From contig JAJYFR010000003.1 of the NCBI GenBank assembly GCA_021785355.1, positions 21,509-85,508 of the forward strand: DNA of 64,000 nt, read 5' to 3'. Positions within the stretch are counted from its first letter, which is position 1, and each line of letters opens with the position of its first letter. Positions 1 to 64,000 of the stretch are shown here, piece after piece. The translations under genes were made by a program, and so were the position numbers. The notes under the pieces are model-generated. The model was not told the origin of the DNA. It did no database searches and saw only the letters and a program-made list of their open reading frames with translations. Source of the stretch: a bacterium. Lineage in GTDB: Bacteria; Patescibacteriota; Dojkabacteria; JAKAPS01; JAJZLI01.

Positions 1-705
1 CCTACCAATCAGCCTACTTGTAAATTGTACCCTATGTTTTTCATCCAAAACATTCTGATTTTTAAGATGAGTGACAAGTTCGTTAAAGAAAGAAGAGATT
101 TCTCTATAGAATTGTTCATTTAGAGGATGTATATCAAAACTTTTCCAAAGAATTTCATGAATATTACCTTTATTTGAGTAATCAAAATCTTGAAACCAAT
201 TATTAAAAATCTCTTTTTGTGTATGATTTAGTTTTTGACTAAGCTCTAAAGTACGTATCTTATATTCTTTACTTAAAACAATTATCAATTTATCAGCTTC
301 TTCTGGAATTATAAAATCTATCCCAATAGGTCTATTCTTATTAAATTTTTCATCTTCAAAATTCTTTGTTAATGCAGTAATTTTTAAAATATTATTTTTA
401 TTGACTTTGGATACCCAAAAAAGATTGAACTCAATATTTCTATCATTATCTTGAGCTAGAACATATGTTGCTTTTCTATCTGAATATCCTGGAGCATTCA
501 GTGTCCAACTTATATTTCTTGTTTCTTTAGATAAACTAGGAAAATATAATAATGTTTTTGAAATATCAGTAATACCAAAAATAGAAACTATCTCTTTTGC
601 TATTTCAACTGCTGAATCAAAAGAATGATTTTCATTTGCAAATTTAAGTGCTTCATTTATTCTATCAAAATGTGTTGAATTTTTGTTATTTGTTTGAACT
701 GACAT
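1..705 (-). CDS. Partial CDS running off the window start, product unknown. It is the distal gene of the PLD/SNF2 operon and a possible defence partner protein.
   Basis: An ATG at 705 on the minus strand overlaps the stop of the upstream 686..4168 gene by 20 nt. The frame stays open to position 1 and translates as MSVQTNNKNSTHFDRINEALKFANENHSFDSAVEIAKEIV... No motif I can name with confidence. Confidence 0.4.
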   Translation of the reverse strand, partial: MSVQTNNKNSTHFDRINEALKFANENHSFDSAVEIAKEIVSIFGITDISKTLLYFPSLSKETRNISWTLNAPGYSDRKATYVLAQDNDRNIEFNLFWVSKVNKNNILKITALTKNFEDEKFNKNRPIGIDFIIPEEADKLIIVLSKEYKIRTLELSQKLNHTQKEIFNNWFQDFDYSNKGNIHEILWKSFDIHPLNEQFYREISSFFNELVTHLKNQNVLDEKHRVQFTSRLIGR

Positions 706-3700
706 AGTATAATATTTGTTTTACATTATTTGGTAAAATAGGTTCTTCTTTATTATCTTTAATATCTCTGGCTATAATTATAAGTTTTGTCAAATCATCA
801 TAGTACGGTTTGTTTTCTTTTTGTGATCTTGAAATCTTTCTTACTAATTTTATAATATTTCTTTTTTCATGGTAATTTTTTGTATTAAGCGCCTCATCAA
901 CTATTTCAATATCCTCAATATCATAATTTAATTCACTCATCAATCTAAGTAATTTTATATTCAAACCTTTTGCACTCTCTTCAGCTGGTGTAAAAGTATA
1001 TGCTTCTATATCACTTGCTTTATTAACAATAGACTCTTTCTTTACAGATATATTATCTTTAAATCTTTCATTATCTGTCACTTCTGTTTTCAATATATTT
1101 AATGCTTCTAAATAAGGAATCAAATGTATATTAGCACTATCTTTGTCCATCCCAATAAATTGAGGATATAAATATGTATCATCTTTCAAAAGATGACTTA
1201 ACACCATTACAGGAAAATAGTTTGTTTTATAAGAAGGTATTACTCCCCACTTTCCAAGTGGAATATCATAAATTGACTTTTTATATTCTATTGGAAAATG
1301 ATCACTCTTTTCAAATGATTTAAGATCTAATATAAAATCATCTTCTGCCATAAGTAAGTCACTCTTTTCTTCAATAGTCGTTAACGCTTGAATCCTTTTT
1401 TGCTCGTCATCACTATATAAATCTTTAATACTCTCCACAAAATCAATTGGATTTTCTACTTCACCTAAAACAGATTGATCACTTCCTATTGTATTACTTA
1501 TCATCTCAATCTTACTTTCTAATCTTTTTACTAGTTTAAGATATAGTTCAAGCTTAAATTCAGGCCTCATATTATATATATATACATTCTCATAGTTAGA
1601 TCCTATTCTATTAATTCTTCCATTTCTTTGGATCATTCTTACTGGATTCCAATGTAGGTCATAATTAATAATTATCCCAGCATCTTGTAAATTTTGTCCT
1701 TCTGATAATATGTCTGTAGAAAATAAATACCTAATTTCATCATTATTTAAAGTATAACCCTTTGCTATAGGAGAAAATCGTTTAGCTAAAATCTCCGAAT
1801 CATTCCTGTTTTTTGTTGAAACGAAAGCAGTATTACTTTCATTTAAAAGTCCATTTGATAATTTGAATATATTTTTCTCCAAATAATTTATAGTGTCAGC
1901 AAAATATGAGAATATAAGAACTTTTTCTCCAGCCAATTTTTCTTTATCAAGCTTTTTTAAAAGATCAATTAATGCATTTAACTTTGAATCCGGATTTTTA
2001 AAAAGTTTTAACTCTTTTAGAATAATATCTATAAGTTCAAATTCTTTTTTTATATCGTTAGAGAATGCTTCTAGATTATATTTAGTATTATTTACTTTAT
2101 CTAATACCATATCACTTTCTTCACCTATTATACTTGGATCATCAAGAGATTCATCTATATCTATCATCTTTAAAGCATCTTTTAAAACTTCTAAATCTTT
2201 TACTCCTACTATCTCATGATGTTTTTCTAAAGCTTCATTAAATTGTTCTAATTTTTCCTTATAGTTTCTCAAAGATTTTGATATTGCCTCAACTGATGAC
2301 TCCATTCTCTTAAGATACATTGTCCTGAAAATTCCATATATCCCTCTTTGTTGCTGTAAATCCCTACTTTCGTCTCCAGTTAATTTCAAAGCTTTGATTT
2401 CTTCAACTGTTTTACCGTAATATTTCCTTTGATATAATCTCCATCTATATGGGATAAATCCTAGCATTAAAATAAGTTGAAAAATGAAATAAATGGGAGA
2501 TTCATTTAATAAAGTTTTAATTTTAGTAGAATCTTCAGTAAGCTTATCTAGCTGATCTAATGGATGTTTTAAATCTGTACATTTATCAACAATCTCTTGA
2601 GGATCATATTGATAAAGTTTTTCTACATCAAAAGATACTTTTGCATCAAGATTAAGTATCTTATTATTTAATGATGATTCAAAATTATATTGATAATTTT
2701 CAGGTATTGCTTTAGGAAAACTTTTCTTTTCCTCATCTATAGTTAAGTGTCCATATTCTTTTTCTATACCTTGTCTAGTTCTCCTTACAACTACGCTCCT
2801 AATAATAGGAGCCATTACTTGTTTTATATTCTCATAATCAATTTCTTCTTCCTGTTTACTTTGTCTAGTAATTTTTCTTTGTAAATTCTCAATTGCTTGA
2901 ACAAAATCTACTTGTGATGTTTGACCAGATTTACTATCTCTTATAGTAATTTGTATGATATCTCCTCTTCCTCTCGTTCCTAATAGAATTTGATTAGTAA
3001 GATCCTTAAGTTCATTATTTATAGGAGTAGCTGTTAGGAGTAAAACATGTGCTTGTTTATTATTTTTTATCCAATCCAAAAGTTGTTCATATCTCTTTCC
3101 ATTAGATTTTCTCAAGTTATGAGATTCATCAATAACGAATAATGAGACTGAAGCAATATTATCTAAATTTCTTTCCTTTTGTATTGCTTCACTATTTTGT
3201 AAGGTTATTGGCGTTACATTAGTTAGTCCCTGACCAGTAAGTTCACTTTCCCATTGATCAGTTAAAGATTTTGGACATATAATTGCTACTCTTTTTCTTC
3301 CTTCTTTACTATCAATATATTGTTTAATTACTCCAATCGCAGTTATAGTTTTTCCTAATCCTACTGAATCAGAAAGCATTGCAGTTTTAAATTTATTAAG
3401 TTTGCGTATAAGTTGCTGAACATTCCTTTTTTGAAATTCCATTAATTCGTGTCTTGAATGACTAGTTTCTACTAATTCTACTTCTTCTAACTCTTCTTTA
3501 TATAACTCATACAATGTTTTTATATACATCTCATATGGACTAAATAACATATCTCCAACAGGAGAGTACTCAAGAATTTCCGTAAAATGATGATTCCATT
3601 CTTCTGACTCATTCCAAAATTCATCAAACCAATATAAATGTCCAACCTCTTGGTTATCATTTTTAGGTTCATAGGTTACTATTCTTGAATCATTTTCAAG

Positions 3701-4168
3701 TGCATTAAGCTCAGTATTCTTTGTAAGACCATTTCCTGTAAAATTAGATGATCCTATAATTCCAATCGCATTAGAAGATTCAAAATTACCAAATATATAA
3801 CACTTTGCATGTAGAAATGACTTTTTATATACCCTCACCTCAAGAACTCCTTTTGAGATAAGATCTTTTATTGAGATAATTGTTTCTTTTAATTTTTCAT
3901 TCGGAGTGAGAGCTTCCAAATCTTTGAATATATCTCTTTCTGGATAATCTGGTTCAGGATCATTTAATTGATGACGTGGAATTAAAGGTTCTCTTCCTAT
4001 TAATAAACGGATTTTTTTATAACCTTTTATTTGCTCTAAAAGCATATCAATACTTTGAAGATCCCAATAACCAGTAGCTATCGACAGTTCATCATACTCA
4101 GAAGAAATATTTTTGATTGTATCTAAAAGTAAAACTCTATTGTTATCAATAATTTTAACTATTTTCAT
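686..4168 (-). CDS. Fusion protein with an N-terminal PLD-like (phospholipase D / NucT-type) nuclease domain and a C-terminal SNF2-family helicase.
   Basis: PLD HxK..GSxN motif: LHAKCYIFGNFESSNAIGIIGSSNFTG near residue 120. SNF2/DExH helicase motifs: motif I LSDSVGLGKTITAIGV, motif II VIDESHNLR, motif III LLLTATPINN, motif VI QRNGRINRIGS. 1160 aa. Confidence 0.8.
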   Translation of the reverse strand: MKIVKIIDNNRVLLLDTIKNISSEYDELSIATGYWDLQSIDMLLEQIKGYKKIRLLIGREPLIPRHQLNDPEPDYPERDIFKDLEALTPNEKLKETIISIKDLISKGVLEVRVYKKSFLHAKCYIFGNFESSNAIGIIGSSNFTGNGLTKNTELNALENDSRIVTYEPKNDNQEVGHLYWFDEFWNESEEWNHHFTEILEYSPVGDMLFSPYEMYIKTLYELYKEELEEVELVETSHSRHELMEFQKRNVQQLIRKLNKFKTAMLSDSVGLGKTITAIGVIKQYIDSKEGRKRVAIICPKSLTDQWESELTGQGLTNVTPITLQNSEAIQKERNLDNIASVSLFVIDESHNLRKSNGKRYEQLLDWIKNNKQAHVLLLTATPINNELKDLTNQILLGTRGRGDIIQITIRDSKSGQTSQVDFVQAIENLQRKITRQSKQEEEIDYENIKQVMAPIIRSVVVRRTRQGIEKEYGHLTIDEEKKSFPKAIPENYQYNFESSLNNKILNLDAKVSFDVEKLYQYDPQEIVDKCTDLKHPLDQLDKLTEDSTKIKTLLNESPIYFIFQLILMLGFIPYRWRLYQRKYYGKTVEEIKALKLTGDESRDLQQQRGIYGIFRTMYLKRMESSVEAISKSLRNYKEKLEQFNEALEKHHEIVGVKDLEVLKDALKMIDIDESLDDPSIIGEESDMVLDKVNNTKYNLEAFSNDIKKEFELIDIILKELKLFKNPDSKLNALIDLLKKLDKEKLAGEKVLIFSYFADTINYLEKNIFKLSNGLLNESNTAFVSTKNRNDSEILAKRFSPIAKGYTLNNDEIRYLFSTDILSEGQNLQDAGIIINYDLHWNPVRMIQRNGRINRIGSNYENVYIYNMRPEFKLELYLKLVKRLESKIEMISNTIGSDQSVLGEVENPIDFVESIKDLYSDDEQKRIQALTTIEEKSDLLMAEDDFILDLKSFEKSDHFPIEYKKSIYDIPLGKWGVIPSYKTNYFPVMVLSHLLKDDTYLYPQFIGMDKDSANIHLIPYLEALNILKTEVTDNERFKDNISVKKESIVNKASDIEAYTFTPAEESAKGLNIKLLRLMSELNYDIEDIEIVDEALNTKNYHEKRNIIKLVRKISRSQKENKPYYDDLTKLIIIARDIKDNKEEPILPNNVKQILYYVSSNK

Positions 4169-4172
4169 ATTC

Positions 4173-4391
4173 TTATTTATTATTAACTCCTTTTAATAAA
4201 CTGTCAATTGGTATTTTTAAAGCTCCTGATATTTTTAATAATTTTTCAATACTTGGGTTTTTAATAACTCCATTCTCAAGTTTGGTAATAGTTGTAAATG
4301 GAACAGTAGAACTTTTAGCCAAATCTTCTTGAGTTAAACTTTGTTCTAATCGTATTTTTTTAATATTTTTTCCTATAATACTTAAATCCAT
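4173..4391 (-). CDS. XRE-family (Cro/cI-type) helix-turn-helix transcriptional regulator.
   Basis: 72 aa; HTH region LTQEDLAKSSTVPFTTITKLENG. Sits immediately upstream of the PLD/SNF2 gene on the same strand with a 4-nt gap. Confidence 0.75.
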   Translation of the reverse strand: MDLSIIGKNIKKIRLEQSLTQEDLAKSSTVPFTTITKLENGVIKNPSIEKLLKISGALKIPIDSLLKGVNNK

Positions 4392-4394
4392 ATA

Positions 4395-4429
4395 TTGATA
4401 TCAATCAAGTGTTTATATGATGTTAACAT
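4395..4429. promoter_or_regulatory. Two perfect 10-bp palindromes in the divergent intergenic region, candidate operator sites for the XRE regulator.
   Basis: TTGATATCAA at 4395-4404 and ATGTTAACAT at 4420-4429. Both are perfect palindromes between divergently oriented genes (4391 minus, 4474 plus). Confidence 0.3.
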
Positions 4430-4473
4430 ATTATTAGTTTTGAATAAAGATATATAGTATAATTAACTTAATC

Positions 4474-5052
4474 ATGTGGATAATCATTATAGCCTTTTTA
4501 GCATTAATAGTGTCCTATATAACATTTATTTATACTAGAAAATCATACGAAATATCTGTTTTGCCTTGTATAAAAATATCTTTTTTGAAGCAAGACAGTT
4601 CAGTCTTATGTTATGTAAAGAATATAGGGAGTGGCGTCGCTTTTGATATTGAAATACAAGAACAAATGATGAGATTTGAAAAGGAAAATGTATCTTTTCA
4701 TTTAGAATTAATATTGAAAGATAACAACATGCTTGATATAGGACAAAAATCACTTTTAGATGTTAAAGCGTATGAAATTATTAATGATAAGAAGCAAGTT
4801 AGTCTTCAAGATTTTGTATCAGGAATATTAAAAGAATCTGATTCAAAATTTTTAGTAACATTTAAAAATATTGGAGGAAAAAGATATTATTCAATAATAA
4901 ATTATAAAATAAAAGATGATCATGATTATATAAATATTTCTCCTCCAAAAAAGCTTAGTATTTTCAATGCAATTTTGGATAGTAGAGATAAAACAGATCT
5001 AATAAATATTTATATTGCTTATAAGAAAAGAATTTTTTTATTATCCAAATAA
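4474..5052 (+). CDS. Hypothetical membrane-anchored protein.
   Basis: 192 aa; N-terminal transmembrane helix MWIIIIAFLALIVSYITFIY followed by a soluble domain. No recognisable motif. Confidence 0.4.
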   Translation: MWIIIIAFLALIVSYITFIYTRKSYEISVLPCIKISFLKQDSSVLCYVKNIGSGVAFDIEIQEQMMRFEKENVSFHLELILKDNNMLDIGQKSLLDVKAYEIINDKKQVSLQDFVSGILKESDSKFLVTFKNIGGKRYYSIINYKIKDDHDYINISPPKKLSIFNAILDSRDKTDLINIYIAYKKRIFLLSK

Positions 5053-5100
5053 TAAAAACACTAAACTGTAACTTAACTAATAAATTTATTGAACTAAAAC

Positions 5101-5412
5101 ATGGACTTAAAAACATTTATAAAAAAATCTATTGTTGATATAACAAGTGGAGTAGTAGCATCAAACAATACACCCAATAGTTCTTACATGGTAAGATTAC
5201 AAGATTCTAGTGAAGGATATAATATAGAATTTGATATTGCAGTCATAGTAAAAGAAACTGACAATAACTCCAAAGATAAAAATATAGGAGCACAAATTAG
5301 TGTCTTATCTATGGGGTTGAAAGCTGGAATAAAAAGTGATAAAGATCATAGTAATGAAAATAGCACTGTAACAAGAATTAAATTCAAAGTGGAAGCGATA
5401 AAGACAAGATGA
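5101..5412 (+). CDS. Hypothetical protein.
   Basis: 103-aa ORF. Its stop overlaps the start of the next ORF (ATGA overlap at 5409-5412), suggesting translational coupling. Confidence 0.35.
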   Translation: MDLKTFIKKSIVDITSGVVASNNTPNSSYMVRLQDSSEGYNIEFDIAVIVKETDNNSKDKNIGAQISVLSMGLKAGIKSDKDHSNENSTVTRIKFKVEAIKTR

Positions 5413-6119
5413 GAATGAAGATTCAAAAATATGCAGACTTTGGGACTTCTTCACCATGGTTTGCAAGAATAAATGATATAAACTATATATTAGAACCGAT
5501 TTTTTTATTTAGAACACGACCATCATCTGATGATATAAAAAATGCAGAGATAAAAAAAGAGAAACTGAATAATATAAAATTTGAAGTCATAAAAGAACTA
5601 GGCAAAGCATATTTGAGTTTAGATACATTAAAAAATAAATCGAAAAATTTACCCCAACTCAATATTGAAAATGAATACAATAATATTTATGAATCTTTAT
5701 GGAGGGCATATAAGGATAGATCTTTGTTATTTATAAAAAATCTAGATTACGATATAGGATTCATGTTTAAAAATGATAAAGATTTCAGAAAGGATGGTTT
5801 AATTTTCATAAAAAATAATAATGTAGATGATAAATTCCTAGATCTTATTGAGGAAAAAAGGATTACCTGGCAGAACGAATTATCTGATTTCAGGAATAAT
5901 TTTTTAGATCACTTAAAAACAGATAAATCTCTTCAATACCAACATTTTTACACAATAAAAAACGTAGAGTTAGTCTTTGATCATGTATGGAAGTCCATAG
6001 AAGATATATGGATAATCCTTATTAAAAGTTATTATCCTTTAAATTTTGATTTAAGGGAAATACCTAAAGATAAAAGAGACAAAAATAACCCTATAAAATT
6101 TGAAATTATCAATATTTAA
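5409..6119 (+). CDS. Hypothetical protein.
   Basis: 236-aa ORF coupled to the preceding ORF; no recognisable motif. Confidence 0.4.
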   Translation: MRMKIQKYADFGTSSPWFARINDINYILEPIFLFRTRPSSDDIKNAEIKKEKLNNIKFEVIKELGKAYLSLDTLKNKSKNLPQLNIENEYNNIYESLWRAYKDRSLLFIKNLDYDIGFMFKNDKDFRKDGLIFIKNNNVDDKFLDLIEEKRITWQNELSDFRNNFLDHLKTDKSLQYQHFYTIKNVELVFDHVWKSIEDIWIILIKSYYPLNFDLREIPKDKRDKNNPIKFEIINI

Positions 6120-6246
6120 CAAATACTTGTTAATAATACAAATTAAGCATCAATTTTCTAATTAAGCATACTCTAATTTATCCCTTTACAAAGCTATTTT
6201 GCACCTACTATTTCAAACTATTGACATTACTTTCATATAGTTATAT

Positions 6247-6266
6247 ATTATCCTTATAGGGATAAT
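6247..6266. promoter_or_regulatory. Inverted repeat (7-bp arms, 6-nt spacer) downstream of a sigma70-like promoter, ahead of the recombinase operon.
   Basis: ATTATCC-ttatag-GGATAAT at 6247-6266. TTGACA at 6221-6226, 17-nt spacer, TATATT at 6244-6249. Confidence 0.3.
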
Positions 6267-6291
6267 ATATTAGTTAATAAGGTATAAGAAT

Positions 6292-6465
6292 ATGGCAAGA
6301 TTAAAGGGCAGTAAAAACAAAAAATCAAGTTCAAACGATCGTCCTATCACATCAAATTTATCAACAGAGGAAAGAATCAGATTTCTAGCAAATATCATAG
6401 TATATAGAATCATAGAGGACCAGAATACAGATAGCATTTTATTTAAGAACTTAAATTTAAAATAG
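6292..6465 (+). CDS. Small basic ORF (57 aa) translationally coupled to the serine recombinase gene. Possible recombination directionality factor or excisionase-like accessory protein.
   Basis: ATG at 6292, stop TAG at 6463-6465, recombinase ATG at 6468. Translates as MARLKGSKNKKSSSNDRPITSNLSTEERIRFLANIIVYRIIEDQNTDSILFKNLNLK. AAGGTA ribosome-binding site upstream. Below the 60-aa cutoff of the supplied ORF track. Confidence 0.3.
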   Translation: MARLKGSKNKKSSSNDRPITSNLSTEERIRFLANIIVYRIIEDQNTDSILFKNLNLK

Positions 6466-6467
6466 AT

Positions 6468-8207
6468 ATGGACAATATAAGAATGGAAAACGCTGTAGCT
6501 GCAATTAGAGTATCATCTGTAAAACAAGGAACTGACGGAGATTCTCCTGAAGCTCAAAGAGAACAAATAGAAAGATTTGCTGAAACTCATAATATCAATA
6601 TAAGGAAGATATTTGTTTTTCTAGAATCTGGATCTAAAGAAAAACAACCAGTACAAGAAGCAATTGATTATTGTAAGAATCCTAAGAATAATATTCAACT
6701 TTTTATCATTAAATCCATAGACAGATTCACTAGAGGTGGATCATATTTTTATGATGGTCTTAAAATGCAATTAGACCAAAAAGGAGTAAAACTTATTGAT
6801 ATTTATGGTGTTATAGGAACTCATGATGTAAATACTCTAGAACATCTTGGAGTATCATATAACTGGAGTGTCTACTCCCCTACTAAAAAAGCAGAGATGC
6901 TTGAGGCAGAAAGAGCAAAAGATGAGATGAGAGATATCATGTCAAGAATGATTGGAGCTCAAATAAGGTATATAAGGATGGGATATTGGGTACACAGAGC
7001 CCCATTCGGATATATGAATGAAAAGGTTGAAACATCTAATGGTAAAAGAGTTCTGTTAAAACCAGAACCAACAGAATCTGTATGGATAATTAAAATGTTT
7101 GAGTTAAGAGCAAGAGGCACATTAGATGACCATCAAATTGTAGATACCATAAATTCCATGGGATTCAAAACAAGAATTGAACTTAAAAGAAATCCGAAAA
7201 ACAGAACTCAGATTATAGGACAAAAAGGAGGAAACAAACTTACGTTGAAAGCATTATGGAGATTTATAGAAAATCCTATCTATGCAGGTATACATGTAGG
7301 AAGTTGGAATAAAGGTTTCCCTATAAAAGGCAGATATGCGGGATTAGTTTCATTTGATATCTTTAATAAAGCAAATAAAGGAAAAATCACAATAAGAGAA
7401 GATAATGGTGAGATAAAAGTATACAAAAGAGAACCAAAAGATTATCTAGTTCAAAAAGGAGTCAAAAACTCTGAATTTCCATATAAAAAATATGTTTTGT
7501 GTCCTCATTGTATGAAACCACTGTATGGGAGTGCATCTCGTGGCAAACTAGGTAAATATTATCCTGCTTATCATTGTAATAAGAGAGGTCACTATTTTAG
7601 AGTTCCCAAAAAAGATTTTGATGCTACAATATCAAAGTTTATAAAAAACATAAATCTATCACAAGAATATATTGACGCACTTCAAAAAGTAGTATTAGAG
7701 GAATGGGATAAAAGAAGTAATGAGATCAACAAGGATAAAGTAAACATTGATCAAAGAATCAGTGAACTTAAAATGCAATCAAAGGCAACTGTAGATAAGA
7801 TCAAATACCTTCAATCTGAAGTTGCTATAAAATATCTAGAGGCTGATTTAATAGAGAACGAGAATGAAATTGAAAAGTTAATGGTCAAAAAGGAAAAAGA
7901 GACAAAAGAACCAGTAAATATGGTCAAGGTTATGGAGTACATAAAATACTTTCTGGAACACCTTGATAATTTACTGCTACAAAGCGATAATCCTATAGAT
8001 AGAGCTACCTATTTTAGTGCTATTTTCAACCATGCTCCAACCTATCAAGAATTGATTTCTGGAACACCAGATTTAGCTGATTGTATCAGTCTAAACAAGG
8101 TCTTTATACAGGGTCGTGGACAGCTATCTGGGATGCAGGGACTCGAACCCCAAACTTCAGGACCAAAACCTGGCGTGATGCCATTTCACCACATCCCAAT
8201 ATATTGA
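6468..8207 (+). CDS. Large serine recombinase (resolvase/invertase N-terminal catalytic domain, recombinase domain, zinc ribbon, coiled coil).
   Basis: Catalytic motif AAIRVSSVKQ (nucleophile Ser). Zinc-ribbon cysteines CPHCMKPLYG...YHCNKRGH. Coiled-coil region. The last ~30 codons read through antisense tRNA-Gln sequence, so the true C-terminus and attachment site lie at the gene/tRNA junction. Confidence 0.85.
   Translation: MDNIRMENAVAAIRVSSVKQGTDGDSPEAQREQIERFAETHNINIRKIFVFLESGSKEKQPVQEAIDYCKNPKNNIQLFIIKSIDRFTRGGSYFYDGLKMQLDQKGVKLIDIYGVIGTHDVNTLEHLGVSYNWSVYSPTKKAEMLEAERAKDEMRDIMSRMIGAQIRYIRMGYWVHRAPFGYMNEKVETSNGKRVLLKPEPTESVWIIKMFELRARGTLDDHQIVDTINSMGFKTRIELKRNPKNRTQIIGQKGGNKLTLKALWRFIENPIYAGIHVGSWNKGFPIKGRYAGLVSFDIFNKANKGKITIREDNGEIKVYKREPKDYLVQKGVKNSEFPYKKYVLCPHCMKPLYGSASRGKLGKYYPAYHCNKRGHYFRVPKKDFDATISKFIKNINLSQEYIDALQKVVLEEWDKRSNEINKDKVNIDQRISELKMQSKATVDKIKYLQSEVAIKYLEADLIENENEIEKLMVKKEKETKEPVNMVKVMEYIKYFLEHLDNLLLQSDNPIDRATYFSAIFNHAPTYQELISGTPDLADCISLNKVFIQGRGQLSGMQGLEPQTSGPKPGVMPFHHIPIY
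8118..8188 (-). tRNA. tRNA-Gln (anticodon TTG), no encoded CCA.
   Basis: Reverse complement TGGGATGTGGTGAAATGGCATCACGCCAGGTTTTGGTCCTGAAGTTTGGGGTTCGAGTCCCTGCATCCCAG. U1:A72 pair and G73 discriminator typical of bacterial tRNA-Gln. Anticodon loop TTTTGGT. Confidence 0.7.
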
Positions 8208-8209
8208 AA

Positions 8210-8285
8210 TGGAGCGGAAAACGGGATTCAAACCCGCGACCTTATCCTTGGCAAGGATATGCTCTATCAACTGAGCTACTTCCGC
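8210..8285 (-). tRNA. tRNA-Gly (anticodon GCC), CCA encoded.
   Basis: Reverse complement GCGGAAGTAGCTCAGTTGATAGAGCATATCCTTGCCAAGGATAAGGTCGCGGGTTTGAATCCCGTTTTCCGCTCCA. Anticodon loop TTGCCAA. Confidence 0.8.
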
Positions 8286-8293
8286 ATAAAACT

Positions 8294-8366
8294 TGCCACA
8301 AGTGGGGGTCGAACCCACGACACAAGGCTCTTCAGGCCTCTGCTCTACCAACTGAGCTACCGTGGC
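8294..8366 (-). tRNA. tRNA-Phe (anticodon GAA).
   Basis: Reverse complement GCCACGGTAGCTCAGTTGGTAGAGCAGAGGCCTGAAGAGCCTTGTGTCGTGGGTTCGACCCCCACTTGTGGCA. Anticodon loop CTGAAGA. Confidence 0.8.
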
Positions 8367-8376
8367 ATATTACAAT

Positions 8377-8448
8377 GGGCAGTACAGGGATCGGACCTGT
8401 GACATCTACGGTGTAAACGTAGCGCTCTACCAGCTGAGCTAACTGCCC
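8377..8448 (-). tRNA. tRNA-Val (anticodon TAC).
   Basis: Reverse complement GGGCAGTTAGCTCAGCTGGTAGAGCGCTACGTTTACACCGTAGATGTCACAGGTCCGATCCCTGTACTGCCCA. Anticodon loop TTTACAC. Confidence 0.8.
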
Positions 8449-8472
8449 TTTTTTATATATAAAGGTCTTATT

Positions 8473-8557
8473 TTTTTTAGAATGGGCAGAAGAGGAGTTG
8501 AACCTCCACACCAATAAATTAGGCACAACCACCTCAAGGTTGCGTGTCTACCATTCC
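8473..8557 (-). tRNA. tRNA-Leu (anticodon GAG), class II with a long variable arm.
   Basis: Reverse complement GGGCAGGTGGTGGAATGGTAGACACGCAACCTTGAGGTGGTTG...GGAGGTTCAACTCCTCTTCTGCCCA. Anticodon loop TTGAGGT. Confidence 0.75.
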
Positions 8558-8622
8558 ACCACCTGCCCAATTTATGTAAGACATCGTATGATATTATATT
8601 GTGTAATGAGGATTTTTGCAAA

Positions 8623-8708
8623 TGCTAGAAAGAGGATTCGAACCTCCACATCTATAATAAGATACAATGTTCTGAACATTGCGTGTCTACCATTTCACCA
8701 TTCTAGCT
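8623..8708 (-). tRNA. tRNA-Leu (anticodon CAG), class II with a long variable arm.
   Basis: Reverse complement GCTAGAATGGTGAAATGGTAGACACGCAATGTTCAGAACATTG...GGAGGTTCGAATCCTCTTTCTAGCA. Anticodon loop TTCAGAA. Confidence 0.75.
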
Positions 8709-10272
8709 AATTGTACCATTTATAAGAATATAAAAACCTATCATAAGGATAAGAAACAAAATTGAAGTTTAAATTTTTAATAGTTTTGTTAGCTACATAT
8801 ACAAAATTATTACTGTATAAAAATATTGCAGGATTAATATTTTGTATACTTTGTGCTATTAGAGAATACGTTTCTTTTCTGTCATTTATATTAAGGGTAG
8901 ATACACCTACTAAAAGTAGTCTATCAATTTCGCTATTATTAAGCTGAGAGATATTTTGATTACTTTTAGAATACCATAAAGAAAACATATTGGGATCAAT
9001 ACTTGTATTTACAGATGTTAGAATTCCATCATAATTTTTTGATTTTATTATACTATCAATATTTATTGTATTTTCTGGCACAAATATTGCATTTACTCCT
9101 ATATTTGACCAATTTTGTTTTATATAATTTACTAAAGATTGAGGTATTGTATTGATATAGTATATTTTTAAGTTATATTGATTTCCAGAGAGTAAATCTG
9201 CTGCTTTTTTTTGATTAAAATTAAATGTTGTAGTTTTAGGATCAAATGCCCAAGATGTTGAAGGAATAGATGTATACATAGGACTTACTGTACCTCTCAT
9301 TATATTCGTTGATATATATCTAGGAGAAAGAGAGTAAGAGAGTGCATTCCTCAGTGTTATAGAAGTTACTTTATTAAGATTAAAAAATAGAGCAACATAA
9401 TTTGTAACTAGTGGATAAGTATATACATTTAGATTATGGTAAGAATATATATTATGATATTTACCTCCAATATATGCTCCATCTATTTGATCTCTTTTAA
9501 GATTTTTTATTATCTCTTTATAGTTATTGAATATTTGAATTACAAAATATTTAAAATGAGGTTTACCATAGAAGTAATATTTATTTTCAGTAAGTACTAT
9601 TTTGTTATTAGTAAGATAATCCATTTTATATTCACCAGAGCTTATTATATTTTGAGTATTTAGAATATAGTTACTACCAAATGGTACTATAAAAAAGTTT
9701 ATATCCTGATAAAAGGTAACATCCAATCTTTTTAATAAAAATTCTACTTTGTATTTAGATATCCTATATATAGATATATTTGAAAGCATTGACGAAGGAA
9801 AGTATTCTTTTTCAAAATTAAAAGAATAGACAATATCTTTAGCTGTTATATTTACTCCATTAGAAAAATAAAAATGTTTATGCAGAGATATTACATATTT
9901 TGTATAATTATCTTCTTCTTTAATAGATTTTGCTACAATATTTTCTATACTCCCATTAGATTTTTCATAAATTAATCTTGAGAACATTAATCTATTTACA
10001 TCTTTAATAAAGGTTTGATTATTATTTTTTGAATATGGGTTATAGTAAGTTGTATTAGCGACAACACCTTCTATATAGCTTTGTGATGCAGATAATTTCA
10101 AAGAATAGAATCCGTTTTTAAAGAGGATAAAGAAAAGTACAATAATGATTATGAGGGAAAGTATTATATATGAGGCAGGAGATTTCCTTTTTATATAACT
10201 AGGATAATCCCACATAAATTCTCTAAAATTTAAAGCACTCTTTAAACTTAGCATCTTACTTACCTTTTGCAA
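8707..10272 (-). CDS. Membrane-anchored extracytoplasmic protein, possibly a family-5 ABC-type solute-binding-like protein (weak call).
   Basis: 521 aa; N-terminal transmembrane anchor YIILSLIIIIVLFFILF; size and composition consistent with a peptide/oligosaccharide binding protein. No firm motif. Confidence 0.3.
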   Translation of the reverse strand: MQKVSKMLSLKSALNFREFMWDYPSYIKRKSPASYIILSLIIIIVLFFILFKNGFYSLKLSASQSYIEGVVANTTYYNPYSKNNNQTFIKDVNRLMFSRLIYEKSNGSIENIVAKSIKEEDNYTKYVISLHKHFYFSNGVNITAKDIVYSFNFEKEYFPSSMLSNISIYRISKYKVEFLLKRLDVTFYQDINFFIVPFGSNYILNTQNIISSGEYKMDYLTNNKIVLTENKYYFYGKPHFKYFVIQIFNNYKEIIKNLKRDQIDGAYIGGKYHNIYSYHNLNVYTYPLVTNYVALFFNLNKVTSITLRNALSYSLSPRYISTNIMRGTVSPMYTSIPSTSWAFDPKTTTFNFNQKKAADLLSGNQYNLKIYYINTIPQSLVNYIKQNWSNIGVNAIFVPENTINIDSIIKSKNYDGILTSVNTSIDPNMFSLWYSKSNQNISQLNNSEIDRLLLVGVSTLNINDRKETYSLIAQSIQNINPAIFLYSNNFVYVANKTIKNLNFNFVSYPYDRFLYSYKWYN

Positions 10273-10492
10273 GGATTAATGAAAGAATTACTGCTGTAAC
10301 AAAAATAATTGCAGCGATAATTGTAAAATACAGCAAGAATTTTTGAAGACCTCTTCTTGACCTAAAACTCTCACCTCCTCCACCTCCTCCAAAAGTTGCA
10401 GAAAGAGAAGTACCATTTGTTTGAAGAATTATCACTATAATTAAAATAGCTGATATTATAGAGAGTAATATATCTAGTTGATAAGGTTTCAT
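10256..10492 (-). CDS. secG: Preprotein translocase subunit SecG.
   Basis: 78 aa with two transmembrane helices flanking a glycine-rich loop: LSATFGGGGGGESFRSRRGL...TIIAAIIFVTAVIL. This matches the SecG GASATLFG..G...R pattern. Confidence 0.55.
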   Translation of the reverse strand: MKPYQLDILLSIISAILIIVIILQTNGTSLSATFGGGGGGESFRSRRGLQKFLLYFTIIAAIIFVTAVILSLILAKGK

Positions 10493-10513
10493 ATATAAGT
10501 TAATATTAAAAAA

Positions 10514-12430
10514 ATGAAGAGAATAAAAATAAAAATCATACTGGTTATACTTTTTTTAGTATTTATCATTTATCCTCAAGGAGTATTCGCTTCTAGCTCT
10601 CCTTTTAGTGTAGATTATAACATTTTGTATAAAATTGCAAAAGATGGCACTGCAACTGTATCTTATAATATAAATATATCTAATCTAACTCAGAATATAT
10701 ATGCATCTTCTTACTCTCTATCATTAACTAATACAGATATAACTAATGTTACGGTAACAGATAGTAATGGATCTAGTCTTCCTTTTAATACAGTAAAAAA
10801 TGCAAATTCTACTGTTATAATAACTACACTTCCACAATCGCAATATGGTTATGGAACAGGAGATAATTGGACAATCACTTTTAATACTTCTCAGATATCA
10901 AAAATTCAAGGAAAGCTTTTGAATATAGCAATTCCAGGATTTCCACAAAAATCTTTAATACATTCTGTAAAAACAGAAGTTGATATTCCGAAAAGTTTTG
11001 GAAATATAAATTTTTCATCACCCAATAATCCTACTATAGTTTCAGGTCAAAACTACAATAGAGTATATTACTCTAGTACTGATTCATATACTACTCAGGG
11101 TATATTATTAGTTATGGGAAATTATCAACTTTTTTCTTTTAAATTTCATTATCAATTGATTAACTACAACTCCCTATTCTCTCAAAAATATCAAATTGTA
11201 ATTCCTGCAGATTTTAAAAATCAAGTAGTAACTTTTTCTCAAATATCCCCTACTCCAACTAGCAGTTTTATTGATAAGGATGGAAATTATATTTTATCCT
11301 ATACTCTATCACCTAAAGAAAATATTAATGTTAGTATCAGAGGGGAATCAAAAGTTTTTTCAACTTACAATATACTTTCTTCAACCCCTATAACTCAAAA
11401 AGCATTAACTCCGAGTGAATATAAAATATATACCTCTCAACAACCATACTGGCAAGTTTTAAATCCTTTTATTCACAATTTAGCTATGAAGATTACAAAA
11501 GGAGATAGTACAAATCTTTCTAAAGCTTTAAGTATAGAAAATTATGTAGCAACTCATTTAACATATAATCAGAAAGCTATATTAGATCCTAATAGACAAA
11601 GACTAGGAGCTATAAAAGCATTAGAAGAGAAGAATAATGCTATTTGTCAGGAATATGTAGATGTATTTGTAACGCTTGCAAGATCTGCAGGACTACCTGC
11701 AAGGATGATTGCAGGATATGGAGATCCTCCTGATATTAATGTAAACCCACTACCTCCAGATATACTTCATGCATGGGTACAATTCTATTCCAATAGATTT
11801 GGATGGGTAAATTCAGATCCTACTTGGCAATCAACTTCTGGAAATCTTAATTTTTTTGGGAATGTGGGTTCTAGTCATTTTGCTTTAGTAAGATATGGAA
11901 TAAATTCTGAAAATCCTCCATTAATACTTTCTTTTGTAAAAGAGAAAAATCCTCAAAACAATATTAATATAGAGGCAACAACAAATAAATTTGTACAGAA
12001 TCCTAATTTTATACTAAAAATACCAAATTTTAATAATTTAGTTTCTGGGTTTAAAAATTATATAGATATAACAATACAAAATACAGGTAATCAAGTATTA
12101 AGAGGAGGGAATATAGAGATTCTTTCTAAAAATAATAAAATAATCTCTACTTTTAGTATTAAGAATATTGCAATATTCCCATACACTTCACAAAGTGTAA
12201 AAATACCAATTCAATCAAAAAGTCTTACACAATCATATAGTGAAATAATAAATATTAAAGCACAATTATCAAACTACCAAAACGATAATATTTCTAAAGA
12301 GGGATCGACTGTTATACAGTTCAAACCATTCTTTGTTTCAGGAATTATTCCTTGGATTATAATATTTATCCTCTTCATTTTTTCAATAATAATTGTAGAT
12401 TTATTCTTTAGGCTTAAAAGAAAAAAGTAA
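10514..12430 (+). CDS. Secreted, C-terminally membrane-anchored protein with a transglutaminase-like cysteine protease domain.
   Basis: Signal peptide. Transglutaminase core: Cys in NNAICQEYVDVFVTLARSAGLPARMIAGY, His in LHAWVQFY, Asp in VNSDPTW. C-terminal transmembrane helix plus RLKRKK. Confidence 0.6.
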   Translation: MKRIKIKIILVILFLVFIIYPQGVFASSSPFSVDYNILYKIAKDGTATVSYNINISNLTQNIYASSYSLSLTNTDITNVTVTDSNGSSLPFNTVKNANSTVIITTLPQSQYGYGTGDNWTITFNTSQISKIQGKLLNIAIPGFPQKSLIHSVKTEVDIPKSFGNINFSSPNNPTIVSGQNYNRVYYSSTDSYTTQGILLVMGNYQLFSFKFHYQLINYNSLFSQKYQIVIPADFKNQVVTFSQISPTPTSSFIDKDGNYILSYTLSPKENINVSIRGESKVFSTYNILSSTPITQKALTPSEYKIYTSQQPYWQVLNPFIHNLAMKITKGDSTNLSKALSIENYVATHLTYNQKAILDPNRQRLGAIKALEEKNNAICQEYVDVFVTLARSAGLPARMIAGYGDPPDINVNPLPPDILHAWVQFYSNRFGWVNSDPTWQSTSGNLNFFGNVGSSHFALVRYGINSENPPLILSFVKEKNPQNNINIEATTNKFVQNPNFILKIPNFNNLVSGFKNYIDITIQNTGNQVLRGGNIEILSKNNKIISTFSIKNIAIFPYTSQSVKIPIQSKSLTQSYSEIINIKAQLSNYQNDNISKEGSTVIQFKPFFVSGIIPWIIIFILFIFSIIIVDLFFRLKRKK

Positions 12431-12482
12431 GAATGGCTTAAAACTAGCATTTTAATTCTTTTTTATCAATTATATAGGTCAC

Positions 12483-12511
12483 TTGACAAGGATTTTTAAT
12501 ATACATAAAAT
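12483..12511 (+). promoter_or_regulatory. Sigma70-like promoter upstream of the 12538 gene.
   Basis: TTGACA at 12483-12488, 17-nt spacer, TAAAAT at 12506-12511. Confidence 0.35.
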
Positions 12512-12537
12512 GGAAGTATCTTAGACATAAAAAATTA

Positions 12538-15030
12538 ATGAATAATATAAAAACCATATTCCAATTTAATGAAATAAATGAAAATTTTAGAGCTAATCTT
12601 GGAGAGAAAGCTATAAGTATAGGAAGATTATTTAATTTATCTATACCTACACCTCCAGGTTTTGTAGTATCTGCTGATTCATATAGGTTCTTTTTAAATA
12701 TGTCTAATTTGGATGAACTTATAAAAAGCAAATTCTACACTATAGACAAGAATGATGAGATAGCTTTAAAAAATGTATCTTCTGAAATTGAAGATTTAAT
12801 AATGAAAACTATCATTCCTCCTTACGTAGAAAAAGATATTTCCAGAACATATTCAAAATTATCAGGTTTTTCAGATACATATGTATCTGTAAGAGCTTCT
12901 TATATATTTGATGGAAAGGATGCTAATGTTAATCAAACAACATTTCTAAATATAAGAGGTGTATCAGAATTGATTTTAGCAATAAAAGCTTGTTGGGCAA
13001 GTTTGTATGAGTATGAAAACATAAAATATAGAATTGATAATGAAATAGATATTACAGATTGTTCTTCTGCAGTAATAATACAAAAAATGGTACAAGCTGA
13101 AGCTTCTGGAATAACATTCACATACTCTCCTCTAACTGAAGATAACACAGAGATATCTATACAAGCAACACTAGGTGTTATTGATATAATAAAAAATGGA
13201 GAAATTAAACCTGATTCATATCATATAGATAAAGAAACTTTGAAATTTAAAGAAAAATCTATATCTAGACAAGAGTACATGTTTATTAGAAATACAAAAG
13301 GAAAAAGTGTTAAAGATACAAATATAAAAACAAAAGTTGCATTAAAATGGCAAGAAAAACAAAAAATTGATGATAAAACACTTATAATGATATCTAGATA
13401 TGCCAGAGGTATAGAGGATCAAACTCAATTCTTACAAGAAATTGAATGGATTGTAGAAAAAGGTAAAATTTGGATTATAAAATCAGATTCAATAAAAAAT
13501 ATAGAAAAACAAATTGAAAGTAAGGAAGCTTCTCATATAGAAGAAGCCTTCGCAAAAGAAGATAAAGAAATTAAGAAGACAAAAGAAATAAATCTAATTC
13601 CTGAAACTAAAGAAAGTGTACCAGAGATTATACCTGAGGTTATAAAAGAAGTTGTACCTGAAAAAGAAGAGATAAAGGTTATAGAAAATATAGTACCAGA
13701 AGTTCCTCAAGTAGAAACACCTCCTGTTTTAAATACCAATACATCTGCAAGAAAGAATAATACAAACCTTTTAATAACAGGAATACCTATATTTCCAGGA
13801 ATAATAGAAGGAGAGATTTCTGTATTAAAAAATATTAATGAAGTAGATCATAATAAAATGTATGACATTTTAGTTATAGAATCTCTTACTGAGGAATGGA
13901 AAGAGGTCTTAAAAAATGTAAAAGCATTAGTTATTGATGTAGGAGATATAAATTCTAGAGAAACAGAGATAGTAAGAGAATTTGGAATACCTACAATAAT
14001 ATCTACGCAGATAGGAACTAAGACTCTAGAGAATAATACTTATGCAATACTTGATGGTTCAACAGGAAGATTATATGAAACAAAGAGAAAAAGAGAAGAA
14101 GAGATAGATATATCTAAAAAATTATTTAAAGAAACAAGAAAAATACATACTGCAACAAAATTTTATACTAATATATCTGATATAAATCTTTATGAAGATA
14201 TATCTGAGAGTGATTTTGATGGTGTATATATATCAGCAGAAGATTTGATATTAGATTTAAAAGTACATCCAAAGCAGATATTTTCTCAAGAGAAAAGTAA
14301 TGAGTATATAGATCAAATAGCTAAAAAACTGTCTAAATTATGTGATTCAATTGGAAATGACAGACATGTAATATATACAATTTCAAATCTAACATCAAAC
14401 GAGATGTTTGACCTACAAGGTGGTGTACAGTTTGAAGTTCAGGAAACAAATCCTCATATAGGATATAGAGGTACATTAAGAAGTATAAAGGAAATAGAAA
14501 TTCTTAATATGGAGTTAGAAATCGTAAAAAGTGTAAGAAATAAGTATGGATATAAAAATTTATGGATAATGATTCCATTTATAAGGACAACAGAAGAGTT
14601 AATTGAAATGAAAAAAATTATACTTTCTTCTAATCTTAGACGTTCATCTACATTTAAAATCTTTATAGATATAGAGATTCCTTCTAATGTAATAATGATA
14701 AATGAATTTTTAGAAGTAGGAATAGATGGTATAAATATAAATTATGAAAAACTAGCTCAAATGATACTGAGTATAGATTTTCAAAATCCTAAATTAAAGA
14801 AAGAAAATATCAATTATCATCCTGCAATGCAAAAAGCTATAGATACAATTCTGAATGCTTCAAATTCATATAAGATTGTTAATTCTATATATGCAGAAGA
14901 TATTGTAAAAGACAGTGATTTTCTCAAATATCTTATAAGAAGAGGTGTCAATATAATTAATACAACAAAAGATAACTTATCTGAGTTAAAAGCACAAACT
15001 TTAAATATAGAAAAAGACATACTTTCATAA
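12538..15030 (+). CDS. PEP-utilizing enzyme family protein (pyruvate phosphate dikinase / PEP synthase-like). The phospho-histidine position appears substituted.
   Basis: N-terminal PEP/pyruvate-binding-domain-like region GEKAISIGRLFNLSIPTPPGFVVSADSY. Central mobile-domain-like segment VIDVGDINSRETEIVREFGIPTIIS. The canonical motif is GGRTSHAAIIARELGIP, so the catalytic His is replaced by Arg. C-terminal TIM-barrel-like region. Confidence 0.5.
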   Translation: MNNIKTIFQFNEINENFRANLGEKAISIGRLFNLSIPTPPGFVVSADSYRFFLNMSNLDELIKSKFYTIDKNDEIALKNVSSEIEDLIMKTIIPPYVEKDISRTYSKLSGFSDTYVSVRASYIFDGKDANVNQTTFLNIRGVSELILAIKACWASLYEYENIKYRIDNEIDITDCSSAVIIQKMVQAEASGITFTYSPLTEDNTEISIQATLGVIDIIKNGEIKPDSYHIDKETLKFKEKSISRQEYMFIRNTKGKSVKDTNIKTKVALKWQEKQKIDDKTLIMISRYARGIEDQTQFLQEIEWIVEKGKIWIIKSDSIKNIEKQIESKEASHIEEAFAKEDKEIKKTKEINLIPETKESVPEIIPEVIKEVVPEKEEIKVIENIVPEVPQVETPPVLNTNTSARKNNTNLLITGIPIFPGIIEGEISVLKNINEVDHNKMYDILVIESLTEEWKEVLKNVKALVIDVGDINSRETEIVREFGIPTIISTQIGTKTLENNTYAILDGSTGRLYETKRKREEEIDISKKLFKETRKIHTATKFYTNISDINLYEDISESDFDGVYISAEDLILDLKVHPKQIFSQEKSNEYIDQIAKKLSKLCDSIGNDRHVIYTISNLTSNEMFDLQGGVQFEVQETNPHIGYRGTLRSIKEIEILNMELEIVKSVRNKYGYKNLWIMIPFIRTTEELIEMKKIILSSNLRRSSTFKIFIDIEIPSNVIMINEFLEVGIDGININYEKLAQMILSIDFQNPKLKKENINYHPAMQKAIDTILNASNSYKIVNSIYAEDIVKDSDFLKYLIRRGVNIINTTKDNLSELKAQTLNIEKDILS

Positions 15031-15072
15031 AAGCTATTTACATACCTTAAAACTATTGAGATAATAAAGGTA

Positions 15073-16509
15073 ATGAAAAGAAATATAATACTTCTAATTC
15101 TGGATGGTTTTGGTATATCAAAAGAAAAATATGGGAATGCTATACTACAAGCTTCTACTCCAACTATAAACTATTTATATAAAAATTCTTTTGTATCGAC
15201 TCTTGAAGCTAGTGGAGAAAGTGTTGGATTACTTCCTAACAGTGCTGGAAACAGTGAAGTTGGTCATTTAAATATTGGAGCAGGAAGAATAGTAGACCAA
15301 TACTCTTACCTAATACATAAGGATATATTAAACAAAACTTTCTTTACAAATAGAAAAATAAAGGAAGAAGTATCAAAAACAAAAGGAGAGATACATTTAA
15401 TGGGGCTTGTATCTGATGGTCAAGTTCACTCTAATATGGAAATTATAGAATCTTTAATAGAAAGTATTGATAGAGAAAAAATATATTTAGATATATTCTC
15501 AGATGGAAGAGATTCTGGATATAAGAGTGTTGAAGAATATATAAAAAGATTAGGTAAATATAAAGATAAAGTTATTATATCCTCAATCATAGGGAGATTT
15601 TATGCTATGGATAGAGATAACAGAGAGAAAAGAATTAATAAAGCATTTGAACTTTTATATACTCATAAAGGTAGTGAGGTTAAAAATGTTTTTGAGGCAA
15701 TAGAGATGTCTTATAAAAAAGATATAACAGATGAATTTATTGAGCCTTTTTATATAAAGAATACACCTCCTATTAAAGATGAGGATTTGGTTATTTTTTT
15801 TAATTTTAGAGAAGATAGAGCAAGAGAATTATCTTTGAAATTTTTAAACAATACAAATGTTAATCTTCTTTGTATGACACAATATACAAATGATATTCAA
15901 AATTTTATATATCCTAGAATAAAAGTTGAAAATACACTAGGTAGTATTTTAGAAAAAAATAATTTATCTCAACTACGAATAGCCGAAACTGAAAAATATG
16001 CACATGTAACATATTTTTTTGATGGTGGAGAAAATATTGTATATAAGAGAGAGAAAAGAGATATAATACCTTCACTTAAAATATCTACATATGATAAGAA
16101 ACCTCAAATGAGAGTTTTTGATATAACAAAAACTATAATATCTAATATAGAAAATTTTAATTTTATATTAGCTAATTTTGCTAATCCAGATATGGTAGGT
16201 CATACAGGATCTCTTAGTAAAACTATAGAGAGTATAGAGTATGTAGATAAAGCAATAAAAGAAATTTTAGATGATTTGAAAGATAATATACTTATAATAA
16301 CAGCAGATCATGGAAATGCAGAAATTATGCTAGATAAAAAAGGTATTATTAATAAATCACATACAATAAGTAAAGTTCCTTTTATAATATATAATTATAA
16401 AAATATATCAGTATTAAAAAATGGAAAGCTAGCAGATATAGCTCCAACCATACTCAAAATATTAGATATAAAGAAACCAAAAGATATGTCAGGAGACTCT
16501 TTAATATGA
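15073..16509 (+). CDS. gpmI: 2,3-bisphosphoglycerate-independent phosphoglycerate mutase.
   Basis: N-terminus ILLILDGFGIS...GNAI..ASTP..., GNSEVGHLNIGAGRIVDQ, ADHGNAE; 478 aa. Confidence 0.85.
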   Translation: MKRNIILLILDGFGISKEKYGNAILQASTPTINYLYKNSFVSTLEASGESVGLLPNSAGNSEVGHLNIGAGRIVDQYSYLIHKDILNKTFFTNRKIKEEVSKTKGEIHLMGLVSDGQVHSNMEIIESLIESIDREKIYLDIFSDGRDSGYKSVEEYIKRLGKYKDKVIISSIIGRFYAMDRDNREKRINKAFELLYTHKGSEVKNVFEAIEMSYKKDITDEFIEPFYIKNTPPIKDEDLVIFFNFREDRARELSLKFLNNTNVNLLCMTQYTNDIQNFIYPRIKVENTLGSILEKNNLSQLRIAETEKYAHVTYFFDGGENIVYKREKRDIIPSLKISTYDKKPQMRVFDITKTIISNIENFNFILANFANPDMVGHTGSLSKTIESIEYVDKAIKEILDDLKDNILIITADHGNAEIMLDKKGIINKSHTISKVPFIIYNYKNISVLKNGKLADIAPTILKILDIKKPKDMSGDSLI

Positions 16510-17423
16510 ATTATAAAGTATTAGATCATATAGAGGAAAATACATTTAAATCTAATTTTTTAGAAACAGAAAATTGGGCTTTATTAAAACAAGAAGAAGG
16601 TTGGAAATCTTTTTTTATTCATTTTTATATTAATGATAAATTAATAGGCTATACTCTACTTTTAGAAAAGAAAACTAATATATTTAAACTTCATTACATA
16701 CCAAGAGGTCCAATAATAGAAGAAGAGTATTTTAAAGAAGCACTTGACCTTATAATTTCATTCTCAAAAAAAGAAGGAGCTTTTCTTCTAACAATAGAAC
16801 CTTCTTTAGAATATTCAGATACAAGGATAAAATACTTAGAAAAATTTAAAGAGAGTTCTGTATCATATCAACCTAAAGAGACAGCTATTATAAATTTAGA
16901 AGAAGATATTATAAAAAATATTCCTTCAAAAAAAAGAGGAAGAATTAGAAATAAGCATAATCTCATATTTAGAGAAACTGATGATTTAGAAAATTTTTAT
17001 AAACTGTATAAAAATACATTTGAAAACAATAATTTCAAGGGAAGAAGTTTGAACTATTTTCATAATATGAAAAAATGTTTTAAAGAAGACATGTTAATAT
17101 TTGAAGTATTACATGAGAATACAGTTATATCATCTTCTGTAAATATAGTACACCAAGATAGTATAACGTATCTTTATTCAGGATCTCTAAAAGAATTTAA
17201 TAATCTTTATCCTGGATATTTATTAGTATATGAAACTGCTAAATATGCCCAGAGTATAGGGTTAAAATCTTTTGATCTATGGGGCGTAAGTTATGATAAT
17301 CCTTCTTGGAAAGGTTTTAGTGAATTTAAGTTTAATATGGGAGGGAGATATTTTAAATTTTTAGGTAATTTTGATTATTCTTTCAATAATCTACTCTACT
17401 TCGTATATAAAAAACTTAAATAG
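16506..17423 (+). CDS. FemAB-like / GNAT-fold acyltransferase-like protein (weak call).
   Basis: 305 aa with an HYIPRGP motif and a region resembling peptidoglycan bridge-formation (Fem/MurM) family. Start overlaps the gpmI stop (ATGA). Confidence 0.3.
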   Translation: MNYKVLDHIEENTFKSNFLETENWALLKQEEGWKSFFIHFYINDKLIGYTLLLEKKTNIFKLHYIPRGPIIEEEYFKEALDLIISFSKKEGAFLLTIEPSLEYSDTRIKYLEKFKESSVSYQPKETAIINLEEDIIKNIPSKKRGRIRNKHNLIFRETDDLENFYKLYKNTFENNNFKGRSLNYFHNMKKCFKEDMLIFEVLHENTVISSSVNIVHQDSITYLYSGSLKEFNNLYPGYLLVYETAKYAQSIGLKSFDLWGVSYDNPSWKGFSEFKFNMGGRYFKFLGNFDYSFNNLLYFVYKKLK

Positions 17424-17425
17424 AT

Positions 17426-18598
17426 TTATATATTAATAAATCTATACACTGTAAATAAGAAAAATATTAAAATTAAAGAGATAATATTTAAGACATTAAA
17501 GAATAAATTTTCTGGAGATAAATTTATAGGGAAATTAGGAAGGTATCTAAATAATATTTGCATAATATATCCCGAGAATATAGCACCTATACTAAAGAAT
17601 GTAATAAATATATATATAATTTTTTTAGGATATGATTTTTTATATATTCTAATTAAAGGTAAAATAAGTAAATCTCCATATATATAAGTAATATTAGCAC
17701 CTATTGGTATATGCACACTATTTAAATATTTTGCTATAGGAACATTTCCCATAGAACAAACAAAAGTTATAATAGCAATTAAAAGTCCAGATATAAGGAG
17801 TAATAAGTATCCAAATATAGGTATATTATTAATATATATTAATAAATAAGAGAAAAAGGATTGTGGTATAAAACTCTCTGCAAAACCTGCAATTAAAAAT
17901 CCCAAAACAAGTTCCCATTTTAACATTGATATATCAGAAAAAAATGTAGATGATATTAATTTTATAGAATTTATACTAAAAAATTTGGCAGTTATATTCT
18001 TTGTATATACTAAAGGATTTATTTTAAATAAATTTTTATGATCTTGAGAACAAAATAAATATAAATTTTTACTATATCTATAAGATAAATCTTTTTTTCC
18101 TTCCATTCCGCATACAGGACAATTATATATGATATCTTCATTATCTTTTTTAAATTCATCTTTATAAAAAACTGAGAACCCTATAATTATAAATATAATT
18201 ATAATTATTCCTCCAAAAAATTCTGCAAATGCAAATTTCCAACTCAAAAGATATGCAAATAAAATTAAAATTGCAATATTCATGTTTGTAGAAGATACTA
18301 AAAATGATAATACATTTTTTATATCAACACCTTCTTTATAAAGACCTTTTCCAAGTTCAGCTGCTCCATATGAACAAGAAGATGAAATTATACCTAATAG
18401 TATAGAAAATATAACTCCAAAAATACCTTTTTTCATATATTTTTTAATAAATTCTTTAGGAGTAAAAACTTGTAATATTGCAGATAAGAAAAAACCTATA
18501 AATAAACCAAAGAGAGCTTCCCATAAAAGATATAGAGAATTAAATAAAGCATATAAAATATGAGATATAATAAATACTAACATAACTATATTATACAC
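17426..18598 (-). CDS. Multi-pass membrane permease with an embedded Cys-rich loop.
   Basis: 390 aa, roughly 8-10 predicted transmembrane helices. CPVCGMEGKK...FCSQDH zinc-ribbon/YHS-like loop. Confidence 0.4.
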   Translation of the reverse strand: MYNIVMLVFIISHILYALFNSLYLLWEALFGLFIGFFLSAILQVFTPKEFIKKYMKKGIFGVIFSILLGIISSSCSYGAAELGKGLYKEGVDIKNVLSFLVSSTNMNIAILILFAYLLSWKFAFAEFFGGIIIIIFIIIGFSVFYKDEFKKDNEDIIYNCPVCGMEGKKDLSYRYSKNLYLFCSQDHKNLFKINPLVYTKNITAKFFSINSIKLISSTFFSDISMLKWELVLGFLIAGFAESFIPQSFFSYLLIYINNIPIFGYLLLLISGLLIAIITFVCSMGNVPIAKYLNSVHIPIGANITYIYGDLLILPLIRIYKKSYPKKIIYIFITFFSIGAIFSGYIMQILFRYLPNFPINLSPENLFFNVLNIISLILIFFLFTVYRFINI

Positions 18599-18674
18599 CT
18601 TATTTTATTCTGAAGATAACTTAAAAACCTTATATATTGACATCATTTAACCATTATAATAGACTAATAATTAA

Positions 18675-19271
18675 ATGGAAAATAAGGGTTTTACTTTAGT
18701 TGAGCTTTTAATTGTTATGGCAATAATAGGTATACTTATTGCTGTGGCGATTGTAGGTTTAGGATCAGCTCAAGCAGATGCTAGAAATAATGCAAGAGAA
18801 ACAGCTGTAAAAGGTATATCTGGATTATTAGAAACTTATTATGCTAATAATAATCAATCATATCCTTCTGGAGCTCAAATGAATTCAGCTGGAAATGTAG
18901 AATTTTATTTTTGGTCTTCTTCTTCTCCATATTGGGCAACACAATCATCCTTATGTAAACCTACAATAGTACCTTCTCCTGCACAATATAATAGTGGAGG
19001 TTGTGGTACATATATAGATTTCTGTAATCCAATGGGATATTCAAGTGGACCTTGTAATTATCCAACTACATCATCAAGTACACAATATTTCTATATACCA
19101 TATACTAATGGTGTTCCTACAACAGGAAATACTACAGTAACTGGATATTTGGTAGGTGCATGTTTAGAAAATAATACGATTTTTGTATATACATCGAATG
19201 GATCTAATGCCCCTTATGTACAAACAGGTCCAGGTTCAATAAAAGTTAATGGAGTTCCCTTTTCTTGTTAA
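18675..19271 (+). CDS. Type IV pilin-like protein (prepilin N-terminal methylation motif) with a Cys-rich C-terminal domain.
   Basis: MENKGFTLVELLIVMAIIGILIAVAIVGL matches the G/FTLxE prepilin peptidase site. Multiple Cys in the C-terminal half. Confidence 0.75.
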   Translation: MENKGFTLVELLIVMAIIGILIAVAIVGLGSAQADARNNARETAVKGISGLLETYYANNNQSYPSGAQMNSAGNVEFYFWSSSSPYWATQSSLCKPTIVPSPAQYNSGGCGTYIDFCNPMGYSSGPCNYPTTSSSTQYFYIPYTNGVPTTGNTTVTGYLVGACLENNTIFVYTSNGSNAPYVQTGPGSIKVNGVPFSC

Positions 19272-19389
19272 AATGAAATATTTTTTATTTATCAAAATGA
19301 GATAAATACATTAATAAAGTAATTAAAAAGTCATAAATATAAAATTTTCCAATACAAAATTATAATTATATTTTTGTTGTCGCATTTGG

Positions 19390-19464
19390 TGGTGAGGGCA
19401 CTGGGATTTGAACCCAGAACCAACAGCTTAAAAGGCTGATGCTCTACCGTTGAGCTATACCCCC
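19390..19464 (-). tRNA. tRNA-Lys (anticodon TTT), CCA encoded.
   Basis: Reverse complement GGGGGTATAGCTCAACGGTAGAGCATCAGCCTTTTAAGCTGTTGGTTCTGGGTTCAAATCCCAGTGCCCTCACCA. Anticodon loop CTTTTAA. Confidence 0.8.
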
Positions 19465-19498
19465 TCTAGATTTAAGAATAATAACATAAAATAAAGAA

Positions 19499-20362
19499 TC
19501 AATCAAAATCTTTGTTTATTTTTTTATATATTTCTTCTAATTCCTCATCTGTTTTAAATTTTAAAATAACACTTCCTATGCCTTTTATATTTCTTTTTAT
19601 TTGAACTTTTTCATCTCCAAAAAAAGATTTAAGAACATTTTGAATAGTCATTGTTCTTTGAGACAGTATATTTAATTTGTTTTGAGAAAGCTTAGGTGAT
19701 GAAGATAATATTTTATCTACAACATCATTTGTTCTTGCAGGAGATAATTTTTCTTTCAATATTTTTTTATATATCTGAAGTTGAATATCCTTATTATCTA
19801 TTCTTATAAGGGCAACTGCATGTGCATATATAAGAGTTTCTTGATAAAGAGCATCTGTAATTTCTTGTGGTAGAGTTAATATTTTAAGATAATACCTAAT
19901 TGATCTATCTGTTACTCCTATTTGTTGTGCTATTTCTATATTTTTTAAATTAAATGTTGTTTTAAGATTCATTAAAGCTGTAGCTTCTTCCATCACATTA
20001 AGATCTTTTCTTTGAAAATTTTCTACTATTGCATATACTAATAAATCTTGAGTACTTGCTTCTTTGATTATTACTGGAATTTTTTCCCATTTCAAAGCTT
20101 TTGCTGCATTTAATCTTCTCTCTCCTGCTATAAGCTGATATCTACCATCATCCATCTTTGATACAATTAAAGGAGACAGTACACCATGTTCTTTCAAAGA
20201 AGCTGCAAGATCCTCAATGTCCTTTTTAGCATCTATTCTAGGTTGATAAGGATTAGGGACTATATTTGATATAAATACCTCCTTATACCCACCATCTTGA
20301 GGCGAATTTTGAATAAGTGCAGATAAACCTCTACCTAATTTTTTATCATCTTTTTTATCCAT
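19499..20362 (-). CDS. parB: Chromosome partitioning protein ParB/Spo0J.
   Basis: ParB box IPNPYQPR, YQLIAGERRLNAAKAL, HTH region; 287 aa. Overlaps parA. Confidence 0.85.
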   Translation of the reverse strand: MDKKDDKKLGRGLSALIQNSPQDGGYKEVFISNIVPNPYQPRIDAKKDIEDLAASLKEHGVLSPLIVSKMDDGRYQLIAGERRLNAAKALKWEKIPVIIKEASTQDLLVYAIVENFQRKDLNVMEEATALMNLKTTFNLKNIEIAQQIGVTDRSIRYYLKILTLPQEITDALYQETLIYAHAVALIRIDNKDIQLQIYKKILKEKLSPARTNDVVDKILSSSPKLSQNKLNILSQRTMTIQNVLKSFFGDEKVQIKRNIKGIGSVILKFKTDEELEEIYKKINKDFD

Positions 20363-21125
20363 ATTTTTTTATTAATTCATCACTAAATTTATCATAAGCC
20401 ATTGCTCCTGTTGAAGCTGGATCATATTCAAAAATAGATTTTCCAAAAGAAGGAGCTTCTGAGAGTTTAACATTTCTTGGTATTATTGTATCAAATGTTT
20501 TCTCTTTAAAAAATCCTTTTATCTCTGAGGCTACAGATTCAGATATTTTAATTCTATTATCATACATTGTAAGTAATACTCCTAATAATTCTAGATCTGG
20601 GTTTAGAGAATCTTTAACCAATTCTATAGTTTTGAGTAATTGAGATATACCTTCAAGAGCATAATATTCACATTGTACAGGAACTAAAACTTTCTGTGCT
20701 GCTACTAAAGAATTTATAGTAAGTATACCTAAAGAAGGAGGAGAATCTATTATTACATAATCATAATTTTCACTAAATTTCATTAAGGCATTCTTTAATT
20801 TATGTTCTCTAGAAAGTTTATTTACTAATTCAATCTCTGCTCCAGCTAAAGATATATTAGATGGAACTAAAAATAAATTAGGAATACTAGTAGATACAAA
20901 GACCTGACTAATAGGTAAATCATCTATTAGGACTTCATATATTGATAAGTTTTTATTCTCACCTTCCGAAGATATATTCAAGCCTAAACCTGACGTTAAA
21001 TTTGATTGAGGATCTAAATCAATTAGAACAGTTTTCTTTCCCTTATTAGCAAGTGAAGCTCCTATATTTAATGCAGAAGTTGTCTTCCCTACTCCTCCTT
21101 TTTGATTTAATACTGATATAATCAT
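20355..21125 (-). CDS. parA: Chromosome partitioning ATPase ParA/Soj.
   Basis: Deviant Walker A MIISVLNQKGGVGKTTSALNIGASLA; 256 aa. Confidence 0.9.
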   Translation of the reverse strand: MIISVLNQKGGVGKTTSALNIGASLANKGKKTVLIDLDPQSNLTSGLGLNISSEGENKNLSIYEVLIDDLPISQVFVSTSIPNLFLVPSNISLAGAEIELVNKLSREHKLKNALMKFSENYDYVIIDSPPSLGILTINSLVAAQKVLVPVQCEYYALEGISQLLKTIELVKDSLNPDLELLGVLLTMYDNRIKISESVASEIKGFFKEKTFDTIIPRNVKLSEAPSFGKSIFEYDPASTGAMAYDKFSDELIKKYG

Positions 21126-21769
21126 TAATTACTTTTTGTGTAAATTATATTTTTTCCGTTTATATATTTTATATTAGAAATGAAACCGAATTTATTCAAT
21201 GGCCAAAATACAAAAGAAGCAATACCTTTTATTTCATTTCTAGGAACAAAGCCCCAGAAACGAGAATCAGAACTATTTCCTCTATTATCTCCCATCACAA
21301 AATAATCACCCTTTGGTACTTTAATAACGACATTATTTGCAAGAAAACTTCCACCTTCAGTTTTTATATTACTATTTATATATGCACTCTCATTCAATAA
21401 ATTTCCATTTATATAAACCTTACCATTTTTTAATTCTAAAGTTTCTCCTGGAGTAGCTATTATTCTTTTTATATATTCTTCAGATGGAGTATGCTGAAAT
21501 ATAATAACTTGACCTTGTTTTGGATTAGAATATGAAAGTGATATTTTATTTGTAAAAAGATATTCTCCATTAACAAAATTTGGCATCATACTTTCTCCAA
21601 CAACTATATGAGGTGATGCAATAAATAAATATACTATTAACGCAATAGCTAATGTTACAGATACTGTTTCTATAAAATCTATTACAAATATACGTACAAT
21701 TTTAAGAATATAATCTTTATACTTATTTTTACTCGTCTTAACTTTACTTTTAGTTTTCTTTTTTGCCAT
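21125..21769 (-). CDS. lepB: Signal peptidase I (S26 family), paralog 1.
   Basis: GESMMPNF (catalytic Ser), KRIIATPGE (catalytic Lys), GDNRGNSSDSRFWGFV. Confidence 0.8.
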   Translation of the reverse strand: MAKKKTKSKVKTSKNKYKDYILKIVRIFVIDFIETVSVTLAIALIVYLFIASPHIVVGESMMPNFVNGEYLFTNKISLSYSNPKQGQVIIFQHTPSEEYIKRIIATPGETLELKNGKVYINGNLLNESAYINSNIKTEGGSFLANNVVIKVPKGDYFVMGDNRGNSSDSRFWGFVPRNEIKGIASFVFWPLNKFGFISNIKYINGKNIIYTKSN

Positions 21770-21802
21770 AAATACAATATTTATGATATAACAAAATCAA
21801 TA

Positions 21803-22399
21803 TTAGTTCAATTTTGCTACTAGAGTATTACCTTTTGGTGTATAAGTAACAGTAGGAACAAAACCAAATTTATCTAAAGGCCAAAATACAAAGAATGCTA
21901 TGCCTTTTATACTAGACTTTTTAACAAAACCCCAAGATCTTGAATCAAAACTATTTTCTCTATTATCTCCCATTACAAAGTAATATCCTTGAGGTACAGT
22001 TATTTTTACATTATTAGCTAAAAATTGACCACCAAAAGTATATACATGAGGAGGTATATAAGCACTTTCTATTAATTTTTTACCATTTACATATACAAAA
22101 CCATTTTTAAGTTCAATTGTATTTCCAGGAAGACCTATTATCCTTTTAATAAACTCTTCAGTTGGATCAAATTGGAAATTAATAACATCACCTCTCTGAA
22201 GATTAGAAAAAGATACAGCTAGTTTATTATTAATAAGATATTCTCCATTAACAAAATTTGGCATCATACTTTCTCCAACAACGACATGAGGAGAAGATAG
22301 AAAAATATATATAACAACTGCGATAGCTATTGTTATAACACCTGTTTCTAAAAAATCGATTAAAAATGTTTTTATATATTGTTTTATTTTATCATTCAT
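21803..22399 (-). CDS. lepB: Signal peptidase I (S26 family), paralog 2, a tandem duplicate.
   Basis: GESMMPNF, KRIIGLPGN, GDNRENSFDSRSWGFV. The same motif set as the neighbouring gene. Confidence 0.8.
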   Translation of the reverse strand: MNDKIKQYIKTFLIDFLETGVITIAIAVVIYIFLSSPHVVVGESMMPNFVNGEYLINNKLAVSFSNLQRGDVINFQFDPTEEFIKRIIGLPGNTIELKNGFVYVNGKKLIESAYIPPHVYTFGGQFLANNVKITVPQGYYFVMGDNRENSFDSRSWGFVKKSSIKGIAFFVFWPLDKFGFVPTVTYTPKGNTLVAKLN

Positions 22400-24369
22400 A
22401 ATATTGTTTGAGACCCATAATTATAAGGCCATAGACTTAAATTAAATTTAGTATTTGGATAGTACTTTAACGCACTAAGCATATAATCATTCCATATTAG
22501 AGCAGCAGTTGTCTCTCCCCAAGTATTATTTGATGTAAATGAATAATTATCATTTCCAGACCAAACAACAGCAACTAAGTTAGGAGAGAAACCAGCGAAT
22601 ACATTATCAATATGATTATTAGAAGTTCCTGTTTTTCCTGCTACAGAAAAACCTCTATCAAATAAAGGATACATAGTATAGTAACTTTTAATTATACTAA
22701 TAACCATTTCAGTATATTTTTTTTGAAAAACATTAATACCTTTAGGATTAGTATTATTCAAAATTAATTTATTATTTCTATTATATATTTTGAGTATAGG
22801 ACTAGGAGATATATATGTACCATAATTAGCTAAAGAAGCATATGCACCAGCTTCTTGAAGTGTTGTTATATCACAACCTCCTATAATAGCAGGATAACCA
22901 CATACTGCTATCTTACTCTGGGTAAATTGAGATAAACCTACCTGTCTAAATGTAGAAAATATAGCAGGAAGTCCTACTTCTAAACCCACTCTTACTGCTG
23001 GAATATTTCTTGATTGTAAAAGTGCACTAGCTATACTAATAGGACCCTCATAAGCATTATTCCAGTCCGTTGGACTCCAATTTCCTATAGTCAGAGGAGT
23101 ATCATAGACTATTGAATTAGGTGTCAGTCCTGCATTTCTAAACCCCGTAAGATATACAAAAGGTTTCAGAGAAGAACCAGGAGATATCAAACTAAGTGTA
23201 GAATTTACTTCTCCTTTTACATAACTATTATCTATATTATAATTTACTGAACCCACCATAGCAAGTATATGCCCATTTTTTGGATTAATAGATACTAAAG
23301 AAGAATTATGTGTATTTAAACCTTCTTGTAAAAATCTTGACACATTACTCACTACAGATTGTTGTGCTATTTTCTGAAGTTTTAAACTGAGTGTAGTATA
23401 AACTTTATAACCACCATTATTTATAAAAGAATTGCCATATTTATTAATTAAATATTGTTTTGTATAGTATATAAACCAAGGATCAATTAATTTTGATTTA
23501 GGCCTTTTGTAATATACCAATTTTGTTGACTGAGCTTTATTAATTACACTTAAAGGTATATTTAAAATATTATCATGCTTTTTGATCTCATTGAAAACAT
23601 ATGCTTGTCTTTGAAGACCTAGCTTAGGATCAGTTCCAAAAAAGGGAGAATAGATACTTGGAGCCTGAACCATACCCGCAAGGAGTGCTGATTGAGCAAG
23701 ATTAAGTTTTGAAGCAGGAATACCAAAATATGTTTCAGAAGCAGATTCAATTCCAGATATATTTCCTCCAAAAGACACATAATTTAGATAAGAATCTAAT
23801 ATTTTTTGTTTAGAATATTGTTGAGATAATCTAATAGAAAGTAATACTTCCTTTATTTTATTTTCAACAGATCTGTTATTAGAAAGAAGGGTATTTTTTA
23901 CTAACTGTTGAGTGATAGTACTTGCTCCTTGAACTCCATTTTGCCTTTTTAAAACATCATTATACAAAGATCTTAATATACTTGGGATATTTATACCTAG
24001 AGTATCTGAAAAAAAATGTACATCTTCTGCTGCTATCATAGATTTGATCATATAAGGAGATATATTATTATATGAAACAAATTGCCTATTAACATTGCCA
24101 TATATCGTATCTATCAGAGTTCCATTTCTAGAATAAATTTGAGTATTTTCAGATTTATTGTTTTTAACTGCATTTATAACAGAAGGAAGATTTGAATTAT
24201 AATCAGAAACAATGATTGAAAAGAAAACACAAAAAAGTATTATTACTACATATAAGAAAGATAGAAATATAGAGAAAAAAATATATATAATTTTTAATAT
24301 TCTTTTTTTATCTATATTCTTTTTTTTTACAACATCCTTTATTTGTGGGGTATTATTTTTTTTCATCAA
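22396..24369 (-). CDS. Class A penicillin-binding protein (GT51 transglycosylase plus transpeptidase), PBP1A-like.
   Basis: N-terminal transmembrane anchor. GT51 motifs AAEDVHFFSD and GASTITQQLVKN. Transpeptidase motifs SLKP (SxxK), SRN, KTGTS. Confidence 0.85.
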   Translation of the reverse strand: MMKKNNTPQIKDVVKKKNIDKKRILKIIYIFFSIFLSFLYVVIILFCVFFSIIVSDYNSNLPSVINAVKNNKSENTQIYSRNGTLIDTIYGNVNRQFVSYNNISPYMIKSMIAAEDVHFFSDTLGINIPSILRSLYNDVLKRQNGVQGASTITQQLVKNTLLSNNRSVENKIKEVLLSIRLSQQYSKQKILDSYLNYVSFGGNISGIESASETYFGIPASKLNLAQSALLAGMVQAPSIYSPFFGTDPKLGLQRQAYVFNEIKKHDNILNIPLSVINKAQSTKLVYYKRPKSKLIDPWFIYYTKQYLINKYGNSFINNGGYKVYTTLSLKLQKIAQQSVVSNVSRFLQEGLNTHNSSLVSINPKNGHILAMVGSVNYNIDNSYVKGEVNSTLSLISPGSSLKPFVYLTGFRNAGLTPNSIVYDTPLTIGNWSPTDWNNAYEGPISIASALLQSRNIPAVRVGLEVGLPAIFSTFRQVGLSQFTQSKIAVCGYPAIIGGCDITTLQEAGAYASLANYGTYISPSPILKIYNRNNKLILNNTNPKGINVFQKKYTEMVISIIKSYYTMYPLFDRGFSVAGKTGTSNNHIDNVFAGFSPNLVAVVWSGNDNYSFTSNNTWGETTAALIWNDYMLSALKYYPNTKFNLSLWPYNYGSQTIL

Positions 24370-24949
24370 AATTGAATAGTATTTCTAATTTCAAAGCTTT
24401 TACTGAATTTAATATTTCTTTTTCAAAATCAATTAAATAATTGGAGCTAGCACTTAAAGCTAAGATATCTCCTATTTTGATAATAAATAAATCTAAAAAA
24501 TCACTTTCAAACAAATCTTCATATGTTTTTGAATCATTTTTATGAGAATATTCTTTAATCCTTTTATTTGCTTTATCTATAAATTTATCTATATTAAAAG
24601 TTTCTTCTACATCACGCTCAAGAATTATCAAATCTAATACCGAAGATGTCTCCTGCAATATTATATCTTTTACTTTTGATTTATTCTTAATTTTAGAAAT
24701 TAAGATCACTGAATATAAAAAAAATATCTCAAGAAGAAAAGTTTCTATAAAAACATTATCAAAATCTCTAGCTTTTATAGAGCCTAATCCTATTTTATCT
24801 TTTTTATTATAAAGATTCATAGTACTAACACTCGCAATATATGAGAGCATTGGAGCTACAGTTGCAATTTTATCAACAGTATTCTCTTCAGTATCAGATC
24901 TATTATCAAAATCAGACCATAAATTGTCGATAGTTTTTTTATTATTCAT
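24353..24949 (-). CDS. Hypothetical protein.
   Basis: 198-aa ORF overlapping the PBP gene start; no motif. Confidence 0.3.
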   Translation of the reverse strand: MNNKKTIDNLWSDFDNRSDTEENTVDKIATVAPMLSYIASVSTMNLYNKKDKIGLGSIKARDFDNVFIETFLLEIFFLYSVILISKIKNKSKVKDIILQETSSVLDLIILERDVEETFNIDKFIDKANKRIKEYSHKNDSKTYEDLFESDFLDLFIIKIGDILALSASSNYLIDFEKEILNSVKALKLEILFNFDEKK

Positions 24950-25075
24950 TACATTGTATTATATACTGTTTTTACTAATATTTTAATAGATGAAAAAATA
25001 ACAAATTAATAAGGTTTACTTTCATATTTTTGATTTTTAATTTATAATTAGAAAGTAAAAAATATTTCTTACAGT

Positions 25076-25157
25076 CGCTGGGGTGGCGGAATAGGTATAC
25101 GCGACGGACTTAAAATCCGTTGAAGCAATTCATGCGGGTTCGATTCCCGCCCTCAGC
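25076..25157 (+). tRNA. tRNA-Leu (anticodon TAA), class II.
   Basis: GCTGGGGTGGCGGAATAGGTATACGCGACGGACTTAAAATCCGTTGAAGCAATTCATGCGGGTTCGATTCCCGCCCTCAGCA. Anticodon loop CTTAAAA. Confidence 0.8.
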
Positions 25158-25164
25158 AATCTTT

Positions 25165-25238
25165 ACGGAATGTAGTTCAGTTGGCTAGAACGCTTGCTTT
25201 GGGAGCAAGAGGTCGTGGGTTCGAGTCCCGCCATTCCG
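25165..25238 (+). tRNA. tRNA-Pro (anticodon GGG).
   Basis: CGGAATGTAGTTCAGTTGGCTAGAACGCTTGCTTTGGGAGCAAGAGGTCGTGGGTTCGAGTCCCGCCATTCCGA. C1:G72 pair typical of bacterial tRNA-Pro. Anticodon loop TTTGGGA. Confidence 0.8.
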
Positions 25239-25283
25239 AGTATGCATGACAAATGCCTTTTTACCCCCTTTAAAGAACATATC
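25236..25283 (+). repeat. Left copy of a 48-bp direct repeat, starting in the last 3 nt of tRNA-Pro.
   Basis: CGAGTATGCATGACAAATGCCTTTTTACCCCCTTTAAAGAACATATCA. 46 of 48 identical to the copy at 28741-28788, and similarity extends about 8 nt further 5' into the tRNA end. Confidence 0.8.
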
Positions 25284-25484
25284 AGTCCGATTTTTTCCTC
25301 TCTTAATTTGACTCTTAAGATTATCATATTCTTTTTTTCTGCTCTAAATTAATATGACAATTATTTGATATGGTTGATATTATTACAATATCTTTATCTA
25401 GGTTTTTTAATACCCCAAGAAGAAATAATAGATATAATTGAAAAATGTATTCTCAAAATTAAAAGTATAGAAGATCAACATAGA

Positions 25485-26525
25485 TTAATGAATTGTATTT
25501 TTATTATACCTATGTAATGCTATCAAAACAACCTTTTCTACTAAATCGTCAAAAGATACTCCTTCAAAACTAGCCATTTTTGTTAAAGTATTATTTAATC
25601 CATGTGTATTTGGCCCTATTCCAGGATTATAGTTTACTTCAAGTAAGTAAATATTATTTTGTGCATCAATCCTAAAATCAATTCTTGCATAATCCCTACA
25701 TTCAGATACAATAAAAGCCTTTCTACTATATATTTCCAACTTTTCAATAATAGCAGGACTTAAGTTGGCTCTTACCATTTTTTCTTTCTTCCCTCCCCAT
25801 TTATATTCATATGAACGAATTTGTTGTAATTCTGAATTTGTACCTTCAAACAAAAATTCAAGTGGCGGGAATATATGTAAATCTGGTGGATTTCCTATCA
25901 TACCAACTGATATTTCTCGTCCTGATATGAATTGCTCTACCAAAACTGGTTGATTATATCTATCTAATGATTCTTGAATTTTCACCATAAGACTAGCTTC
26001 ATCAATAATCACACTATCTTGATATATCCCTATACTTGCTTCTTCTCTTACAGGCTTAACAATAAGTGGGAATCTAAGACCTTCCTGCAAAACTTCACTA
26101 CCAGATCTAAAAAGTTGATGTGGAGGAACAGGAATACCATATGAATTAAGTACTAAATTAGTTTTCTCTTTATCCATAGTAAAGTGCATATTATGTGAAG
26201 AGGCTCCAGTAAATGGAATATTTAATCCTTCAAGTATTGCAGGAACAACAGTTTCATTAGTATTCCCACCTCCAAAAGCTTCTGCTAAATTAAGAACAAT
26301 ATCAATAGTACTTTTTCTTAATTTTAATTGTTCCCACAATTCATAATCTGCCTTTAATGTATTAATATTATATCCCCTAGAAGTTAACAATTGAACCATC
26401 AATGGAACAATAATCTTAATCTCTTGTTCACAGATCAGATCACTCGGAATTCCTTTTTCAAGTCTTTCTGCATCATTATAAAGAATTAAAATTGATTCTG
26501 GCATTATCTTACTTATAAATTGCAA
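25485..26525 (-). CDS. ATP-grasp fold ligase (D-Ala-D-Ala ligase-like / RimK-like carboxylate-amine ligase).
   Basis: 346 aa. Ddl-like N-terminal region AEAFGGGNTNETVVPAILEGLNIPFTG, central FPLIVKPVREEASIGI, C-terminal LLEVNYNPG. Confidence 0.65.
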   Translation of the reverse strand: MQFISKIMPESILILYNDAERLEKGIPSDLICEQEIKIIVPLMVQLLTSRGYNINTLKADYELWEQLKLRKSTIDIVLNLAEAFGGGNTNETVVPAILEGLNIPFTGASSHNMHFTMDKEKTNLVLNSYGIPVPPHQLFRSGSEVLQEGLRFPLIVKPVREEASIGIYQDSVIIDEASLMVKIQESLDRYNQPVLVEQFISGREISVGMIGNPPDLHIFPPLEFLFEGTNSELQQIRSYEYKWGGKKEKMVRANLSPAIIEKLEIYSRKAFIVSECRDYARIDFRIDAQNNIYLLEVNYNPGIGPNTHGLNNTLTKMASFEGVSFDDLVEKVVLIALHRYNKNTIH

Positions 26526-27012
26526 TACACTGACAAATAATAAGGTTCTCTTTCGTTATATATTCTCCTGTAAAATCAAACCATACGCTCATAAATATTT
26601 CCTTTTCTATTCTTCTACTCTTTCCAATTTCTGGATCTTGTAGATATATATATTTATTATCTAATCCATAGACTACACTATAATGTCCATCAGGCACATC
26701 TTCGTCAGTATAATCAGATCTACCTCGTGTAAACCAATTTACAATAACAGGAACTCCTTTATTTAACCATTCTTCAATATCTTTAAAAGTACTATTGTTT
26801 TTTATAGTTACTTTAAATCCAAAACTTTCAGCTGTTTTTTTTAGACTAATATCATTAGTACCTAAATTTTTATCTGTAAAACATAGTTTTGCCAACTTTC
26901 CTTCATCCTCTTCAATCCCATAATAAGATAATATAATTTTCAACGATGCTGGACCACACATACCAGAATTTAAAGTTTCTTGAAAAGACTTAATATTTAA
27001 AAATTTCTTCAT
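26509..27012 (-). CDS. Standalone peptidase C39-like (papain-fold bacteriocin-processing-type) cysteine peptidase domain protein.
   Basis: 167 aa. QETLNSGMCGPASLKIILSYYG carries the C39 Gln/Cys motif, DGHYSVVYG carries the catalytic His. No transmembrane or ABC domains. Confidence 0.65.
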   Translation of the reverse strand: MKKFLNIKSFQETLNSGMCGPASLKIILSYYGIEEDEGKLAKLCFTDKNLGTNDISLKKTAESFGFKVTIKNNSTFKDIEEWLNKGVPVIVNWFTRGRSDYTDEDVPDGHYSVVYGLDNKYIYLQDPEIGKSRRIEKEIFMSVWFDFTGEYITKENLIICQCIAIYK

Positions 27013-27016
27013 GTTA

Positions 27017-28354
27017 TTAATTATTTTGTAAATTAAATATATCTAGCATTTTGTTATATATTACAAAAGCTTTATCTTTAGATTTACCTATTATTATAAA
27101 TCCTAATTTTGGTTCCCATTTATTTATAATTGATATTATAACACCTTGCGCTTCTCCATACATAGGATATAATATATTTTGTAATTTATATAAAATTTCT
27201 TCTGCATTCAATATCCTATTCCCATATTTAAAATTATCATTTGAAAAAGCATATATTTTATTTTCCCAATTATTCCCCAATAAGAATTTGAGTACATCAT
27301 AGACATGAGTTCCACCAGTTTTCCTCATATTTGTTTCAATAACATAAGGGTCATCCTTGTTAGACAAAACAAAATCAATATCAAAAATTCCTCTATAACC
27401 TAGTTTTTTAAATTTACTTCCTATTTGTAATGAAATTTTTTTAATTTTTCTTAAAGTAGCTTGTGAAAAAACTCTACCTACAGCAATCCCTTGAAATGTT
27501 CCTTCTAAACTTAAAATTTGATTGCAAACATATGTAACTAAAACTTCTTTATCTGATATAAAAAGTTCAGAAGACGGCGATATTATTTTAGTATTATTTT
27601 TAGAATTTATATATTCCTCTACTAGTATCAAATCTTTATCCCATATTTGAGTTTCTCCAAATTTTTTCATAATATAAAAAATACACTCTTGGATATTATT
27701 AAATTGATTTTTATAAACAAAAATTAATCCCCAACCAGATTCTCCAAAATTTGATTTAATTACACAAGATTTATCATTCTTATAAAACCAGAGTGCAATG
27801 TTCATTGCATGTTTCTTATCCGTACATATAATGCTCTCAGGAGTGAAAATATCTGCTCTTATAATTTTATTAATTTCTGTTCTAGAACCAACCTTAGAAT
27901 CAAGGTATGAAACTAACCAATCTTCGTTATTTAATGGTCTTTCTCTAATTATAAAATTTAAACCTTGTGATTTAAATAAATCTATCAATGAAATAAATTT
28001 TTCAGTTATAGCATAAGGAGAAATTTCAATCTGAGGGTTTTCTTTAATAATTATATATAATTCATTTAATAATTTTTTATCCTGTTTTATTGCATCAGAT
28101 AAACTAATGTCAATATGTTGTGGAAATAAATTTTTTATATTTTTGTAACCTAATACATTTTTATTATGATCAAATAATTTTTGATTTATGAAAAATGGAG
28201 TTATAATAACTTTATCATCTCTCTCTAATAATAATGCACGTTCACATAGACTATGTTCTACTTGTGTATATAATAATTTCTTTTTATTAGAACTAATCTT
28301 GTTAATAGAGTTTTCAAATGCTTCGGCAATATTAGCAATGATAATAACTTTCAT
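27017..28354 (-). CDS. Second ATP-grasp-like protein (a pre-ATP-grasp plus ATP-grasp architecture).
   Basis: 445 aa. CVIKSNFGESGWGL resembles the ATP-grasp glycine-rich loop; VIETNMRKTGGTH resembles the C-terminal ATP-grasp motif. Confidence 0.45.
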   Translation of the reverse strand: MKVIIIANIAEAFENSINKISSNKKKLLYTQVEHSLCERALLLERDDKVIITPFFINQKLFDHNKNVLGYKNIKNLFPQHIDISLSDAIKQDKKLLNELYIIIKENPQIEISPYAITEKFISLIDLFKSQGLNFIIRERPLNNEDWLVSYLDSKVGSRTEINKIIRADIFTPESIICTDKKHAMNIALWFYKNDKSCVIKSNFGESGWGLIFVYKNQFNNIQECIFYIMKKFGETQIWDKDLILVEEYINSKNNTKIISPSSELFISDKEVLVTYVCNQILSLEGTFQGIAVGRVFSQATLRKIKKISLQIGSKFKKLGYRGIFDIDFVLSNKDDPYVIETNMRKTGGTHVYDVLKFLLGNNWENKIYAFSNDNFKYGNRILNAEEILYKLQNILYPMYGEAQGVIISIINKWEPKLGFIIIGKSKDKAFVIYNKMLDIFNLQNN

Positions 28355-28740
28355 AATTCTAAAATTTTTAATATTTTAAATATAAAACCAAAGAAATTAA
28401 CCTATATGAAGATACCTATTAATACAATAGAAAACGCTCTTGTTTTCATTAATTTTCATTCTTAATCTTAATGGTTTAAATATAGGTGACAACAAATTTT
28501 CATCTGATGCATCTACCTCTACCATATCTGTAAAACATTTGTCATATTATTTACTGTATTATCATCATTACTCATATACATCTTATTAATATATACTTTG
28601 TACCGTCATTATAGCAGAATTCATTACTATTTTTTTTATTAATAGCACTAGAGAATTCTTTGTTAAAAGTGTTTGTATGAAGGCTTAATACTATTGCATC
28701 ATATATTATTTCTATATGTTCAAACTCTGTAGCCTTATCT

Positions 28741-28788
28741 CGAGTATGCATGACAAATGTCTTTTTACCCCATTTAAAGAACATATCA
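28741..28788 (+). repeat. Right copy of the 48-bp direct repeat.
   Basis: CGAGTATGCATGACAAATGTCTTTTTACCCCATTTAAAGAACATATCA. Confidence 0.8.
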
Positions 28789-29087
28789 AATGGATTATTT
28801 AGATCACACGACAACAACTTCTTGTCCTTAATGAGATATTTAAAAAAATCTATATATTACTTTTTTTTATTTTCTTTTATCAGATTTTCTACATCTAATA
28901 TAGATTGAAATCCGATATCTTCTGCAACTTCTGCTGATATACCGTCGTATTCACCTCCAATTTGATTGGTCCTTATATTATCTAAGAAAACTGATATTAT
29001 ATCTTTTTCTGTAGTATTCATAGTATATGTATATTATATTTCAAATAAATAAAAAAATCTATATATAAGTATATTATCGCAATTTAA

Positions 29088-30134
29088 TTAATACCAATTA
29101 AATTGACATTCATGATTATATGCACTTACAATATCTCCTTGATATCTTACTTTTATATATTCAAATAAGGATTGGATTTGAGAATCCAATGTCCAATATA
29201 CTGTTTGAGATTGAACATTAACTTGTTGTTCACAAGGATCTTGTTGCATTAAACCACAAGCTCCTGATTTAGGATTTATTGCATTAGGATTAAATTTAGA
29301 CTCTATTGATACAATATAATCTAAATAAAAAATTTCCCAAGGACTGTATCCATACTGAGATACAGCTTCTTGATTAATCATATTTTTTATACCATTAGGT
29401 GATAAAGGAGCTACACTAGGAGATGAAGGTATCATATGTTGAACTGCAGATGTTTCTATCTTTGGAGCCGTAGTAATAGGAGGTGTATTTTTTGGTATTG
29501 AAATCTCTCCTTCTTTTTTTTGTGCTATTGAATATAAAACAGGTTTAGCAATTTTATCTATTTGTTGAGATGAACTATTAGATATATAGGATGATTTGTT
29601 ATAAAGATCATCATTTTTCGTAAAATGATAAAAATTATACAAACCTAGAAGAGAGACAATAGAAAGTAATCTTATAGGTGTATCAGATTTATATTTTGAT
29701 ATTTTCTCTCTTTTAAAAAATAGATCCAGATTCTTTTTTATTTTTTTCTTAAGATCTATACTCTGATCTTCTATTAAATGAAAATTATCCTGAAGATATA
29801 AGGATATGATATCTAAATCTCTTGTATCTAAATCATCTATTAATGTTCTGTGAGCTGAAGTTAGTCTCAAAAGTTCTCTTATTATAAAAGCTTCTATTAT
29901 AATTTCTTTTGGCGAAGTTTGATCTTGAATATCTTTAAAATCCTTAACTCTTTTATTTAGTTCTAATAGGCTTATTTCTCTTTTTGATAAATTGGTATTA
30001 TCCTTAGAACCTTCAAATAGAAATAGACCTTCTTCTGATTTCAACCATAAATCATCAATAATAAGTCTTTTATCTAGAGATTCAAAATAAACACCTTTTC
30101 TATACTCCTCTGGAGGTAATATTTTTTCCATCAT
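29088..30134 (-). CDS. Protein with a C-terminal lytic transglycosylase (SLT)-like domain.
   Basis: C-terminal IESKFNPNAINPKSGACGLMQQ matches the SLT family-1 ES...GA.GLMQ signature. N-terminal region with a transmembrane segment. Confidence 0.5.
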   Translation of the reverse strand: MMEKILPPEEYRKGVYFESLDKRLIIDDLWLKSEEGLFLFEGSKDNTNLSKREISLLELNKRVKDFKDIQDQTSPKEIIIEAFIIRELLRLTSAHRTLIDDLDTRDLDIISLYLQDNFHLIEDQSIDLKKKIKKNLDLFFKREKISKYKSDTPIRLLSIVSLLGLYNFYHFTKNDDLYNKSSYISNSSSQQIDKIAKPVLYSIAQKKEGEISIPKNTPPITTAPKIETSAVQHMIPSSPSVAPLSPNGIKNMINQEAVSQYGYSPWEIFYLDYIVSIESKFNPNAINPKSGACGLMQQDPCEQQVNVQSQTVYWTLDSQIQSLFEYIKVRYQGDIVSAYNHECQFNWY

Positions 30135-30376
30135 TGTTTATATATAATAAATATAAAATATGGAACTTTAAAAAATTAAAAAGATAAACTTTTATAAATA
30201 TGAACTAGGAAAAATTATTTTATATCTAAATATTTGAGTACAGAAATTTATTTATGTGCTTAAAAGTTTAAATATAACCTTACCTTTATATTTATTATCT
30301 AATTTAATAAAGATCTATCCTATAATAACATGCGATATGTATATTTGCAAGTTTTACATTATTAATTAAGTATAAT

Positions 30377-30997
30377 TTACAAGGATTTTTCTAATATATC
30401 ACTCCAGGAAAAAACTCTTTCTATTTCATTAGGTAAATTTTTTATACTATGATTCCATGGTCTATCCATTAAAAATGTTTTTATACCTACATTTTGATAA
30501 ACATCTAATACATTATTTACGGAATCATCTATAAATATATCAGCATTTATATTTCTGCAAATTTCTGATTTTTTTCTACTTTTGTCATAAAAATGATTAG
30601 TAAAAAATATATTTTCAAAAGTATCTTCACTAAAATACGAAGAAATATTACCTATTGTAGAATCTTCTATAAAATCAGGTCTTGCTGTAACAATGTAAAG
30701 TTGATATTTATTTCTAAGAGAAAAAATTGCATCAAAAGCACCTTCTATTAATTTAAGTTCTTTATTTGAATTTAAAAATTCTTCTATTCTTCTTATAGAT
30801 TCTTCATGAGTACATCCCCATATCTTAGCTAAATCAAAACTATCTATATCTTCATATTTCAAAGAGGTTCCATATTTTAAATTATGAAATTCTATTAAGC
30901 TTCCATTTAGATCCAGAACTGTATCATCTAAGTCTATAGCCATAACTTTATTAGGCTTATACACTTCTCTATTTGTTAATAATTCTAGATTATTCAT
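30377..30997 (-). CDS. HAD-superfamily hydrolase, 5'(3')-deoxyribonucleotidase-like.
   Basis: HAD motif I AIDLDDTVLDL; later FIDDS. 206 aa. Confidence 0.5.
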   Translation of the reverse strand: MNNLELLTNREVYKPNKVMAIDLDDTVLDLNGSLIEFHNLKYGTSLKYEDIDSFDLAKIWGCTHEESIRRIEEFLNSNKELKLIEGAFDAIFSLRNKYQLYIVTARPDFIEDSTIGNISSYFSEDTFENIFFTNHFYDKSRKKSEICRNINADIFIDDSVNNVLDVYQNVGIKTFLMDRPWNHSIKNLPNEIERVFSWSDILEKSL

Positions 30998-31035
30998 TTT
31001 ATAAAATATGATTATACCATGTAATTTATAAATTT

Positions 31036-31722
31036 TTAAAATCCGAATTTTTCATAATATATTTTATCCTTATTTATATTACATGCTTCTAATAATTTCT
31101 TTGTATCCATAACCATGTGAGGTGCACCACATATATAGAAAGATATATCTTCCTTTTCTTTTTCATTTTCAAGATATTCAATCATAACCCTATTAATTCT
31201 TCCTCTCTCTCCATTCCATAATGTATCTTTATTTGTAATAGAATATATAATATTTATTCCTTCAATATTAATTTGAGGAAACTCATTTTTATCTCTAGCT
31301 CCTAAAAAAAGAATTATATCTTTTTTATCTTTTATATTTTTAATCATTGGTATAAAAGGAGATATACCACTTCCTGTAGCAATAAACCAATTTTTATGAG
31401 TAACTTCATTATTATTATATATAAAATCACCCATTGGTCCTGCAAAAAAAATTTCTTTATTTATATTGAACTCTTTTATACTTCTTCTTCCTATTCCATC
31501 CCCATTAATATTTACAATTATTGAAAATACAGTTTTATTTAATGAGACTTCATATATAGAATAATTCCTAGCAACCACACCTTCAATATATAAAATTATA
31601 TATTGACCAGGAATATATTCAAAAAAATCAGTTTTAAAATCAATTTTCAAAAGATTAGAAGAGATTTTCTCTACATTAATAATTTTAGCTTCTCTCTTTT
31701 TATAAAATAATTTATTAAACAT
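31036..31722 (-). CDS. FNR-like FAD/NAD(P)-binding oxidoreductase domain protein.
   Basis: RNYSIYE (RxYS FAD-binding motif), ATGSGISPF (NAD(P)-binding GxGxxP motif). 228 aa. Confidence 0.6.
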   Translation of the reverse strand: MFNKLFYKKREAKIINVEKISSNLLKIDFKTDFFEYIPGQYIILYIEGVVARNYSIYEVSLNKTVFSIIVNINGDGIGRRSIKEFNINKEIFFAGPMGDFIYNNNEVTHKNWFIATGSGISPFIPMIKNIKDKKDIILFLGARDKNEFPQINIEGINIIYSITNKDTLWNGERGRINRVMIEYLENEKEKEDISFYICGAPHMVMDTKKLLEACNINKDKIYYEKFGF

Positions 31723-32170
31723 GGAGTATTCTTACAACTGCTATAAAAAAAGAATAATGGAATATCAAAACTCCTAAAAACATATGAATAAATACAAATA
31801 ATAAAGATATAAAACCTAAAATATAGTGTATTTTAGATGAAGGTAATTGATACTTTTTAAATGGTTCTATATTGTAATACTTTATAATTCCAGTTATAAA
31901 AGCAAATAAAAAGAAAATAAAAGCTATTAGACCTGCCCAATAATCAAGATTATAGAATTCAAATGTAGATAGAGCTAAAGATACATGCACTATAACCATT
32001 ATAATAGTAGACCATCCTAAATAGGGATGTATTCTATTTAAAAACACTTGATATCTAACCCATATTTTTAAATTATATTTTATTATAATTGCAGTTATAA
32101 TAAGCAAAGCCAGTAAAAAAACTGCTAAAATTCCAGTTACGGCTATATATGTAAATATACCAAAATTCAT
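31715..32170 (-). CDS. Ferric-reductase-like transmembrane (heme b-binding) domain protein, the partner of the FNR-like gene.
   Basis: 151 aa, four transmembrane helices with conserved His pairs (VHVSLAL..., HYILGF..., FIHMFLG). Overlaps the start of the FNR-like gene (a split NOX/FRE architecture). Confidence 0.45.
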   Translation of the reverse strand: MNFGIFTYIAVTGILAVFLLALLIITAIIIKYNLKIWVRYQVFLNRIHPYLGWSTIIMVIVHVSLALSTFEFYNLDYWAGLIAFIFFLFAFITGIIKYYNIEPFKKYQLPSSKIHYILGFISLLFVFIHMFLGVLIFHYSFFIAVVRILHV

Positions 32171-32286
32171 TTTTTTATATAGAGATATTATTAGACTAGA
32201 GTCTTGGATAAGATTACATAAGTATTATTAAAATTAAATTAAAAATTTAATCTATTAATAATTTGTGATACAATCACCTATTAATT

Positions 32287-32616
32287 ATGAAACTAGAAAG
32301 AGATAATAGTTTAGAAGAGAATATAGATATCTTAAGTCTTATAGGATTTAAATATGCGCAAAAGTTTGAAGAAGAGACACATTCTTCTCTAACAAGTTTG
32401 ATAGATAAATTAATTGAATTAAGAAAAATACAAAATAAAGAACTTCCTCCTTTACATTTACTTTTGCCTATAAATCAAGAAAGATTTGAAGATATCTGTA
32501 GAGTAATGAATTCACTATATTTAGAAGATGAAGAAAAAGAAGAAATTGACTATGCTATTAACACTCTTTCTACATCTTATGGATATGATGTACCTATAAA
32601 AATTACTTCAGAGTAA
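32287..32616 (+). CDS. Hypothetical acidic protein.
   Basis: 109-aa ORF convergent with the MarR gene; no motif. Confidence 0.3.
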   Translation: MKLERDNSLEENIDILSLIGFKYAQKFEEETHSSLTSLIDKLIELRKIQNKELPPLHLLLPINQERFEDICRVMNSLYLEDEEKEEIDYAINTLSTSYGYDVPIKITSE

Positions 32617-33019
32617 TTTTCTTCAAAATATTAGTTACTGACGCCAAAGATTCTTCTAATATAATTTTATCCTCATCTTTTAGAGAAGATATTTTATCTT
32701 TCATTTCTTCTCTCATTAATTTAGCAATTTCTTTAAATTGAGAATCTCCTTTATCTGTAATTGATATAATTTTTTCTCTTTTATCTTCACCTTCTTGTCT
32801 TTTTATAAAACCTTTAGCTTCTAATTTGTCTAAAGCTTCTGTAACAGAAGGAGCAGATATATTCATTTTTTTTGCAATATCTATAACTCTAGATTCTTTA
32901 TTTTCTTTTATTATTCTAAGAAGCATAGCAGAAGATATAAAATTATTACCATAAATAAAATGAGATTTCATTTCCATTACAAGATCTATAATTTTATTTT
33001 CAATATTATTCGTTTTCAT
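32603..33019 (-). CDS. MarR-family transcriptional regulator.
   Basis: Winged HTH region ISAPSVTEALDKLEAKGFIKRQEGEDKREKIISITDKG. 138 aa. Overlaps the upstream MFS gene. Confidence 0.8.
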   Translation of the reverse strand: MKTNNIENKIIDLVMEMKSHFIYGNNFISSAMLLRIIKENKESRVIDIAKKMNISAPSVTEALDKLEAKGFIKRQEGEDKREKIISITDKGDSQFKEIAKLMREEMKDKISSLKDEDKIILEESLASVTNILKKITLK

Positions 33020-34577
33020 GTTTATGTGAAGTCCTTAAAGGAATTTCTTTTATAAAAAATGCGAAGATAATAGAGACCAGTAAAATGGCAGCAGCAAAAA
33101 TCATAATATAACTAATAGATTCTGTTAAAGATACATAAATAGCATGAGTTATTTCATTAACATATTTTATTAAAAAACTAGGTATATTTTTAGTAGATAT
33201 ATCTGTTGAAAAAGAAGAAGATGTTGAATTAAAAGAATTTTTTATAGTATCATATTTTGAAGATAGTACTAAAGGAAGATTACCAGGTTTATTAGCTGAT
33301 ATTCTAGAAATTAGAGTATTATTCAGAACGGCACCCATAGCAGCAAGACCAATAGCACCTGCTATATTTCTAAAAAATTGTAAAGTTCCTGTTACCACTC
33401 CAACTTCAGAAGAATTAAAGAAATTTTGAGCAACTATCGTCAAAACAGGAAGAAGAACACCTAAACCTGCACCTGTTATAAACATATATACATTTAAATC
33501 AAAAAGATTAGTATTATATTTAATAGTAGAGATTAGAAAAAATCCAAAACTTGCAAAAATAATACCTAAAAGTATCATTAACTTATATTTTCCAAATTTT
33601 GTAAGTAATTGACCTCCTACAATAGAAGTTGTTATCAAACCTGCTACTAGAGATACCAAATATAATCCTGATACTGTAGGTGAAATACCTCTTACATATT
33701 GGAAATAAATTGGAAGAAAAACAATTGCTCCTAAGAATGAAAATGAAGTTAGAAATGCCACTATATTTATATATATAAATGATTTATTTTTAAATAAAGA
33801 TAAAGGTAATAATGGATAGGTTATACTTTTCTGTCTCCATATAAATATAATTAGAAATATTATAAATGTTACAAGAAGTGAATATTCCTGATAAGAATTC
33901 CAAGGAAACAGAGATCCTCCAAAAATTAATGCAGATATTAATGCAACAGTGAATATTGAGAAAAATAATATTCCGGAATAATCTATTTTTTCTTTTTTAT
34001 CCATTTTTATTACAGGATACTCAGTTGCTATTAAAAAGAAAGCAAGAATACCTATTGGAACATTAACATAAAAAATCCAATTCCATGAAATTGCAGTAGT
34101 AAGATATCCTCCGATCAAGGGACCTACAACAGCAGCAATTCCAAAACTAGAAGATATTATTCCTTGCCATTTTCCTCTTTCTCTTGGAGTAAATAAATCT
34201 CCAACAGATGCAAATGCTAATGAAGTTAAAGCTCCACCTCCTATACCTTGTACAGCTCTAAAAATAATTAACTGAATTATATTATGAGATAAACCTGACA
34301 GAGCAGAACCAACAACAAATATTGTTATACCAATAAGATAAAACAACTTTCTTCCATATAAATCAGAAAGTCTACCTACTACCAAAATAGATATAGTAGA
34401 CGTAAGAATATATGATGCATATACCCAAGTTAAAAGATTAAAACCTCCTAGATCTTTGAGTATTGTAGGTAATGCAGTTGCTACGATTGTTTGATCCAAA
34501 GAAGACATAAACATAGATAACAATATTGCTATCATTAAAAATGCTAATCTTCCAGGTTTTATATGGTCTTTCATCAT
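33006..34577 (-). CDS. MFS transporter, DHA2 (EmrB/QacA-like, 14-TMS) family.
   Basis: 523 aa, multi-pass. MFS motif GRLSDLYGRK. Linked to MarR. Confidence 0.8.
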   Translation of the reverse strand: MMKDHIKPGRLAFLMIAILLSMFMSSLDQTIVATALPTILKDLGGFNLLTWVYASYILTSTISILVVGRLSDLYGRKLFYLIGITIFVVGSALSGLSHNIIQLIIFRAVQGIGGGALTSLAFASVGDLFTPRERGKWQGIISSSFGIAAVVGPLIGGYLTTAISWNWIFYVNVPIGILAFFLIATEYPVIKMDKKEKIDYSGILFFSIFTVALISALIFGGSLFPWNSYQEYSLLVTFIIFLIIFIWRQKSITYPLLPLSLFKNKSFIYINIVAFLTSFSFLGAIVFLPIYFQYVRGISPTVSGLYLVSLVAGLITTSIVGGQLLTKFGKYKLMILLGIIFASFGFFLISTIKYNTNLFDLNVYMFITGAGLGVLLPVLTIVAQNFFNSSEVGVVTGTLQFFRNIAGAIGLAAMGAVLNNTLISRISANKPGNLPLVLSSKYDTIKNSFNSTSSSFSTDISTKNIPSFLIKYVNEITHAIYVSLTESISYIMIFAAAILLVSIIFAFFIKEIPLRTSHKHENE

Positions 34578-34651
34578 AATATTAAAATGTGATTAAGTAA
34601 AATACCTAATAATTAGGTAACCTTAATATATTAGCACATATTTTTTATATG

Positions 34652-35332
34652 TCAACTAATATTTTTTAGAATTAATTGATAAGCTTCATTTACTTCTTTA
34701 AATTTAGTATCATCTTTGTTTTGGGTGAAATCAGGATGCAGTAATCTAGCCTTCTCCTTAAACGATTTTCTTACATCTGATAATTTTGCATTTTTTGAAA
34801 GACCTAATAGTTTATATGCATAATTTAAATCACTTTTATCTTCTGTTTTTGATTTATTTGATTGATCTTGTTCAAAATTTTTAAATGAATTATATAAATT
34901 AAATATCACTTCATTTGAAAGGTTATATCTAGTTTTAATTGTTTTTTGAAATTCTTCAAAACTAGAAGTTCTTTGATATATATTAATTATAGTCTCATAA
35001 TTATCAATTATTATTTCTTCCATTCTAGAATTCTTATTAATAATTCCTCTAATTTTAAACACGTATTGAAATAAATCTTTTAGAAAATTTAACCCTCCTA
35101 TAAAAAAAGCTATTGTTATATAAATAAAATCTTGTGTAAAAAAGGATGCCCATCCTCCAATTGTCAAAATTAAAGAACTATAGAATAAATGTTCTAGAAG
35201 TACAGTTCTATACTTTTCTGAATTGAGTTTAGATTCTTTTTTAGGAGAAAGATATAGTATTAGAGATATAAAACTAGGTACAAGTGCTAAAGCTAGATAT
35301 ATTAAAAAGTTATATGTTTGTTGAGACAACAT
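34652..35332 (-). CDS. Membrane-anchored J-domain (DnaJ-like) protein.
   Basis: N-terminal transmembrane helices. C-terminal J domain YKLLGLSKNAKLSDVRKSFKEKARLLHPD with the HPD motif. Confidence 0.65.
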   Translation of the reverse strand: MLSQQTYNFLIYLALALVPSFISLILYLSPKKESKLNSEKYRTVLLEHLFYSSLILTIGGWASFFTQDFIYITIAFFIGGLNFLKDLFQYVFKIRGIINKNSRMEEIIIDNYETIINIYQRTSSFEEFQKTIKTRYNLSNEVIFNLYNSFKNFEQDQSNKSKTEDKSDLNYAYKLLGLSKNAKLSDVRKSFKEKARLLHPDFTQNKDDTKFKEVNEAYQLILKNIS

Positions 35333-35514
35333 AATTATATACTTTGACCATAGGGCCTTACTAATATTTCATATATACCAACATTTTTTTGTTGATTTAT
35401 AACAACACTATAATTTTCTTTTTCTATTTTATCTAAGCCACCTGTTATTAAAAAGATTTTTTTAACCATATTTTATATATTATAAACCATTGGTTATTAA
35501 AAACATATTAATTT

Positions 35515-37908
35515 TTATTTTACAAATTTCCAATCAGTAATTTCTTCTGGATCTTTACCATATTTATTAATATAATCTCTATGCCAATTAATTATATCTA
35601 TATATTTTTTCTTTACATCATCTATTTTGGAGACATCATACTTGTTCCTTACAAGATCCAACGCCATCATTGCAATATGAAATCTAGATGTCTTATTTCT
35701 AATATACATATCAAAAGGAGTAGTAGTGGTTCCTTCTTCAATATAACCATTAATTATAAATCTAGAAGTGTCACCTCTATCAAATAAAAGCTGTTTTATA
35801 GCAGAAGGATATCCTATATAACTTATAATAACAGGCTTATCTTTTGTGAAATATGATATAAAATCTTTATTTGATAACCCCAAAGAAAATTCTTCAGGAG
35901 TTTCTAAAACCATTAAATTCGAAACATTTAATATTCTAAACTTTATTTCAGAAAAATCTTCTTTTAATAAAGATGAAGCAGCTAAAACTTCCTCTGTTGC
36001 ATAATCACCCATTCCAACAATAACCACATCACAATCATCACCAGAAGAAGATGCCCAATCCCAATAAGCAATACCTTTACTCATTAATTCCTTAGCCTCT
36101 TGTTGTTCTAAAAGTAAAGGTCTTTCGTCTTTTCCTGCAACAACTATATTTATTTTGTTCTTCTCTTCTAAACACATTTTCATGGTATATAAAAGTGAAT
36201 TAGGATCAGGTGGTAAATATACATTCAAAAGATCACTCTTTTTGTTTAACATATTATTTATAAAACCAGGAGATTGATGAGAGTATCCATTATGTTCTTG
36301 CCTCCAACTCAAAGATGTAAGTAAATAATTTAAAGATGAAACAGGTTTTCTCCAAGGAATCTCTAGTGATACTTTCAAAAATTTAGAGTATTGATTCATC
36401 ATGCTATCTACTATTGGTAAAAATGCTTCATAACTAGGGAATAATGCATGTCTACCTGTCAGAACATAACCTTCCATCCATCCTTGACAGATATGCTCAG
36501 ATAGTATTTCCATAACTCTTCCTTCTGGAGCAATAAAATCATCGTATTTAGAGTGAGGCCATAAATATTGTCTCTCAGTCACTTCAAATACAGCTTCCAA
36601 TTTATTTGAAATTAATTCATCAGGAGAAAATATTCTAAAATTTCTCTTTTCTTCATTTTTAGAAATAACATCTCTCAAATACTGACCTACCCTCTCCATT
36701 CCACTTGATCTTACAGAACATCTACTCTCTAAATCAAATGAATATCCATCAATACTAGGTAAAGACAAAGATATTCTAACTTCTCCACCCAAAGAATGAA
36801 TGTTTGTTCCCATTCTTCTATCTCCCTTAGGTATAATTGAAAATAACTCATTAATCATGGTTTTATCTTCATTTAATAATTCTCCAATATTATAAGAAGA
36901 AAGCCAATCTTGTACTAATCTTAAATGATTTTTATTTGTCTTTACATCTACTGCAGGAACTTGATGAGCTCTGAATGAACCTTCAATTTTCTTACCATCC
37001 ATTTCTTTTATTCCTCCCATACCTTTTGGAGTCTTAAGTACTATTAATGGCCATCTAAAAGGACCATACATATTTGTAGATCTAGCAGAACTTTGTATAC
37101 TTCTGATTTGGTTATATGCCCACTCCATAGCAGAAAATAAATCTGCATTTATATCTGTATCTTGAGCTATATGCACATCATATCCTAATCCTTCGAAATA
37201 AGAGATTATCTCAGAATTACTCATTGTGCCAAATAAAGTAGGATTTGATATCTTATACCCATTCAAATGTAGAATAGGTAAAACTGCTCCATCATAAACA
37301 GGATTAATAAATTTATTACTTTGCCAAGAAGCAGATAAAGGTCCAGTTTCTGCTTCACCATCTCCTATTATACATGCAGTGATAAGATTAGGATTATCTA
37401 GTATTGAACCATAAGCAATAGATAAAGAATATCCTAGTTCTCCACCTTCTGATATTACACCAGGTAGTGAAGGATCTAAATGAGAAGGAAATCCTCCTGG
37501 CCAACTAAACTCTTTAATTAGATATTTAATACCCTTCTCATCCATTGTAAGATTAGGAAAATATTCACTCAATGTTCCTTCAAGATATAAATTAGCCCTA
37601 TTAGCTGGAGATCCATGACCCGGTCCTGTAACCAACATCATATTCAAATCATATTCAACTATCAATCTATTTAAATGAGCATAAATAAGGTTTATTCCTG
37701 GATCTGTCCCCCAATGTCCTAATAGTCTTTCCTTTATATCAGAGGGTATAAGTTCTCTTTCTAAAAAAAAATTATCCTTCAGATATAACTGTGCTGCAGA
37801 AAGGTAATTCGTTAATCTTAAATATTTTTCAATTAAATCTAATATATCACTATTTCTACTTCTAGTATCTCTTGTACTTTCTGGTCTTATTATTACTTCT
37901 TTTATCAT
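35515..37908 (-). CDS. xfp: Xylulose-5-phosphate / fructose-6-phosphate phosphoketolase.
   Basis: 797 aa. Signature EGGELGYSLSIAYG and GDGEAETGPL (thiamine-diphosphate-binding). Confidence 0.9.
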   Translation of the reverse strand: MIKEVIIRPESTRDTRSRNSDILDLIEKYLRLTNYLSAAQLYLKDNFFLERELIPSDIKERLLGHWGTDPGINLIYAHLNRLIVEYDLNMMLVTGPGHGSPANRANLYLEGTLSEYFPNLTMDEKGIKYLIKEFSWPGGFPSHLDPSLPGVISEGGELGYSLSIAYGSILDNPNLITACIIGDGEAETGPLSASWQSNKFINPVYDGAVLPILHLNGYKISNPTLFGTMSNSEIISYFEGLGYDVHIAQDTDINADLFSAMEWAYNQIRSIQSSARSTNMYGPFRWPLIVLKTPKGMGGIKEMDGKKIEGSFRAHQVPAVDVKTNKNHLRLVQDWLSSYNIGELLNEDKTMINELFSIIPKGDRRMGTNIHSLGGEVRISLSLPSIDGYSFDLESRCSVRSSGMERVGQYLRDVISKNEEKRNFRIFSPDELISNKLEAVFEVTERQYLWPHSKYDDFIAPEGRVMEILSEHICQGWMEGYVLTGRHALFPSYEAFLPIVDSMMNQYSKFLKVSLEIPWRKPVSSLNYLLTSLSWRQEHNGYSHQSPGFINNMLNKKSDLLNVYLPPDPNSLLYTMKMCLEEKNKINIVVAGKDERPLLLEQQEAKELMSKGIAYWDWASSSGDDCDVVIVGMGDYATEEVLAASSLLKEDFSEIKFRILNVSNLMVLETPEEFSLGLSNKDFISYFTKDKPVIISYIGYPSAIKQLLFDRGDTSRFIINGYIEEGTTTTPFDMYIRNKTSRFHIAMMALDLVRNKYDVSKIDDVKKKYIDIINWHRDYINKYGKDPEEITDWKFVK

Positions 37909-38249
37909 TCTTTTATCCTTATAAAATAAAATATAGAATTTTCTAGAGCTTCAATTTTATGCATCTCTCCTGCATTAAGTAAAATCACATCGTTTTTTTC
38001 ATACTCTTTTACATGATCCTCATCTTTATATTTAACATATCCTTTACCTTCTATAACCAAAGCTATTTCATCTGAACTTTCATGTTTATGCCAATCAAAA
38101 AAATTTCCTTTTAAAAGGTAATCTTTATTTAATATATCAAAATGTGGGTTATCAATATCTTTATTTGTAATAATTTCTCTTTTTCTTCCCTCTCCTCCAT
38201 GGGCAGGACTAAATTCAATATCTTTTATCTTTCTTATAATTATACACAT
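37905..38249 (-). CDS. Cupin domain protein.
   Basis: 114 aa. Cupin His/Glu pattern (HKHESSDEIALVIEG...GEMHKIEA). Overlaps both neighbouring genes. Confidence 0.45.
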   Translation of the reverse strand: MCIIIRKIKDIEFSPAHGGEGRKREIITNKDIDNPHFDILNKDYLLKGNFFDWHKHESSDEIALVIEGKGYVKYKDEDHVKEYEKNDVILLNAGEMHKIEALENSIFYFIRIKE

Positions 38250-40255
38250 AAATATATCTTAGGATCTACTGTCAAAATATCTCCTTTCTTAGTTAAGATA
38301 ATTGGATTTATATCTATCTGAGATATCTGAGGAATATTTTCAATTAGATAAGATAATCCCATTAACACATTAATAATATCACTCTCTTTGTATTTTTCAA
38401 GACCTCTAAACCCATGTAAAAGAGGGTAAAATTTAGTTTTTCTTAAAAGATTCAAAGCCTCTTCTTCATTTATAGGGAGATACTCTTTTATATGATCATC
38501 TAAAATTTCTGTTAGAATACCTCCTGTACCTAACACTATTACAGAACCTATACCTTCATATCTTATAACTCCTGTCATTATTTCAAAAGTTGAATCAATA
38601 TACTCTTGCATTAATACTCTACTAGATAAAGATTGCAATCTTCTATACGAAGATAATAAATCTTCATAGTTTTGAATATTATTAATAACCCCCTTCTTAT
38701 CTGATTTATGAGGAATATCTTTATCCTCTACTTTTAAAGTTAAAGGATATCCTATATTAAGAACTGATTTCTCTAAATCTTCTATATTTTCTATTACTCT
38801 GAATTTAGGAAATTTAATATTAAATTTTTCTAAAATATTTACACTATCTTCAAATCCTAAAATTTTACCTTTATTATTGCTATCAATTATTGAAATGATT
38901 TCTTTTTTATCTATCTTTAAATTATTTTCATATTTTATAGATTTACCATGAATAAATTTATCTAAATAGTTTAAAGCATTAATAGCTCTCTCAGGGAAAC
39001 TATATGAGGGAATCTGAAGATTTGTGAGAAAATTTATAGCTTTTTGAGCATAAAAGCCTCCTGTAAAAACTGAAATTACAAATTTTTCTGAACAAGTTAA
39101 TGAAAAATCGTTTATAACATTAGCAATTTCATCAATATCAGTACTTGCTTGAGGCGTTATTATAACCATAACTATATCTATATTTTCATCATCTTTTAGT
39201 ATATCTAAAACATCTCTATATCTTTGAGATTGAGCATCACCTAGTATATCAATAGGATTTGATACTTTTCTTCCTGAAAAATATTTCTCCAGTTTATCTT
39301 TTGTCTCTTGTGATAATTCAGCAAAAGATATTTGGCTTCCTTCCATACAATCAGTAGCTAAAATTGCCATACCTCCTGCGTTTGTAACAATTGCAAGCCT
39401 TGTTCCTTTAATATTGTTATACTTTAAATTTGCAAAAATTTTTGACACATCAAATAAATCTTCTAAAGAGGTTAGTTCTAATATGTTATTTTTTCTTAAT
39501 GCTAAAGAAAGAATATCTCTATCCGATACTATAGCACCTGTATGTGATTGTATTTCAACTTGAGATTTATTACTTTTCCCAGGAGAAAGTATAAATTTAG
39601 GATTTTTTATTTTACCAAAATTATCCATAAATTCTTTGAAATTATCTATACTTTCAAGGTAAAAACATAAACAATCATCTTCTTCTATATGATCCAAAAT
39701 ATCAATTTCAGATATATCCATTTTATTCCCCAAAGATATTGCTTTTCTGATACCTAAGTTATTTTCAGCTGAAAAATCAATAAGGGATGTAAGTATTGCC
39801 CCTGATTGAGTTACCAAAAACAAATTTCCTTCTTTAATATTTTCATTTTTACTAAATGAAGCATTTATACTTGATGATAGTACTCCACATGAATTAGGCC
39901 CAACTACTTTTATATCAGTATCTTTTATAAGGTCTTTTATTTTATTTTCACTATCTATATCTCCTGACTCTTTAAATCCTCCTGCTATTATAACTATACT
40001 TTTTACTTTTTTCTCTACACACTCTGTTACAACATTTACTACATCTTTTTTAGGTATAACAATTACAACAAGATCAATTTCATCTTTAACATCAAGAATA
40101 GAACTATAGAAAGAAGAATCATTTTTATTTACGCCATAAAGTTTACCTTTAAATGAAGAATTCTTTATATTTTTTAATATCCTATATCCTGCTTTAGCAG
40201 TATTTGTACTTGCACCAATAACAACAACAGATGAAGGATTAAATATTTTATCCAT
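38240..40255 (-). CDS. ADP-forming acetyl-CoA synthetase (NDP-forming acyl-CoA synthetase, fused alpha/beta).
   Basis: N-terminal CoA-binding Rossmann region SVVVIGASTNTAKAGYRILKN, succinyl-CoA-synthetase-like ligase domain, C-terminal ATP-grasp. 671 aa. Adjacent to phosphoketolase. Confidence 0.7.
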   Translation of the reverse strand: MDKIFNPSSVVVIGASTNTAKAGYRILKNIKNSSFKGKLYGVNKNDSSFYSSILDVKDEIDLVVIVIPKKDVVNVVTECVEKKVKSIVIIAGGFKESGDIDSENKIKDLIKDTDIKVVGPNSCGVLSSSINASFSKNENIKEGNLFLVTQSGAILTSLIDFSAENNLGIRKAISLGNKMDISEIDILDHIEEDDCLCFYLESIDNFKEFMDNFGKIKNPKFILSPGKSNKSQVEIQSHTGAIVSDRDILSLALRKNNILELTSLEDLFDVSKIFANLKYNNIKGTRLAIVTNAGGMAILATDCMEGSQISFAELSQETKDKLEKYFSGRKVSNPIDILGDAQSQRYRDVLDILKDDENIDIVMVIITPQASTDIDEIANVINDFSLTCSEKFVISVFTGGFYAQKAINFLTNLQIPSYSFPERAINALNYLDKFIHGKSIKYENNLKIDKKEIISIIDSNNKGKILGFEDSVNILEKFNIKFPKFRVIENIEDLEKSVLNIGYPLTLKVEDKDIPHKSDKKGVINNIQNYEDLLSSYRRLQSLSSRVLMQEYIDSTFEIMTGVIRYEGIGSVIVLGTGGILTEILDDHIKEYLPINEEEALNLLRKTKFYPLLHGFRGLEKYKESDIINVLMGLSYLIENIPQISQIDINPIILTKKGDILTVDPKIYLCV

Positions 40256-40352
40256 ATATTATTGTATATAACACAAATATATTAATTTATACAATAATAT
40301 TGTATTTTTCTTTTAAAGTTGTATTATCATAATAAAGGGGGGTGAGTAAGAA

Positions 40353-40844
40353 ATGAAAATAAAAAAAGAAGATTTAATATGGGGTCTTTTAAGATTAAGT
40401 TTGGGTTGGATTTTTTTCTGGGCATTTTTGGATAAATTATTTGGATTAGGTTTCTCTACAAAATTGGGAAAAGGATGGTTAGAAGGTGTATCTCCAACAT
40501 ATGGTTTCTTAAAATTTGGAGCTAAAGGTATTTTTAGTGCACCAATTCAGAGTCTAGCAGGAAACCCTTTAGTAGATTGGTTATTTATGTTAGGTTTATT
40601 TTTTATAGGTATCTCTTTAATTTTGGGAATATTTGTTAAGCTTAGTTCTTATGCAGGAATAATAATATTATTTTTAATGTGGTTATCATTATTTCCTTCT
40701 ACGAATAATCCTTTTTTAGACAAACATCTTGTGTATTTAATATTAATGTGCGGATTTATAGTATTTAATGCAGGGAATTATATAGGATTGGGAAAATGGT
40801 GGAGTAGAAATTCTCTAGTAAGTAAATATCCTATATTAAAATAA
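40353..40844 (+). CDS. DoxX-family membrane protein.
   Basis: LLRLSLGWIFFWAFLDKLFG; four transmembrane helices; 163 aa. Confidence 0.5.
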   Translation: MKIKKEDLIWGLLRLSLGWIFFWAFLDKLFGLGFSTKLGKGWLEGVSPTYGFLKFGAKGIFSAPIQSLAGNPLVDWLFMLGLFFIGISLILGIFVKLSSYAGIIILFLMWLSLFPSTNNPFLDKHLVYLILMCGFIVFNAGNYIGLGKWWSRNSLVSKYPILK

Positions 40845-40905
40845 AATCTATAGTTTGGATGTATGTAAAAATACATCCAGTACTTTTAATGTAATTTAAA
40901 TCTTT

Positions 40906-41532
40906 ATGTTCTATAATGAATATATGGACACAGAAAAAATAGAACAAATATCAATAGGAAAAGTTATTCCTGAAATTAATATAAAAACATATAATCCGAA
41001 GATTAATGCTTTTTCAGAATTCTCTTTAAAAAAATCAAAAGATAATGGAAGATGGACTGTGTTTGTCTTTTATCCCGCAGATTATACTTTTGTCTGTCCT
41101 ACCGAATTAGCAGATTATGCAACAAAACAAGAAGAATTAGAAAAAATTGGAGTTGATATAGTATCTATTAGTACAGATACAGAATTTGTACATATGGCAT
41201 GGAAAAGAGAAGAAAAATTACTTAAAGATGTAAATTTTCAAATGGGAGCAGACCATAATGGATCTGTATCAAAAATGTTTGGGGTTTATGATTATAATAC
41301 AGGAGAAGCTTATAGAGGTACATTTATCATTGATCCTAATTTGGTATTAGTCTCATCAGAGATAAATCTTAATAATGTTGGACGTGATGCAGATGAACTT
41401 ACAAGGAAAGTAAAAGCTTTTATCTATGTATCACTACATCCACATGAAGTATGTCCTGCAAAATGGAGTAAAGGACATAAAACTCTTAAACCTGAAGAAA
41501 CTACTATTGGGAATGTATCTGAATTTCTTTAA
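40906..41532 (+). CDS. Peroxiredoxin (AhpC/TSA family).
   Basis: FVFYPADYTFVCPTELADYA (peroxidatic Cys motif); 208 aa. Confidence 0.85.
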   Translation: MFYNEYMDTEKIEQISIGKVIPEINIKTYNPKINAFSEFSLKKSKDNGRWTVFVFYPADYTFVCPTELADYATKQEELEKIGVDIVSISTDTEFVHMAWKREEKLLKDVNFQMGADHNGSVSKMFGVYDYNTGEAYRGTFIIDPNLVLVSSEINLNNVGRDADELTRKVKAFIYVSLHPHEVCPAKWSKGHKTLKPEETTIGNVSEFL

Positions 41533-41540
41533 TTTTTAGA

Positions 41541-42815
41541 TTACTCATATCTTAGAGCATCTATAGGTTTTAATTTACTTGCTTTAATAGAAGGAATAGT
41601 ACCTGCTACAAAACCTACAAACATAAGAAATATTATTATCCAAATGATTTGTTCAGGATTAAATATAAGTAATTTATATCCAGGGAATGATTTCAGTATT
41701 GAATTAGAAATATATTGATCTATAATATTTCCTACAATTATAGCCAACACTGATCCTATTACGCCTCCCCAAAATCCTATACTTATTGCTTCTATTGAGA
41801 ACATTTTAAAAATATCAAAACTACTCATTCCTATTGCTTTCATCAAGCCTATTTCTCTTGTTCTTTGTATTACACTCATAAATAGTGTATTTATTATTCC
41901 AAATGATGCTACAAATAAAGCAATTAATGCAAATAATGTTAATATTGTTTCTATTGAAAGTATAATATAACTAACTTGTTGAATTTCATCTTTATAAGTT
42001 AATCCATTCATAGAATTTTTACTTAAAAGTGACTTTATTTTATTTATTTGAGTTGTTGTTAAAGTTTTCTTATATACACCTGCTATTTCAATATATGAAT
42101 TTGCTAAATTTGTTCCTTTATCTTCAAATAAAGTAATATTTTTCGCATTTTTAGTACTAATATACCCTGATCCTGTAATTATAGAATTTACTAATACACC
42201 TTTTATTGTATAACTTTTCTTTAATGATATATTTGAAAGATTTTTATATACAATATAAACTTTCTTTCCAATAGCATCTTTTGCAGATGAAAATCCCAAC
42301 GATTTCACATACATAGATGGAATAATTATATAATTATTCTCTCCTAAAGAAGGGAGACTTCCTGCTTCTAGACTAGGAGAAAAGAAACTTCCAGGATAAT
42401 TAGCTACACTAAATTTATATTTTTCATTATTCTTACTTTCTATATATTTAACCTCTGGAACATATAATGGTACTACTTTTTCTATACCTACAATATTTTT
42501 TACTATATTAACTTGTCTTTGATCTATAAAACTTATACCTAAAGTTCCATTATTTTGCTTTGAAGAATATTTTATAGGTTTTAAATTTATACCAACTCCT
42601 GTAGAATTTCCTCCGTTAGATCTAATAATAAGTGTATGGTTCATTTTGATTGAAGAAAATTGATTTTGAAGAAAATTAGTTGCACCATTCCCTAAACTCA
42701 TTGTTAATGTAATAACAAAAGCCCCTATAATAATAGAAAATATAGTTAATACTGTTCTCGTTTTAGAGAGCATTAAATTTTTATTTGCTTTTTTTATTAA
42801 ATCTAATGTTTTCAT
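41541..42815 (-). CDS. ABC transporter permease, FtsX/MacB-like.
   Basis: 424 aa. N-terminal transmembrane helix, large periplasmic loop, C-terminal FtsX-type four-helix bundle. Confidence 0.8.
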   Translation of the reverse strand: MKTLDLIKKANKNLMLSKTRTVLTIFSIIIGAFVITLTMSLGNGATNFLQNQFSSIKMNHTLIIRSNGGNSTGVGINLKPIKYSSKQNNGTLGISFIDQRQVNIVKNIVGIEKVVPLYVPEVKYIESKNNEKYKFSVANYPGSFFSPSLEAGSLPSLGENNYIIIPSMYVKSLGFSSAKDAIGKKVYIVYKNLSNISLKKSYTIKGVLVNSIITGSGYISTKNAKNITLFEDKGTNLANSYIEIAGVYKKTLTTTQINKIKSLLSKNSMNGLTYKDEIQQVSYIILSIETILTLFALIALFVASFGIINTLFMSVIQRTREIGLMKAIGMSSFDIFKMFSIEAISIGFWGGVIGSVLAIIVGNIIDQYISNSILKSFPGYKLLIFNPEQIIWIIIFLMFVGFVAGTIPSIKASKLKPIDALRYE

Positions 42816-42819
42816 TTCT

Positions 42820-43482
42820 TTATATAACCTTTCCGTCTTGTATATGTATTAACTGTGAACATATCCCAGATACATCCTTATCATGAGTTACTATAACAAC
42901 AGTTTTGGAAGATTTCTTGTTTAAATTAATTAATAAATCTATAATATTCTGACTATTTTCTGTATCTAAATTACCTGTTGGTTCATCTGCAAATATTATA
43001 TCTGGATTATTTACAATAGCTCTTGCAACACAAATTCTTTGTTTTTGTCCACCCGATAAATTTATAACTTTCTCATTTACTTTATCCATCATATCAACAC
43101 TTTCTAATGCATCTAGAGCCATTTTACGCCTTTTTGCAAATGATATACCAGAAATTTCTAAAGGAAGCATGATATTGCTAAGCGATGTTTCTTTTTCTTG
43201 AAGATAAAAAAATTGAAATACAAATCCAATTTTTTCATTTCTAAATTTATTTAGTTCTTTATTTTTTATAACCGAAATATTTACATTATCTATCTCAATT
43301 TTACCTTTATCAACACTGTCTAACCCTGACATAACATGCATTAAAGTAGATTTTCCAGACCCAGATTTTCCTACAATTCCTACAATACTTGCTGTTTCTA
43401 TTTCTAGTGAAATGTCATTAAGAGCTGTAAATTTATTTTCCTTTTTACCATAAGTTTTAGTTACATTTGAAACTTTGATCAT
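42820..43482 (-). CDS. ABC transporter ATP-binding protein (MacB/LolD-type).
   Basis: Walker A GKSGSGKSTLMHV, ABC signature LSGGQKQR, Walker B IIFADEPTGNLD. Confidence 0.9.
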   Translation of the reverse strand: MIKVSNVTKTYGKKENKFTALNDISLEIETASIVGIVGKSGSGKSTLMHVMSGLDSVDKGKIEIDNVNISVIKNKELNKFRNEKIGFVFQFFYLQEKETSLSNIMLPLEISGISFAKRRKMALDALESVDMMDKVNEKVINLSGGQKQRICVARAIVNNPDIIFADEPTGNLDTENSQNIIDLLINLNKKSSKTVVIVTHDKDVSGICSQLIHIQDGKVI

Positions 43483-43652
43483 TCTAATATGTTATATATC
43501 ATATAAAATATAAGAAGTAAATTAAAAACACACAATGGTGTATGTTGAATATTTAATATAAAGGATGACTATGTTTTTATAATGTTATTTTGCAACTTAG
43601 TATATTTTCTAACCAATTCACGTTGCATCCTAAATATCTGGTTTAATAATTA

Positions 43653-43681
43653 TTGACATCTAAAATGGAACAGTCTATAAT
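43653..43681 (+). promoter_or_regulatory. Consensus sigma70 promoter giving a leaderless or near-leaderless transcript for the 43690 gene.
   Basis: TTGACA at 43653-43658, 17-nt spacer, TATAAT at 43676-43681. The ORF ATG sits at 43690, about 8 nt after the -10 element. Confidence 0.5.
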
Positions 43682-43689
43682 ACTATACT

Positions 43690-44460
43690 ATGAGACCAGA
43701 GCTAGATAGGCAATTTGAGAATGAGTTAGAAAAACTATCTATGTTAGCTATGTTATATGGTGAAAAGGTGGATGAAAACGGTACACCAGTCAATGAATCT
43801 GATATAGAACTTTTTGAAAGAATATCTAAGTTACATTCTTATTTTCCTGATAATAATAGAGCTATTAATGATGCTATAGAAGAAGACAAAGAGTATCCTA
43901 GTGAGAAAAAAGTTTTTTCTTTTTATAATGGAATAGTAGAGTTATATAAGGATCTATATCAATTAGAACCAACAATGAAGACAACTCAAGTATATCACTA
44001 TATATCAGATGGACAAGTTTTACAACATGAAATAATTCGTAGTAAAATTTCTAAGAGTGGAAGCAAGGCTAGTCTTACATATTATGTAATTGAAGGAGAA
44101 GACATGGCGAAAGAAAAAATTGATGATCCTAATAAAGTCAATGACTTGGTCTATATTCACATAGATATTCCTATAGGAGATTTTGTATATGATATTTCGT
44201 TCAGTATAGATAATCCTAATGGTAAACTAGGGAACCCTGATTATGTAATTCAAAAAGATAGTGCAGGGAATCCTGTTAAGATTTTATGGGAAATAGATGG
44301 TCCTCATATCAGGAGGCAATTAAGAGGTTTTACTGAAAAAATAATAGAACATGGGTTTTTAGGTACTGACTATAATGAGATAGGTTTTGATCTAAATCTT
44401 AAAAATACAGAAATTGATGCAATGAAAATTGTATTTGAAGATTTTGGTATACACATCTAA
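43690..44460 (+). CDS. Hypothetical protein.
   Basis: 256-aa ORF with a strong promoter; no motif. Confidence 0.35.
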   Translation: MRPELDRQFENELEKLSMLAMLYGEKVDENGTPVNESDIELFERISKLHSYFPDNNRAINDAIEEDKEYPSEKKVFSFYNGIVELYKDLYQLEPTMKTTQVYHYISDGQVLQHEIIRSKISKSGSKASLTYYVIEGEDMAKEKIDDPNKVNDLVYIHIDIPIGDFVYDISFSIDNPNGKLGNPDYVIQKDSAGNPVKILWEIDGPHIRRQLRGFTEKIIEHGFLGTDYNEIGFDLNLKNTEIDAMKIVFEDFGIHI

Positions 44461-44592
44461 ATACTGTGGTAATAATCTTGAATATCTAAAAGTGTCTTTT
44501 ACTCTTATCTAAAATATAACCCTATTCCATTTATATTAAACTATTTTTAGATCTATTATAATAGGAAATAATATTAGTATATAATTATCCTT

Positions 44593-45740
44593 TTAAAATA
44601 GTTCTTCAATCTTTTGGAAATAATTTTTTGAATTAAGAACTATAAACTTATGTTCTATAGGAAATATATCTTTGCTCTTCTTATCCTCACTCACTTTAAT
44701 CTCTATACTTATATAGTTCTTTTTATAATCCTCCAATACTATATCAACCTCTGCCCCAGAATATTCTCTATAAAAATAGATAGTCTCTTTTATATCTAAA
44801 TTTTTCCTCCTCTTCTCTATTTCTGATACTATAAAATTTTCAAAGACGCCTCTTTTATCAGGACGAATATTAAGATCTCTAAAATCTTTTACTAGAATAT
44901 TTCGAATTCCTAAATCATAAAAAAACAATTTTCTATTTTCTGACACAGCACGCCTCATATTTGTTTTGAATGATGGTAGTGGGATAAGAATATAATTTTT
45001 GATAAAAATTTCTATATAATTGGATACAGTAGTTTCATTGGCATTTAAACTCTTTGCTATTTCTCTGACAGAAACTTCAGATCCAATTTGTAATGCTATC
45101 TTAGTTAATATATCCTTAGCAAGTTTTTCATCTTTTAAATTATATATATTAACAACATCTTTAAGAACATAAGTATCAAGGATACTTTGCAACAAGTTTA
45201 TTATCTCTACTTCACTTAATTCAGTATTTGCATATATCTCAGGATAAGCTCCATAAATTTGCAACTTACTTTGAAGATTATATTTAAAATTTGACATTTC
45301 ATATGCTGGAACTGAACTATTTTGCACACATTCCCCAATAGACATAGGTAAACAGTAATGTTCCGTATATCTTTCTAAAAGTATATCAAAATCCTTAGAT
45401 GATTTCTTCTTTAATTCACTACTCCCTGTAGCAATTATTTTAACTTTGTACTTATCATGAAGTATTTTGGAGAGACTGTACCTTCTGGATAATTTTGTAC
45501 TTCATCAATAAGAATTATTTTAGTTTCTGCTACAATACTTGAAAGTGCATCCTCAGTGTTGATAAAGCGTTCTTTATCTGAAAGTAAATCAAAGTTAAAT
45601 ATAGGTATAGAAAATTCTTTAGATATTTCTTCAAGAATAGTAGTTTTGCCAGAACGCCTAGGTCCCCAAATAAAAAATATCTTAAAATCATCACTTTTTA
45701 TATAGTTATCTAATTGTTTCTTAATTAATCTTGTTAACAT
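44593..45740 (-). pseudogene. Disrupted AAA_14/DUF4143-type ATPase gene (N-terminal and C-terminal fragments in different frames).
   Basis: 45435..45740 encodes the Walker A N-terminus FFIWGPRRSGKTTILEEI...IDEVQNYPE. 44593..45345 encodes the C-terminal DUF4143-like part. A 90-nt gap and frame change separate them. The intact paralog is at 47236..48489. Confidence 0.5.
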
Positions 45741-45828
45741 ATATTATATATTAACATAAATGTATATAATGCCAATATGTATTTTAATATGAAAATATAT
45801 ACTACATGCAGCCAATTTTATCTATAAT

Positions 45829-45910
45829 TGTCGCATTTGGTGACCTTAAGGTGCCTCAGATCGAACCGCTTTTAGTTTGGATTATTAAATTGATAAAAGT
45901 ATATTTAAAA
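45829..45910. repeat. Degenerate tRNA 3'-end-like repeat (copy A) just downstream of the Fic gene.
   Basis: The reverse complement contains GCGGTTCGATCTGAGGCACCTTAAGGTCACCAAATGCGACAA, which resembles the T-arm/acceptor of tRNA-Glu plus the tRNA-Lys 3' flank. About 60% identical to copy B over 75 nt. No cloverleaf can be formed. Confidence 0.6.
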
Positions 45911-45922
45911 TGATGAAATTTT

Positions 45923-46990
45923 TCAATCTTTTATTATTCTATAGTAAGTTCCCACTCCTTGTCCCAATTTTTCAACTTTCTTTAACTTAATTAATTTATT
46001 TAATACCTGCCTTAGCGTATCTCTTCCTATATCTGTGTTTTGAGATATATCTTTAGGTCTTGCTTCTCCTACTTTAGATATATATTCCCAAACTTTTAAT
46101 TGTATCTTAGTAAGTAAAGATTCTATATTATCATTTGATCTAAAATCAACAGCATATTGAGCTTGCATAATCATAATATCTATAAAAAAATTCATCCAAG
46201 GTAGAATATTTTCCATTTTTTTGTTGAAAGTTTTTTGACTTTTCATCAAAGAGAGGTAATATTCTTGTTTATTTTCTTCTATCAACTTTTCATGAGAGCT
46301 ATATTCTGCATATTTATATCCCCCCTTTAATAATAAAAAACTAGTTAATATTCTTGATAACCTACCATTTCCATCCTGAAACGGATGAATCTTCAAAAAT
46401 TCAACAATAAAATTTCCAATCACTAATAATGGGTGATATTTCTTCGCGAGTAAAGCATTTTGAGTCCATTCTACAAGAGAATGCATTTGGTGAGAAACTA
46501 AATATGGAGGTGTAGTTTCAAAAATCACCTCTACAATATTATTAGGTTCATCTATTAACTCAACATGATTAGGTAGATTTTTATATTCTCCTTTATGTGA
46601 TTGATCCTTTTCTACATATTTTAGAAGTTCATTGTGAAAAGATTTAATACAGTTTTCATTGAAAGTTAAAGTATTAAAATTATTAAATACATTTTCTAGA
46701 AGCTCGAAGTATCCTTTCACTTCTTGCTCATCTCTATTTCTAAAATTTTGAATTTTTATGCCTTTAATAACTTTCTCAATCTCTTCATCAGATAGTCCTG
46801 ATCCTTCAATTCTGGTTGAAGCTCCTGTTGAGGTTATTAGGGCCGACTGTTTAAGTCTACCAAGTGTTTGAGGACTTAATTTCATGCCTCCAATCCACAT
46901 ACCTTTGAGCTCATCGGTTTTAGATATCTTTAGATATATATCTGATGTAATACTTTCTAGTCTTTTATCGAATCTTTTATGATCATCCAT
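45923..46990 (-). CDS. Fic-family protein (AMPylator / Fic-Doc).
   Basis: Canonical Fic motif HPFQDGNGRLSRIL; C-terminal winged-HTH-like region. 355 aa. Confidence 0.85.
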   Translation of the reverse strand: MDDHKRFDKRLESITSDIYLKISKTDELKGMWIGGMKLSPQTLGRLKQSALITSTGASTRIEGSGLSDEEIEKVIKGIKIQNFRNRDEQEVKGYFELLENVFNNFNTLTFNENCIKSFHNELLKYVEKDQSHKGEYKNLPNHVELIDEPNNIVEVIFETTPPYLVSHQMHSLVEWTQNALLAKKYHPLLVIGNFIVEFLKIHPFQDGNGRLSRILTSFLLLKGGYKYAEYSSHEKLIEENKQEYYLSLMKSQKTFNKKMENILPWMNFFIDIMIMQAQYAVDFRSNDNIESLLTKIQLKVWEYISKVGEARPKDISQNTDIGRDTLRQVLNKLIKLKKVEKLGQGVGTYYRIIKD

Positions 46991-47117
46991 AATAAAGTAT
47001 ATTTAACTATACTCAACTATACTACATAATACGACTAATTGCAAGTATTGGTCATGTTGCTATTTCAAACTACACTTGTAGGCAGGTTCTATCAGTACAT
47101 TCAGGATGTTTCAAGTG

Positions 47118-47200
47118 GTAGTGTCGCATCACTTGATCTTGGTGTGCCCTAGATCTAACCCCTTTAGTTTAGATTATTAAAATGATAAAAGTAATCTAGA
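47118..47200. repeat. Degenerate tRNA 3'-end-like repeat (copy B) just downstream of the AAA/DUF4143 gene.
   Basis: The reverse complement contains GGGGTTAGATCTAGGGCACACCAAGATCAAGTGATGCGACA. Compare the tRNA-Glu 3' end GGGTTCGAATCCCGCCAAGGTCAAGT. Confidence 0.6.
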
Positions 47201-47235
47201 TTTTTACTATATCTAATTAAAAAATTATGAATAAT

Positions 47236-48489
47236 TTATATAATTTGCTTTACCAAAACTTTCCATAAAGGAATAAATATTATCTTTTTTTCATCAAATA
47301 CTAATTCTTCTTCAACAGATTCTGTGATAACAGTAGCATTAGTTACATCTAATGATTTCATTGCCTTTAGAAGAGATTTTGGATTAAACTCAGAAATATC
47401 ATTTATGTATTTAGACTCTATCAGTTCTAATCTATCCTGATATTTCAATATAAAATCTACTTCTACTTTATTATCATAATAGAAATAAATTGAATCTGAA
47501 TATTTCTTATATAAATAATCAAACAAAGTTCTCTCTGCAGATTGACCTTTATTAAATTTACCAGATTGATTAAATTGTAATCCATTATCATTTAAATAGT
47601 ATTTTTTAGCAAAATATATTCTCTCATTCCTGCTTGAAGAATAACGTTGTAATTCATATACAGAAAAACTTCCCTTTAAAGCATATATATATTCCCTCAC
47701 TGTTTCTTTACTTATAGACAGAATATTTCCTATTTTTGAAAGACTTGAATGAGACCCTGTTCTATCTGAAAGTAATTTAAATAAGTCTTTAACAATATCT
47801 AAATTTTTAATATTAAAATATTCTACAAAATCTTTATATACAATACTGTCTACAAGATTAGGAAAATATTGTGGATCCTCTTTAATAACATATTCTGGAT
47901 ATCCTCCTTTAAATAAATATTCATTTAATTCATTTTGATATTTATAACTCTCAGATGGAAGAATTTTAATACCTCTAATGCCTATCCATTCTAAAAAATT
48001 TAAAGGATATAAATTCATAATTTCATATCTACCTGTTAGAAAAGATGTTTTTGTATGAATTTTAAAACTTGCAGATCCAGATAAAACTATTTGTATATTT
48101 GGCTCAGTATCATAAAGATTCTTTACTTCTTGCTCCCATGAATCTTTATATTGAATCTCATCTAAGAAAATATATATTTTCTCATCTATACTAAGATTAT
48201 GAATTTTTCTATATTCTCTTAGTAAATTAACAATTGTTATATCTTCAAATGCCCTTGTATCTAAAAGTAAATATAGTATATTTTTTTCTTTTATTCTTGA
48301 TTTTAAAAGATAATCTATATATTGATATATCAAAAAAGTTTTTCCTACACGTCTCCCTCCAAGTAACATTGTAACTTTATTATTTAAAGCCATACTCTTT
48401 AATTTATCAAGAGATTGTTTTCTTATTATCCCTATATTAAATTCTCTATTCATCCACCAAGGATTTTGCATATATAATGTTTCTTCCAT
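47236..48489 (-). CDS. AAA_14/DUF4143-type ATPase.
   Basis: Walker A MLLGGRRVGKTFLIYQY, Walker B IFLDEIQY, C-terminal DUF4143-like region. 417 aa. Confidence 0.65.
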   Translation of the reverse strand: MEETLYMQNPWWMNREFNIGIIRKQSLDKLKSMALNNKVTMLLGGRRVGKTFLIYQYIDYLLKSRIKEKNILYLLLDTRAFEDITIVNLLREYRKIHNLSIDEKIYIFLDEIQYKDSWEQEVKNLYDTEPNIQIVLSGSASFKIHTKTSFLTGRYEIMNLYPLNFLEWIGIRGIKILPSESYKYQNELNEYLFKGGYPEYVIKEDPQYFPNLVDSIVYKDFVEYFNIKNLDIVKDLFKLLSDRTGSHSSLSKIGNILSISKETVREYIYALKGSFSVYELQRYSSSRNERIYFAKKYYLNDNGLQFNQSGKFNKGQSAERTLFDYLYKKYSDSIYFYYDNKVEVDFILKYQDRLELIESKYINDISEFNPKSLLKAMKSLDVTNATVITESVEEELVFDEKKIIFIPLWKVLVKQII

Positions 48490-48616
48490 GTACTAATTAT
48501 GATATATTATCCAATAATTGTCAATATCGGAGAATTCAGATTGACGATAGTAACATTACTCTCGAAATTCTTCATCAATATATTTGGAACGTTTCAAACG
48601 TGTGATATCGAGTTAC

Positions 48617-48691
48617 TTGACCTTGGCGGGATTCGAACCCGCGATTACCAGGATGAAAACCTGGTGTCCTAGTCCACTAGACGACAAGGCC
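48617..48691 (-). tRNA. tRNA-Glu (anticodon TTC).
   Basis: Reverse complement GGCCTTGTCGTCTAGTGGACTAGGACACCAGGTTTTCATCCTGGTAATCGCGGGTTCGAATCCCGCCAAGGTCA. Anticodon loop TTTTCAT. Confidence 0.8.
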
Positions 48692-48876
48692 TAAATATAA
48701 AGAGAATATAACAAATACATGTAATTTTTGCAAATAAAAAAAGTATCATTAATACAAAATGTATAGGCTTAAAGTGTGATTTATCTTTATAGATACAGTG
48801 TTCTTTGCTAATTGAGTTTTGGATAAATATATTATACAATAAATATGAATCCTAAACATATAAAGATTTAAAATAA

Positions 48877-49944
48877 ATGAAGAAACAAACTATAGAAATA
48901 TCTACCAAAACAATTTTTACAATCATAGGTATTTTCATTTTATTGTTTTTACTCATAAAAATAGCAACAATATTTATACTCATATTTATTTCTTTTATTT
49001 TAATGTCAGCAATAAATCCTGTCGTAGTTTGGTTTGAAAATAAAAAAATATCAAGAGGTCTTTCTGTTTTTATAACAATGGCTATTATAATATTTGTAAT
49101 AGTTCTGTTTTTTTTAATTACGATAACACCTTTTACTAATCAAATTAATAATATTATTCACTCTTTTTCTAATATTCCTACTAGAATAATAAATTATTTT
49201 CCTTTCTTAAAAAATCAATTTCATGTAAATGCCAATTCTTTGAAATTTAATATATCTAAATATGTATCTCAAAATGTATATAATATATTTATATCAAGTT
49301 TTAATAATCTATCAAATACAACCATATCTGTCTTCACAACAATAGGATATACAATATTAATATTTGTAATGTCAGCCTATATGTTACTGTATAAAGAGCA
49401 TTTCTATAAAACTACTTTACAAATAATACCAAAAGGTACTAGAGAACAAATAGAGAAAATAATATATGAAGTAGAGAGTCAATTAGGTGCATGGTTAAGA
49501 GGTCAATTAATAGTAAGTCTTGCAATAGGTTTACTTTTCTTTATATATTTATTTATATTAGGAAATCCATATGCACTTCCATTAGCTATATTTGCAGCAT
49601 TTGCAGAAGTTATTCCATTTGTAGGTCCTATAATATCAGGAATCGTTGCCTGTATTGTAGTGTTTCTTGTTACACCAGGATTATTAATATTTTCTATTAT
49701 ATTTGTAATTGTAATACAGCAATTAGAAGCAAACATAATAGGACCTCAAGTTATGAAAAGAATAATAGGTATAAACCCTTTAATAGTAATAATAGCTATA
49801 TTTATAGGTTCATCTCTAGATGGTCTTTTAGGTGCATTAATAGCTATTCCAATAATTACAGTCTTACAATTAGTAATATATGACATATTAGAATATAACC
49901 TATTAGATAATAATAAAAATGATCATACACTTAAAAACAATTAA
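48877..49944 (+). CDS. AI-2E family transporter (PerM/YdiK-like permease).
   Basis: 355 aa, about 8 transmembrane helices. Conserved FAEVIPFVGPIISGI motif. Confidence 0.65.
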   Translation: MKKQTIEISTKTIFTIIGIFILLFLLIKIATIFILIFISFILMSAINPVVVWFENKKISRGLSVFITMAIIIFVIVLFFLITITPFTNQINNIIHSFSNIPTRIINYFPFLKNQFHVNANSLKFNISKYVSQNVYNIFISSFNNLSNTTISVFTTIGYTILIFVMSAYMLLYKEHFYKTTLQIIPKGTREQIEKIIYEVESQLGAWLRGQLIVSLAIGLLFFIYLFILGNPYALPLAIFAAFAEVIPFVGPIISGIVACIVVFLVTPGLLIFSIIFVIVIQQLEANIIGPQVMKRIIGINPLIVIIAIFIGSSLDGLLGALIAIPIITVLQLVIYDILEYNLLDNNKNDHTLKNN

Positions 49945-50740
49945 TGGTATAAAAGTACAATGTACTGAAAATGAGAATAAATTACTCTCAAATGGTGATG
50001 ACATAAGGATTTTCAAAATACTAAATAGAGAGTTGGATCAGATGAGAAAAGTTATACTAAACGATAAATTAGTATATCCTAAACTTTTTTATACAGAATA
50101 TTTTCATATATATAAGGATGAGCACGCAAAAGTTTTCAAAGATAACAATATCAGACATGATATTACTATAATGTCTGGAAACCTTGCTGGAATAGAATTC
50201 ATGAAAACATATGGATATTATCATGAAATATTAGAAGGTAATTACAGTGCTCCTGAAATTATAGAAATATTACATGGTAGCGGTATTATATTATTACAAA
50301 AGCCAAAGATAATATCTCAAGATGCAAAAAATATAGAAGATATGTATGATTTTGGTCATATTACGGACTTTTCTATATTTAAAGTTAAAACAGGTGATGT
50401 ATTTGTAATACCACCTCATTATGGTCATATAATAATAAATCAAAGACCTACTGCAATGGTATTTTCATCATTGATATCTTCTAGGGCTAAAAGTATATAT
50501 AAAGGAATACATGATTATAAGGGAGGTGCATATTACATAATAAAAAAGAATGCTAAACAAGTTTTTGTACAGAATCCAAATTATAAATATGTACCTAAGA
50601 TAAAAAAACAGAAAAAATGGTCATACAATAATTTAATTGATGGAAAAAAAATATCTACATATTCTCATTTTATAAATAATCCTAAAGAATACTCTTGGAT
50701 AAATCATCCTGATTCAGTTAAATGGGAAAATTTTGCTTAA
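49919..50740 (+). CDS. Cupin-fold protein, possibly cupin-type glucose-6-phosphate isomerase-like (weak call).
   Basis: TYGYYHEILEG...VIPPHYGHIIIN resembles the metal-binding His/Glu motifs of archaeal-type cupin phosphoglucose isomerase. 273 aa. Confidence 0.3.
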   Translation: MIIHLKTINGIKVQCTENENKLLSNGDDIRIFKILNRELDQMRKVILNDKLVYPKLFYTEYFHIYKDEHAKVFKDNNIRHDITIMSGNLAGIEFMKTYGYYHEILEGNYSAPEIIEILHGSGIILLQKPKIISQDAKNIEDMYDFGHITDFSIFKVKTGDVFVIPPHYGHIIINQRPTAMVFSSLISSRAKSIYKGIHDYKGGAYYIIKKNAKQVFVQNPNYKYVPKIKKQKKWSYNNLIDGKKISTYSHFINNPKEYSWINHPDSVKWENFA

Positions 50741-50743
50741 AAA

Positions 50744-50825
50744 TGCCTGGAAAAGGATTTGAACCTTCACGCTAAAAATAGCACTAGCTCCTAAGGCTAG
50801 CGTGTCTACCATTTCACCATCCAGG
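50744..50825 (-). tRNA. tRNA-Leu (anticodon TAG), class II.
   Basis: Reverse complement GCCTGGATGGTGAAATGGTAGACACGCTAGCCTTAGGAGCTAGTGCTATTTTTAGCGTGAAGGTTCAAATCCTTTTCCAGGCA. Anticodon loop CTTAGGA. Confidence 0.8.
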
Positions 50826-50826
50826 C

Positions 50827-51621
50827 TTATAATTGATTTATATAAGATTGAACCTCAGATGCCCAACCTGGATTAGGAGGACAATATATAGGTTGCATTA
50901 CATAAGGAGATTCATTTCCATAAGAAGATGATATACCTTGTGCTATTGATTGAATAGCTACAGGCCATGAACCAAAGCTTGCAAATCCACCAAAATTATA
51001 ACTACCTCCTGTCCATCCCCATGCATTATATGAAAGCACTCCAGAAGTTGATTGAGGTATAACTCTTCCAAATCCTGACTCTACTCCAGATATAGCAACT
51101 AATACTTTCCAATCTATATTATACATTTTAGCATACTTTACAAAATCTGACGCATATGGAGCCATAGGAGAGTTATGCGCTACTAAAAAATTATAAAGTA
51201 TTGTTACTGATGCATCTTGAGTTGAAGTTATCTGTCCAGAAACCAAATTGTCTCTAGAAGGTGCAACTTCTGCTAAAACTCTAGCTTTATATATATTCGG
51301 ATTTATAAGTTTAACACCTGCAATCTTATTTAGATTATCTATATTATTATTTTTTATAATTCTAACATTTTCTGCCATTACAACACCTTTTGAAAAAGTA
51401 TTACTTTCTATAATAGCATTTAAAGGTTTTTTAAAAATAAAAAAAGATAATACTATTACAAAGGTGAAAATAGATATAAAAATAATAAGATTCTTTTTGT
51501 TTACAAATTTTGACTCTTTTTTATCATTCTTTATATTATTAATATAAGAGGATAATTTTCCAGAATCATCTAAAAAGTTCATATATAAATATATATTATA
51601 TTGTTTATAAATAAAAATCAA
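50827..51621 (-). CDS. Membrane-anchored putative peptidoglycan hydrolase (glucosaminidase/FlgJ-like domain; weak call).
   Basis: N-terminal transmembrane helix. C-terminal region VLVAISGVESGFGRV...NAWGW resembles the ALESGWG glucosaminidase motif. Confidence 0.3.
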   Translation of the reverse strand: MIFIYKQYNIYLYMNFLDDSGKLSSYINNIKNDKKESKFVNKKNLIIFISIFTFVIVLSFFIFKKPLNAIIESNTFSKGVVMAENVRIIKNNNIDNLNKIAGVKLINPNIYKARVLAEVAPSRDNLVSGQITSTQDASVTILYNFLVAHNSPMAPYASDFVKYAKMYNIDWKVLVAISGVESGFGRVIPQSTSGVLSYNAWGWTGGSYNFGGFASFGSWPVAIQSIAQGISSSYGNESPYVMQPIYCPPNPGWASEVQSYINQL

Positions 51622-52958
51622 ATGGCTTTAGACACAGATGAAAGATTAAAATCTTTAACATATACATATGGAGCTACAACATTCAAAGCACTCTCTCCTC
51701 CAAATTCACGAGGAAGTGTTAAATATGACGCTGAAAGCTTTAATATGTTTTCTAAAACCTTTATAGGAGATTGATTAAATCTAAAATTATTTATTGAATT
51801 TATTATCTTTCCATTTTTAACTGTATATACTCCATCTCTTGTAAGACCAGTCAGTAAACCTGTTATTGGATCAACTTCTCTTATATACCATAAATTATTA
51901 ATATACAATGCATCATCTATATCTTTTATAAATTCTTCAAATGTCAAAGATGAACCTTTTAATATAAGGTTTGAAGGTGGATATATATTTTCTGTATTTT
52001 TCATTTTATCATCGAAAAATCTATTCGATATCAAAGATTTTAATACTCCATCCTTTATTAAATACTCTTTTTTCAAAGACAAACCTAAATCAAATTTATG
52101 ATTCACTGAACTTTGATTAAATAATAGAAACGGTATAGACTTCATTTCTTTTAGGTTAGGATCTGTATATAAAGTTATATAATCTGGGAATATTTTTTCT
52201 CTTTTTAATGAAGAGAAAGGACTTTTACCTTCACATGCATCTTGAAATGACATGAAATACAGTAAATATAAAAGCATATCAGATAAAGCAGATGGAGATA
52301 AAATTACATTATATCTACCTTCTTTCTGAGATTTTATAATCTTTGTATTTTTAAAATCATTCAAAAGAATATTATACAGTCTCTCTAATTCATCTTTCTT
52401 ATAAAAACTAGACACACTTCCCTGCCATACAGATCTTTTAATATCCATATCCTTTATATTCATTGAATAATTAAATTCTTGCAAAAAAGATCTTTTATAT
52501 AATTTTTCTGAATTAAAAAGAGTAATATCTAGAAAACTACCAGTTATATATCCAAAAACCCTTAAAGATGGATCTTTTGAGAAAATATTAAAAAGTTTCT
52601 TTTCTATATCTGATAGAATAAATTCAAAATTAGGACTTTCAATTTCTTTTTCATCTAAATATTCATCTGAAACTAAAGGATAGTAATCTTCAGAGACTAG
52701 AGAAAAAGAAGCTTGATTATATGAATTTTTTATACACTCAAGAATTCCTTCTTTTGATATATCTGATGTACTAGAACTTCCTACTTTTTTATCTATAATT
52801 GTAGTTATAGATAAATCATAAGAATCTCCAACTCCATTAGAGATTATTTTATTGTCTGAAAACCTAACATTAAAACCTTGAGATCTGGATACAATAACAT
52901 AATATTCAGAGGATTTTATATTATCTTTTATAAATTGTTCAATTTCTTTAATTTTCAT
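51618..52958 (-). CDS. PmbA/TldE-family protein (the TldD partner).
   Basis: 446-aa TldD/PmbA-fold protein without the HExxxH motif, directly downstream of and overlapping the TldD-like gene. Confidence 0.55.
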   Translation of the reverse strand: MKIKEIEQFIKDNIKSSEYYVIVSRSQGFNVRFSDNKIISNGVGDSYDLSITTIIDKKVGSSSTSDISKEGILECIKNSYNQASFSLVSEDYYPLVSDEYLDEKEIESPNFEFILSDIEKKLFNIFSKDPSLRVFGYITGSFLDITLFNSEKLYKRSFLQEFNYSMNIKDMDIKRSVWQGSVSSFYKKDELERLYNILLNDFKNTKIIKSQKEGRYNVILSPSALSDMLLYLLYFMSFQDACEGKSPFSSLKREKIFPDYITLYTDPNLKEMKSIPFLLFNQSSVNHKFDLGLSLKKEYLIKDGVLKSLISNRFFDDKMKNTENIYPPSNLILKGSSLTFEEFIKDIDDALYINNLWYIREVDPITGLLTGLTRDGVYTVKNGKIINSINNFRFNQSPIKVLENILKLSASYLTLPREFGGESALNVVAPYVYVKDFNLSSVSKAI

Positions 52959-54408
52959 TCTGTGTATTTTTTATATTTATATCTTTAAATAATGCTAAAG
53001 GAGCTCCATGAGATACAGCTGCAACTTGTGATGGTTGTCCTTTTCCACAATTAAATGCACCTTCTAAAGAATATGTACTCTCTCCACCTACTTCAATACA
53101 ATTTTTCCAAAAATCCTGAGTATTTGACTGATAAATAACATCTTTAAGCATACCCTTAATCTCTCCTCCAGAAACCTCATAAAACAGATTCCCTGTAAAC
53201 TGAAAGTTATATCTTTGCATATCTATACTCCAACTACTATCTCCTACAATATATATTCCATCTTCACACAAAGATAACATATCTTTTAATTTTAAATCTT
53301 TATCTTTATTAGGAAGTAATGATATATTTGGCATTCTTTGTAATGGAAATGAACTGTATGAATCTGCATAAGAACACGCTTTTGATTTTTTTTCTCCTGC
53401 AAGAATAGCTATTTCTCGATTAGACTGTAATCCTGTAAGAACACCATTTTTTATAATATCAAACTCATATGTTTTGACACCTTCATCATCATACATAACA
53501 GTAGAAAGTCCATCTTTTTGAGATCTATCTGCGACTATATTTACCTTCTCAGATCCATAAATAAGATCTCCTATTTGATCTATAGATGCAAAAGAACTTC
53601 CTGCATAGTTTGCCTCATATAAAAGTACTCTATCCATCTCTGTAGAATGTCCAATTGTTTCATGTATAGTTAACCATAAATTTGAAGGATCTATTAAAAG
53701 ATTATATTTTTGAGGAATTACACTTTTAGCTTTTGATTTTTCATTAATTTGTTCATTATATTTTAGAATTTCGTTTCTAAAATTCATATTTTTAATATAT
53801 TCAAAACCTTTAGCAGTGGGATGAGTATTTGATTTTAAAACAGTCAATTCTGGCTTCAATTTATACATACTAAAACTAGGATCTATTCTTGTTCTTTCTT
53901 GATAAATTCTACTTCCTGAAGAATTCATATATAATTTCTTTTCTCTGTGTGCTAAAAACATAAAATCAGAAAAATCTATATTTTTAGATTTCAAAATTTC
54001 ATTTTGGATATCTTTTATAAAGTTTATTTTTTCATTTAAAGGTACATCAAATGGATTAATTGCAACATCCTGTATATACTCATCTGTATATACCTCCTCT
54101 TCTGTAAGAGAAACCTTTCCTTCTTCTAAATTTTCAACAATACTCATAGCTTTAAGAAAAACTTTCTGGACTTCATTCTCAGATATAACACTACTAGAAG
54201 CAAAACCCCAATTTCCTCTATATAATACTCTTATGGAAAAGCCTTTCTCTATAGAATTATCTATATATTCTGGATTTAAATTTTTAAAAATAATATATTC
54301 TGACTGATCTTCTTGAAATCTAATTTCCAGAAAATCAACTCTTGATATGAGATTAGAGTTGAGTAATTTATTCGCATATTGTATATATTTATCTTTATCA
54401 AAAAACAT
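52948..54408 (-). CDS. TldD-family metallopeptidase.
   Basis: 486 aa. HETIGHSTEMDRV matches the TldD HExxxH zinc motif. C-terminal Gly-rich region. Confidence 0.65.
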   Translation of the reverse strand: MFFDKDKYIQYANKLLNSNLISRVDFLEIRFQEDQSEYIIFKNLNPEYIDNSIEKGFSIRVLYRGNWGFASSSVISENEVQKVFLKAMSIVENLEEGKVSLTEEEVYTDEYIQDVAINPFDVPLNEKINFIKDIQNEILKSKNIDFSDFMFLAHREKKLYMNSSGSRIYQERTRIDPSFSMYKLKPELTVLKSNTHPTAKGFEYIKNMNFRNEILKYNEQINEKSKAKSVIPQKYNLLIDPSNLWLTIHETIGHSTEMDRVLLYEANYAGSSFASIDQIGDLIYGSEKVNIVADRSQKDGLSTVMYDDEGVKTYEFDIIKNGVLTGLQSNREIAILAGEKKSKACSYADSYSSFPLQRMPNISLLPNKDKDLKLKDMLSLCEDGIYIVGDSSWSIDMQRYNFQFTGNLFYEVSGGEIKGMLKDVIYQSNTQDFWKNCIEVGGESTYSLEGAFNCGKGQPSQVAAVSHGAPLALFKDINIKNTQNEN

Positions 54409-54419
54409 ATATTAAAAAT

Positions 54420-54492
54420 AGCAGAAGACGGGGCTCGAACCCGCGACAACTAGTTTGGAAAACTAGTACTCTACCAACTGAGTTACTTCTGC
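54420..54492 (-). tRNA. tRNA-Gly (anticodon TCC).
   Basis: Reverse complement GCAGAAGTAACTCAGTTGGTAGAGTACTAGTTTTCCAAACTAGTTGTCGCGGGTTCGAGCCCCGTCTTCTGCT. Anticodon loop TTTCCAA, U73 discriminator. Confidence 0.75.
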
Positions 54493-54535
54493 ATAATTAC
54501 TTATATTATATCAAAAAGTAGTACTTATGAAAAAT

Positions 54536-55057
54536 TTATTTACACTTTACAAATTGGTTATAGAGTTTTAATGAATTTATAATATGATCAAATACAGCAA
54601 TTTTGTATATACTCTCATAGTTAAGAATTATATTAAAATTAGAAGCATAAAAACTAACTCCTTTACTATTCACATTTTCTACACCTGTGTATCCTGCAAT
54701 AACAGTATTTGCGCCTTTATCTTTAGAAATATTTTGACAAGATAGATATGTATTTATAGTAACATTATATTTCTGCAAGCCAAATTCTGCAATTTCAGAA
54801 TTTGTAAGTTGTGCTACATTTATAGCCTTCCATCCTTGAGGATAACTAAAACTAAAAGATTTAGAATTAGAGTATGTTCCATTAAATGTTGAATATTTAA
54901 TATTTACTGCAGTACTCGTTGAAACAACATTACCTGTATAGGCTGGTGTATTTTGAGAATTTAAAGATTGAAGTTCCTCTGCATAAATAGTCGTTATGTA
55001 AAGAAAACCTATCAAAATTAAAGAAAATAAAATAATAAATAGTACTTTAGATTTCAT
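54536..55057 (-). CDS. Secreted hypothetical protein.
   Basis: 173 aa with an N-terminal signal/transmembrane segment; no motif. Confidence 0.3.
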   Translation of the reverse strand: MKSKVLFIILFSLILIGFLYITTIYAEELQSLNSQNTPAYTGNVVSTSTAVNIKYSTFNGTYSNSKSFSFSYPQGWKAINVAQLTNSEIAEFGLQKYNVTINTYLSCQNISKDKGANTVIAGYTGVENVNSKGVSFYASNFNIILNYESIYKIAVFDHIINSLKLYNQFVKCK

Positions 55058-55147
55058 ATAAATATATCATATATCTTTTTGTATATTTCATCAAGTATAA
55101 AAAAAGGAGATTTCTCTCCTTTTTTTATATACTTTATATGTTTGTAT

Positions 55148-57445
55148 TTAAAATACTAACATTGATACTCCTAAAGTCATAATTACAATCCCTGCAATTA
55201 TTAATATATTAATAGGTGCATTACCTGAAGTTTGAGGTAATGATTGTTGTACAACAGGAGTTACAGGTACTTTAGGTATACAGTTACTTGAGACTTGAGA
55301 AGATGTAGTAACATTGAATTTTTGACCAGAAGAATTCTCTATCCATCCTACAACAGTATAAGAATCCTGACCATTAGCTCCTTGCCAAATATATTGACCT
55401 AATACTGATGGGGTCTGAGGTATTAAATATACTTGAGTACCTGTAGTAACATCATTTATATAACCATAAAAGTTATCTGTTGATGTAACATTTTGAGCCT
55501 GCCAAGTAATAGACAAATTATTTGTTGTATTATTTTCACAAGCAAGTGAGATAGAAGACATCAAAGGTACCTTAGGTGTCAAACAATTACTAATACTTGC
55601 AGAAGAGGTTGTCATTACATTACTTGTACCATTATCACCTTTAATATAACCTGATACTGTATAAGCATCTGTTGAGTTGACTGCATTCCAATTATAGCTA
55701 TTATTTGCTATTGGAGATGAAAATGTTGCAATATTATTAGTATTTGTAGTTACATCATTAACTGTACCATAGAATAAATCTGTGCTATCAGTTGTTGTAT
55801 TATTATAAGTCCAATTAACATTTAAATTATTAGAACCAGTAACACAGCTTAATGTTACTGTTTGTAATACAGGAACTTTCATATGAGTTGTACAGTTATA
55901 AAAGCTAACACTAGATGATTTTTCAGATATAACACTGCCTGAATTTGTTAATATTACAGTTGCAATATAGTTATCTTGATTATTTTCTAAACTTGTAACA
56001 AAAGAGTTTTCAGAACCATTAAATGTTGATTGATAAGAGCTTACACTCTGTTGAGGAATTGTATATACACTCTGATTACTTGTTGTATCTGTTACATTTC
56101 CTGTAATAGTACTTCCTCCATTAAGATTTGTACCTGTCCAAGAAACTCCTGTACAACCTAATGATACGCTTAGTGTAGGTGTAAAATTCAAACAATTAGA
56201 ATATATAACACTACCTGAATTTGCACTCACTACTTGACCATTACTAGAAAGTGACATATTTGCAGTATAAGAAAGACCTGACTGACCATACTCTAAAGTT
56301 TTTACAAAAGAACTATCTGATCCTTGTGCTTGATTCTGAGTATTAATACTTGCAACTACTTGATTTTGAGCATTTATAATATTCCCACTAACTGTAGGTG
56401 AAGTTGCATTTGTACTTGTCCAAGAAACTCCTGTACATGAAAGATTCACACTAAGTGTAGGAGTATGATTCGAACATGAGTAGAAATTAAACGGAGAAGA
56501 TTGTACGGTACTAGAAGACCCATTATCCGACACCTCCATATATGCTTCATAATTAATATTATTATTTAAAAGACTTGATACGAATGAACTATCAGGATTT
56601 GTTTGTGTATCAATATTCAATACAGCCTGATTAGTTTGTGTATTTACTATTGTTCCTGTTACTACAGCATTTGAATCTGTATTTGCTGTAGACCAAGAAG
56701 CTCCTTGACAATTTAGTGTAACACTTATTGTAGGTGCTGCAGGAGTAACTACAATAGTATAGGTAGGTACAGAAGTACCATTTAAAACATTTATAGTATT
56801 AGTACTAGGAGATGCTGTCCATCCTTGAGGTAGACCTCCTAATGTATATGTTATAGGAGAAAATGCACAATCTATAAGTTGATAATATTCTAAAGTAACT
56901 TGACTAGAACTAGACTGAGTTCTTGTTATATTACCAGCTAAACTTGAGCATGATGTGCCTGAAGGACATGTAAATATACGTCCTGTAGATCCAGCACTTC
57001 CACCTCCAACGTTAATAGAACCAAATGTTTGAAAAGTTGTAGGTGCTTGTCCAGTCTGGCTATGATATGCATCTATTTGTTGAGGAGAAATATATTGTCC
57101 TTGTGAGAAACTAGATGATTGTTCAAAAACATCTTGTAAATTATTATTGTATCCTGAATTCCAAGGAATACCATTATCCCATCCATTAGAACAAGGAGAT
57201 GTTTGCAATGACAATCCTAAATTTGATGGTAAAGGAACAGAAGCACTAGATGATTTCACTATTATTGCAACAGATGCAAAATATGAAGTACTACCATTAA
57301 AATTACATACAGGCGCTGCATGAAGACCACTCGAATTTCCATTAAAAAACGGAAAAGAAGCTATAACAGCTAGAAATATAATATTTAGAGTTATAAATAT
57401 AGTTATGATTAAATGACTATATTTTATTTTGAATTTTTTTAACAT
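55148..57445 (-). CDS. Large Ser/Thr/Asn-rich repetitive surface protein with an LPxTG-like sortase signal.
   Basis: 765 aa with a signal peptide. Repeated ~90-aa modules (PTLSVNLSCTGVSWTSTN, PTLSVSLGCTGVSWTGTN, SxSNC...). C-terminus LPQTSGNAP, then a hydrophobic helix, then the end. Confidence 0.55.
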   Translation of the reverse strand: MLKKFKIKYSHLIITIFITLNIIFLAVIASFPFFNGNSSGLHAAPVCNFNGSTSYFASVAIIVKSSSASVPLPSNLGLSLQTSPCSNGWDNGIPWNSGYNNNLQDVFEQSSSFSQGQYISPQQIDAYHSQTGQAPTTFQTFGSINVGGGSAGSTGRIFTCPSGTSCSSLAGNITRTQSSSSQVTLEYYQLIDCAFSPITYTLGGLPQGWTASPSTNTINVLNGTSVPTYTIVVTPAAPTISVTLNCQGASWSTANTDSNAVVTGTIVNTQTNQAVLNIDTQTNPDSSFVSSLLNNNINYEAYMEVSDNGSSSTVQSSPFNFYSCSNHTPTLSVNLSCTGVSWTSTNATSPTVSGNIINAQNQVVASINTQNQAQGSDSSFVKTLEYGQSGLSYTANMSLSSNGQVVSANSGSVIYSNCLNFTPTLSVSLGCTGVSWTGTNLNGGSTITGNVTDTTSNQSVYTIPQQSVSSYQSTFNGSENSFVTSLENNQDNYIATVILTNSGSVISEKSSSVSFYNCTTHMKVPVLQTVTLSCVTGSNNLNVNWTYNNTTTDSTDLFYGTVNDVTTNTNNIATFSSPIANNSYNWNAVNSTDAYTVSGYIKGDNGTSNVMTTSSASISNCLTPKVPLMSSISLACENNTTNNLSITWQAQNVTSTDNFYGYINDVTTGTQVYLIPQTPSVLGQYIWQGANGQDSYTVVGWIENSSGQKFNVTTSSQVSSNCIPKVPVTPVVQQSLPQTSGNAPINILIIAGIVIMTLGVSMLVF

Positions 57446-57568
57446 AAATATTTAAATATAAATTATAGCAAGATTATATACCCATCCTATAGAAAAAGCA
57501 AACTTATACCATATATGTATATGATGTTTCCTATATTCTTCATATAATTATGTGATAATATAAAATAT

Positions 57569-58114
57569 ATGATACTTATAAATTTCAATAACATTAAAGT
57601 ATTAAGTAGCGCTGAATCTTTTCTATATAAAATAAAAGAAAAGATGGATGATGATGTTATTATATTTCCTCATATTCTTGATACTAAAGATTTCAAAAAC
57701 AAATTTAATTATAAAACAGGAGTAACTATTACAAATGGATTAGATATATCTACTATAAAGAATTTAGAGATACGTTTTGCTCTGATAAATACAGAACTTT
57801 CTCGGTGTGGATTTAATCAAACATTTGAAATTATAAAACAATGTTTAGATTATAATATAAGAAGTTTTATATACAGCTATTCTCCTGAAGAATTTTTAAA
57901 ATTAAAGTCATTAGATGGAGAATACTCAATAATTAAATTAAATGAGCTAAAAGATATATTAAAATATAGTATTGGAATAAATGATAAAGTTGTTGTAGAC
58001 TATAATATTAGAAGTTATAAAGATATAGATTATTTAACAAAAATAGGTATAAATAATTTTATAATAAAACCATATATAAAAGATTTCAATTTATTAAAGA
58101 ATTACTATGATTAA
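57569..58114 (+). CDS. Hypothetical protein.
   Basis: 181-aa ORF overlapping the ALDH start; no motif. Confidence 0.3.
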   Translation: MILINFNNIKVLSSAESFLYKIKEKMDDDVIIFPHILDTKDFKNKFNYKTGVTITNGLDISTIKNLEIRFALINTELSRCGFNQTFEIIKQCLDYNIRSFIYSYSPEEFLKLKSLDGEYSIIKLNELKDILKYSIGINDKVVVDYNIRSYKDIDYLTKIGINNFIIKPYIKDFNLLKNYYD

Positions 58115-59591
58115 AGATTTTATACTACAAAAAGAATTCGGTTATTTATTAGATAATAAATGGGTAGAACCTCAGAGTGATAAATATATAGATATTCTGT
58201 CCCCTCAAGACAATTCATTAGTAGGGGCAATACCTTCTCTGAATGAGGATGAAATTGATAAATGTATATTGAGTTCTAATAAAGCTTTCCTTTTATGGAA
58301 AGACAAAAGTATAAATCAAAGGACAGAAATATTAAAAAGAGTATCTCAAATAATAAGAGACGAAAGATATGAACTAACAAACCTTATTATAAATGAAGTT
58401 GGAAAACCATATAAGGATTCATATGACGAAGTTATGAGAACCTCGGATATAATTGATTTTTATGCAGAAGAAGGAAGAAGGATTTTTGGGGATGTGTTAT
58501 TGTCAGAATCTTTCCCTGGATTTGGAAAAGAAAAAATAGCTATAACAAAGAGGGTTCCTTTAGGAGTAACTCTGGCTATACCTCCTTTTAATTATCCTTT
58601 AAATGAAACTATTCCGAAAATCATAGGAGCTATAATACCAGGGAATACTGTTATTCTAAAAGCACCTCAACAAGGTGGTATTACTTGTATGGTTATAGGT
58701 GAAATATTTAGACTCGCAGGCCTTGATGATGGAGTTTTAAATATTGTATCTGGAGAAAATAATGTTGTAGGAGATTATTTAGTAAGATCAGAATATATAA
58801 AAGCAATAAATTTTACAGGAGGAACTAAAACAGCAATTCATATACAAAGAGAAGTCACAAAAAGAGAAGATGTTATACCTGTAATGCTTTTAGGATTAAG
58901 TGGTAAGGATGCTTCTATAGTACTTAAAGATGCAGATATAAAAAAGAGTGTTACTAATATAGCACAAGGTGCATTTTCTTATTCAGGACAAAGATGTACA
59001 GCTATAAAAAGAGTCCTTATAGATCAAAGTATTGAAGATGAATTTATAAAAGAATTAGTAAAAGAAGTAAAAGAAAATTTTATTCTAGGAGATCCAAAAG
59101 ATAAAAATACTACAATAGGTCCTGTTATTAATGATAAAGCAGCCATGTATCTTAATGAATTAAAAAAAGATGCAATAGACAAAGGAGCTAAGATTGTCCT
59201 TGAGGGTGAAAATAAAGGAAGATTTATATATCCCATAATACTTAGTAATGTTTCTCTAGATATGAGAATTGCTTGGGAAGAACCTTTCTCTCCTATACTC
59301 CCAATAATAAAAATAAAAGATAAAAATGAAGCTATTGATATAGCCAATCAATCAGAATATGGTCTTCAGTCTTCTGTATTTACAGAAAATATATCTGATG
59401 CTTTTTATATAGCAGAGAGACTTGATGTAGGAAACGTTCAAATAAATGGAAAAGATTCTAGGGGACCAGATAATTTCCCTTTTAATGGTGTTAAGAAATC
59501 AGGAATAGGAAATATACAGGGAGCAAAATATTTAATAGAATCATTGAGTAGAATCAAAACATTTGTTATAAATCTTGAAGATGAAAAATGA
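58107..59591 (+). CDS. NAD(P)-dependent aldehyde dehydrogenase, GapN-like (non-phosphorylating glyceraldehyde-3-phosphate dehydrogenase family).
   Basis: FTGGTKTAIHI, catalytic Cys in SGQRCTAIKRVLI, EEPFSPILPII. 494 aa. Confidence 0.85.
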   Translation: MIKDFILQKEFGYLLDNKWVEPQSDKYIDILSPQDNSLVGAIPSLNEDEIDKCILSSNKAFLLWKDKSINQRTEILKRVSQIIRDERYELTNLIINEVGKPYKDSYDEVMRTSDIIDFYAEEGRRIFGDVLLSESFPGFGKEKIAITKRVPLGVTLAIPPFNYPLNETIPKIIGAIIPGNTVILKAPQQGGITCMVIGEIFRLAGLDDGVLNIVSGENNVVGDYLVRSEYIKAINFTGGTKTAIHIQREVTKREDVIPVMLLGLSGKDASIVLKDADIKKSVTNIAQGAFSYSGQRCTAIKRVLIDQSIEDEFIKELVKEVKENFILGDPKDKNTTIGPVINDKAAMYLNELKKDAIDKGAKIVLEGENKGRFIYPIILSNVSLDMRIAWEEPFSPILPIIKIKDKNEAIDIANQSEYGLQSSVFTENISDAFYIAERLDVGNVQINGKDSRGPDNFPFNGVKKSGIGNIQGAKYLIESLSRIKTFVINLEDEK

Positions 59592-60906
59592 TTTAGATAT
59601 AAATTCTGCAGATTTCTCAAAAAATATACCGTTTCTTCCTGGTTGTTATATGTTTAAAGATGAAAAACATAATATAATATATATAGGTAAAGCAAAAATA
59701 TTAAGAAAAAGAGTCTTGCAATATTTTTTAAATTCTAAAGATTTAAGAGTAAAGACAAAAAAAATGATTCAAGCTGCAAAATTTCTATCTTTTATAATAA
59801 CAGACAATGAAGTTGAAGCTTTAATATTGGAAAGTAATCTAATTAAAAAATATCAACCTAAATATAACTTCATGCTCAAAGACGATAAAAAATATGCTTG
59901 GGTAAAAATAACTAATGAAGACTTCCCTAAAATAATAAGGGTAAGAGAAAGAATTGAAGATGGGTCTCTATATTATGGACCTTATCCTTCAGGAAGAACT
60001 ATTATAGAACTTTTATCTAATCTAAGAAAATTATTTCCATACAGAACATGTAATTTGAAAATTTTCGAAGGACAAACAGTTTTAAAATCACGATTGTGTA
60101 TTTATTATCATATTAATCTATGTAATGGACCTTGCGATTCTCTTATATCCAAAAAAGAATATATGAAAAATATAAATATTATAAAAAAATATTTATCAGG
60201 AGAAAAGCTAAAGGTTATAAAAAATCTTAAAACCCAAATGATAAAAGAAAGTAATAAACAAAATTTTGAAAAGGCTCAAATAATAAAGACACAAATTGAT
60301 CAAATTGAATATATATCTCAAAATATAAAAGTAGATTTTGGAGATGATGAAGAAATATTTAAAAAGAATAAAAAAATTGAAAATATACAAGCTATAAAAG
60401 AATTATTTTCAATTATAGGTATTGAATATAAAAATGGCAGAATAGAGTGTTTTGATATTTCAAATATACAAGGAAAATTTCCAGTATCATCTATGGTAGT
60501 TTTAAGAGAGGGAGATATGGATAATTCTCATTATAGAAAATTTAAAATAAGATCAGAAGATACCCCTAACGATCCTTTAATGATGTATGAAACTATAAAA
60601 CGAAGATTTTCTCATACAAAAACAGATAAAAGTTTTGGAGAAATACCCAATCTAGTTATAGTTGATGGAGGTCGTACACAGCTTAATTCTGCTATAAAAG
60701 CACTCAATGAACTTCAATTGAATATACCTATAATAGGTTTAGCAAAAAAGAAAGAAGCTATATTTACTCCTTCAAAAAGTGAACCTATACTCATAAACTA
60801 TCGAGAAAAATCTCATCTTCTTATAAGAAGAATTAGAGATGAGGCTCATAGATTCGCTATTACTTTTCACAAACAATTAAGAAGTAAGAATTTTATTCAA
60901 AAATAA
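59575..60906 (+). CDS. UvrC-like excinuclease (GIY-YIG domain plus UvrC RNase H-like endonuclease domain, no C-terminal HhH).
   Basis: GIY-YIG region LPGCYMFKDEKHNIIYIGKAKILRKRVLQY. C-terminal VIVDGGRTQLNSA...IGLAKKKE...RIRDEAHRFAITFH. 443 aa versus about 600 for full UvrC. Confidence 0.65.
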   Translation: MKMKNDLDINSADFSKNIPFLPGCYMFKDEKHNIIYIGKAKILRKRVLQYFLNSKDLRVKTKKMIQAAKFLSFIITDNEVEALILESNLIKKYQPKYNFMLKDDKKYAWVKITNEDFPKIIRVRERIEDGSLYYGPYPSGRTIIELLSNLRKLFPYRTCNLKIFEGQTVLKSRLCIYYHINLCNGPCDSLISKKEYMKNINIIKKYLSGEKLKVIKNLKTQMIKESNKQNFEKAQIIKTQIDQIEYISQNIKVDFGDDEEIFKKNKKIENIQAIKELFSIIGIEYKNGRIECFDISNIQGKFPVSSMVVLREGDMDNSHYRKFKIRSEDTPNDPLMMYETIKRRFSHTKTDKSFGEIPNLVIVDGGRTQLNSAIKALNELQLNIPIIGLAKKKEAIFTPSKSEPILINYREKSHLLIRRIRDEAHRFAITFHKQLRSKNFIQK

Positions 60907-61299
60907 GTATACAGAGATAAAAAATAATAGAAGAGTAATAACATGTATTGAGCTACACCAAAGACAAACAGAATGTATCAGTGCGAATTCTACGTATACT
61001 AAATACATTACAGATAAAACACCTAAAATACTCAGTACTAGTAGATATAACTCTTTTTTTAAAAAAGTAAATACTGACATTAATATAAAAAATGCCATAC
61101 CAAAAAAAGGAACAGGTATACCTAGAATGGAAGAATACTGACTAGTAAGGACATTTGCGCAATCAATTATACCAACTCTAGGGCATGCAACTGAAACATC
61201 TGCAAAATGTGCATATAAAAGATATATACATATAAGAATTCCTACAAAAGAAAGTATATAGATACTATATATTAGAACAGACTTTTTGAGGTTTTTCAT
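60877..61299 (-). CDS. Vitamin K epoxide reductase (VKOR)-family membrane protein.
   Basis: 140 aa, four transmembrane helices. Loop cysteines [13 protein letters not shown] and active-site CLWC in the last helix. Confidence 0.55.
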
Positions 61300-62098
61300 T
61301 TGTTATCTTACATATATTTTTTATTATGCTAGCAGAAGATTTTAATACATTTTGAGATATAACAGATTTTGTATTAGCAATCGAAGAAGCTATTTGACTC
61401 CAATTCATAGATTGTAGTAATTGAGGAGAATACTGTGCGCCTACTATTAATCCCTTATTCCCTATATCTATAAAAGGAATGCTTCCTGCTGATGATTTTG
61501 TTACATAAGGATATGCATCAAATTTATTTATTAAATTATTTTCAATCTGAGTTAAAGTCTCTAATGAGGTATATCCTCCCTGAGATGATATATTTGTATT
61601 GGTTTCTTTAGGAGTAAAATCTATATATTTTGAAGTATATGAAGATTTATAGAATGTAAAAGTAGCTGTACTAGGATAAACATCAGAAGAGGAAGATGTC
61701 ATATAGCGAAGATTTGAAAATTTTCCAAATTTTGAGAGTGCAATTATTAATGCCCATCTTTCTGCTGCACAGTAAGGACAATAATCAGCCCCCACATAAA
61801 CTACACGAGGAAGATTATTCTTAACCAAAAGGGGTTCTCCTGTTATAGGAGTTGTTGTAGTTGCTTTTACATTTGAATTTAATGCATTTTTTAAATTAGG
61901 TAAAGAAATTGAGAAAAGAGATGATAATACATTTTTATTAGCAAGCTTATTGTCTTTATTCACTAAGCTATTTACACTCTGAGTAGATGTATTTGCATTA
62001 TTATTTGCAATATATATAACTATCCCCATTGCAATAATAACTATTACGACTATAATTATAAAAATTAAATTAGAATTGTCTTGTTGCCTCTTTGCCAT
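61265..62098 (-). CDS. Thioredoxin-fold DsbA-like protein, the VKOR partner.
   Basis: N-terminal transmembrane helix. CPYC active site in [16 protein letters not shown]. 277 aa. Overlaps the VKOR gene. Confidence 0.6.
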
Positions 62099-62119
62099 AA
62101 AAATGTAAACTAATGTATA

Positions 62120-63031
62120 TTGTTATTATATAAAAATAAAAAGAAAATGAAAAGTAAAGATCAAAAAAGAATATTAATTATAGGTGGATCAGGTTTTATA
62201 GGAAAAAATTCTATTATCAAATTTACTGAATTTAATATAGGAAATATGTTAAATTTGGATAAAGATTTTTCATTACTTGGAGTTAAAACAATTTATATGG
62301 ATCTTAGATCTCCTATATTTACAGAAATTAGAAGATTTATGCCAGAATATATAATCTATTTAGCTTCTCTCAATGACTATGAATGTGATGATTTGAATAT
62401 TGCAACTAGAATAAATGTAGATGCATTAGAAAGAATATATCAGGAATTAATAGGATATGAGACATTAAAAAAATTTATATATATATCAGATTATAAACTT
62501 TACTCTTCTACTCCCCCATTTAAAGAAAATGACAGTATTAAGAAAAACAATAACTATCTTATAACAAAAAGTTTGGCAGAAGAAATATGTTTGAAATATA
62601 TAAAAGAATATTCAATCCCTTCAATTATATTTAGAGCATCTAATATATATGGACCTTTAGATCAAAAGAAAAATGATATTATTTCTAATATGATAAAACA
62701 AGCTCTAAGGACTGATAATATAATAATAGAAAATAATAATATATATGATTACTTATATATTTCTGATTTTATTAAAGCTCTGATAAAATCTCTTGATTGT
62801 GAATTTTGTGGTATTATTAATATAGGGTCAGGAAAAGCTACAGAAACTATTAATATAGCTAAATATATCTCATCCGCGCTAAATACAAAGATAGAAATAA
62901 AAAATAATACAATATATGAGTTTTATCTAAATGATATAACAAAAGTTCAAAATATACTTAATTGGAATCCTAGGATAGAACTTTCTGTAGGAATAGATAA
63001 TACAATAAAATACCTTAAAAAGACTAATTAA
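62120..63031 (+). CDS. NAD-dependent epimerase/dehydratase (extended SDR family).
   Basis: [13 protein letters not shown] Rossmann motif; 303 aa. Confidence 0.65.
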
Positions 63032-64000
63032 AGATTTTCTACAAATTTAGATAACATCCCTTGAAAACTTCCAGTTGACATAAATAAAAAAACAGTATCC
63101 TTTGAAAATTCTTTTTTCAAATATTCAACTAAATCAGAATTTTTCACATAAACCGAATCTTTTACATCCAATTTTACAATATCTACTATATCATTACTCT
63201 CTAATCTTTTTTCTTCATCCAAAGCATTTTTCTTATAAATATCAACAATAATAACTTTATCTGATCCTATGAATATATCTTTATACCACATAAGAGTTTT
63301 TTTATCTCTAGCAGACATAGAATGAGGTTCATAAATAGAGATTATCTTTTTTGAACTAAAATACTCCCTAACAGCTTCGACTGAAGCTTTAACTTTATAG
63401 GGAGAATGTGCAAAATCATCAATCACAATCCCTTTTTCTCCTTTATATCTTACTTCTAATCTTCTTTTTGGACCTTTATAGTCTAATACCGCTTTTTTTA
63501 TATCTTCATAATCCAAACCTAGTGATAAAGATAATGCAATCCCTGCTGTGAGATTTTGTATATTATGTCTACCTATAAGTGTAGTTTTAAATATATATTT
63601 ATTATTTATTTCAAACTGTGTCACTCCTCCTAGTATATCAATAGAAGAAACAGCAAAATCAGCATTTTGATCCTTTAAAGAATAAGTTTTTATATTTTTA
63701 TCTAATGGTAAAATCTTTTCTATACTCTTATCATCAATATTAAGTATTATCATTCCGTCCTTAGGAACTAGTGATACTAATTTTTTAAAAGTGTTTATAT
63801 AGTCTTCCTCTTTTGGAAAAAGATCAATATGATCCCACAATAAAGATGTTAGAATAAGATACTTAGGTTTATAGTATAAAAATTTAGATGATTTATCCAA
63901 AGAAGATGCATTGTACTCATCTCCTTCAATTATAGAAATATCTGAATCTTCAATTTTCATACTTTCTTTAAGATCTAGTGAAATTCCACCAAACATATAT
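63028..64000 (-). CDS. Mur ligase family protein (Mpl / MurC-like), partial, N-terminus beyond the window end.
   Basis: IIEGDEYNASSLDKSSKFLYYKPKYLILTSLLWDHIDLF matches the Mpl motif VIEADEYDTAFFDKRSKF...FDH. The frame is open to the window end. Confidence 0.6.
   Translation of the reverse strand, partial: YMFGGISLDLKESMKIEDSDISIIEGDEYNASSLDKSSKFLYYKPKYLILTSLLWDHIDLFPKEEDYINTFKKLVSLVPKDGMIILNIDDKSIEKILPLDKNIKTYSLKDQNADFAVSSIDILGGVTQFEINNKYIFKTTLIGRHNIQNLTAGIALSLSLGLDYEDIKKAVLDYKGPKRRLEVRYKGEKGIVIDDFAHSPYKVKASVEAVREYFSSKKIISIYEPHSMSARDKKTLMWYKDIFIGSDKVIIVDIYKKNALDEEKRLESNDIVDIVKLDVKDSVYVKNSDLVEYLKKEFSKDTVFLFMSTGSFQGMLSKFVENL

Follow-up and report, generated by a model that had tools for sequence, protein, structure and literature searches.

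Patescibacteria (CPR bacteria) have tiny genomes and very little biosynthetic capacity. What, in such a genome, is the function of three genes that encode two ATP-grasp enzymes and a papain-fold peptidase, and how did they come to lie between direct repeats beside a tRNA-Pro gene? We analyzed the 64,000-nucleotide stretch of DNA that carries them (hereafter, the window) together with related loci from other genomes. We propose, with a probability of about 0.5, that the genes form an operon for NRPS-independent synthesis of a small peptide, inserted via a 49-nt sequence next to tRNA-Pro (Table 1).

A block inserted beside tRNA-Pro

The two 49-nt repeat copies are identical at 47 of 49 positions, and the match extends at 88% across 60 nt (25237 to 25296 versus 28741 to 28800). 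A 28-nt core of the repeat, with up to 3 mismatches, occurs in two places only in the 64 kb (0.00 expected in 100 shuffles). Because tRNA-Pro ends at position 25239, the left copy overlaps only the last 3 nt (CGA) of the tRNA gene, and the rest lies downstream. The tRNA-Leu/tRNA-Pro pair and its flank are syntenic with four related loci, L088 to L091 (PBP1A 63 to 69% identical), at which the three genes are absent.

In L088, whose syntenic DNA is ~72% identical, a single repeat copy links the end of tRNA-Pro straight to the right flank of the window (28736 to 28832 versus 9010 to 9106 in L088; 78% over 97 nt, E = 2e−21). L088 therefore represents the empty site, and the 3.5-kb block is an insertion at the tRNA-Pro-adjacent position. 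The left flank of the left repeat aligns with the tRNA-Pro flank of L088 and L089, and its right flank does not. At the same boundary, the cargo of L089 is different and consists of one DsbA-family gene and one gene of 155 aa. As a gene cassette inserted into a hotspot that flanks a tRNA gene of a CPR bacterium, the block is an unusually clean case, and a relative still has the empty site. The block may have entered by recombination within the 49-nt sequence, which would have duplicated that sequence. A relic of a neighboring gene within the insert fits poorly with a simple one-step insertion, and counts against our preferred explanation; in L088, the matching sequence covers the 3′ end of a 125-aa gene plus the DNA just beyond it, and that gene lies ~170 nt away from the repeat at tRNA-Pro.

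Like tRNA-adjacent integrative islands, the locus has direct repeats around its cargo, one of them at the 3′ end of a tRNA gene, as well as an empty site and alternative cargo in relatives. Unlike them, the segment has no integrase, its repeat and tRNA overlap by just those 3 nt, and its composition does not deviate (GC content of 0.263 in the insert and 0.269 in the window). Pfam, NCBIfam, and further family searches revealed no integrase, excisionase, transporter, or regulator between the repeats. The sole integrase of the window (6468 to 8207) is a serine integrase, a type not known to leave long direct repeats. Of the 28 related loci, 7 have a tRNA gene no more than 550 nt from the edge of the cluster (P ~0.002).

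A preliminary description of this DNA had reported 48-bp repeats (46 of 48 identical), the left one beginning inside the end of tRNA-Pro, that bracket three co-oriented genes without an integrase, transporter, or regulator, and had read the repeats as a mark of horizontal acquisition. Our alignments and family searches bear out these features of the locus, and the empty site and the absence of the genes at this locus in the nearest relatives back the insertion. It had also pointed to presence/absence polymorphism of the segment as a check. The segment is indeed absent from L088 to L091, but the 23 contigs with the exact window allele are all near-identical, and no polymorphism was seen within the species.

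Table 1. Positions of features in and around the inserted block (window coordinates)
Feature	Position	Strand	Remarks
tRNA-Leu(taa)	25077-25158		Just upstream of tRNA-Pro
tRNA-Pro(tgg)	25166-25239	+	ARAGORN; Rfam tRNA 70.4 bits; 3′ end abuts left repeat
Left repeat, attL-like	25237-25285		Joined to tRNA-Pro side
46-nt relic	25293-25338		Just inside left end of insert; 87% identical to L088 (blastn E = 2e−11)
Ddl-family ATP-grasp ligase	25485-26504	-	339 aa from ATG; ORF reaches TTG at 26525
Standalone C39-fold cysteine peptidase	26509-27012	-	167 aa; predicted cytoplasmic
PGM1/BesA-type ATP-grasp amino-acid/peptide ligase (predicted)	27017-28354	-	445 aa
Leader region of insert	28355-28740	-	386 nt; holds 42-aa ORF and most of 81-aa ORF
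42-aa ORF	28397-28525		Probably non-coding
81-aa ORF	28572-28817		Probably non-coding
Right repeat, attR-like	28741-28789		Joined to ancestral distal flank
Ancestral flank (Y)	28790-28832		In L088, directly follows the single repeat beside tRNA-Pro

Families of the three enzymes

The three genes are tightly packed on the minus strand in the order Ddl-like, C39-like, and second ATP-grasp, with both intergenic gaps of 4 nt. None of the encoded proteins has a hydrophobic segment, and all three are predicted to be cytoplasmic and soluble. The insert also has a 199-nt tail and a leader region, in which no Rfam riboswitch was found. Neither ORF of the leader region has a family match or a homologous small ORF in the 27 related loci, and the 81-aa ORF reads through the right repeat into the ancestral flank; both are probably non-coding.

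The Ddl-like protein matches Pfam family PF07478 (Dala_Dala_lig_C, 1.4e−29), and, among the 25 NCBIfam matches listed, it matches Ddl/Van models only. However, it falls below every NCBIfam cut-off for Ddl (NF002378, 141 versus 243 bits; TIGR01205, 132 versus 246 bits). BLAST aligns it with Escherichia coli DdlB at ~27% identity from residue 61 only, leaving the N-terminal 60 residues of DdlB unaligned. The family shares the fold of the Ddl/Van proteins and keeps their ATP/Mg and transition-state residues (K97, K144, E180, E187, K215, R255, D257, E270, and N272). At the D-Ala site, we examined seven DdlB residues (E15, H63, S150, Y210, Y216, S281, and L282; reference sequence checked against PDB 1iov). 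Four of them are replaced in all 26 family members (H63E, Y210R, Y216W, and S281G), and S150A is found in 24 of the 26; E15 and L282 are aligned and retained. The family further differs from Ddl/Van in an insertion after the NxG motif and in its lack of linkage to mur or fts genes: no mur gene adjoins the unit in any of the 28 loci. There is no second ddl in the 64-kb window or in any fetched locus. A true Ddl in conserved synteny, an outcome that would have spoken against a peptide-ligation module, is not what we found, given the failed cut-offs, the replaced D-Ala-site residues, and a context that is not syntenic between lineages. The protein is probably something other than a canonical D-Ala-D-Ala ligase.

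The peptidase is a genuine C39 protein with a papain-like fold (PF13529, 56 bits; PF03412, 54 bits; both over the cut-off), and its catalytic set of Q11, C19, H110, and D126 is invariant in 28 sequences. Its best solved relative by sequence is the pseudomurein endoisopeptidase PeiR (C71; 2.4e−10), from which it differs in being cytoplasmic and in lacking wall-binding repeats; it also matches two phage endolysin PHROGs. It differs from the C39 leader peptidases ComA, LahT, and PCAT1 as a standalone protein without a fused ABC exporter or a linked GG-leader substrate: there is no ABC exporter in the cluster, and no double-glycine substrate was found near the 27 related loci. Related C39 domains occur fused to AstE/AspA/M14 deacylase-carboxypeptidase domains, which fits the trimming of small peptides.

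The second, larger ATP-grasp protein matches Pfam ATP-grasp_3 and ATPgrasp_ST and NCBIfam BesA, LdmS, and biotin carboxylase models weakly. The profile of its family hits PDB 8ynd, an "ATP-grasp peptide ligase" (2.8e−16), PGM1 (1.6e−13), and BesA (2.3e−13), and the ATP-grasp motif (K200, E246, D325/D327, E340, N342, and R344) is invariant in 22 homologues. It resembles the PGM1/BesA-type peptide ligases, and we predict that it is one. As with PGM1 (pheganomycin) and BesA (gamma-Glu-propargylglycine), the motif is intact and no carrier proteins are involved. It differs from them in its low sequence identity, in being partnered by a Ddl-family ligase and a C39 peptidase with no linked precursor gene, and in its hosts, which are mostly labeled Patescibacteria rather than actinomycetes.

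Conservation and context in related genomes

Of 28 distinct related loci, most of them labeled Patescibacteria, 25 keep the three genes side by side as a unit. Two of the three exceptions have no Ddl-like match (for L026, one of these two, the contig breaks off at the ATP-grasp gene), and the third has no C39 gene. In the window and in L008, the usual gene order is cyclically permuted. The unit is rare: among 185,579 species genomes, ~37 of the 80 best loci contain it. A set of 5.8 billion proteins holds no C39 homologue above 74% identity and no homologue of the large ATP-grasp protein above 55%. Across loci, the Ddl-like and C39 proteins are 53 to 72% identical, whereas the housekeeping proteins iPGM and PBP1A of those genomes share 45% and 31%, respectively, and the wider neighborhood is not conserved between lineages. 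Horizontal spread of the unit among Patescibacteria is the best reading.

In 12 to 14 of the 28 loci, the unit lies beside genes for SbnA (403 bits; cut-off, 350), SbnB (330; 327), a diaminobutyrate transaminase (family, 457; 402), and a KamA-type aminomutase (family, 244; 199). None of these four amino-acid-supply genes is in the window, which weighs against the proposed pathway there. Beyond seven families, no other recurs in more than 5 triad loci. No carrier protein (PCP/ACP) was found in the cluster. That an operon is kept at such identity across distant classes, and is often joined to genes for three non-proteinogenic amino acids, suggests a small molecule or modification that matters to the symbiotic lifestyle of these bacteria.

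A proposed peptide pathway and its alternatives

We propose that the product is a small peptide, probably made from non-proteinogenic amino acids. The Ddl-family ligase would convert the carboxylate of a first amino acid to an acyl-phosphate and couple it to a second one; given the altered D-Ala pocket, D-Ala-D-Ala chemistry is unlikely. The PGM1/BesA-type ligase would make a second amide bond, by which the dipeptide is extended or joined to an acceptor amine, and the C39-fold Cys-His-Asp enzyme may cleave or transfer an amide bond of the product during maturation, turnover, or transfer. Since their biosynthesis genes flank the unit, L-2,3-diaminopropionate, L-2,4-diaminobutyrate, and a beta-amino acid are probable substrates in many relatives. 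The preliminary description had seen a minimal peptide-ligation module that it could not match to a described cluster. The pairing of peptide-bond-forming ligase families with a C39-fold peptidase agrees with the module, and we found no described cluster with these three genes in the literature. "Minimal" holds for the window, but not for the relatives that add the amino-acid-supply genes.

Parts of the proposed logic have precedents. Closthioamide (CtaD ATP-grasp and CtaG papain-like ligase) and butirosin (BtrJ and BtrH) likewise pair ATP-grasp with papain-fold proteins in ribosome-independent amide assembly, and their pathways involve beta- or unusual amino acids (PMC7183216, PMC12865890). 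The unit in the window differs in having no carrier protein and a peptidase that is not a papain-like ligase of the BtrH/CtaG type. In glutathionylspermidine/trypanothione synthetase-amidase, a CHAP papain-fold amidase is described as hydrolyzing the bond made by the ATP-grasp synthetase (PMC2427367). The unit in the window likewise combines ATP-grasp with a papain-fold enzyme, but in the synthetase-amidase both activities reside in one protein, the amidase is a CHAP domain and not a C39 one, and glutathione and spermidine serve as substrates.

The C39 fold itself, which typifies leader peptidases of ribosomal peptide pathways, counts against a non-ribosomal product. The peptidase could instead strip a double-glycine-type leader off a ribosomal peptide whose gene lies outside the cassette, with the PGM1-type ligase, supplied with a dipeptide by the Ddl-like ligase, acylating the freed N terminus with non-proteinogenic amino acids, as in a pheganomycin-like hybrid. 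We consider this hybrid unlikely. The 4- to 60-nt gaps between the unit's genes across loci leave no room for a precursor; no small ORF (18 to 110 aa) is conserved between any of the 27 related loci, no ORF with a GG motif recurs near them, and a 54-aa ORF outside the inserted block has no homologue in any fetched locus beyond this species. The same lack of a conserved small ORF bears on graspetide/microviridin-type macrocyclization of a ribosomal precursor, which the preliminary description had proposed from two ATP-grasp enzymes adjoining a C39-type peptidase. Graspetide clusters do exist in CPR bacteria, but the described loci have other partners, namely TPR proteins, "cluster 23" proteins, and metallopeptidases (PMC8939145). 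The ligases here are of the Ddl and PGM1/BesA types; no graspetide-maturase model is among the NCBIfam matches listed for either, and we found no precursor with a leader and a core of Thr/Ser/Lys and Asp/Glu. Macrocyclization of this type is largely refuted, and we regard it as very improbable.

Alternatively, the unit might build, edit, or salvage a stem or bridge peptide of peptidoglycan. The Ddl-like ligase would then make D-Ala-D-X or another dipeptide, the second ATP-grasp enzyme would add a side-chain residue, as the D-aspartate ligase Asl(fm) does, and the C39 enzyme would be an isopeptidase. The Ddl family of one ligase, the peptidase's similarity to PeiR and phage endolysins, the M14/AstE-type fusions of its relatives (MpaA, a murein peptide amidase, belongs to that domain family), and the nearby genes for PBP1A, an SLT-like protein, and FemAB in the window all favor a role in the cell wall. 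Yet all three proteins are predicted to be cytoplasmic and soluble, the D-Ala-site residues are substituted, the unit is rare, without a conserved neighborhood or adjoining mur genes, and the nearest relatives have PBP1A and FemAB and no unit at this locus. We therefore think such a role decidedly unlikely. We give still less credence to tagging of a cellular protein or peptide in the manner of RimK/tubulin ligases or pupylation, with the C39 enzyme as a processing or deconjugating peptidase. Neither ligase exceeds the RimK cut-off (18 versus 21 bits), no AAA+ or target gene is linked to the triad loci, and the amino-acid-supply genes point to small-molecule substrates.

Returning to NRPS-independent peptide synthesis, we tentatively suggest a broader version, which we hold to be possible but doubtful. 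In it, Patescibacteria would share horizontally a carrier-free, NRPS-free pathway, in which a remodeled Ddl-type ligase and a PGM1-type ligase join diaminopropionate, diaminobutyrate, and beta-amino acids into a short cationic peptide. The C39 enzyme, recruited from leader cleavage, would act as an isopeptidase or transpeptidase on this non-ribosomal product, which these minimal episymbionts might use as an effector, in place of a polyamine, or as part of the wall. The operon would also put a C39-fold enzyme to a new use next to ATP-grasp ligases.

NCBI automatic annotation names the Moranbacteria orthologue of the Ddl-like protein "D-alanine--D-alanine ligase." This label is probably wrong, and it affects metabolic reconstructions of cell-wall synthesis in Patescibacteria.

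A repeat-flanked block beside tRNA-Pro and its empty site

The three genes next to tRNA-Pro all lie on the minus strand between two copies of a direct repeat, which match at 88% across 60 nt and are identical at 47 of 49 nt (46 of the first 48). The preliminary description had claimed a 48-bp pair bracketing three co-oriented genes, and this pair is real; the 28-nt repeat core, allowing up to 3 mismatches, has only these two sites in the 64-kb window (expectation from shuffles, 0.00). The left copy begins inside tRNA-Pro, as had been claimed, and shares with it only the last 3 nt of the tRNA. Gaps of 4 nt separate the three genes, and comparisons with protein families, defense systems (PADLOC), and phage proteins revealed no other match between the repeats, in agreement with the reported absence of an integrase. 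The base composition of the insert is the same as that of its surroundings (GC of 0.263 versus 0.269 for the window). Promoter-like sites are not more common than in shuffled sequence, no terminator was found, and Rfam riboswitches were detected neither in the cassette nor in 8 related loci. A 26-nt repeat core had 0 matches in JGI metagenome contigs, yielding no extra copies or empty sites. Two small open reading frames (ORFs) of 42 and 81 aa in the block were rejected as genes because they have no homologues and, in the case of the 81-aa ORF, because the reading frame crosses the repeat into the ancestral flank. We also rejected a putative tRNA remnant (a degenerate 3′ half) upstream of the right repeat, as its alignment has no convincing similarity.

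Positions of the features of the window
Feature	Position	Strand	Remark
SNF2/PLD helicase-nuclease	686-4168	-	1160 aa
Serine integrase	6468-8207	+
tRNA array	8127-8707		six tRNAs
FemAB-family transferase	16506-17423	+
tRNA-Pro(tgg)	25166-25239	+
Left direct repeat	25237-25296
MarR/tRNA-Pro interval	25240-32600
Ddl-family ATP-grasp	25485-26504	-	between repeats
C39-like peptidase	26509-27012	-	between repeats
445-aa ATP-grasp	27017-28354	-	between repeats
Right direct repeat	28741-28800
54-aa ORF	28857-29021	-	just beyond right repeat
Phosphoketolase	35515-37908
ATP-grasp_5/CoA-ligase protein	38240-40255	-
TldD/PmbA metallopeptidase pair	51618-54408	-

The nearest sequenced relatives were found via the neighboring PBP1A, at identities of 69%, 64%, and 63%. 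Their contigs share with the window the order MFS transporter, MarR, variable region, tRNA-Pro, tRNA-Leu, and a 198/205-aa gene (replaced by a different 184-aa gene in relatives L090 and L091), followed by PBP1A, one or two signal peptidases, ParA, and ParB. The three cassette genes are absent from the corresponding locus of these contigs. In relative L088, which has ~72% DNA identity to the window across syntenic genes, tRNA-Pro is followed by a single repeat copy that runs directly into the homologue of the window's right flank (window 28736-28832 versus L088 9010-9106, 78% over 97 nt). In the junction alignment (A4), the tRNA side is common to L088 and the window's left junction, the distal side is common to L088 and the window's right junction, and the 49-nt sequence has one copy in L088 but two in the window. 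Because the single copy in L088 joins both flanks, the L088 arrangement is the empty site and the block is an insertion. This site, together with the absence of the genes from the locus in the nearest relatives, upholds the earlier claim of a horizontally acquired, repeat-marked segment. The presence/absence polymorphism suggested as a check exists between related genomes, which lack the genes at this locus, but not within the species, as strain variants L004 to L007 are 99.98-100% identical. Direct repeats flank the unit in none of 21 other loci and not in L008, a locus with the window's gene order.

The cargo at this boundary varies among the relatives. L089, which is close to L088, diverges there and carries a DsbA-family gene and a 155-aa gene instead, while L090 and L091 have still other genes at the tRNA-Pro flank. 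Because the cargo differs between L089, L090/L091, and the window, the tRNA-Pro flank is a recombination hotspot. Just inside the left end of the insert, positions 25293-25338 share 87% identity with the 3′ terminus of a 125-aa gene located ~170 nt beyond the repeat in L088, which suggests that a related genome donated the incoming DNA from its corresponding region. Such DNA may have entered as a circle, through a single crossover within the 49-nt sequence. The MarR/tRNA-Pro interval is different in every relative: L088 lacks the DsbA-family and 155-aa genes that L089 has there, and L090 has a phosphoketolase and an acetate kinase, the window's phosphoketolase being located elsewhere.

The window's only integrase (PHROG 95 “integrase,” 1e-38; Pfam Resolvase, 1.4e-9) is of the serine type. 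Enzymes of this type leave a common core of only 2 bp and do not create long direct repeats, and, therefore, this enzyme was rejected as the agent of insertion. The gene, a large serine integrase, runs into a six-tRNA array and is adjoined by a helicase-nuclease gene; the three probably represent a separate integrated element ~17 kb from the cassette.

Distribution of the three-gene unit

Database searches returned 102 homologues of the large ATP-grasp and 1381 of the peptidase, of which the best 120 are 64-74% identical; most homologues of both proteins with a named source are from Patescibacteria. In a genome scan, 319 of the 185,579 species genomes searched encoded relatives of the large ATP-grasp. 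The scan kept 80 loci, of which ~37 contain homologues at 32% identity or above; in these, the genes are adjacent wherever the contig permits. To 26 of these we added the window and L001, a metagenome locus from Moranbacteria, giving 28 distinct loci, 25 of which have all three genes side by side. Their most common order is Ddl-like, ATP-grasp, C39. The order in the window and L008 (ATP-grasp, C39, Ddl-like) is a cyclic permutation of it, as would be expected after passage via a circular or tandem intermediate.

Across the 28 loci, the genes around the unit are different in every lineage, and a tRNA gene of varying identity is located <550 nt from the cluster edge in 7 loci, versus ~1.8 expected (rough binomial P = 0.002). 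The Ddl-like and C39 proteins share 53-72% identity with their homologues, compared with 45% for iPGM (L001) and 31% for PBP1A (L039) among housekeeping proteins from the same genomes. Moreover, the database contains no C39 homologue above 74% identity and no large ATP-grasp homologue above 55%, though it includes the relatives with 62-69% PBP1A identity. Taken together with the patchy distribution, these observations point to horizontal spread of the unit among Patescibacteria, with the caveat of incomplete metagenome-assembled genomes. The unit is of interest for being both conserved and mobile in organisms of minimal metabolism, and for an insertion event that is unusually well documented.

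Some loci deviate from the common arrangement. L017 (8929-11356 of a 213-kb contig binned as Aminicenantes) has adjacent Ddl-like and PGM1-like genes (62% and 41% identity) with no C39 gene after them, and L011 has the ligase and C39 genes with no Ddl-like gene nearby. At L027, on a Daviesbacteria chromosome, the 16S rRNA match (13586-15755) spans 2170 nt versus a 1533-nt model, which implies a large insertion in that rRNA gene.

The enzymes and a candidate pathway

The Ddl-like protein is a member of the Ddl family, yet its score of 141 bits falls short of the 243-bit cut-off. We aligned 26 family members with Escherichia coli DdlB (identical in sequence to PDB 1iov). Catalytic and ATP/Mg residues do not vary (K97, K144, E180, E187, K215, R255, D257, E270, and N272), the D-Ala-site residues are replaced near-invariantly (H63E, S150A, Y210R, Y216W, and S281G), and an insertion follows the NxG motif. 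BLAST aligns the protein with DdlB from residue 61 onward only (27% identity). Judged from these alignments, it is predicted to be a Ddl-type ligase with a different substrate pocket. The name “D-alanine--D-alanine ligase,” automatically assigned by NCBI to the Moranbacteria orthologue, is probably over-specific. The family profile of the 445-aa ATP-grasp matches structures of an “ATP-grasp peptide ligase” (8ynd, 2.8e-16), the pheganomycin ligase PGM1 (1.6e-13), and the gamma-Glu-propargylglycine ligase BesA (2.3e-13), with weak NCBIfam matches to BesA and LdmS. Enzymes of the PGM1/BesA type catalyze amide-bond formation between the carboxylate of one amino acid and the amine of another amino acid or of a peptide. 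Because all three proteins lack hydrophobic segments, which the PBP1A control has, they are predicted to be cytoplasmic. In four relatives of the peptidase (P0370, P0384, P0421, and P0489), a C39-like domain (E values of 1e-23 to 1e-37) shares one polypeptide with an AstE/AspA/M14 deacylase-carboxypeptidase domain, a possible hint that small or unusual peptides are trimmed.

The unit has four additional neighbor genes in 12 to 14 of the 28 distinct loci, each scoring above its curated cut-off. SbnA (403 bits, cut-off 350) and SbnB (330 bits, cut-off 327) jointly make L-2,3-diaminopropionate. The others encode a diaminobutyrate--2-oxoglutarate transaminase family protein (457 bits, cut-off 402) and a KamA-family amino-acid 2,3-aminomutase (244 bits, cut-off 199), an enzyme type that yields beta-amino acids. 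All four are absent from the 64-kb window.

The evidence best supports a pathway free of carrier proteins and independent of NRPSs, in which two ATP-grasp reactions form amide bonds one after the other. A dipeptide made by the Ddl-type enzyme would be extended by the PGM1-type enzyme or coupled by it to an acceptor amine; diamino and beta-amino acids would serve as substrates in many lineages, and the C39-fold enzyme would hydrolyze or transfer an amide bond of the product. ATP-grasp enzymes are paired with papain-fold enzymes in glutathionylspermidine/trypanothione synthetase-amidase (PMC2427367) and in the closthioamide (CtaD/CtaG) and butirosin (BtrJ/BtrH) systems (PMC7183216, PMC12865890). 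We rate the unit as belonging with ATP-grasp amidoligase operons that have an associated peptidase. The ATP-grasp loci that Makarova et al. (2022; PMC8939145) described in CPR bacteria are of a different kind, and full-text literature searches turned up no account of the Ddl-like, PGM1-like, and C39 combination, consistent with the earlier statement that it matches no described cluster.

Alternatives and distant relatives

The peptidase fold would also fit a pheganomycin-like hybrid, in which the C39 enzyme cleaves a ribosomal peptide and N-acylation follows. We consider this unlikely, since a conserved precursor is absent: among 27 related loci, no two share a conserved small ORF, and a scan of related loci revealed no recurrent G-G-containing small ORF. 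The only candidate, the 54-aa ORF, lies outside the inserted block and, among the fetched loci, is limited to this species. It is a called gene in the source assemblies, with a double-glycine-like motif (…IRTNQIGG/EYDG…) and an acidic core ending in KENKKK. Graspetide-type macrocyclization of a ribosomal precursor, the microviridin-like logic favored by the preliminary description, is highly improbable: the search for short precursor ORFs came up empty in the same loci, the ligases belong to the Ddl and PGM1/BesA types, with no graspetide-maturase model among the NCBIfam matches listed, and the partner genes differ from those of the CPR graspetide loci already described.

A role of the unit in the cell wall would be in keeping with the Ddl family membership and with the similarity of the peptidase to PeiR and endolysins. 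However, the unit is rare, has no mur linkage, and has a changed D-Ala site, and we regard this role as somewhat less likely still than the pheganomycin-like hybrid. Protein tagging, for which the sole hint is the AAA+ association of distant homologues, appears improbable. This association is seen in some Gammaproteobacteria and Patescibacteria, where the large-ligase homologue is present two or three times in tandem, together with genes for a Ddl-like protein and a ClpB-like AAA+ ATPase.

Individual loci of this kind (L061 1788-9830, L078, L034, and L052) have the Ddl-like gene, one to three PGM1-like ligase copies (three in tandem in L061 and L078), and the ClpB-like AAA+ gene (PF07724, 2.8e-41). 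In a further 26 to 28 loci among L041 to L086, mostly from Chloroflexota (e.g., L045 6634-11199), a PGM1-like ligase follows two conserved proteins (~450 and ~370 aa), and 14 loci have another conserved protein, of ~240 aa, between the two. All three lack Pfam matches, and two-component or SpoIIE-type regulators are often nearby. Elsewhere in the window are a TldD/PmbA metallopeptidase pair, an ATP-grasp_5/CoA-ligase protein unrelated to the cassette ligases, and a FemAB-family transferase, which implies branched peptidoglycan bridges in this organism.

What the first reader, a model, noticed from the sequence alone, without database searches (positions are those of the whole stretch)
44593..48691. 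tRNA-Glu-proximal region with Fic and AAA_14/DUF4143 genes, each followed by a tRNA-3'-end-like repeat
Downstream of tRNA-Glu (48617..48691, minus strand) lie an intact AAA_14/DUF4143 ATPase gene, a Fic-family gene (HPFQDGNGRLSRIL) and a second AAA_14/DUF4143 gene broken into two frames. Two of these genes, the intact ATPase gene and the Fic gene, are each followed within about 15-40 bp of the stop codon by an ~80-bp element (45829..45910 and 47118..47200). The elements are about 60% identical to each other. Their reverse complement resembles the T-arm/acceptor end of tRNA-Glu (GGGTTCGAATCCCGCCAAGGTCAAGT versus GGGGTTAGATCTAGGGCACACCAAGATCAAGT and GCGGTTCGATCTGAGGCACC...GGTCACCA). Copy A also shares a 15-nt exact match (CACCAAATGCGACAA) with the 3' flank of tRNA-Lys at 19.4 kb. 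This is the footprint expected from repeated integration of small elements at a tRNA 3' end followed by loss of the integrases and gene decay. Fic and DUF4143 ATPases are typical cargo of such islets.
Basis: seen in the sequence. Interest (0 to 1): 0.6.

Follow-up and report, generated by a model that had tools for sequence, protein, structure and literature searches.

The report
Integrase-less gene cassettes stacked at tRNA-Glu
The two ~80-bp repeats are junction (attachment) sites between small mobile gene cassettes inserted one after another at the 3' end of a tRNA-Glu gene in a tiny-genome CPR bacterium. The cassettes carry no integrase, yet nearly identical copies occur in clearly different species.

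Summary
tRNA-Glu(UUC), an intact AAA_14/DUF4143 ATPase gene, a Fic gene and a frame-broken second ATPase gene are where stated.

Within the window, resemblance to tRNA-Glu is weak. Related genomes settle it. Eleven distinct junctions in five other CPR genome contexts share this layout:
- a conserved left arm ending in a pseudo-T-arm (AAAGCGGTTCGATCTGAGGCACCTT)
- a core, AAGGTCA(AGTAA), identical to the last bases of tRNA-Glu
- a right arm homologous to genuine tRNA-Glu 3' flanks

All junctions lie downstream of a tRNA-Glu gene in the same orientation. Two occupied-versus-empty comparisons show precise insertion at the core. The ATPase and Fic cassettes are 98.7% and 97.4% identical to copies in a genome whose flanking core genes are only 73-76% identical, and their order in the array differs.

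None of about a dozen cassettes encodes a site-specific recombinase, so "integrase loss and decay" is not supported. They most likely move as integrase-less units using a recombinase supplied in trans, which I did not identify. The nearest known analogues are tandem accretion with cis-mobilizable elements and the Dehalococcoides ssrA islands. It is not an integron attC, a MITE, a terminator or a structured RNA.

The parts
48618..48691 (-). tRNA-Glu(UUC), the anchor of the array. Its last 7 nt, AAGGTCA (48624-48618), are the core shared with every junction.
   Evidence: ARAGORN and Rfam; junction table.
48571..48617 (-). Left (tRNA-proximal) arm of cassette 1: agtaactcgatatcacacgtttgaaacgttccaaatatattgatgaa. 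It travels with the ATPase gene.
   Evidence: It is 96% identical to the sequence following junction e4 in TL1-1.bin64, directly upstream of the same ATPase.
48496..48524 (-). Promoter-like site (TTGACA-17-CATAAT, 11 of 12) inside a conserved inverted repeat upstream of the ATPase gene. The cassette has its own promoter.
   Evidence: The same motif lies upstream of ATPase homologues in L009 and L011.
47236..48489 (-). Cassette 1 cargo: intact AAA_14/DUF4143 ATPase (417 aa).
   Evidence: Pfam. The block 48584-47122 is 98.7% identical at the nucleotide level to the TL1-1.bin64 copy.
47141..47193 (-). Right arm of cassette 1, ending in the pseudo-T-arm (…AATCTAAACTAAAGGGGTTAGATCTAGGGCACACC).
   Evidence: The same arm variant follows the same ATPase in TL1-1.bin64 (junction e5).
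47122..47140 (-). Core of junction 1: AAGATCA followed by AGTGATGCGACA. It corresponds to the tRNA-Glu end AAGGTCA followed by AGTAAC.CGA.A.
47059..47133 (-). Right side of junction 1, an 'R1'-type arm. It is homologous to genuine tRNA-Glu 3' flanks of other genomes and lies upstream of the Fic gene.
   Evidence: Scores of 92 and 95 against the L018 and TL1-1.bin64 tRNA-Glu flanks, with a shuffle maximum of 26-29.
45923..46990 (-). Cassette 2 cargo: Fic-family protein (355 aa, HPFQDGNGRLSRIL).
   Evidence: Pfam. The block 47070-45828 is 97.4% identical to the TL1-1.bin64 copy.
45848..45901 (-). Right arm of cassette 2, ending in the pseudo-T-arm (…AATCCAAACTAAAAGCGGTTCGATCTGAGGCACCTT).
   Evidence: Identical to the arm after the Fic gene in TL1-1.bin64 (junction e2).
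45828..45847 (-). Core of junction 2: AAGGTCA followed by CCAAATGCGACAA. The second part contains the 15-nt match to the tRNA-Lys flank.
44593..45740 (-). Third unit: AAA_14/DUF4143 ATPase pseudogene split into 45435-45740 and 44593-45345. No further junction follows it, so the distal end of the array is undefined.
19377..19391 (-). CACCAAATGCGACAA immediately 3' of tRNA-Lys. The surrounding ~100 nt are homologous to the right side of a tRNA-Glu array junction in another genome (L029 e1).
   Evidence: score 86 against a shuffle maximum of 32.

Best explanation
The region is an array of small, integrase-less mobile gene cassettes inserted by site-specific recombination at the extreme 3' end of tRNA-Glu. 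The two repeats are the junction (att) sites between cassettes.

Each cassette has three parts:
- a left arm, ~45-75 nt, of the form AGTRAYGCGACA…GAAACATC..AATGTATTGAT…
- cargo: one gene or a small operon, with its own promoter in at least the ATPase cassette
- a right arm, ~50 nt, ending in a conserved pseudo-T-arm, AAAGCGGTTCGATCTGAGGCACCTT

Recombination happens within the short core AAGGTCA(AGTAA), which is the last 7 nt of the tRNA plus a few flanking bases. Each new cassette lands next to the tRNA. It leaves the tRNA intact and pushes the earlier flank or cassette outward. Every internal junction therefore reads: right arm of cassette n, then core, then left arm of cassette n+1.

Shown:
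- precise insertion at the core
- all copies tied to tRNA-Glu
- recent transfer of whole cassettes between divergent genomes
- reshuffled cassette order
- no recombinase gene in any cassette
- no conserved fold

Inferred:
- A recombinase encoded elsewhere acts in trans.
- Its class is open. In the junctions the GGTTCGA motif lies 5 bp further from the core than in the tRNA, which is the attP-versus-attB offset typical of large serine recombinases. A second GGTTCGAAAT-like motif in the right-side arms would instead fit arm-type sites of a tyrosine integrase.
For: 1. Family and location.
- A 21-nt pattern taken from the repeats found true copies only in low-GC CPR MAGs. Each lies downstream of a tRNA-Glu gene in the same orientation.
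- A profile search of all fetched loci found copies only in such arrays.
- There are 11 distinct junctions. The segment AAAG.GGTT.GAT.T..GGCA is nearly invariant, and AAG.TCA is invariant.

2. Occupied versus empty sites.
- L015 and L009 are ~96% identical. L015 has an ~800-nt toxin-antitoxin cassette at tRNA-Glu(CUC), bounded by identical AAGGTCAAGTAA. L009 has the tRNA followed directly by the sequence that follows the junction in L015.
- L029 has two cassettes between tRNA-Glu(UUC) and the flank/His_Phos gene. That flank directly follows the tRNA in TL1-1.bin64.
- More distant relatives (L031, L032) have the tRNA followed by dnaJ, with no arm and no GCGACA motif.

3. Mobility as units.
- The window's ATPase and Fic cassettes are 98.7% and 97.4% identical to TL1-1.bin64 copies. 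The adjacent GPI/AI-2E/PmbA genes are 73-76% identical.
- The order is tRNA|ATPase|Fic in the window. In TL1-1.bin64 it is tRNA|4.8 kb|Fic|4 genes|TA|ATPase.
- The arms co-travel with the ATPase cassette in both genomes.

4. No recombinase in the cassettes. A regex screen for recombinase motifs found only an unrelated large serine recombinase at 6468-8207.

5. The junction is not an RNA or hairpin element.
- Consensus fold is -4.55 kcal/mol with 1 compensatory pair.
- Single-strand DNA folding gives z = -2.2 and +1.2.
- There is no Rfam hit and no terminator.
Against: - No recombinase was identified, and no circular or excised form was observed, so site-specific recombination is inferred from the junctions alone.
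- For the Fic cassette, the first ~63 nt after the core differ between the two genomes (~60% identity) while the rest is 97% identical. Arms are therefore exchanged by some further process, such as homologous recombination or gene conversion, or the crossover point is not always at the core.
- The 1.6-kb ATPase insertion in L009 relative to L015 has degenerate, unclear junctions.
- The third unit in the window has no distal junction.
- In TL1-1.bin64, 4.8 kb including a His_Phos gene and a DDE (rve) transposase lies between the tRNA and the first junction. It may be a large cassette or native DNA.
- Sampling is small: six genome contexts, all from one CPR subclade.
Confidence: 0.7

Rival explanations
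1. Each unit is the decayed remnant of a larger integrative element (prophage, ICE or IME) that once carried its own integrase. The repeats are old attR scars and nothing is mobile any more.
For: - The units sit at a tRNA 3' end with att-like repeats.
- One ATPase gene is frame-broken.
- The junction in L009/L015 at ~6800/6400 is visibly degenerate.
- CIMEs are classically explained this way (PMC5704250).
Against: - The same integrase-less units, with the same arms, occur at 97-99% identity in genomes 73-76% identical in core genes, and at different array positions.
- About 12 different cassettes were seen and none has an integrase remnant.
- Insertion/absence polymorphism exists between ~96% identical genomes.
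Confidence: 0.13
2. The junctions are conserved repeats that serve only as homology anchors. Cassettes are swapped between genomes by DNA uptake and homologous recombination between flanking repeats, with no dedicated site-specific recombinase.
For: - Junctions provide ~75 nt (left) and ~45-80 nt (right) of 70-95% identical sequence.
- The Fic cassette shows a mosaic breakpoint ~63 nt from the core.
- A pilin-like gene with an N-terminal methylation motif is present in the window, which is compatible with a DNA-uptake apparatus.
Against: - Homologous recombination does not explain how the architecture arose. That includes the pseudo-T-arm, the sharing of a core with the very end of the tRNA, and naive tRNA-Glu sites in relatives that lack any arm.
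- It also does not explain the precise 12-nt-bounded insertion in L015 relative to L009.
- Homologous recombination may well act in addition to site-specific recombination.
Confidence: 0.1
3. This is an integron-type array. The repeats are attC sites that fold as single-stranded hairpins and are recombined by an IntI-type integrase.
For: - It is an array of mostly single-gene cassettes separated by a repeated ~80-130-nt site.
- Toxin-antitoxin and Fic cargo are typical of chromosomal integrons.
- Cassette order is shuffled.
Against: - Neither strand shows a conserved imperfect hairpin.
- No R''/R' GTTRRRY boxes were seen by inspection.
- Copies are conserved in sequence rather than in structure.
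- No intI was found near any array.
- Cassettes occur in both orientations and carry their own promoter.
- The array is anchored on a tRNA.
Confidence: 0.03
4. The repeats are a generic dispersed repeat, terminator or small RNA, and the tRNA similarity is coincidental.
For: - Each repeat lies just after a stop codon.
- Similarity to tRNA-Glu within the window alone is marginal or not significant.
Against: - No terminator, no fold and no Rfam hit.
- Copies occur only downstream of tRNA-Glu.
- The right halves are homologous to real tRNA-Glu flanks.
Confidence: 0.02

Closest known systems
Tandem accretion at tRNA genes and cis-mobilizable elements (CIMEs), e.g. ICESt1/ICESt3-related elements of Streptococcus (review PMC5704250)
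   Same: Several units lie in tandem at the 3' end of one tRNA gene. Each is bounded by att-type direct repeats, and the units lack integration and transfer genes but retain att sites.
   Different: - No cognate integrase-bearing element was found in any array.
- The units are very small (0.8-4.8 kb, often a single gene).
- Identical integrase-less units are shared between species and change position in the array, which is more like integron cassettes than decayed ICEs.
- The host is a ~0.76-Mb CPR genome.
Dehalococcoides ssrA-specific genomic islands (PMC3146451)
   Same: - Multiple tandem islands lie downstream of a tRNA-like gene.
- Each is bounded by a short direct repeat of the gene's 3' end.
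- A conserved element-side motif lies just upstream of the repeat and does not align with the gene itself. This parallels the pseudo-T-arm here.
- Some islands lack the integration module and were proposed to be cis-mobilizable.
   Different: - There, 16 islands carry a CcrB-like serine recombinase module next to attL. Here, no cassette does.
- The target here is tRNA-Glu (both the UUC and CUC genes), not ssrA.
- The inferred crossover here is in the acceptor 3' end rather than the T-loop.
Chromosomal integrons and CALINs (clusters of attC sites lacking an integrase)
   Same: An ordered array of small cassettes is separated by a repeated recombination site. The cargo is rich in toxin-antitoxin and Fic-type genes. 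New cassettes enter at one fixed end, and cassette order is reshuffled.
   Different: - The junctions are conserved in sequence with no hairpin.
- The anchor is a tRNA gene, not attI/intI.
- Cassettes have their own promoters and occur in either orientation.
Large serine recombinase attP/attB pairs (own knowledge: the Rutherford and Van Duyne model, in which the zinc-ribbon-domain motif lies ~5 bp further from the centre in attP than in attB)
   Same: GTTCGA lies 26 nt from the end of the core in the junctions and 21 nt in tRNA-Glu, a +5 bp offset. The tRNA-Pro islet shows the same +5, but its motif similarity is weaker.
   Different: - No serine recombinase is linked to the arrays.
- The right half-sites show no such offset.
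- The 7-12-nt identity core is longer than the 2-bp crossover a serine integrase needs.
- Repeated re-use of an attL-like site is not standard behaviour for these enzymes.

Membership tests
tRNA-targeting integrative element / genomic island | Located at the 3' end of a tRNA gene, in the tRNA's orientation | tested here: met
   All junctions in the window, TL1-1.bin64, L029, L015, L009 and L018 lie downstream of tRNA-Glu(UUC or CUC) on the same strand.
tRNA-targeting integrative element / genomic island | Bounded by a direct repeat of the tRNA 3' end (att core) | tested here: met
   AAGGTCA is shared by the tRNA and all junctions. The identical segment in L015 is 12 nt, AAGGTCAAGTAA.
tRNA-targeting integrative element / genomic island | Precise empty site in a related genome | tested here: met
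   L009 is empty relative to L015. The TL1-1.bin64 tRNA-to-His_Phos junction is empty relative to L029.
tRNA-targeting integrative element / genomic island | Encodes its own integrase | tested here: not met
   No Phage_integrase, Resolvase or Recombinase domain in any cassette. The only DDE (rve) gene is in the 4.8-kb TL1-1.bin64 segment.
Cis-mobilizable element (CIME) / accretion | Retains attL and attR but lacks integration and transfer genes | tested here: met
   Same evidence as the rows above for the att core and the absence of an integrase; see the junction table.
Cis-mobilizable element (CIME) / accretion | A related integrase-encoding element uses the same att site | tested here: not met
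   None was found in six genome contexts. Exact-pattern scans of IMG/VR and JGI metagenomes gave 0 hits. Complete genomes could not be scanned.
Integron (attC array) | attC: imperfect hairpin with R''/L''/L'/R' boxes, conserved in structure rather than sequence | tested here: not met
   Consensus fold -4.55 kcal/mol with 12 pairs and 1 compensatory change. Single-strand DNA folding is not better than shuffles for one copy and z = -2.2 for the other. The copies are conserved in sequence.
Integron (attC array) | An intI tyrosine recombinase and attI adjacent to the array | tested here: not met
   The tRNA-proximal neighbours are an AI-2E transporter and a GPI gene. No box-II motif was found in the window or loci.
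MITE / dispersed repeat family | Many copies dispersed in the genome, with terminal inverted repeats and target-site duplications | tested here: not met
   Only 2 copies in the 64-kb window. All pattern hits in the GTDB species-representative genomes for three MAGs lie inside tRNA-Glu arrays. The complete 757-kb genome itself could not be scanned.
tRNA pseudogene / structured tRNA-like RNA | Matches the tRNA covariance model, or has a pairing T-arm and acceptor stem | tested here: not met
   No RF00005 hit at E<=5. The T-stem 3' strand is replaced by a longer, non-complementary segment.
Large serine recombinase att site | attP half-site motif displaced ~5 bp outward relative to attB; central dinucleotide with dyad symmetry; a serine recombinase gene associated with the site | tested here: inconclusive
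   The +5 offset is seen on the left half-site only. No dyad symmetry was evident by inspection. The only serine recombinase in the window (6468-8207) belongs to a different element and shows no demonstrated link to the arrays.

The most novel reading that the evidence does not exclude
CPR (Patescibacteria) bacteria of this clade may possess a dedicated, integron-like gene-capture platform.
- The 3' end of tRNA-Glu (and probably also tRNA-Pro and tRNA-Lys) would serve as the fixed entry site.
- Integrase-less cassettes would carry a conserved pseudo-tRNA attachment site.
- A single chromosomal recombinase, possibly a large serine recombinase as the +5-bp half-site offset hints, would insert, excise and reshuffle the cassettes and exchange them between species.

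This would be a recombination-site architecture distinct from both attC integrons and classical integrase-bearing islands.
Probability: 0.3. Interest if true: 0.75.

Novelty: new variant of a known kind. Interest (0 to 1): 0.58.

Why it matters
CPR bacteria have very small genomes (~0.76 Mb here) and are usually described as poor in mobile elements. How they gain and exchange accessory genes is poorly understood.

This locus shows a compact route. Single-gene or small-operon cassettes plug in at a tRNA 3' end and are shared almost unchanged between species that differ by about 25% in neighbouring core genes. Cargo seen here includes Fic, toxin-antitoxin pairs, DUF4143 ATPases and a four-gene metabolic cluster.

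If a trans-acting recombinase can be matched to the well-defined ~130-bp site, two things follow. It would give a tractable model of gene flux in uncultivated ultra-small bacteria. It might also give a new recombinase and att pair with a tRNA-mimicking site.

The result also cautions annotators. Short 'tRNA-3'-like' repeats after genes in such genomes mark cassette boundaries, not terminators.

Tried and rejected
- Rfam, at gathering thresholds and at E<=5: only the real tRNAs were found.
- RNA and single-strand DNA folding of the junctions, as a test for attC, a terminator or a structured RNA: no conserved structure.
- Exact-pattern scans of JGI metagenomes (two patterns) and IMG/VR: 0 hits. 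No phage or plasmid carrier was found. These collections also appear not to hold this clade. One pattern matches a junction in L029, which is a JGI contig, yet that contig was not returned.
- Search for a recombinase.
  - A regex screen of all ORFs of at least 120 aa in the window and key loci was run.
  - Pfam was run on about 60 ORFs, and the precomputed Pfam listings were read.
  - The only hits were a large serine recombinase at 6468-8207 and one rve transposase in TL1-1.bin64.
- I first thought the serine recombinase marked an island integrated at the tRNA-Gln 3' end. The comparison with L036 instead places the identity boundary at about nt 9 of tRNA-Phe. No strain lacking the island was found that would define its att sites. 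I therefore could not test whether a genuine serine-recombinase element shows the +5 offset.
- Reading the right-side 'R1' arm as a degenerate tRNA: the stems do not pair, and neither ARAGORN nor Rfam detects one.
- A dif/Xer-like site in the arms: no convincing match by inspection. This was not tested formally.
- Literature searches for integrons or genomic islands in Patescibacteria, and for DUF4143, returned nothing relevant.

Full report
**1. What is in the window**

The window has 26.9% G+C. Protein searches place it in the Patescibacteria (CPR). The nearest named relatives are Dojkabacteria and other Patescibacteria. The same locus occurs in NCBI assembly GCA_027424915.1 and in a 757-kb contig.

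On the minus strand, the features run in this order:
- tRNA-Glu(UUC), 48691-48618
- an intact AAA_14/DUF4143 ATPase gene, 48489-47236
- a Fic gene, 46990-45923
- a second AAA_14/DUF4143 gene split into two frames, 45740-45435 and 45345-44593

- They align at 58/73 positions, with a score of 69 against a maximum of 29-36 in 2000 shuffles.
- They share a 31-mer found nowhere else in the window.
- The octamer ATGCGACA occurs three times against 0.16 expected: in both repeats and just 3' of tRNA-Lys.

Using the window alone, similarity to tRNA-Glu is marginal for one copy (2 of 2000 shuffles) and absent for the other. Neither copy resembles a tRNA for Rfam, even at E<=5.

**2. The repeats belong to a family found only downstream of tRNA-Glu**

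I scanned one genome per GTDB species with a 21-nt degenerate pattern from the most conserved part of the repeats.
- It returned nine loci. Five were high-GC chance matches.
- The other four loci, from three low-GC CPR MAGs, were true copies.
- One of those MAGs, TL1-1.bin64, has four pattern hits within 6.5 kb. A fifth junction of the variant type was found later.

Looking up contigs that encode close homologues of the window's ATPase, Fic and AI-2E transporter added further contexts: L009/L010, L023-L028 and L029. In every case a tRNA-Glu gene (UUC or CUC anticodon) lies upstream of the copies on the same strand.

A profile built from the junctions hits nothing else in any fetched locus. That includes the rest of the 64-kb window, an ATPase homologue inside an ATP-synthase operon (L011), a Fic homologue in a polysaccharide locus (L012), and tRNA-Glu loci of more distant relatives.

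**3. Anatomy of a junction**

Eleven distinct junctions were aligned. They show three parts.

(i) A left arm of about 50 nt, TAyTTtTAt…ATAATCCAAACTA. It ends in a nearly invariant AAAGCGGTTCGATCTGAGGCACCTT.
- Its first half resembles the variable-loop/T-loop part of tRNA-Glu (AATCGCGGGTTCGAAT).
- Its second half is a longer segment that cannot pair.
- As a result, GTTCGA lies 26 nt from the end of the core, against 21 nt in the tRNA.

(ii) The core AAGGTCA, identical to the last 7 nt of tRNA-Glu. It is usually followed by A(G/T)T(A/G)A(C/T)GCGACA.

(iii) A right arm of 45-80 nt that falls into a few related types.
- The commonest type ('R1') is …GCGACACCCCCACTTGAAACATCCCGAATGTATTGATAGAACCTGCCTACAAGTGCGGTTCGAAATGC.
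- This same sequence directly follows the real tRNA-Glu gene in TL1-1.bin64, L015 and L018.
- The right half of the window's 47118-47200 junction matches those genuine tRNA flanks with scores of 92 and 95, against a shuffle maximum of 26-29.
- The junction profile hits every tRNA-Glu 3' end plus flank from profile position ~58 onward, at E = 4.5e-8 to 2.5e-5.

What the junctions share with the tRNA is therefore its extreme 3' end and what follows it. They do not share its T-arm.

**4. Direct evidence for precise insertion**

*L015 versus L009.* These are ~96% identical over kilobases.
- In L009, tRNA-Glu(CUC) is followed by AAGGTCAAGTAA-cgcgacacctccacttgaaatagccc.
- In L015, the tRNA is followed by AAGGTCAAGTAA-atcgatgacccccacttgaaacatccc….
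- L015 then has an ~800-nt cassette (antitoxin-like ORF plus toxin remnant), the arm …ccaaaccaaaagtggttcgatttgaggcacctt, AAGGTCAAGTAA again, and finally the L009 flank.
- This is a textbook occupied/empty pair with a 12-nt identity segment.

*L029 versus TL1-1.bin64.* L029 has two cassettes, each ending in a junction, between tRNA-Glu(UUC) and a flank plus His_Phos gene. That flank directly follows the tRNA in TL1-1.bin64.

*Distant relatives.* In L031 and L032 the AI-2E protein is 50-56% identical to the window's. Their tRNA-Glu is followed within 15 nt by dnaJ, with no arm and no GCGACA motif. The arms are therefore brought in by the cassettes.

**5. The cassettes move as integrase-less units**

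I compared the window with TL1-1.bin64 (L023).
- The core genes next to the tRNA (GPI, AI-2E transporter, PmbA/TldD) are 73-76% identical at the nucleotide level.
- The ATPase unit (48584-47122, plus its tRNA-proximal arm 48624-48571) is 98.7% and 96% identical.
- The Fic unit (47070-45828) is 97.4% identical.
- The ATPase unit keeps the same left arm and the same variant right arm (AAAGGGGTTAGATCTA.GGCACACC) in both genomes.

Array order differs between the two genomes.
- Window: tRNA | ATPase | Fic | broken ATPase.
- TL1-1.bin64: tRNA | 4.8 kb (His_Phos, rve, hypothetical, ABC-F) | Fic | NAD-synthase-like + CN-hydrolase + decarboxylase + ATP-grasp-like | YafQ-type toxin-antitoxin | ATPase.

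L018 has a PIN toxin-antitoxin cassette. L029 has two cassettes of unknown function.

None of these units encodes a tyrosine or serine recombinase. Independently decayed islands would not yield the same integrase-less unit, with the same ends, in two divergent genomes at different array positions.

**6. What the junctions are not**

- The consensus fold of the 11 junctions is -4.55 kcal/mol, with one compensatory pair.
- Single-stranded DNA folding of either strand is unremarkable (z = -2.2 to +1.2).
- There is no intrinsic terminator in the region and no Rfam match.
- The sites are conserved in sequence, not in structure.

This argues against attC sites, terminators and structured RNAs. It fits double-stranded recombinase binding sites.

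**7. Mechanism and its open part**

The most economical model is site-specific recombination between a cassette-borne site and the tRNA-Glu 3' end.
- The cassette-borne site is right arm + core + left arm. It is rebuilt at every internal junction.
- Crossover occurs inside AAGGTCA(AGTAA).
- The tRNA is left intact and earlier cassettes are displaced outward.
- The recombinase must act in trans. I did not find it.

Two clues point in different directions.
- The +5-bp displacement of the GGTTCGA motif, relative to the tRNA, is what large serine recombinases show between attP and attB half-sites (my own knowledge of the Rutherford/Van Duyne model). The tRNA-Pro islet in the same window shows the same +5, with weaker motif similarity.
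- All R1-type right arms carry a second GGTTCGAAAT-like motif 62-68 nt from the core. Together with the 7-12-nt identity core, this is more like arm-type sites of a tyrosine integrase.

For the Fic cassette, the first ~63 nt after the core differ between genomes while the rest is 97% identical. Arms are therefore also exchanged, probably by homologous recombination between junctions.

**8. Comparison with known systems**

The closest known systems are:
- tandem accretion with cis-mobilizable elements at tRNA genes (PMC5704250)
- the Dehalococcoides ssrA islands (PMC3146451)

In the Dehalococcoides case, many tandem islands lie downstream of ssrA. Each is bounded by a 20-bp repeat of its 3' end, preceded by a conserved motif that does not align with ssrA. 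A CcrB-like serine recombinase is present in most islands, and some islands lack it.

The present case differs in four ways:
- every unit lacks the recombinase
- the units are cassette-sized
- the units are shared between species and reshuffled
- the host is a CPR bacterium

It behaves like an integron but fails the defining attC and intI tests. I therefore class it as a new variant of a known kind.

**9. Limits**

- The sample is small: six genome contexts from one clade.
- Complete genomes could not be scanned.
- No excised form was observed.
- The distal end of the window's array is undefined.
- One apparent insertion (the ATPase in L009 relative to L015) has degenerate junctions.

Noticed in passing
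window 25237-25296 and 28741-28800 (with tRNA-Pro at 25166-25239): A 60-nt direct repeat (88% identical) starts at the last 3 nt of tRNA-Pro and recurs 3.5 kb downstream. It brackets a three-gene cluster on the opposite strand: a Ddl-like ATP-grasp, a C39-like peptidase and a second ATP-grasp. The distal copy is preceded by a T-arm-like GTTCAAACTC…, placed 5 nt further from the repeat than in the tRNA. This is the same +5 layout as at tRNA-Glu, so it looks like a second integrase-less tRNA-linked islet.
   Followed up: partly
window 19300-19400 (3' flank of tRNA-Lys, 19390-19464): About 100 nt downstream of tRNA-Lys are ~80% identical to the sequence that follows a tRNA-Glu array junction in another genome (L029 e1). 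The score is 86 against a shuffle maximum of 32. This suggests that the same cassette arms also occur at tRNA-Lys, or that cassettes move between tRNA-Lys and tRNA-Glu sites. No second repeat was found at the tRNA-Lys locus.
   Followed up: partly
window 1-8360; serine recombinase at 6468-8207(+); L035/L036: There is an element of at least 17.7 kb. It encodes a large serine recombinase (574-579 aa), a PLD-SNF2 helicase (1160 aa), an MmeI-like methyltransferase, DUF3644 proteins and HTH regulators. It includes tRNA-Gly, tRNA-Gln and most of tRNA-Phe. It is 99.98% identical in contig ERZ27237515:k141_1210408, where it abuts a 42%-GC flank (the element itself is 26% GC). Identity starts at about nt 9 of tRNA-Phe. 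This is either very recent transfer into a different host or an assembly chimera at a tRNA.
   Followed up: partly
window 8127-8207: The last ~27 codons of the serine recombinase ORF are read from the antisense strand of the whole tRNA-Gln gene. The stop codon lies just beyond the tRNA's 5' end.
   Followed up: no
L011 5938-5985 and 7276-7320: A 65%-identical homologue of the DUF4143 ATPase sits inside an F-type ATP synthase operon. It is flanked by a 44-nt direct repeat, GATTCGTCTACCCyMAATCTCCGATTTTGACAATTATCGGAGA. This repeat is the ATPase's own promoter region, with a -35 TTGACA in the loop of an 8-bp inverted repeat. The motif is also upstream of the window's ATPase (48496-48545). This points to a separate way in which these ATPase genes move or duplicate their promoter.
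   Followed up: partly
L009 6853-8449 versus L015 ~6456: A 1.6-kb segment carrying an 86%-identical ATPase is present in L009 and absent from the ~96% identical L015. It lies next to a degenerate junction copy (AAAGCGTTTCGATCTGAGGTATGTTAATTTTAAGTAAT). Its boundaries share only TTA, and a second very degenerate arm-like sequence lies at its right end.
   Followed up: partly
window 35333-48617 compared with L031/L032: In more distant relatives, tRNA-Glu is followed within ~15-55 nt by dnaJ and an MFS transporter gene. In the window, dnaJ (34652-35332) lies 13 kb from tRNA-Glu. The intervening DNA holds the cassette array plus ABC/MacB, AhpC, an ADP-forming CoA ligase and phosphoketolase genes. 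No junction copies were detected there, so I cannot tell whether these genes also arrived through the tRNA-Glu site.
   Followed up: no
window 21125-22399: There are two tandem signal peptidase I (Peptidase_S26) genes, about 69-76% identical at the DNA level with 678-nt spacing. This is an ordinary tandem duplication.
   Followed up: no
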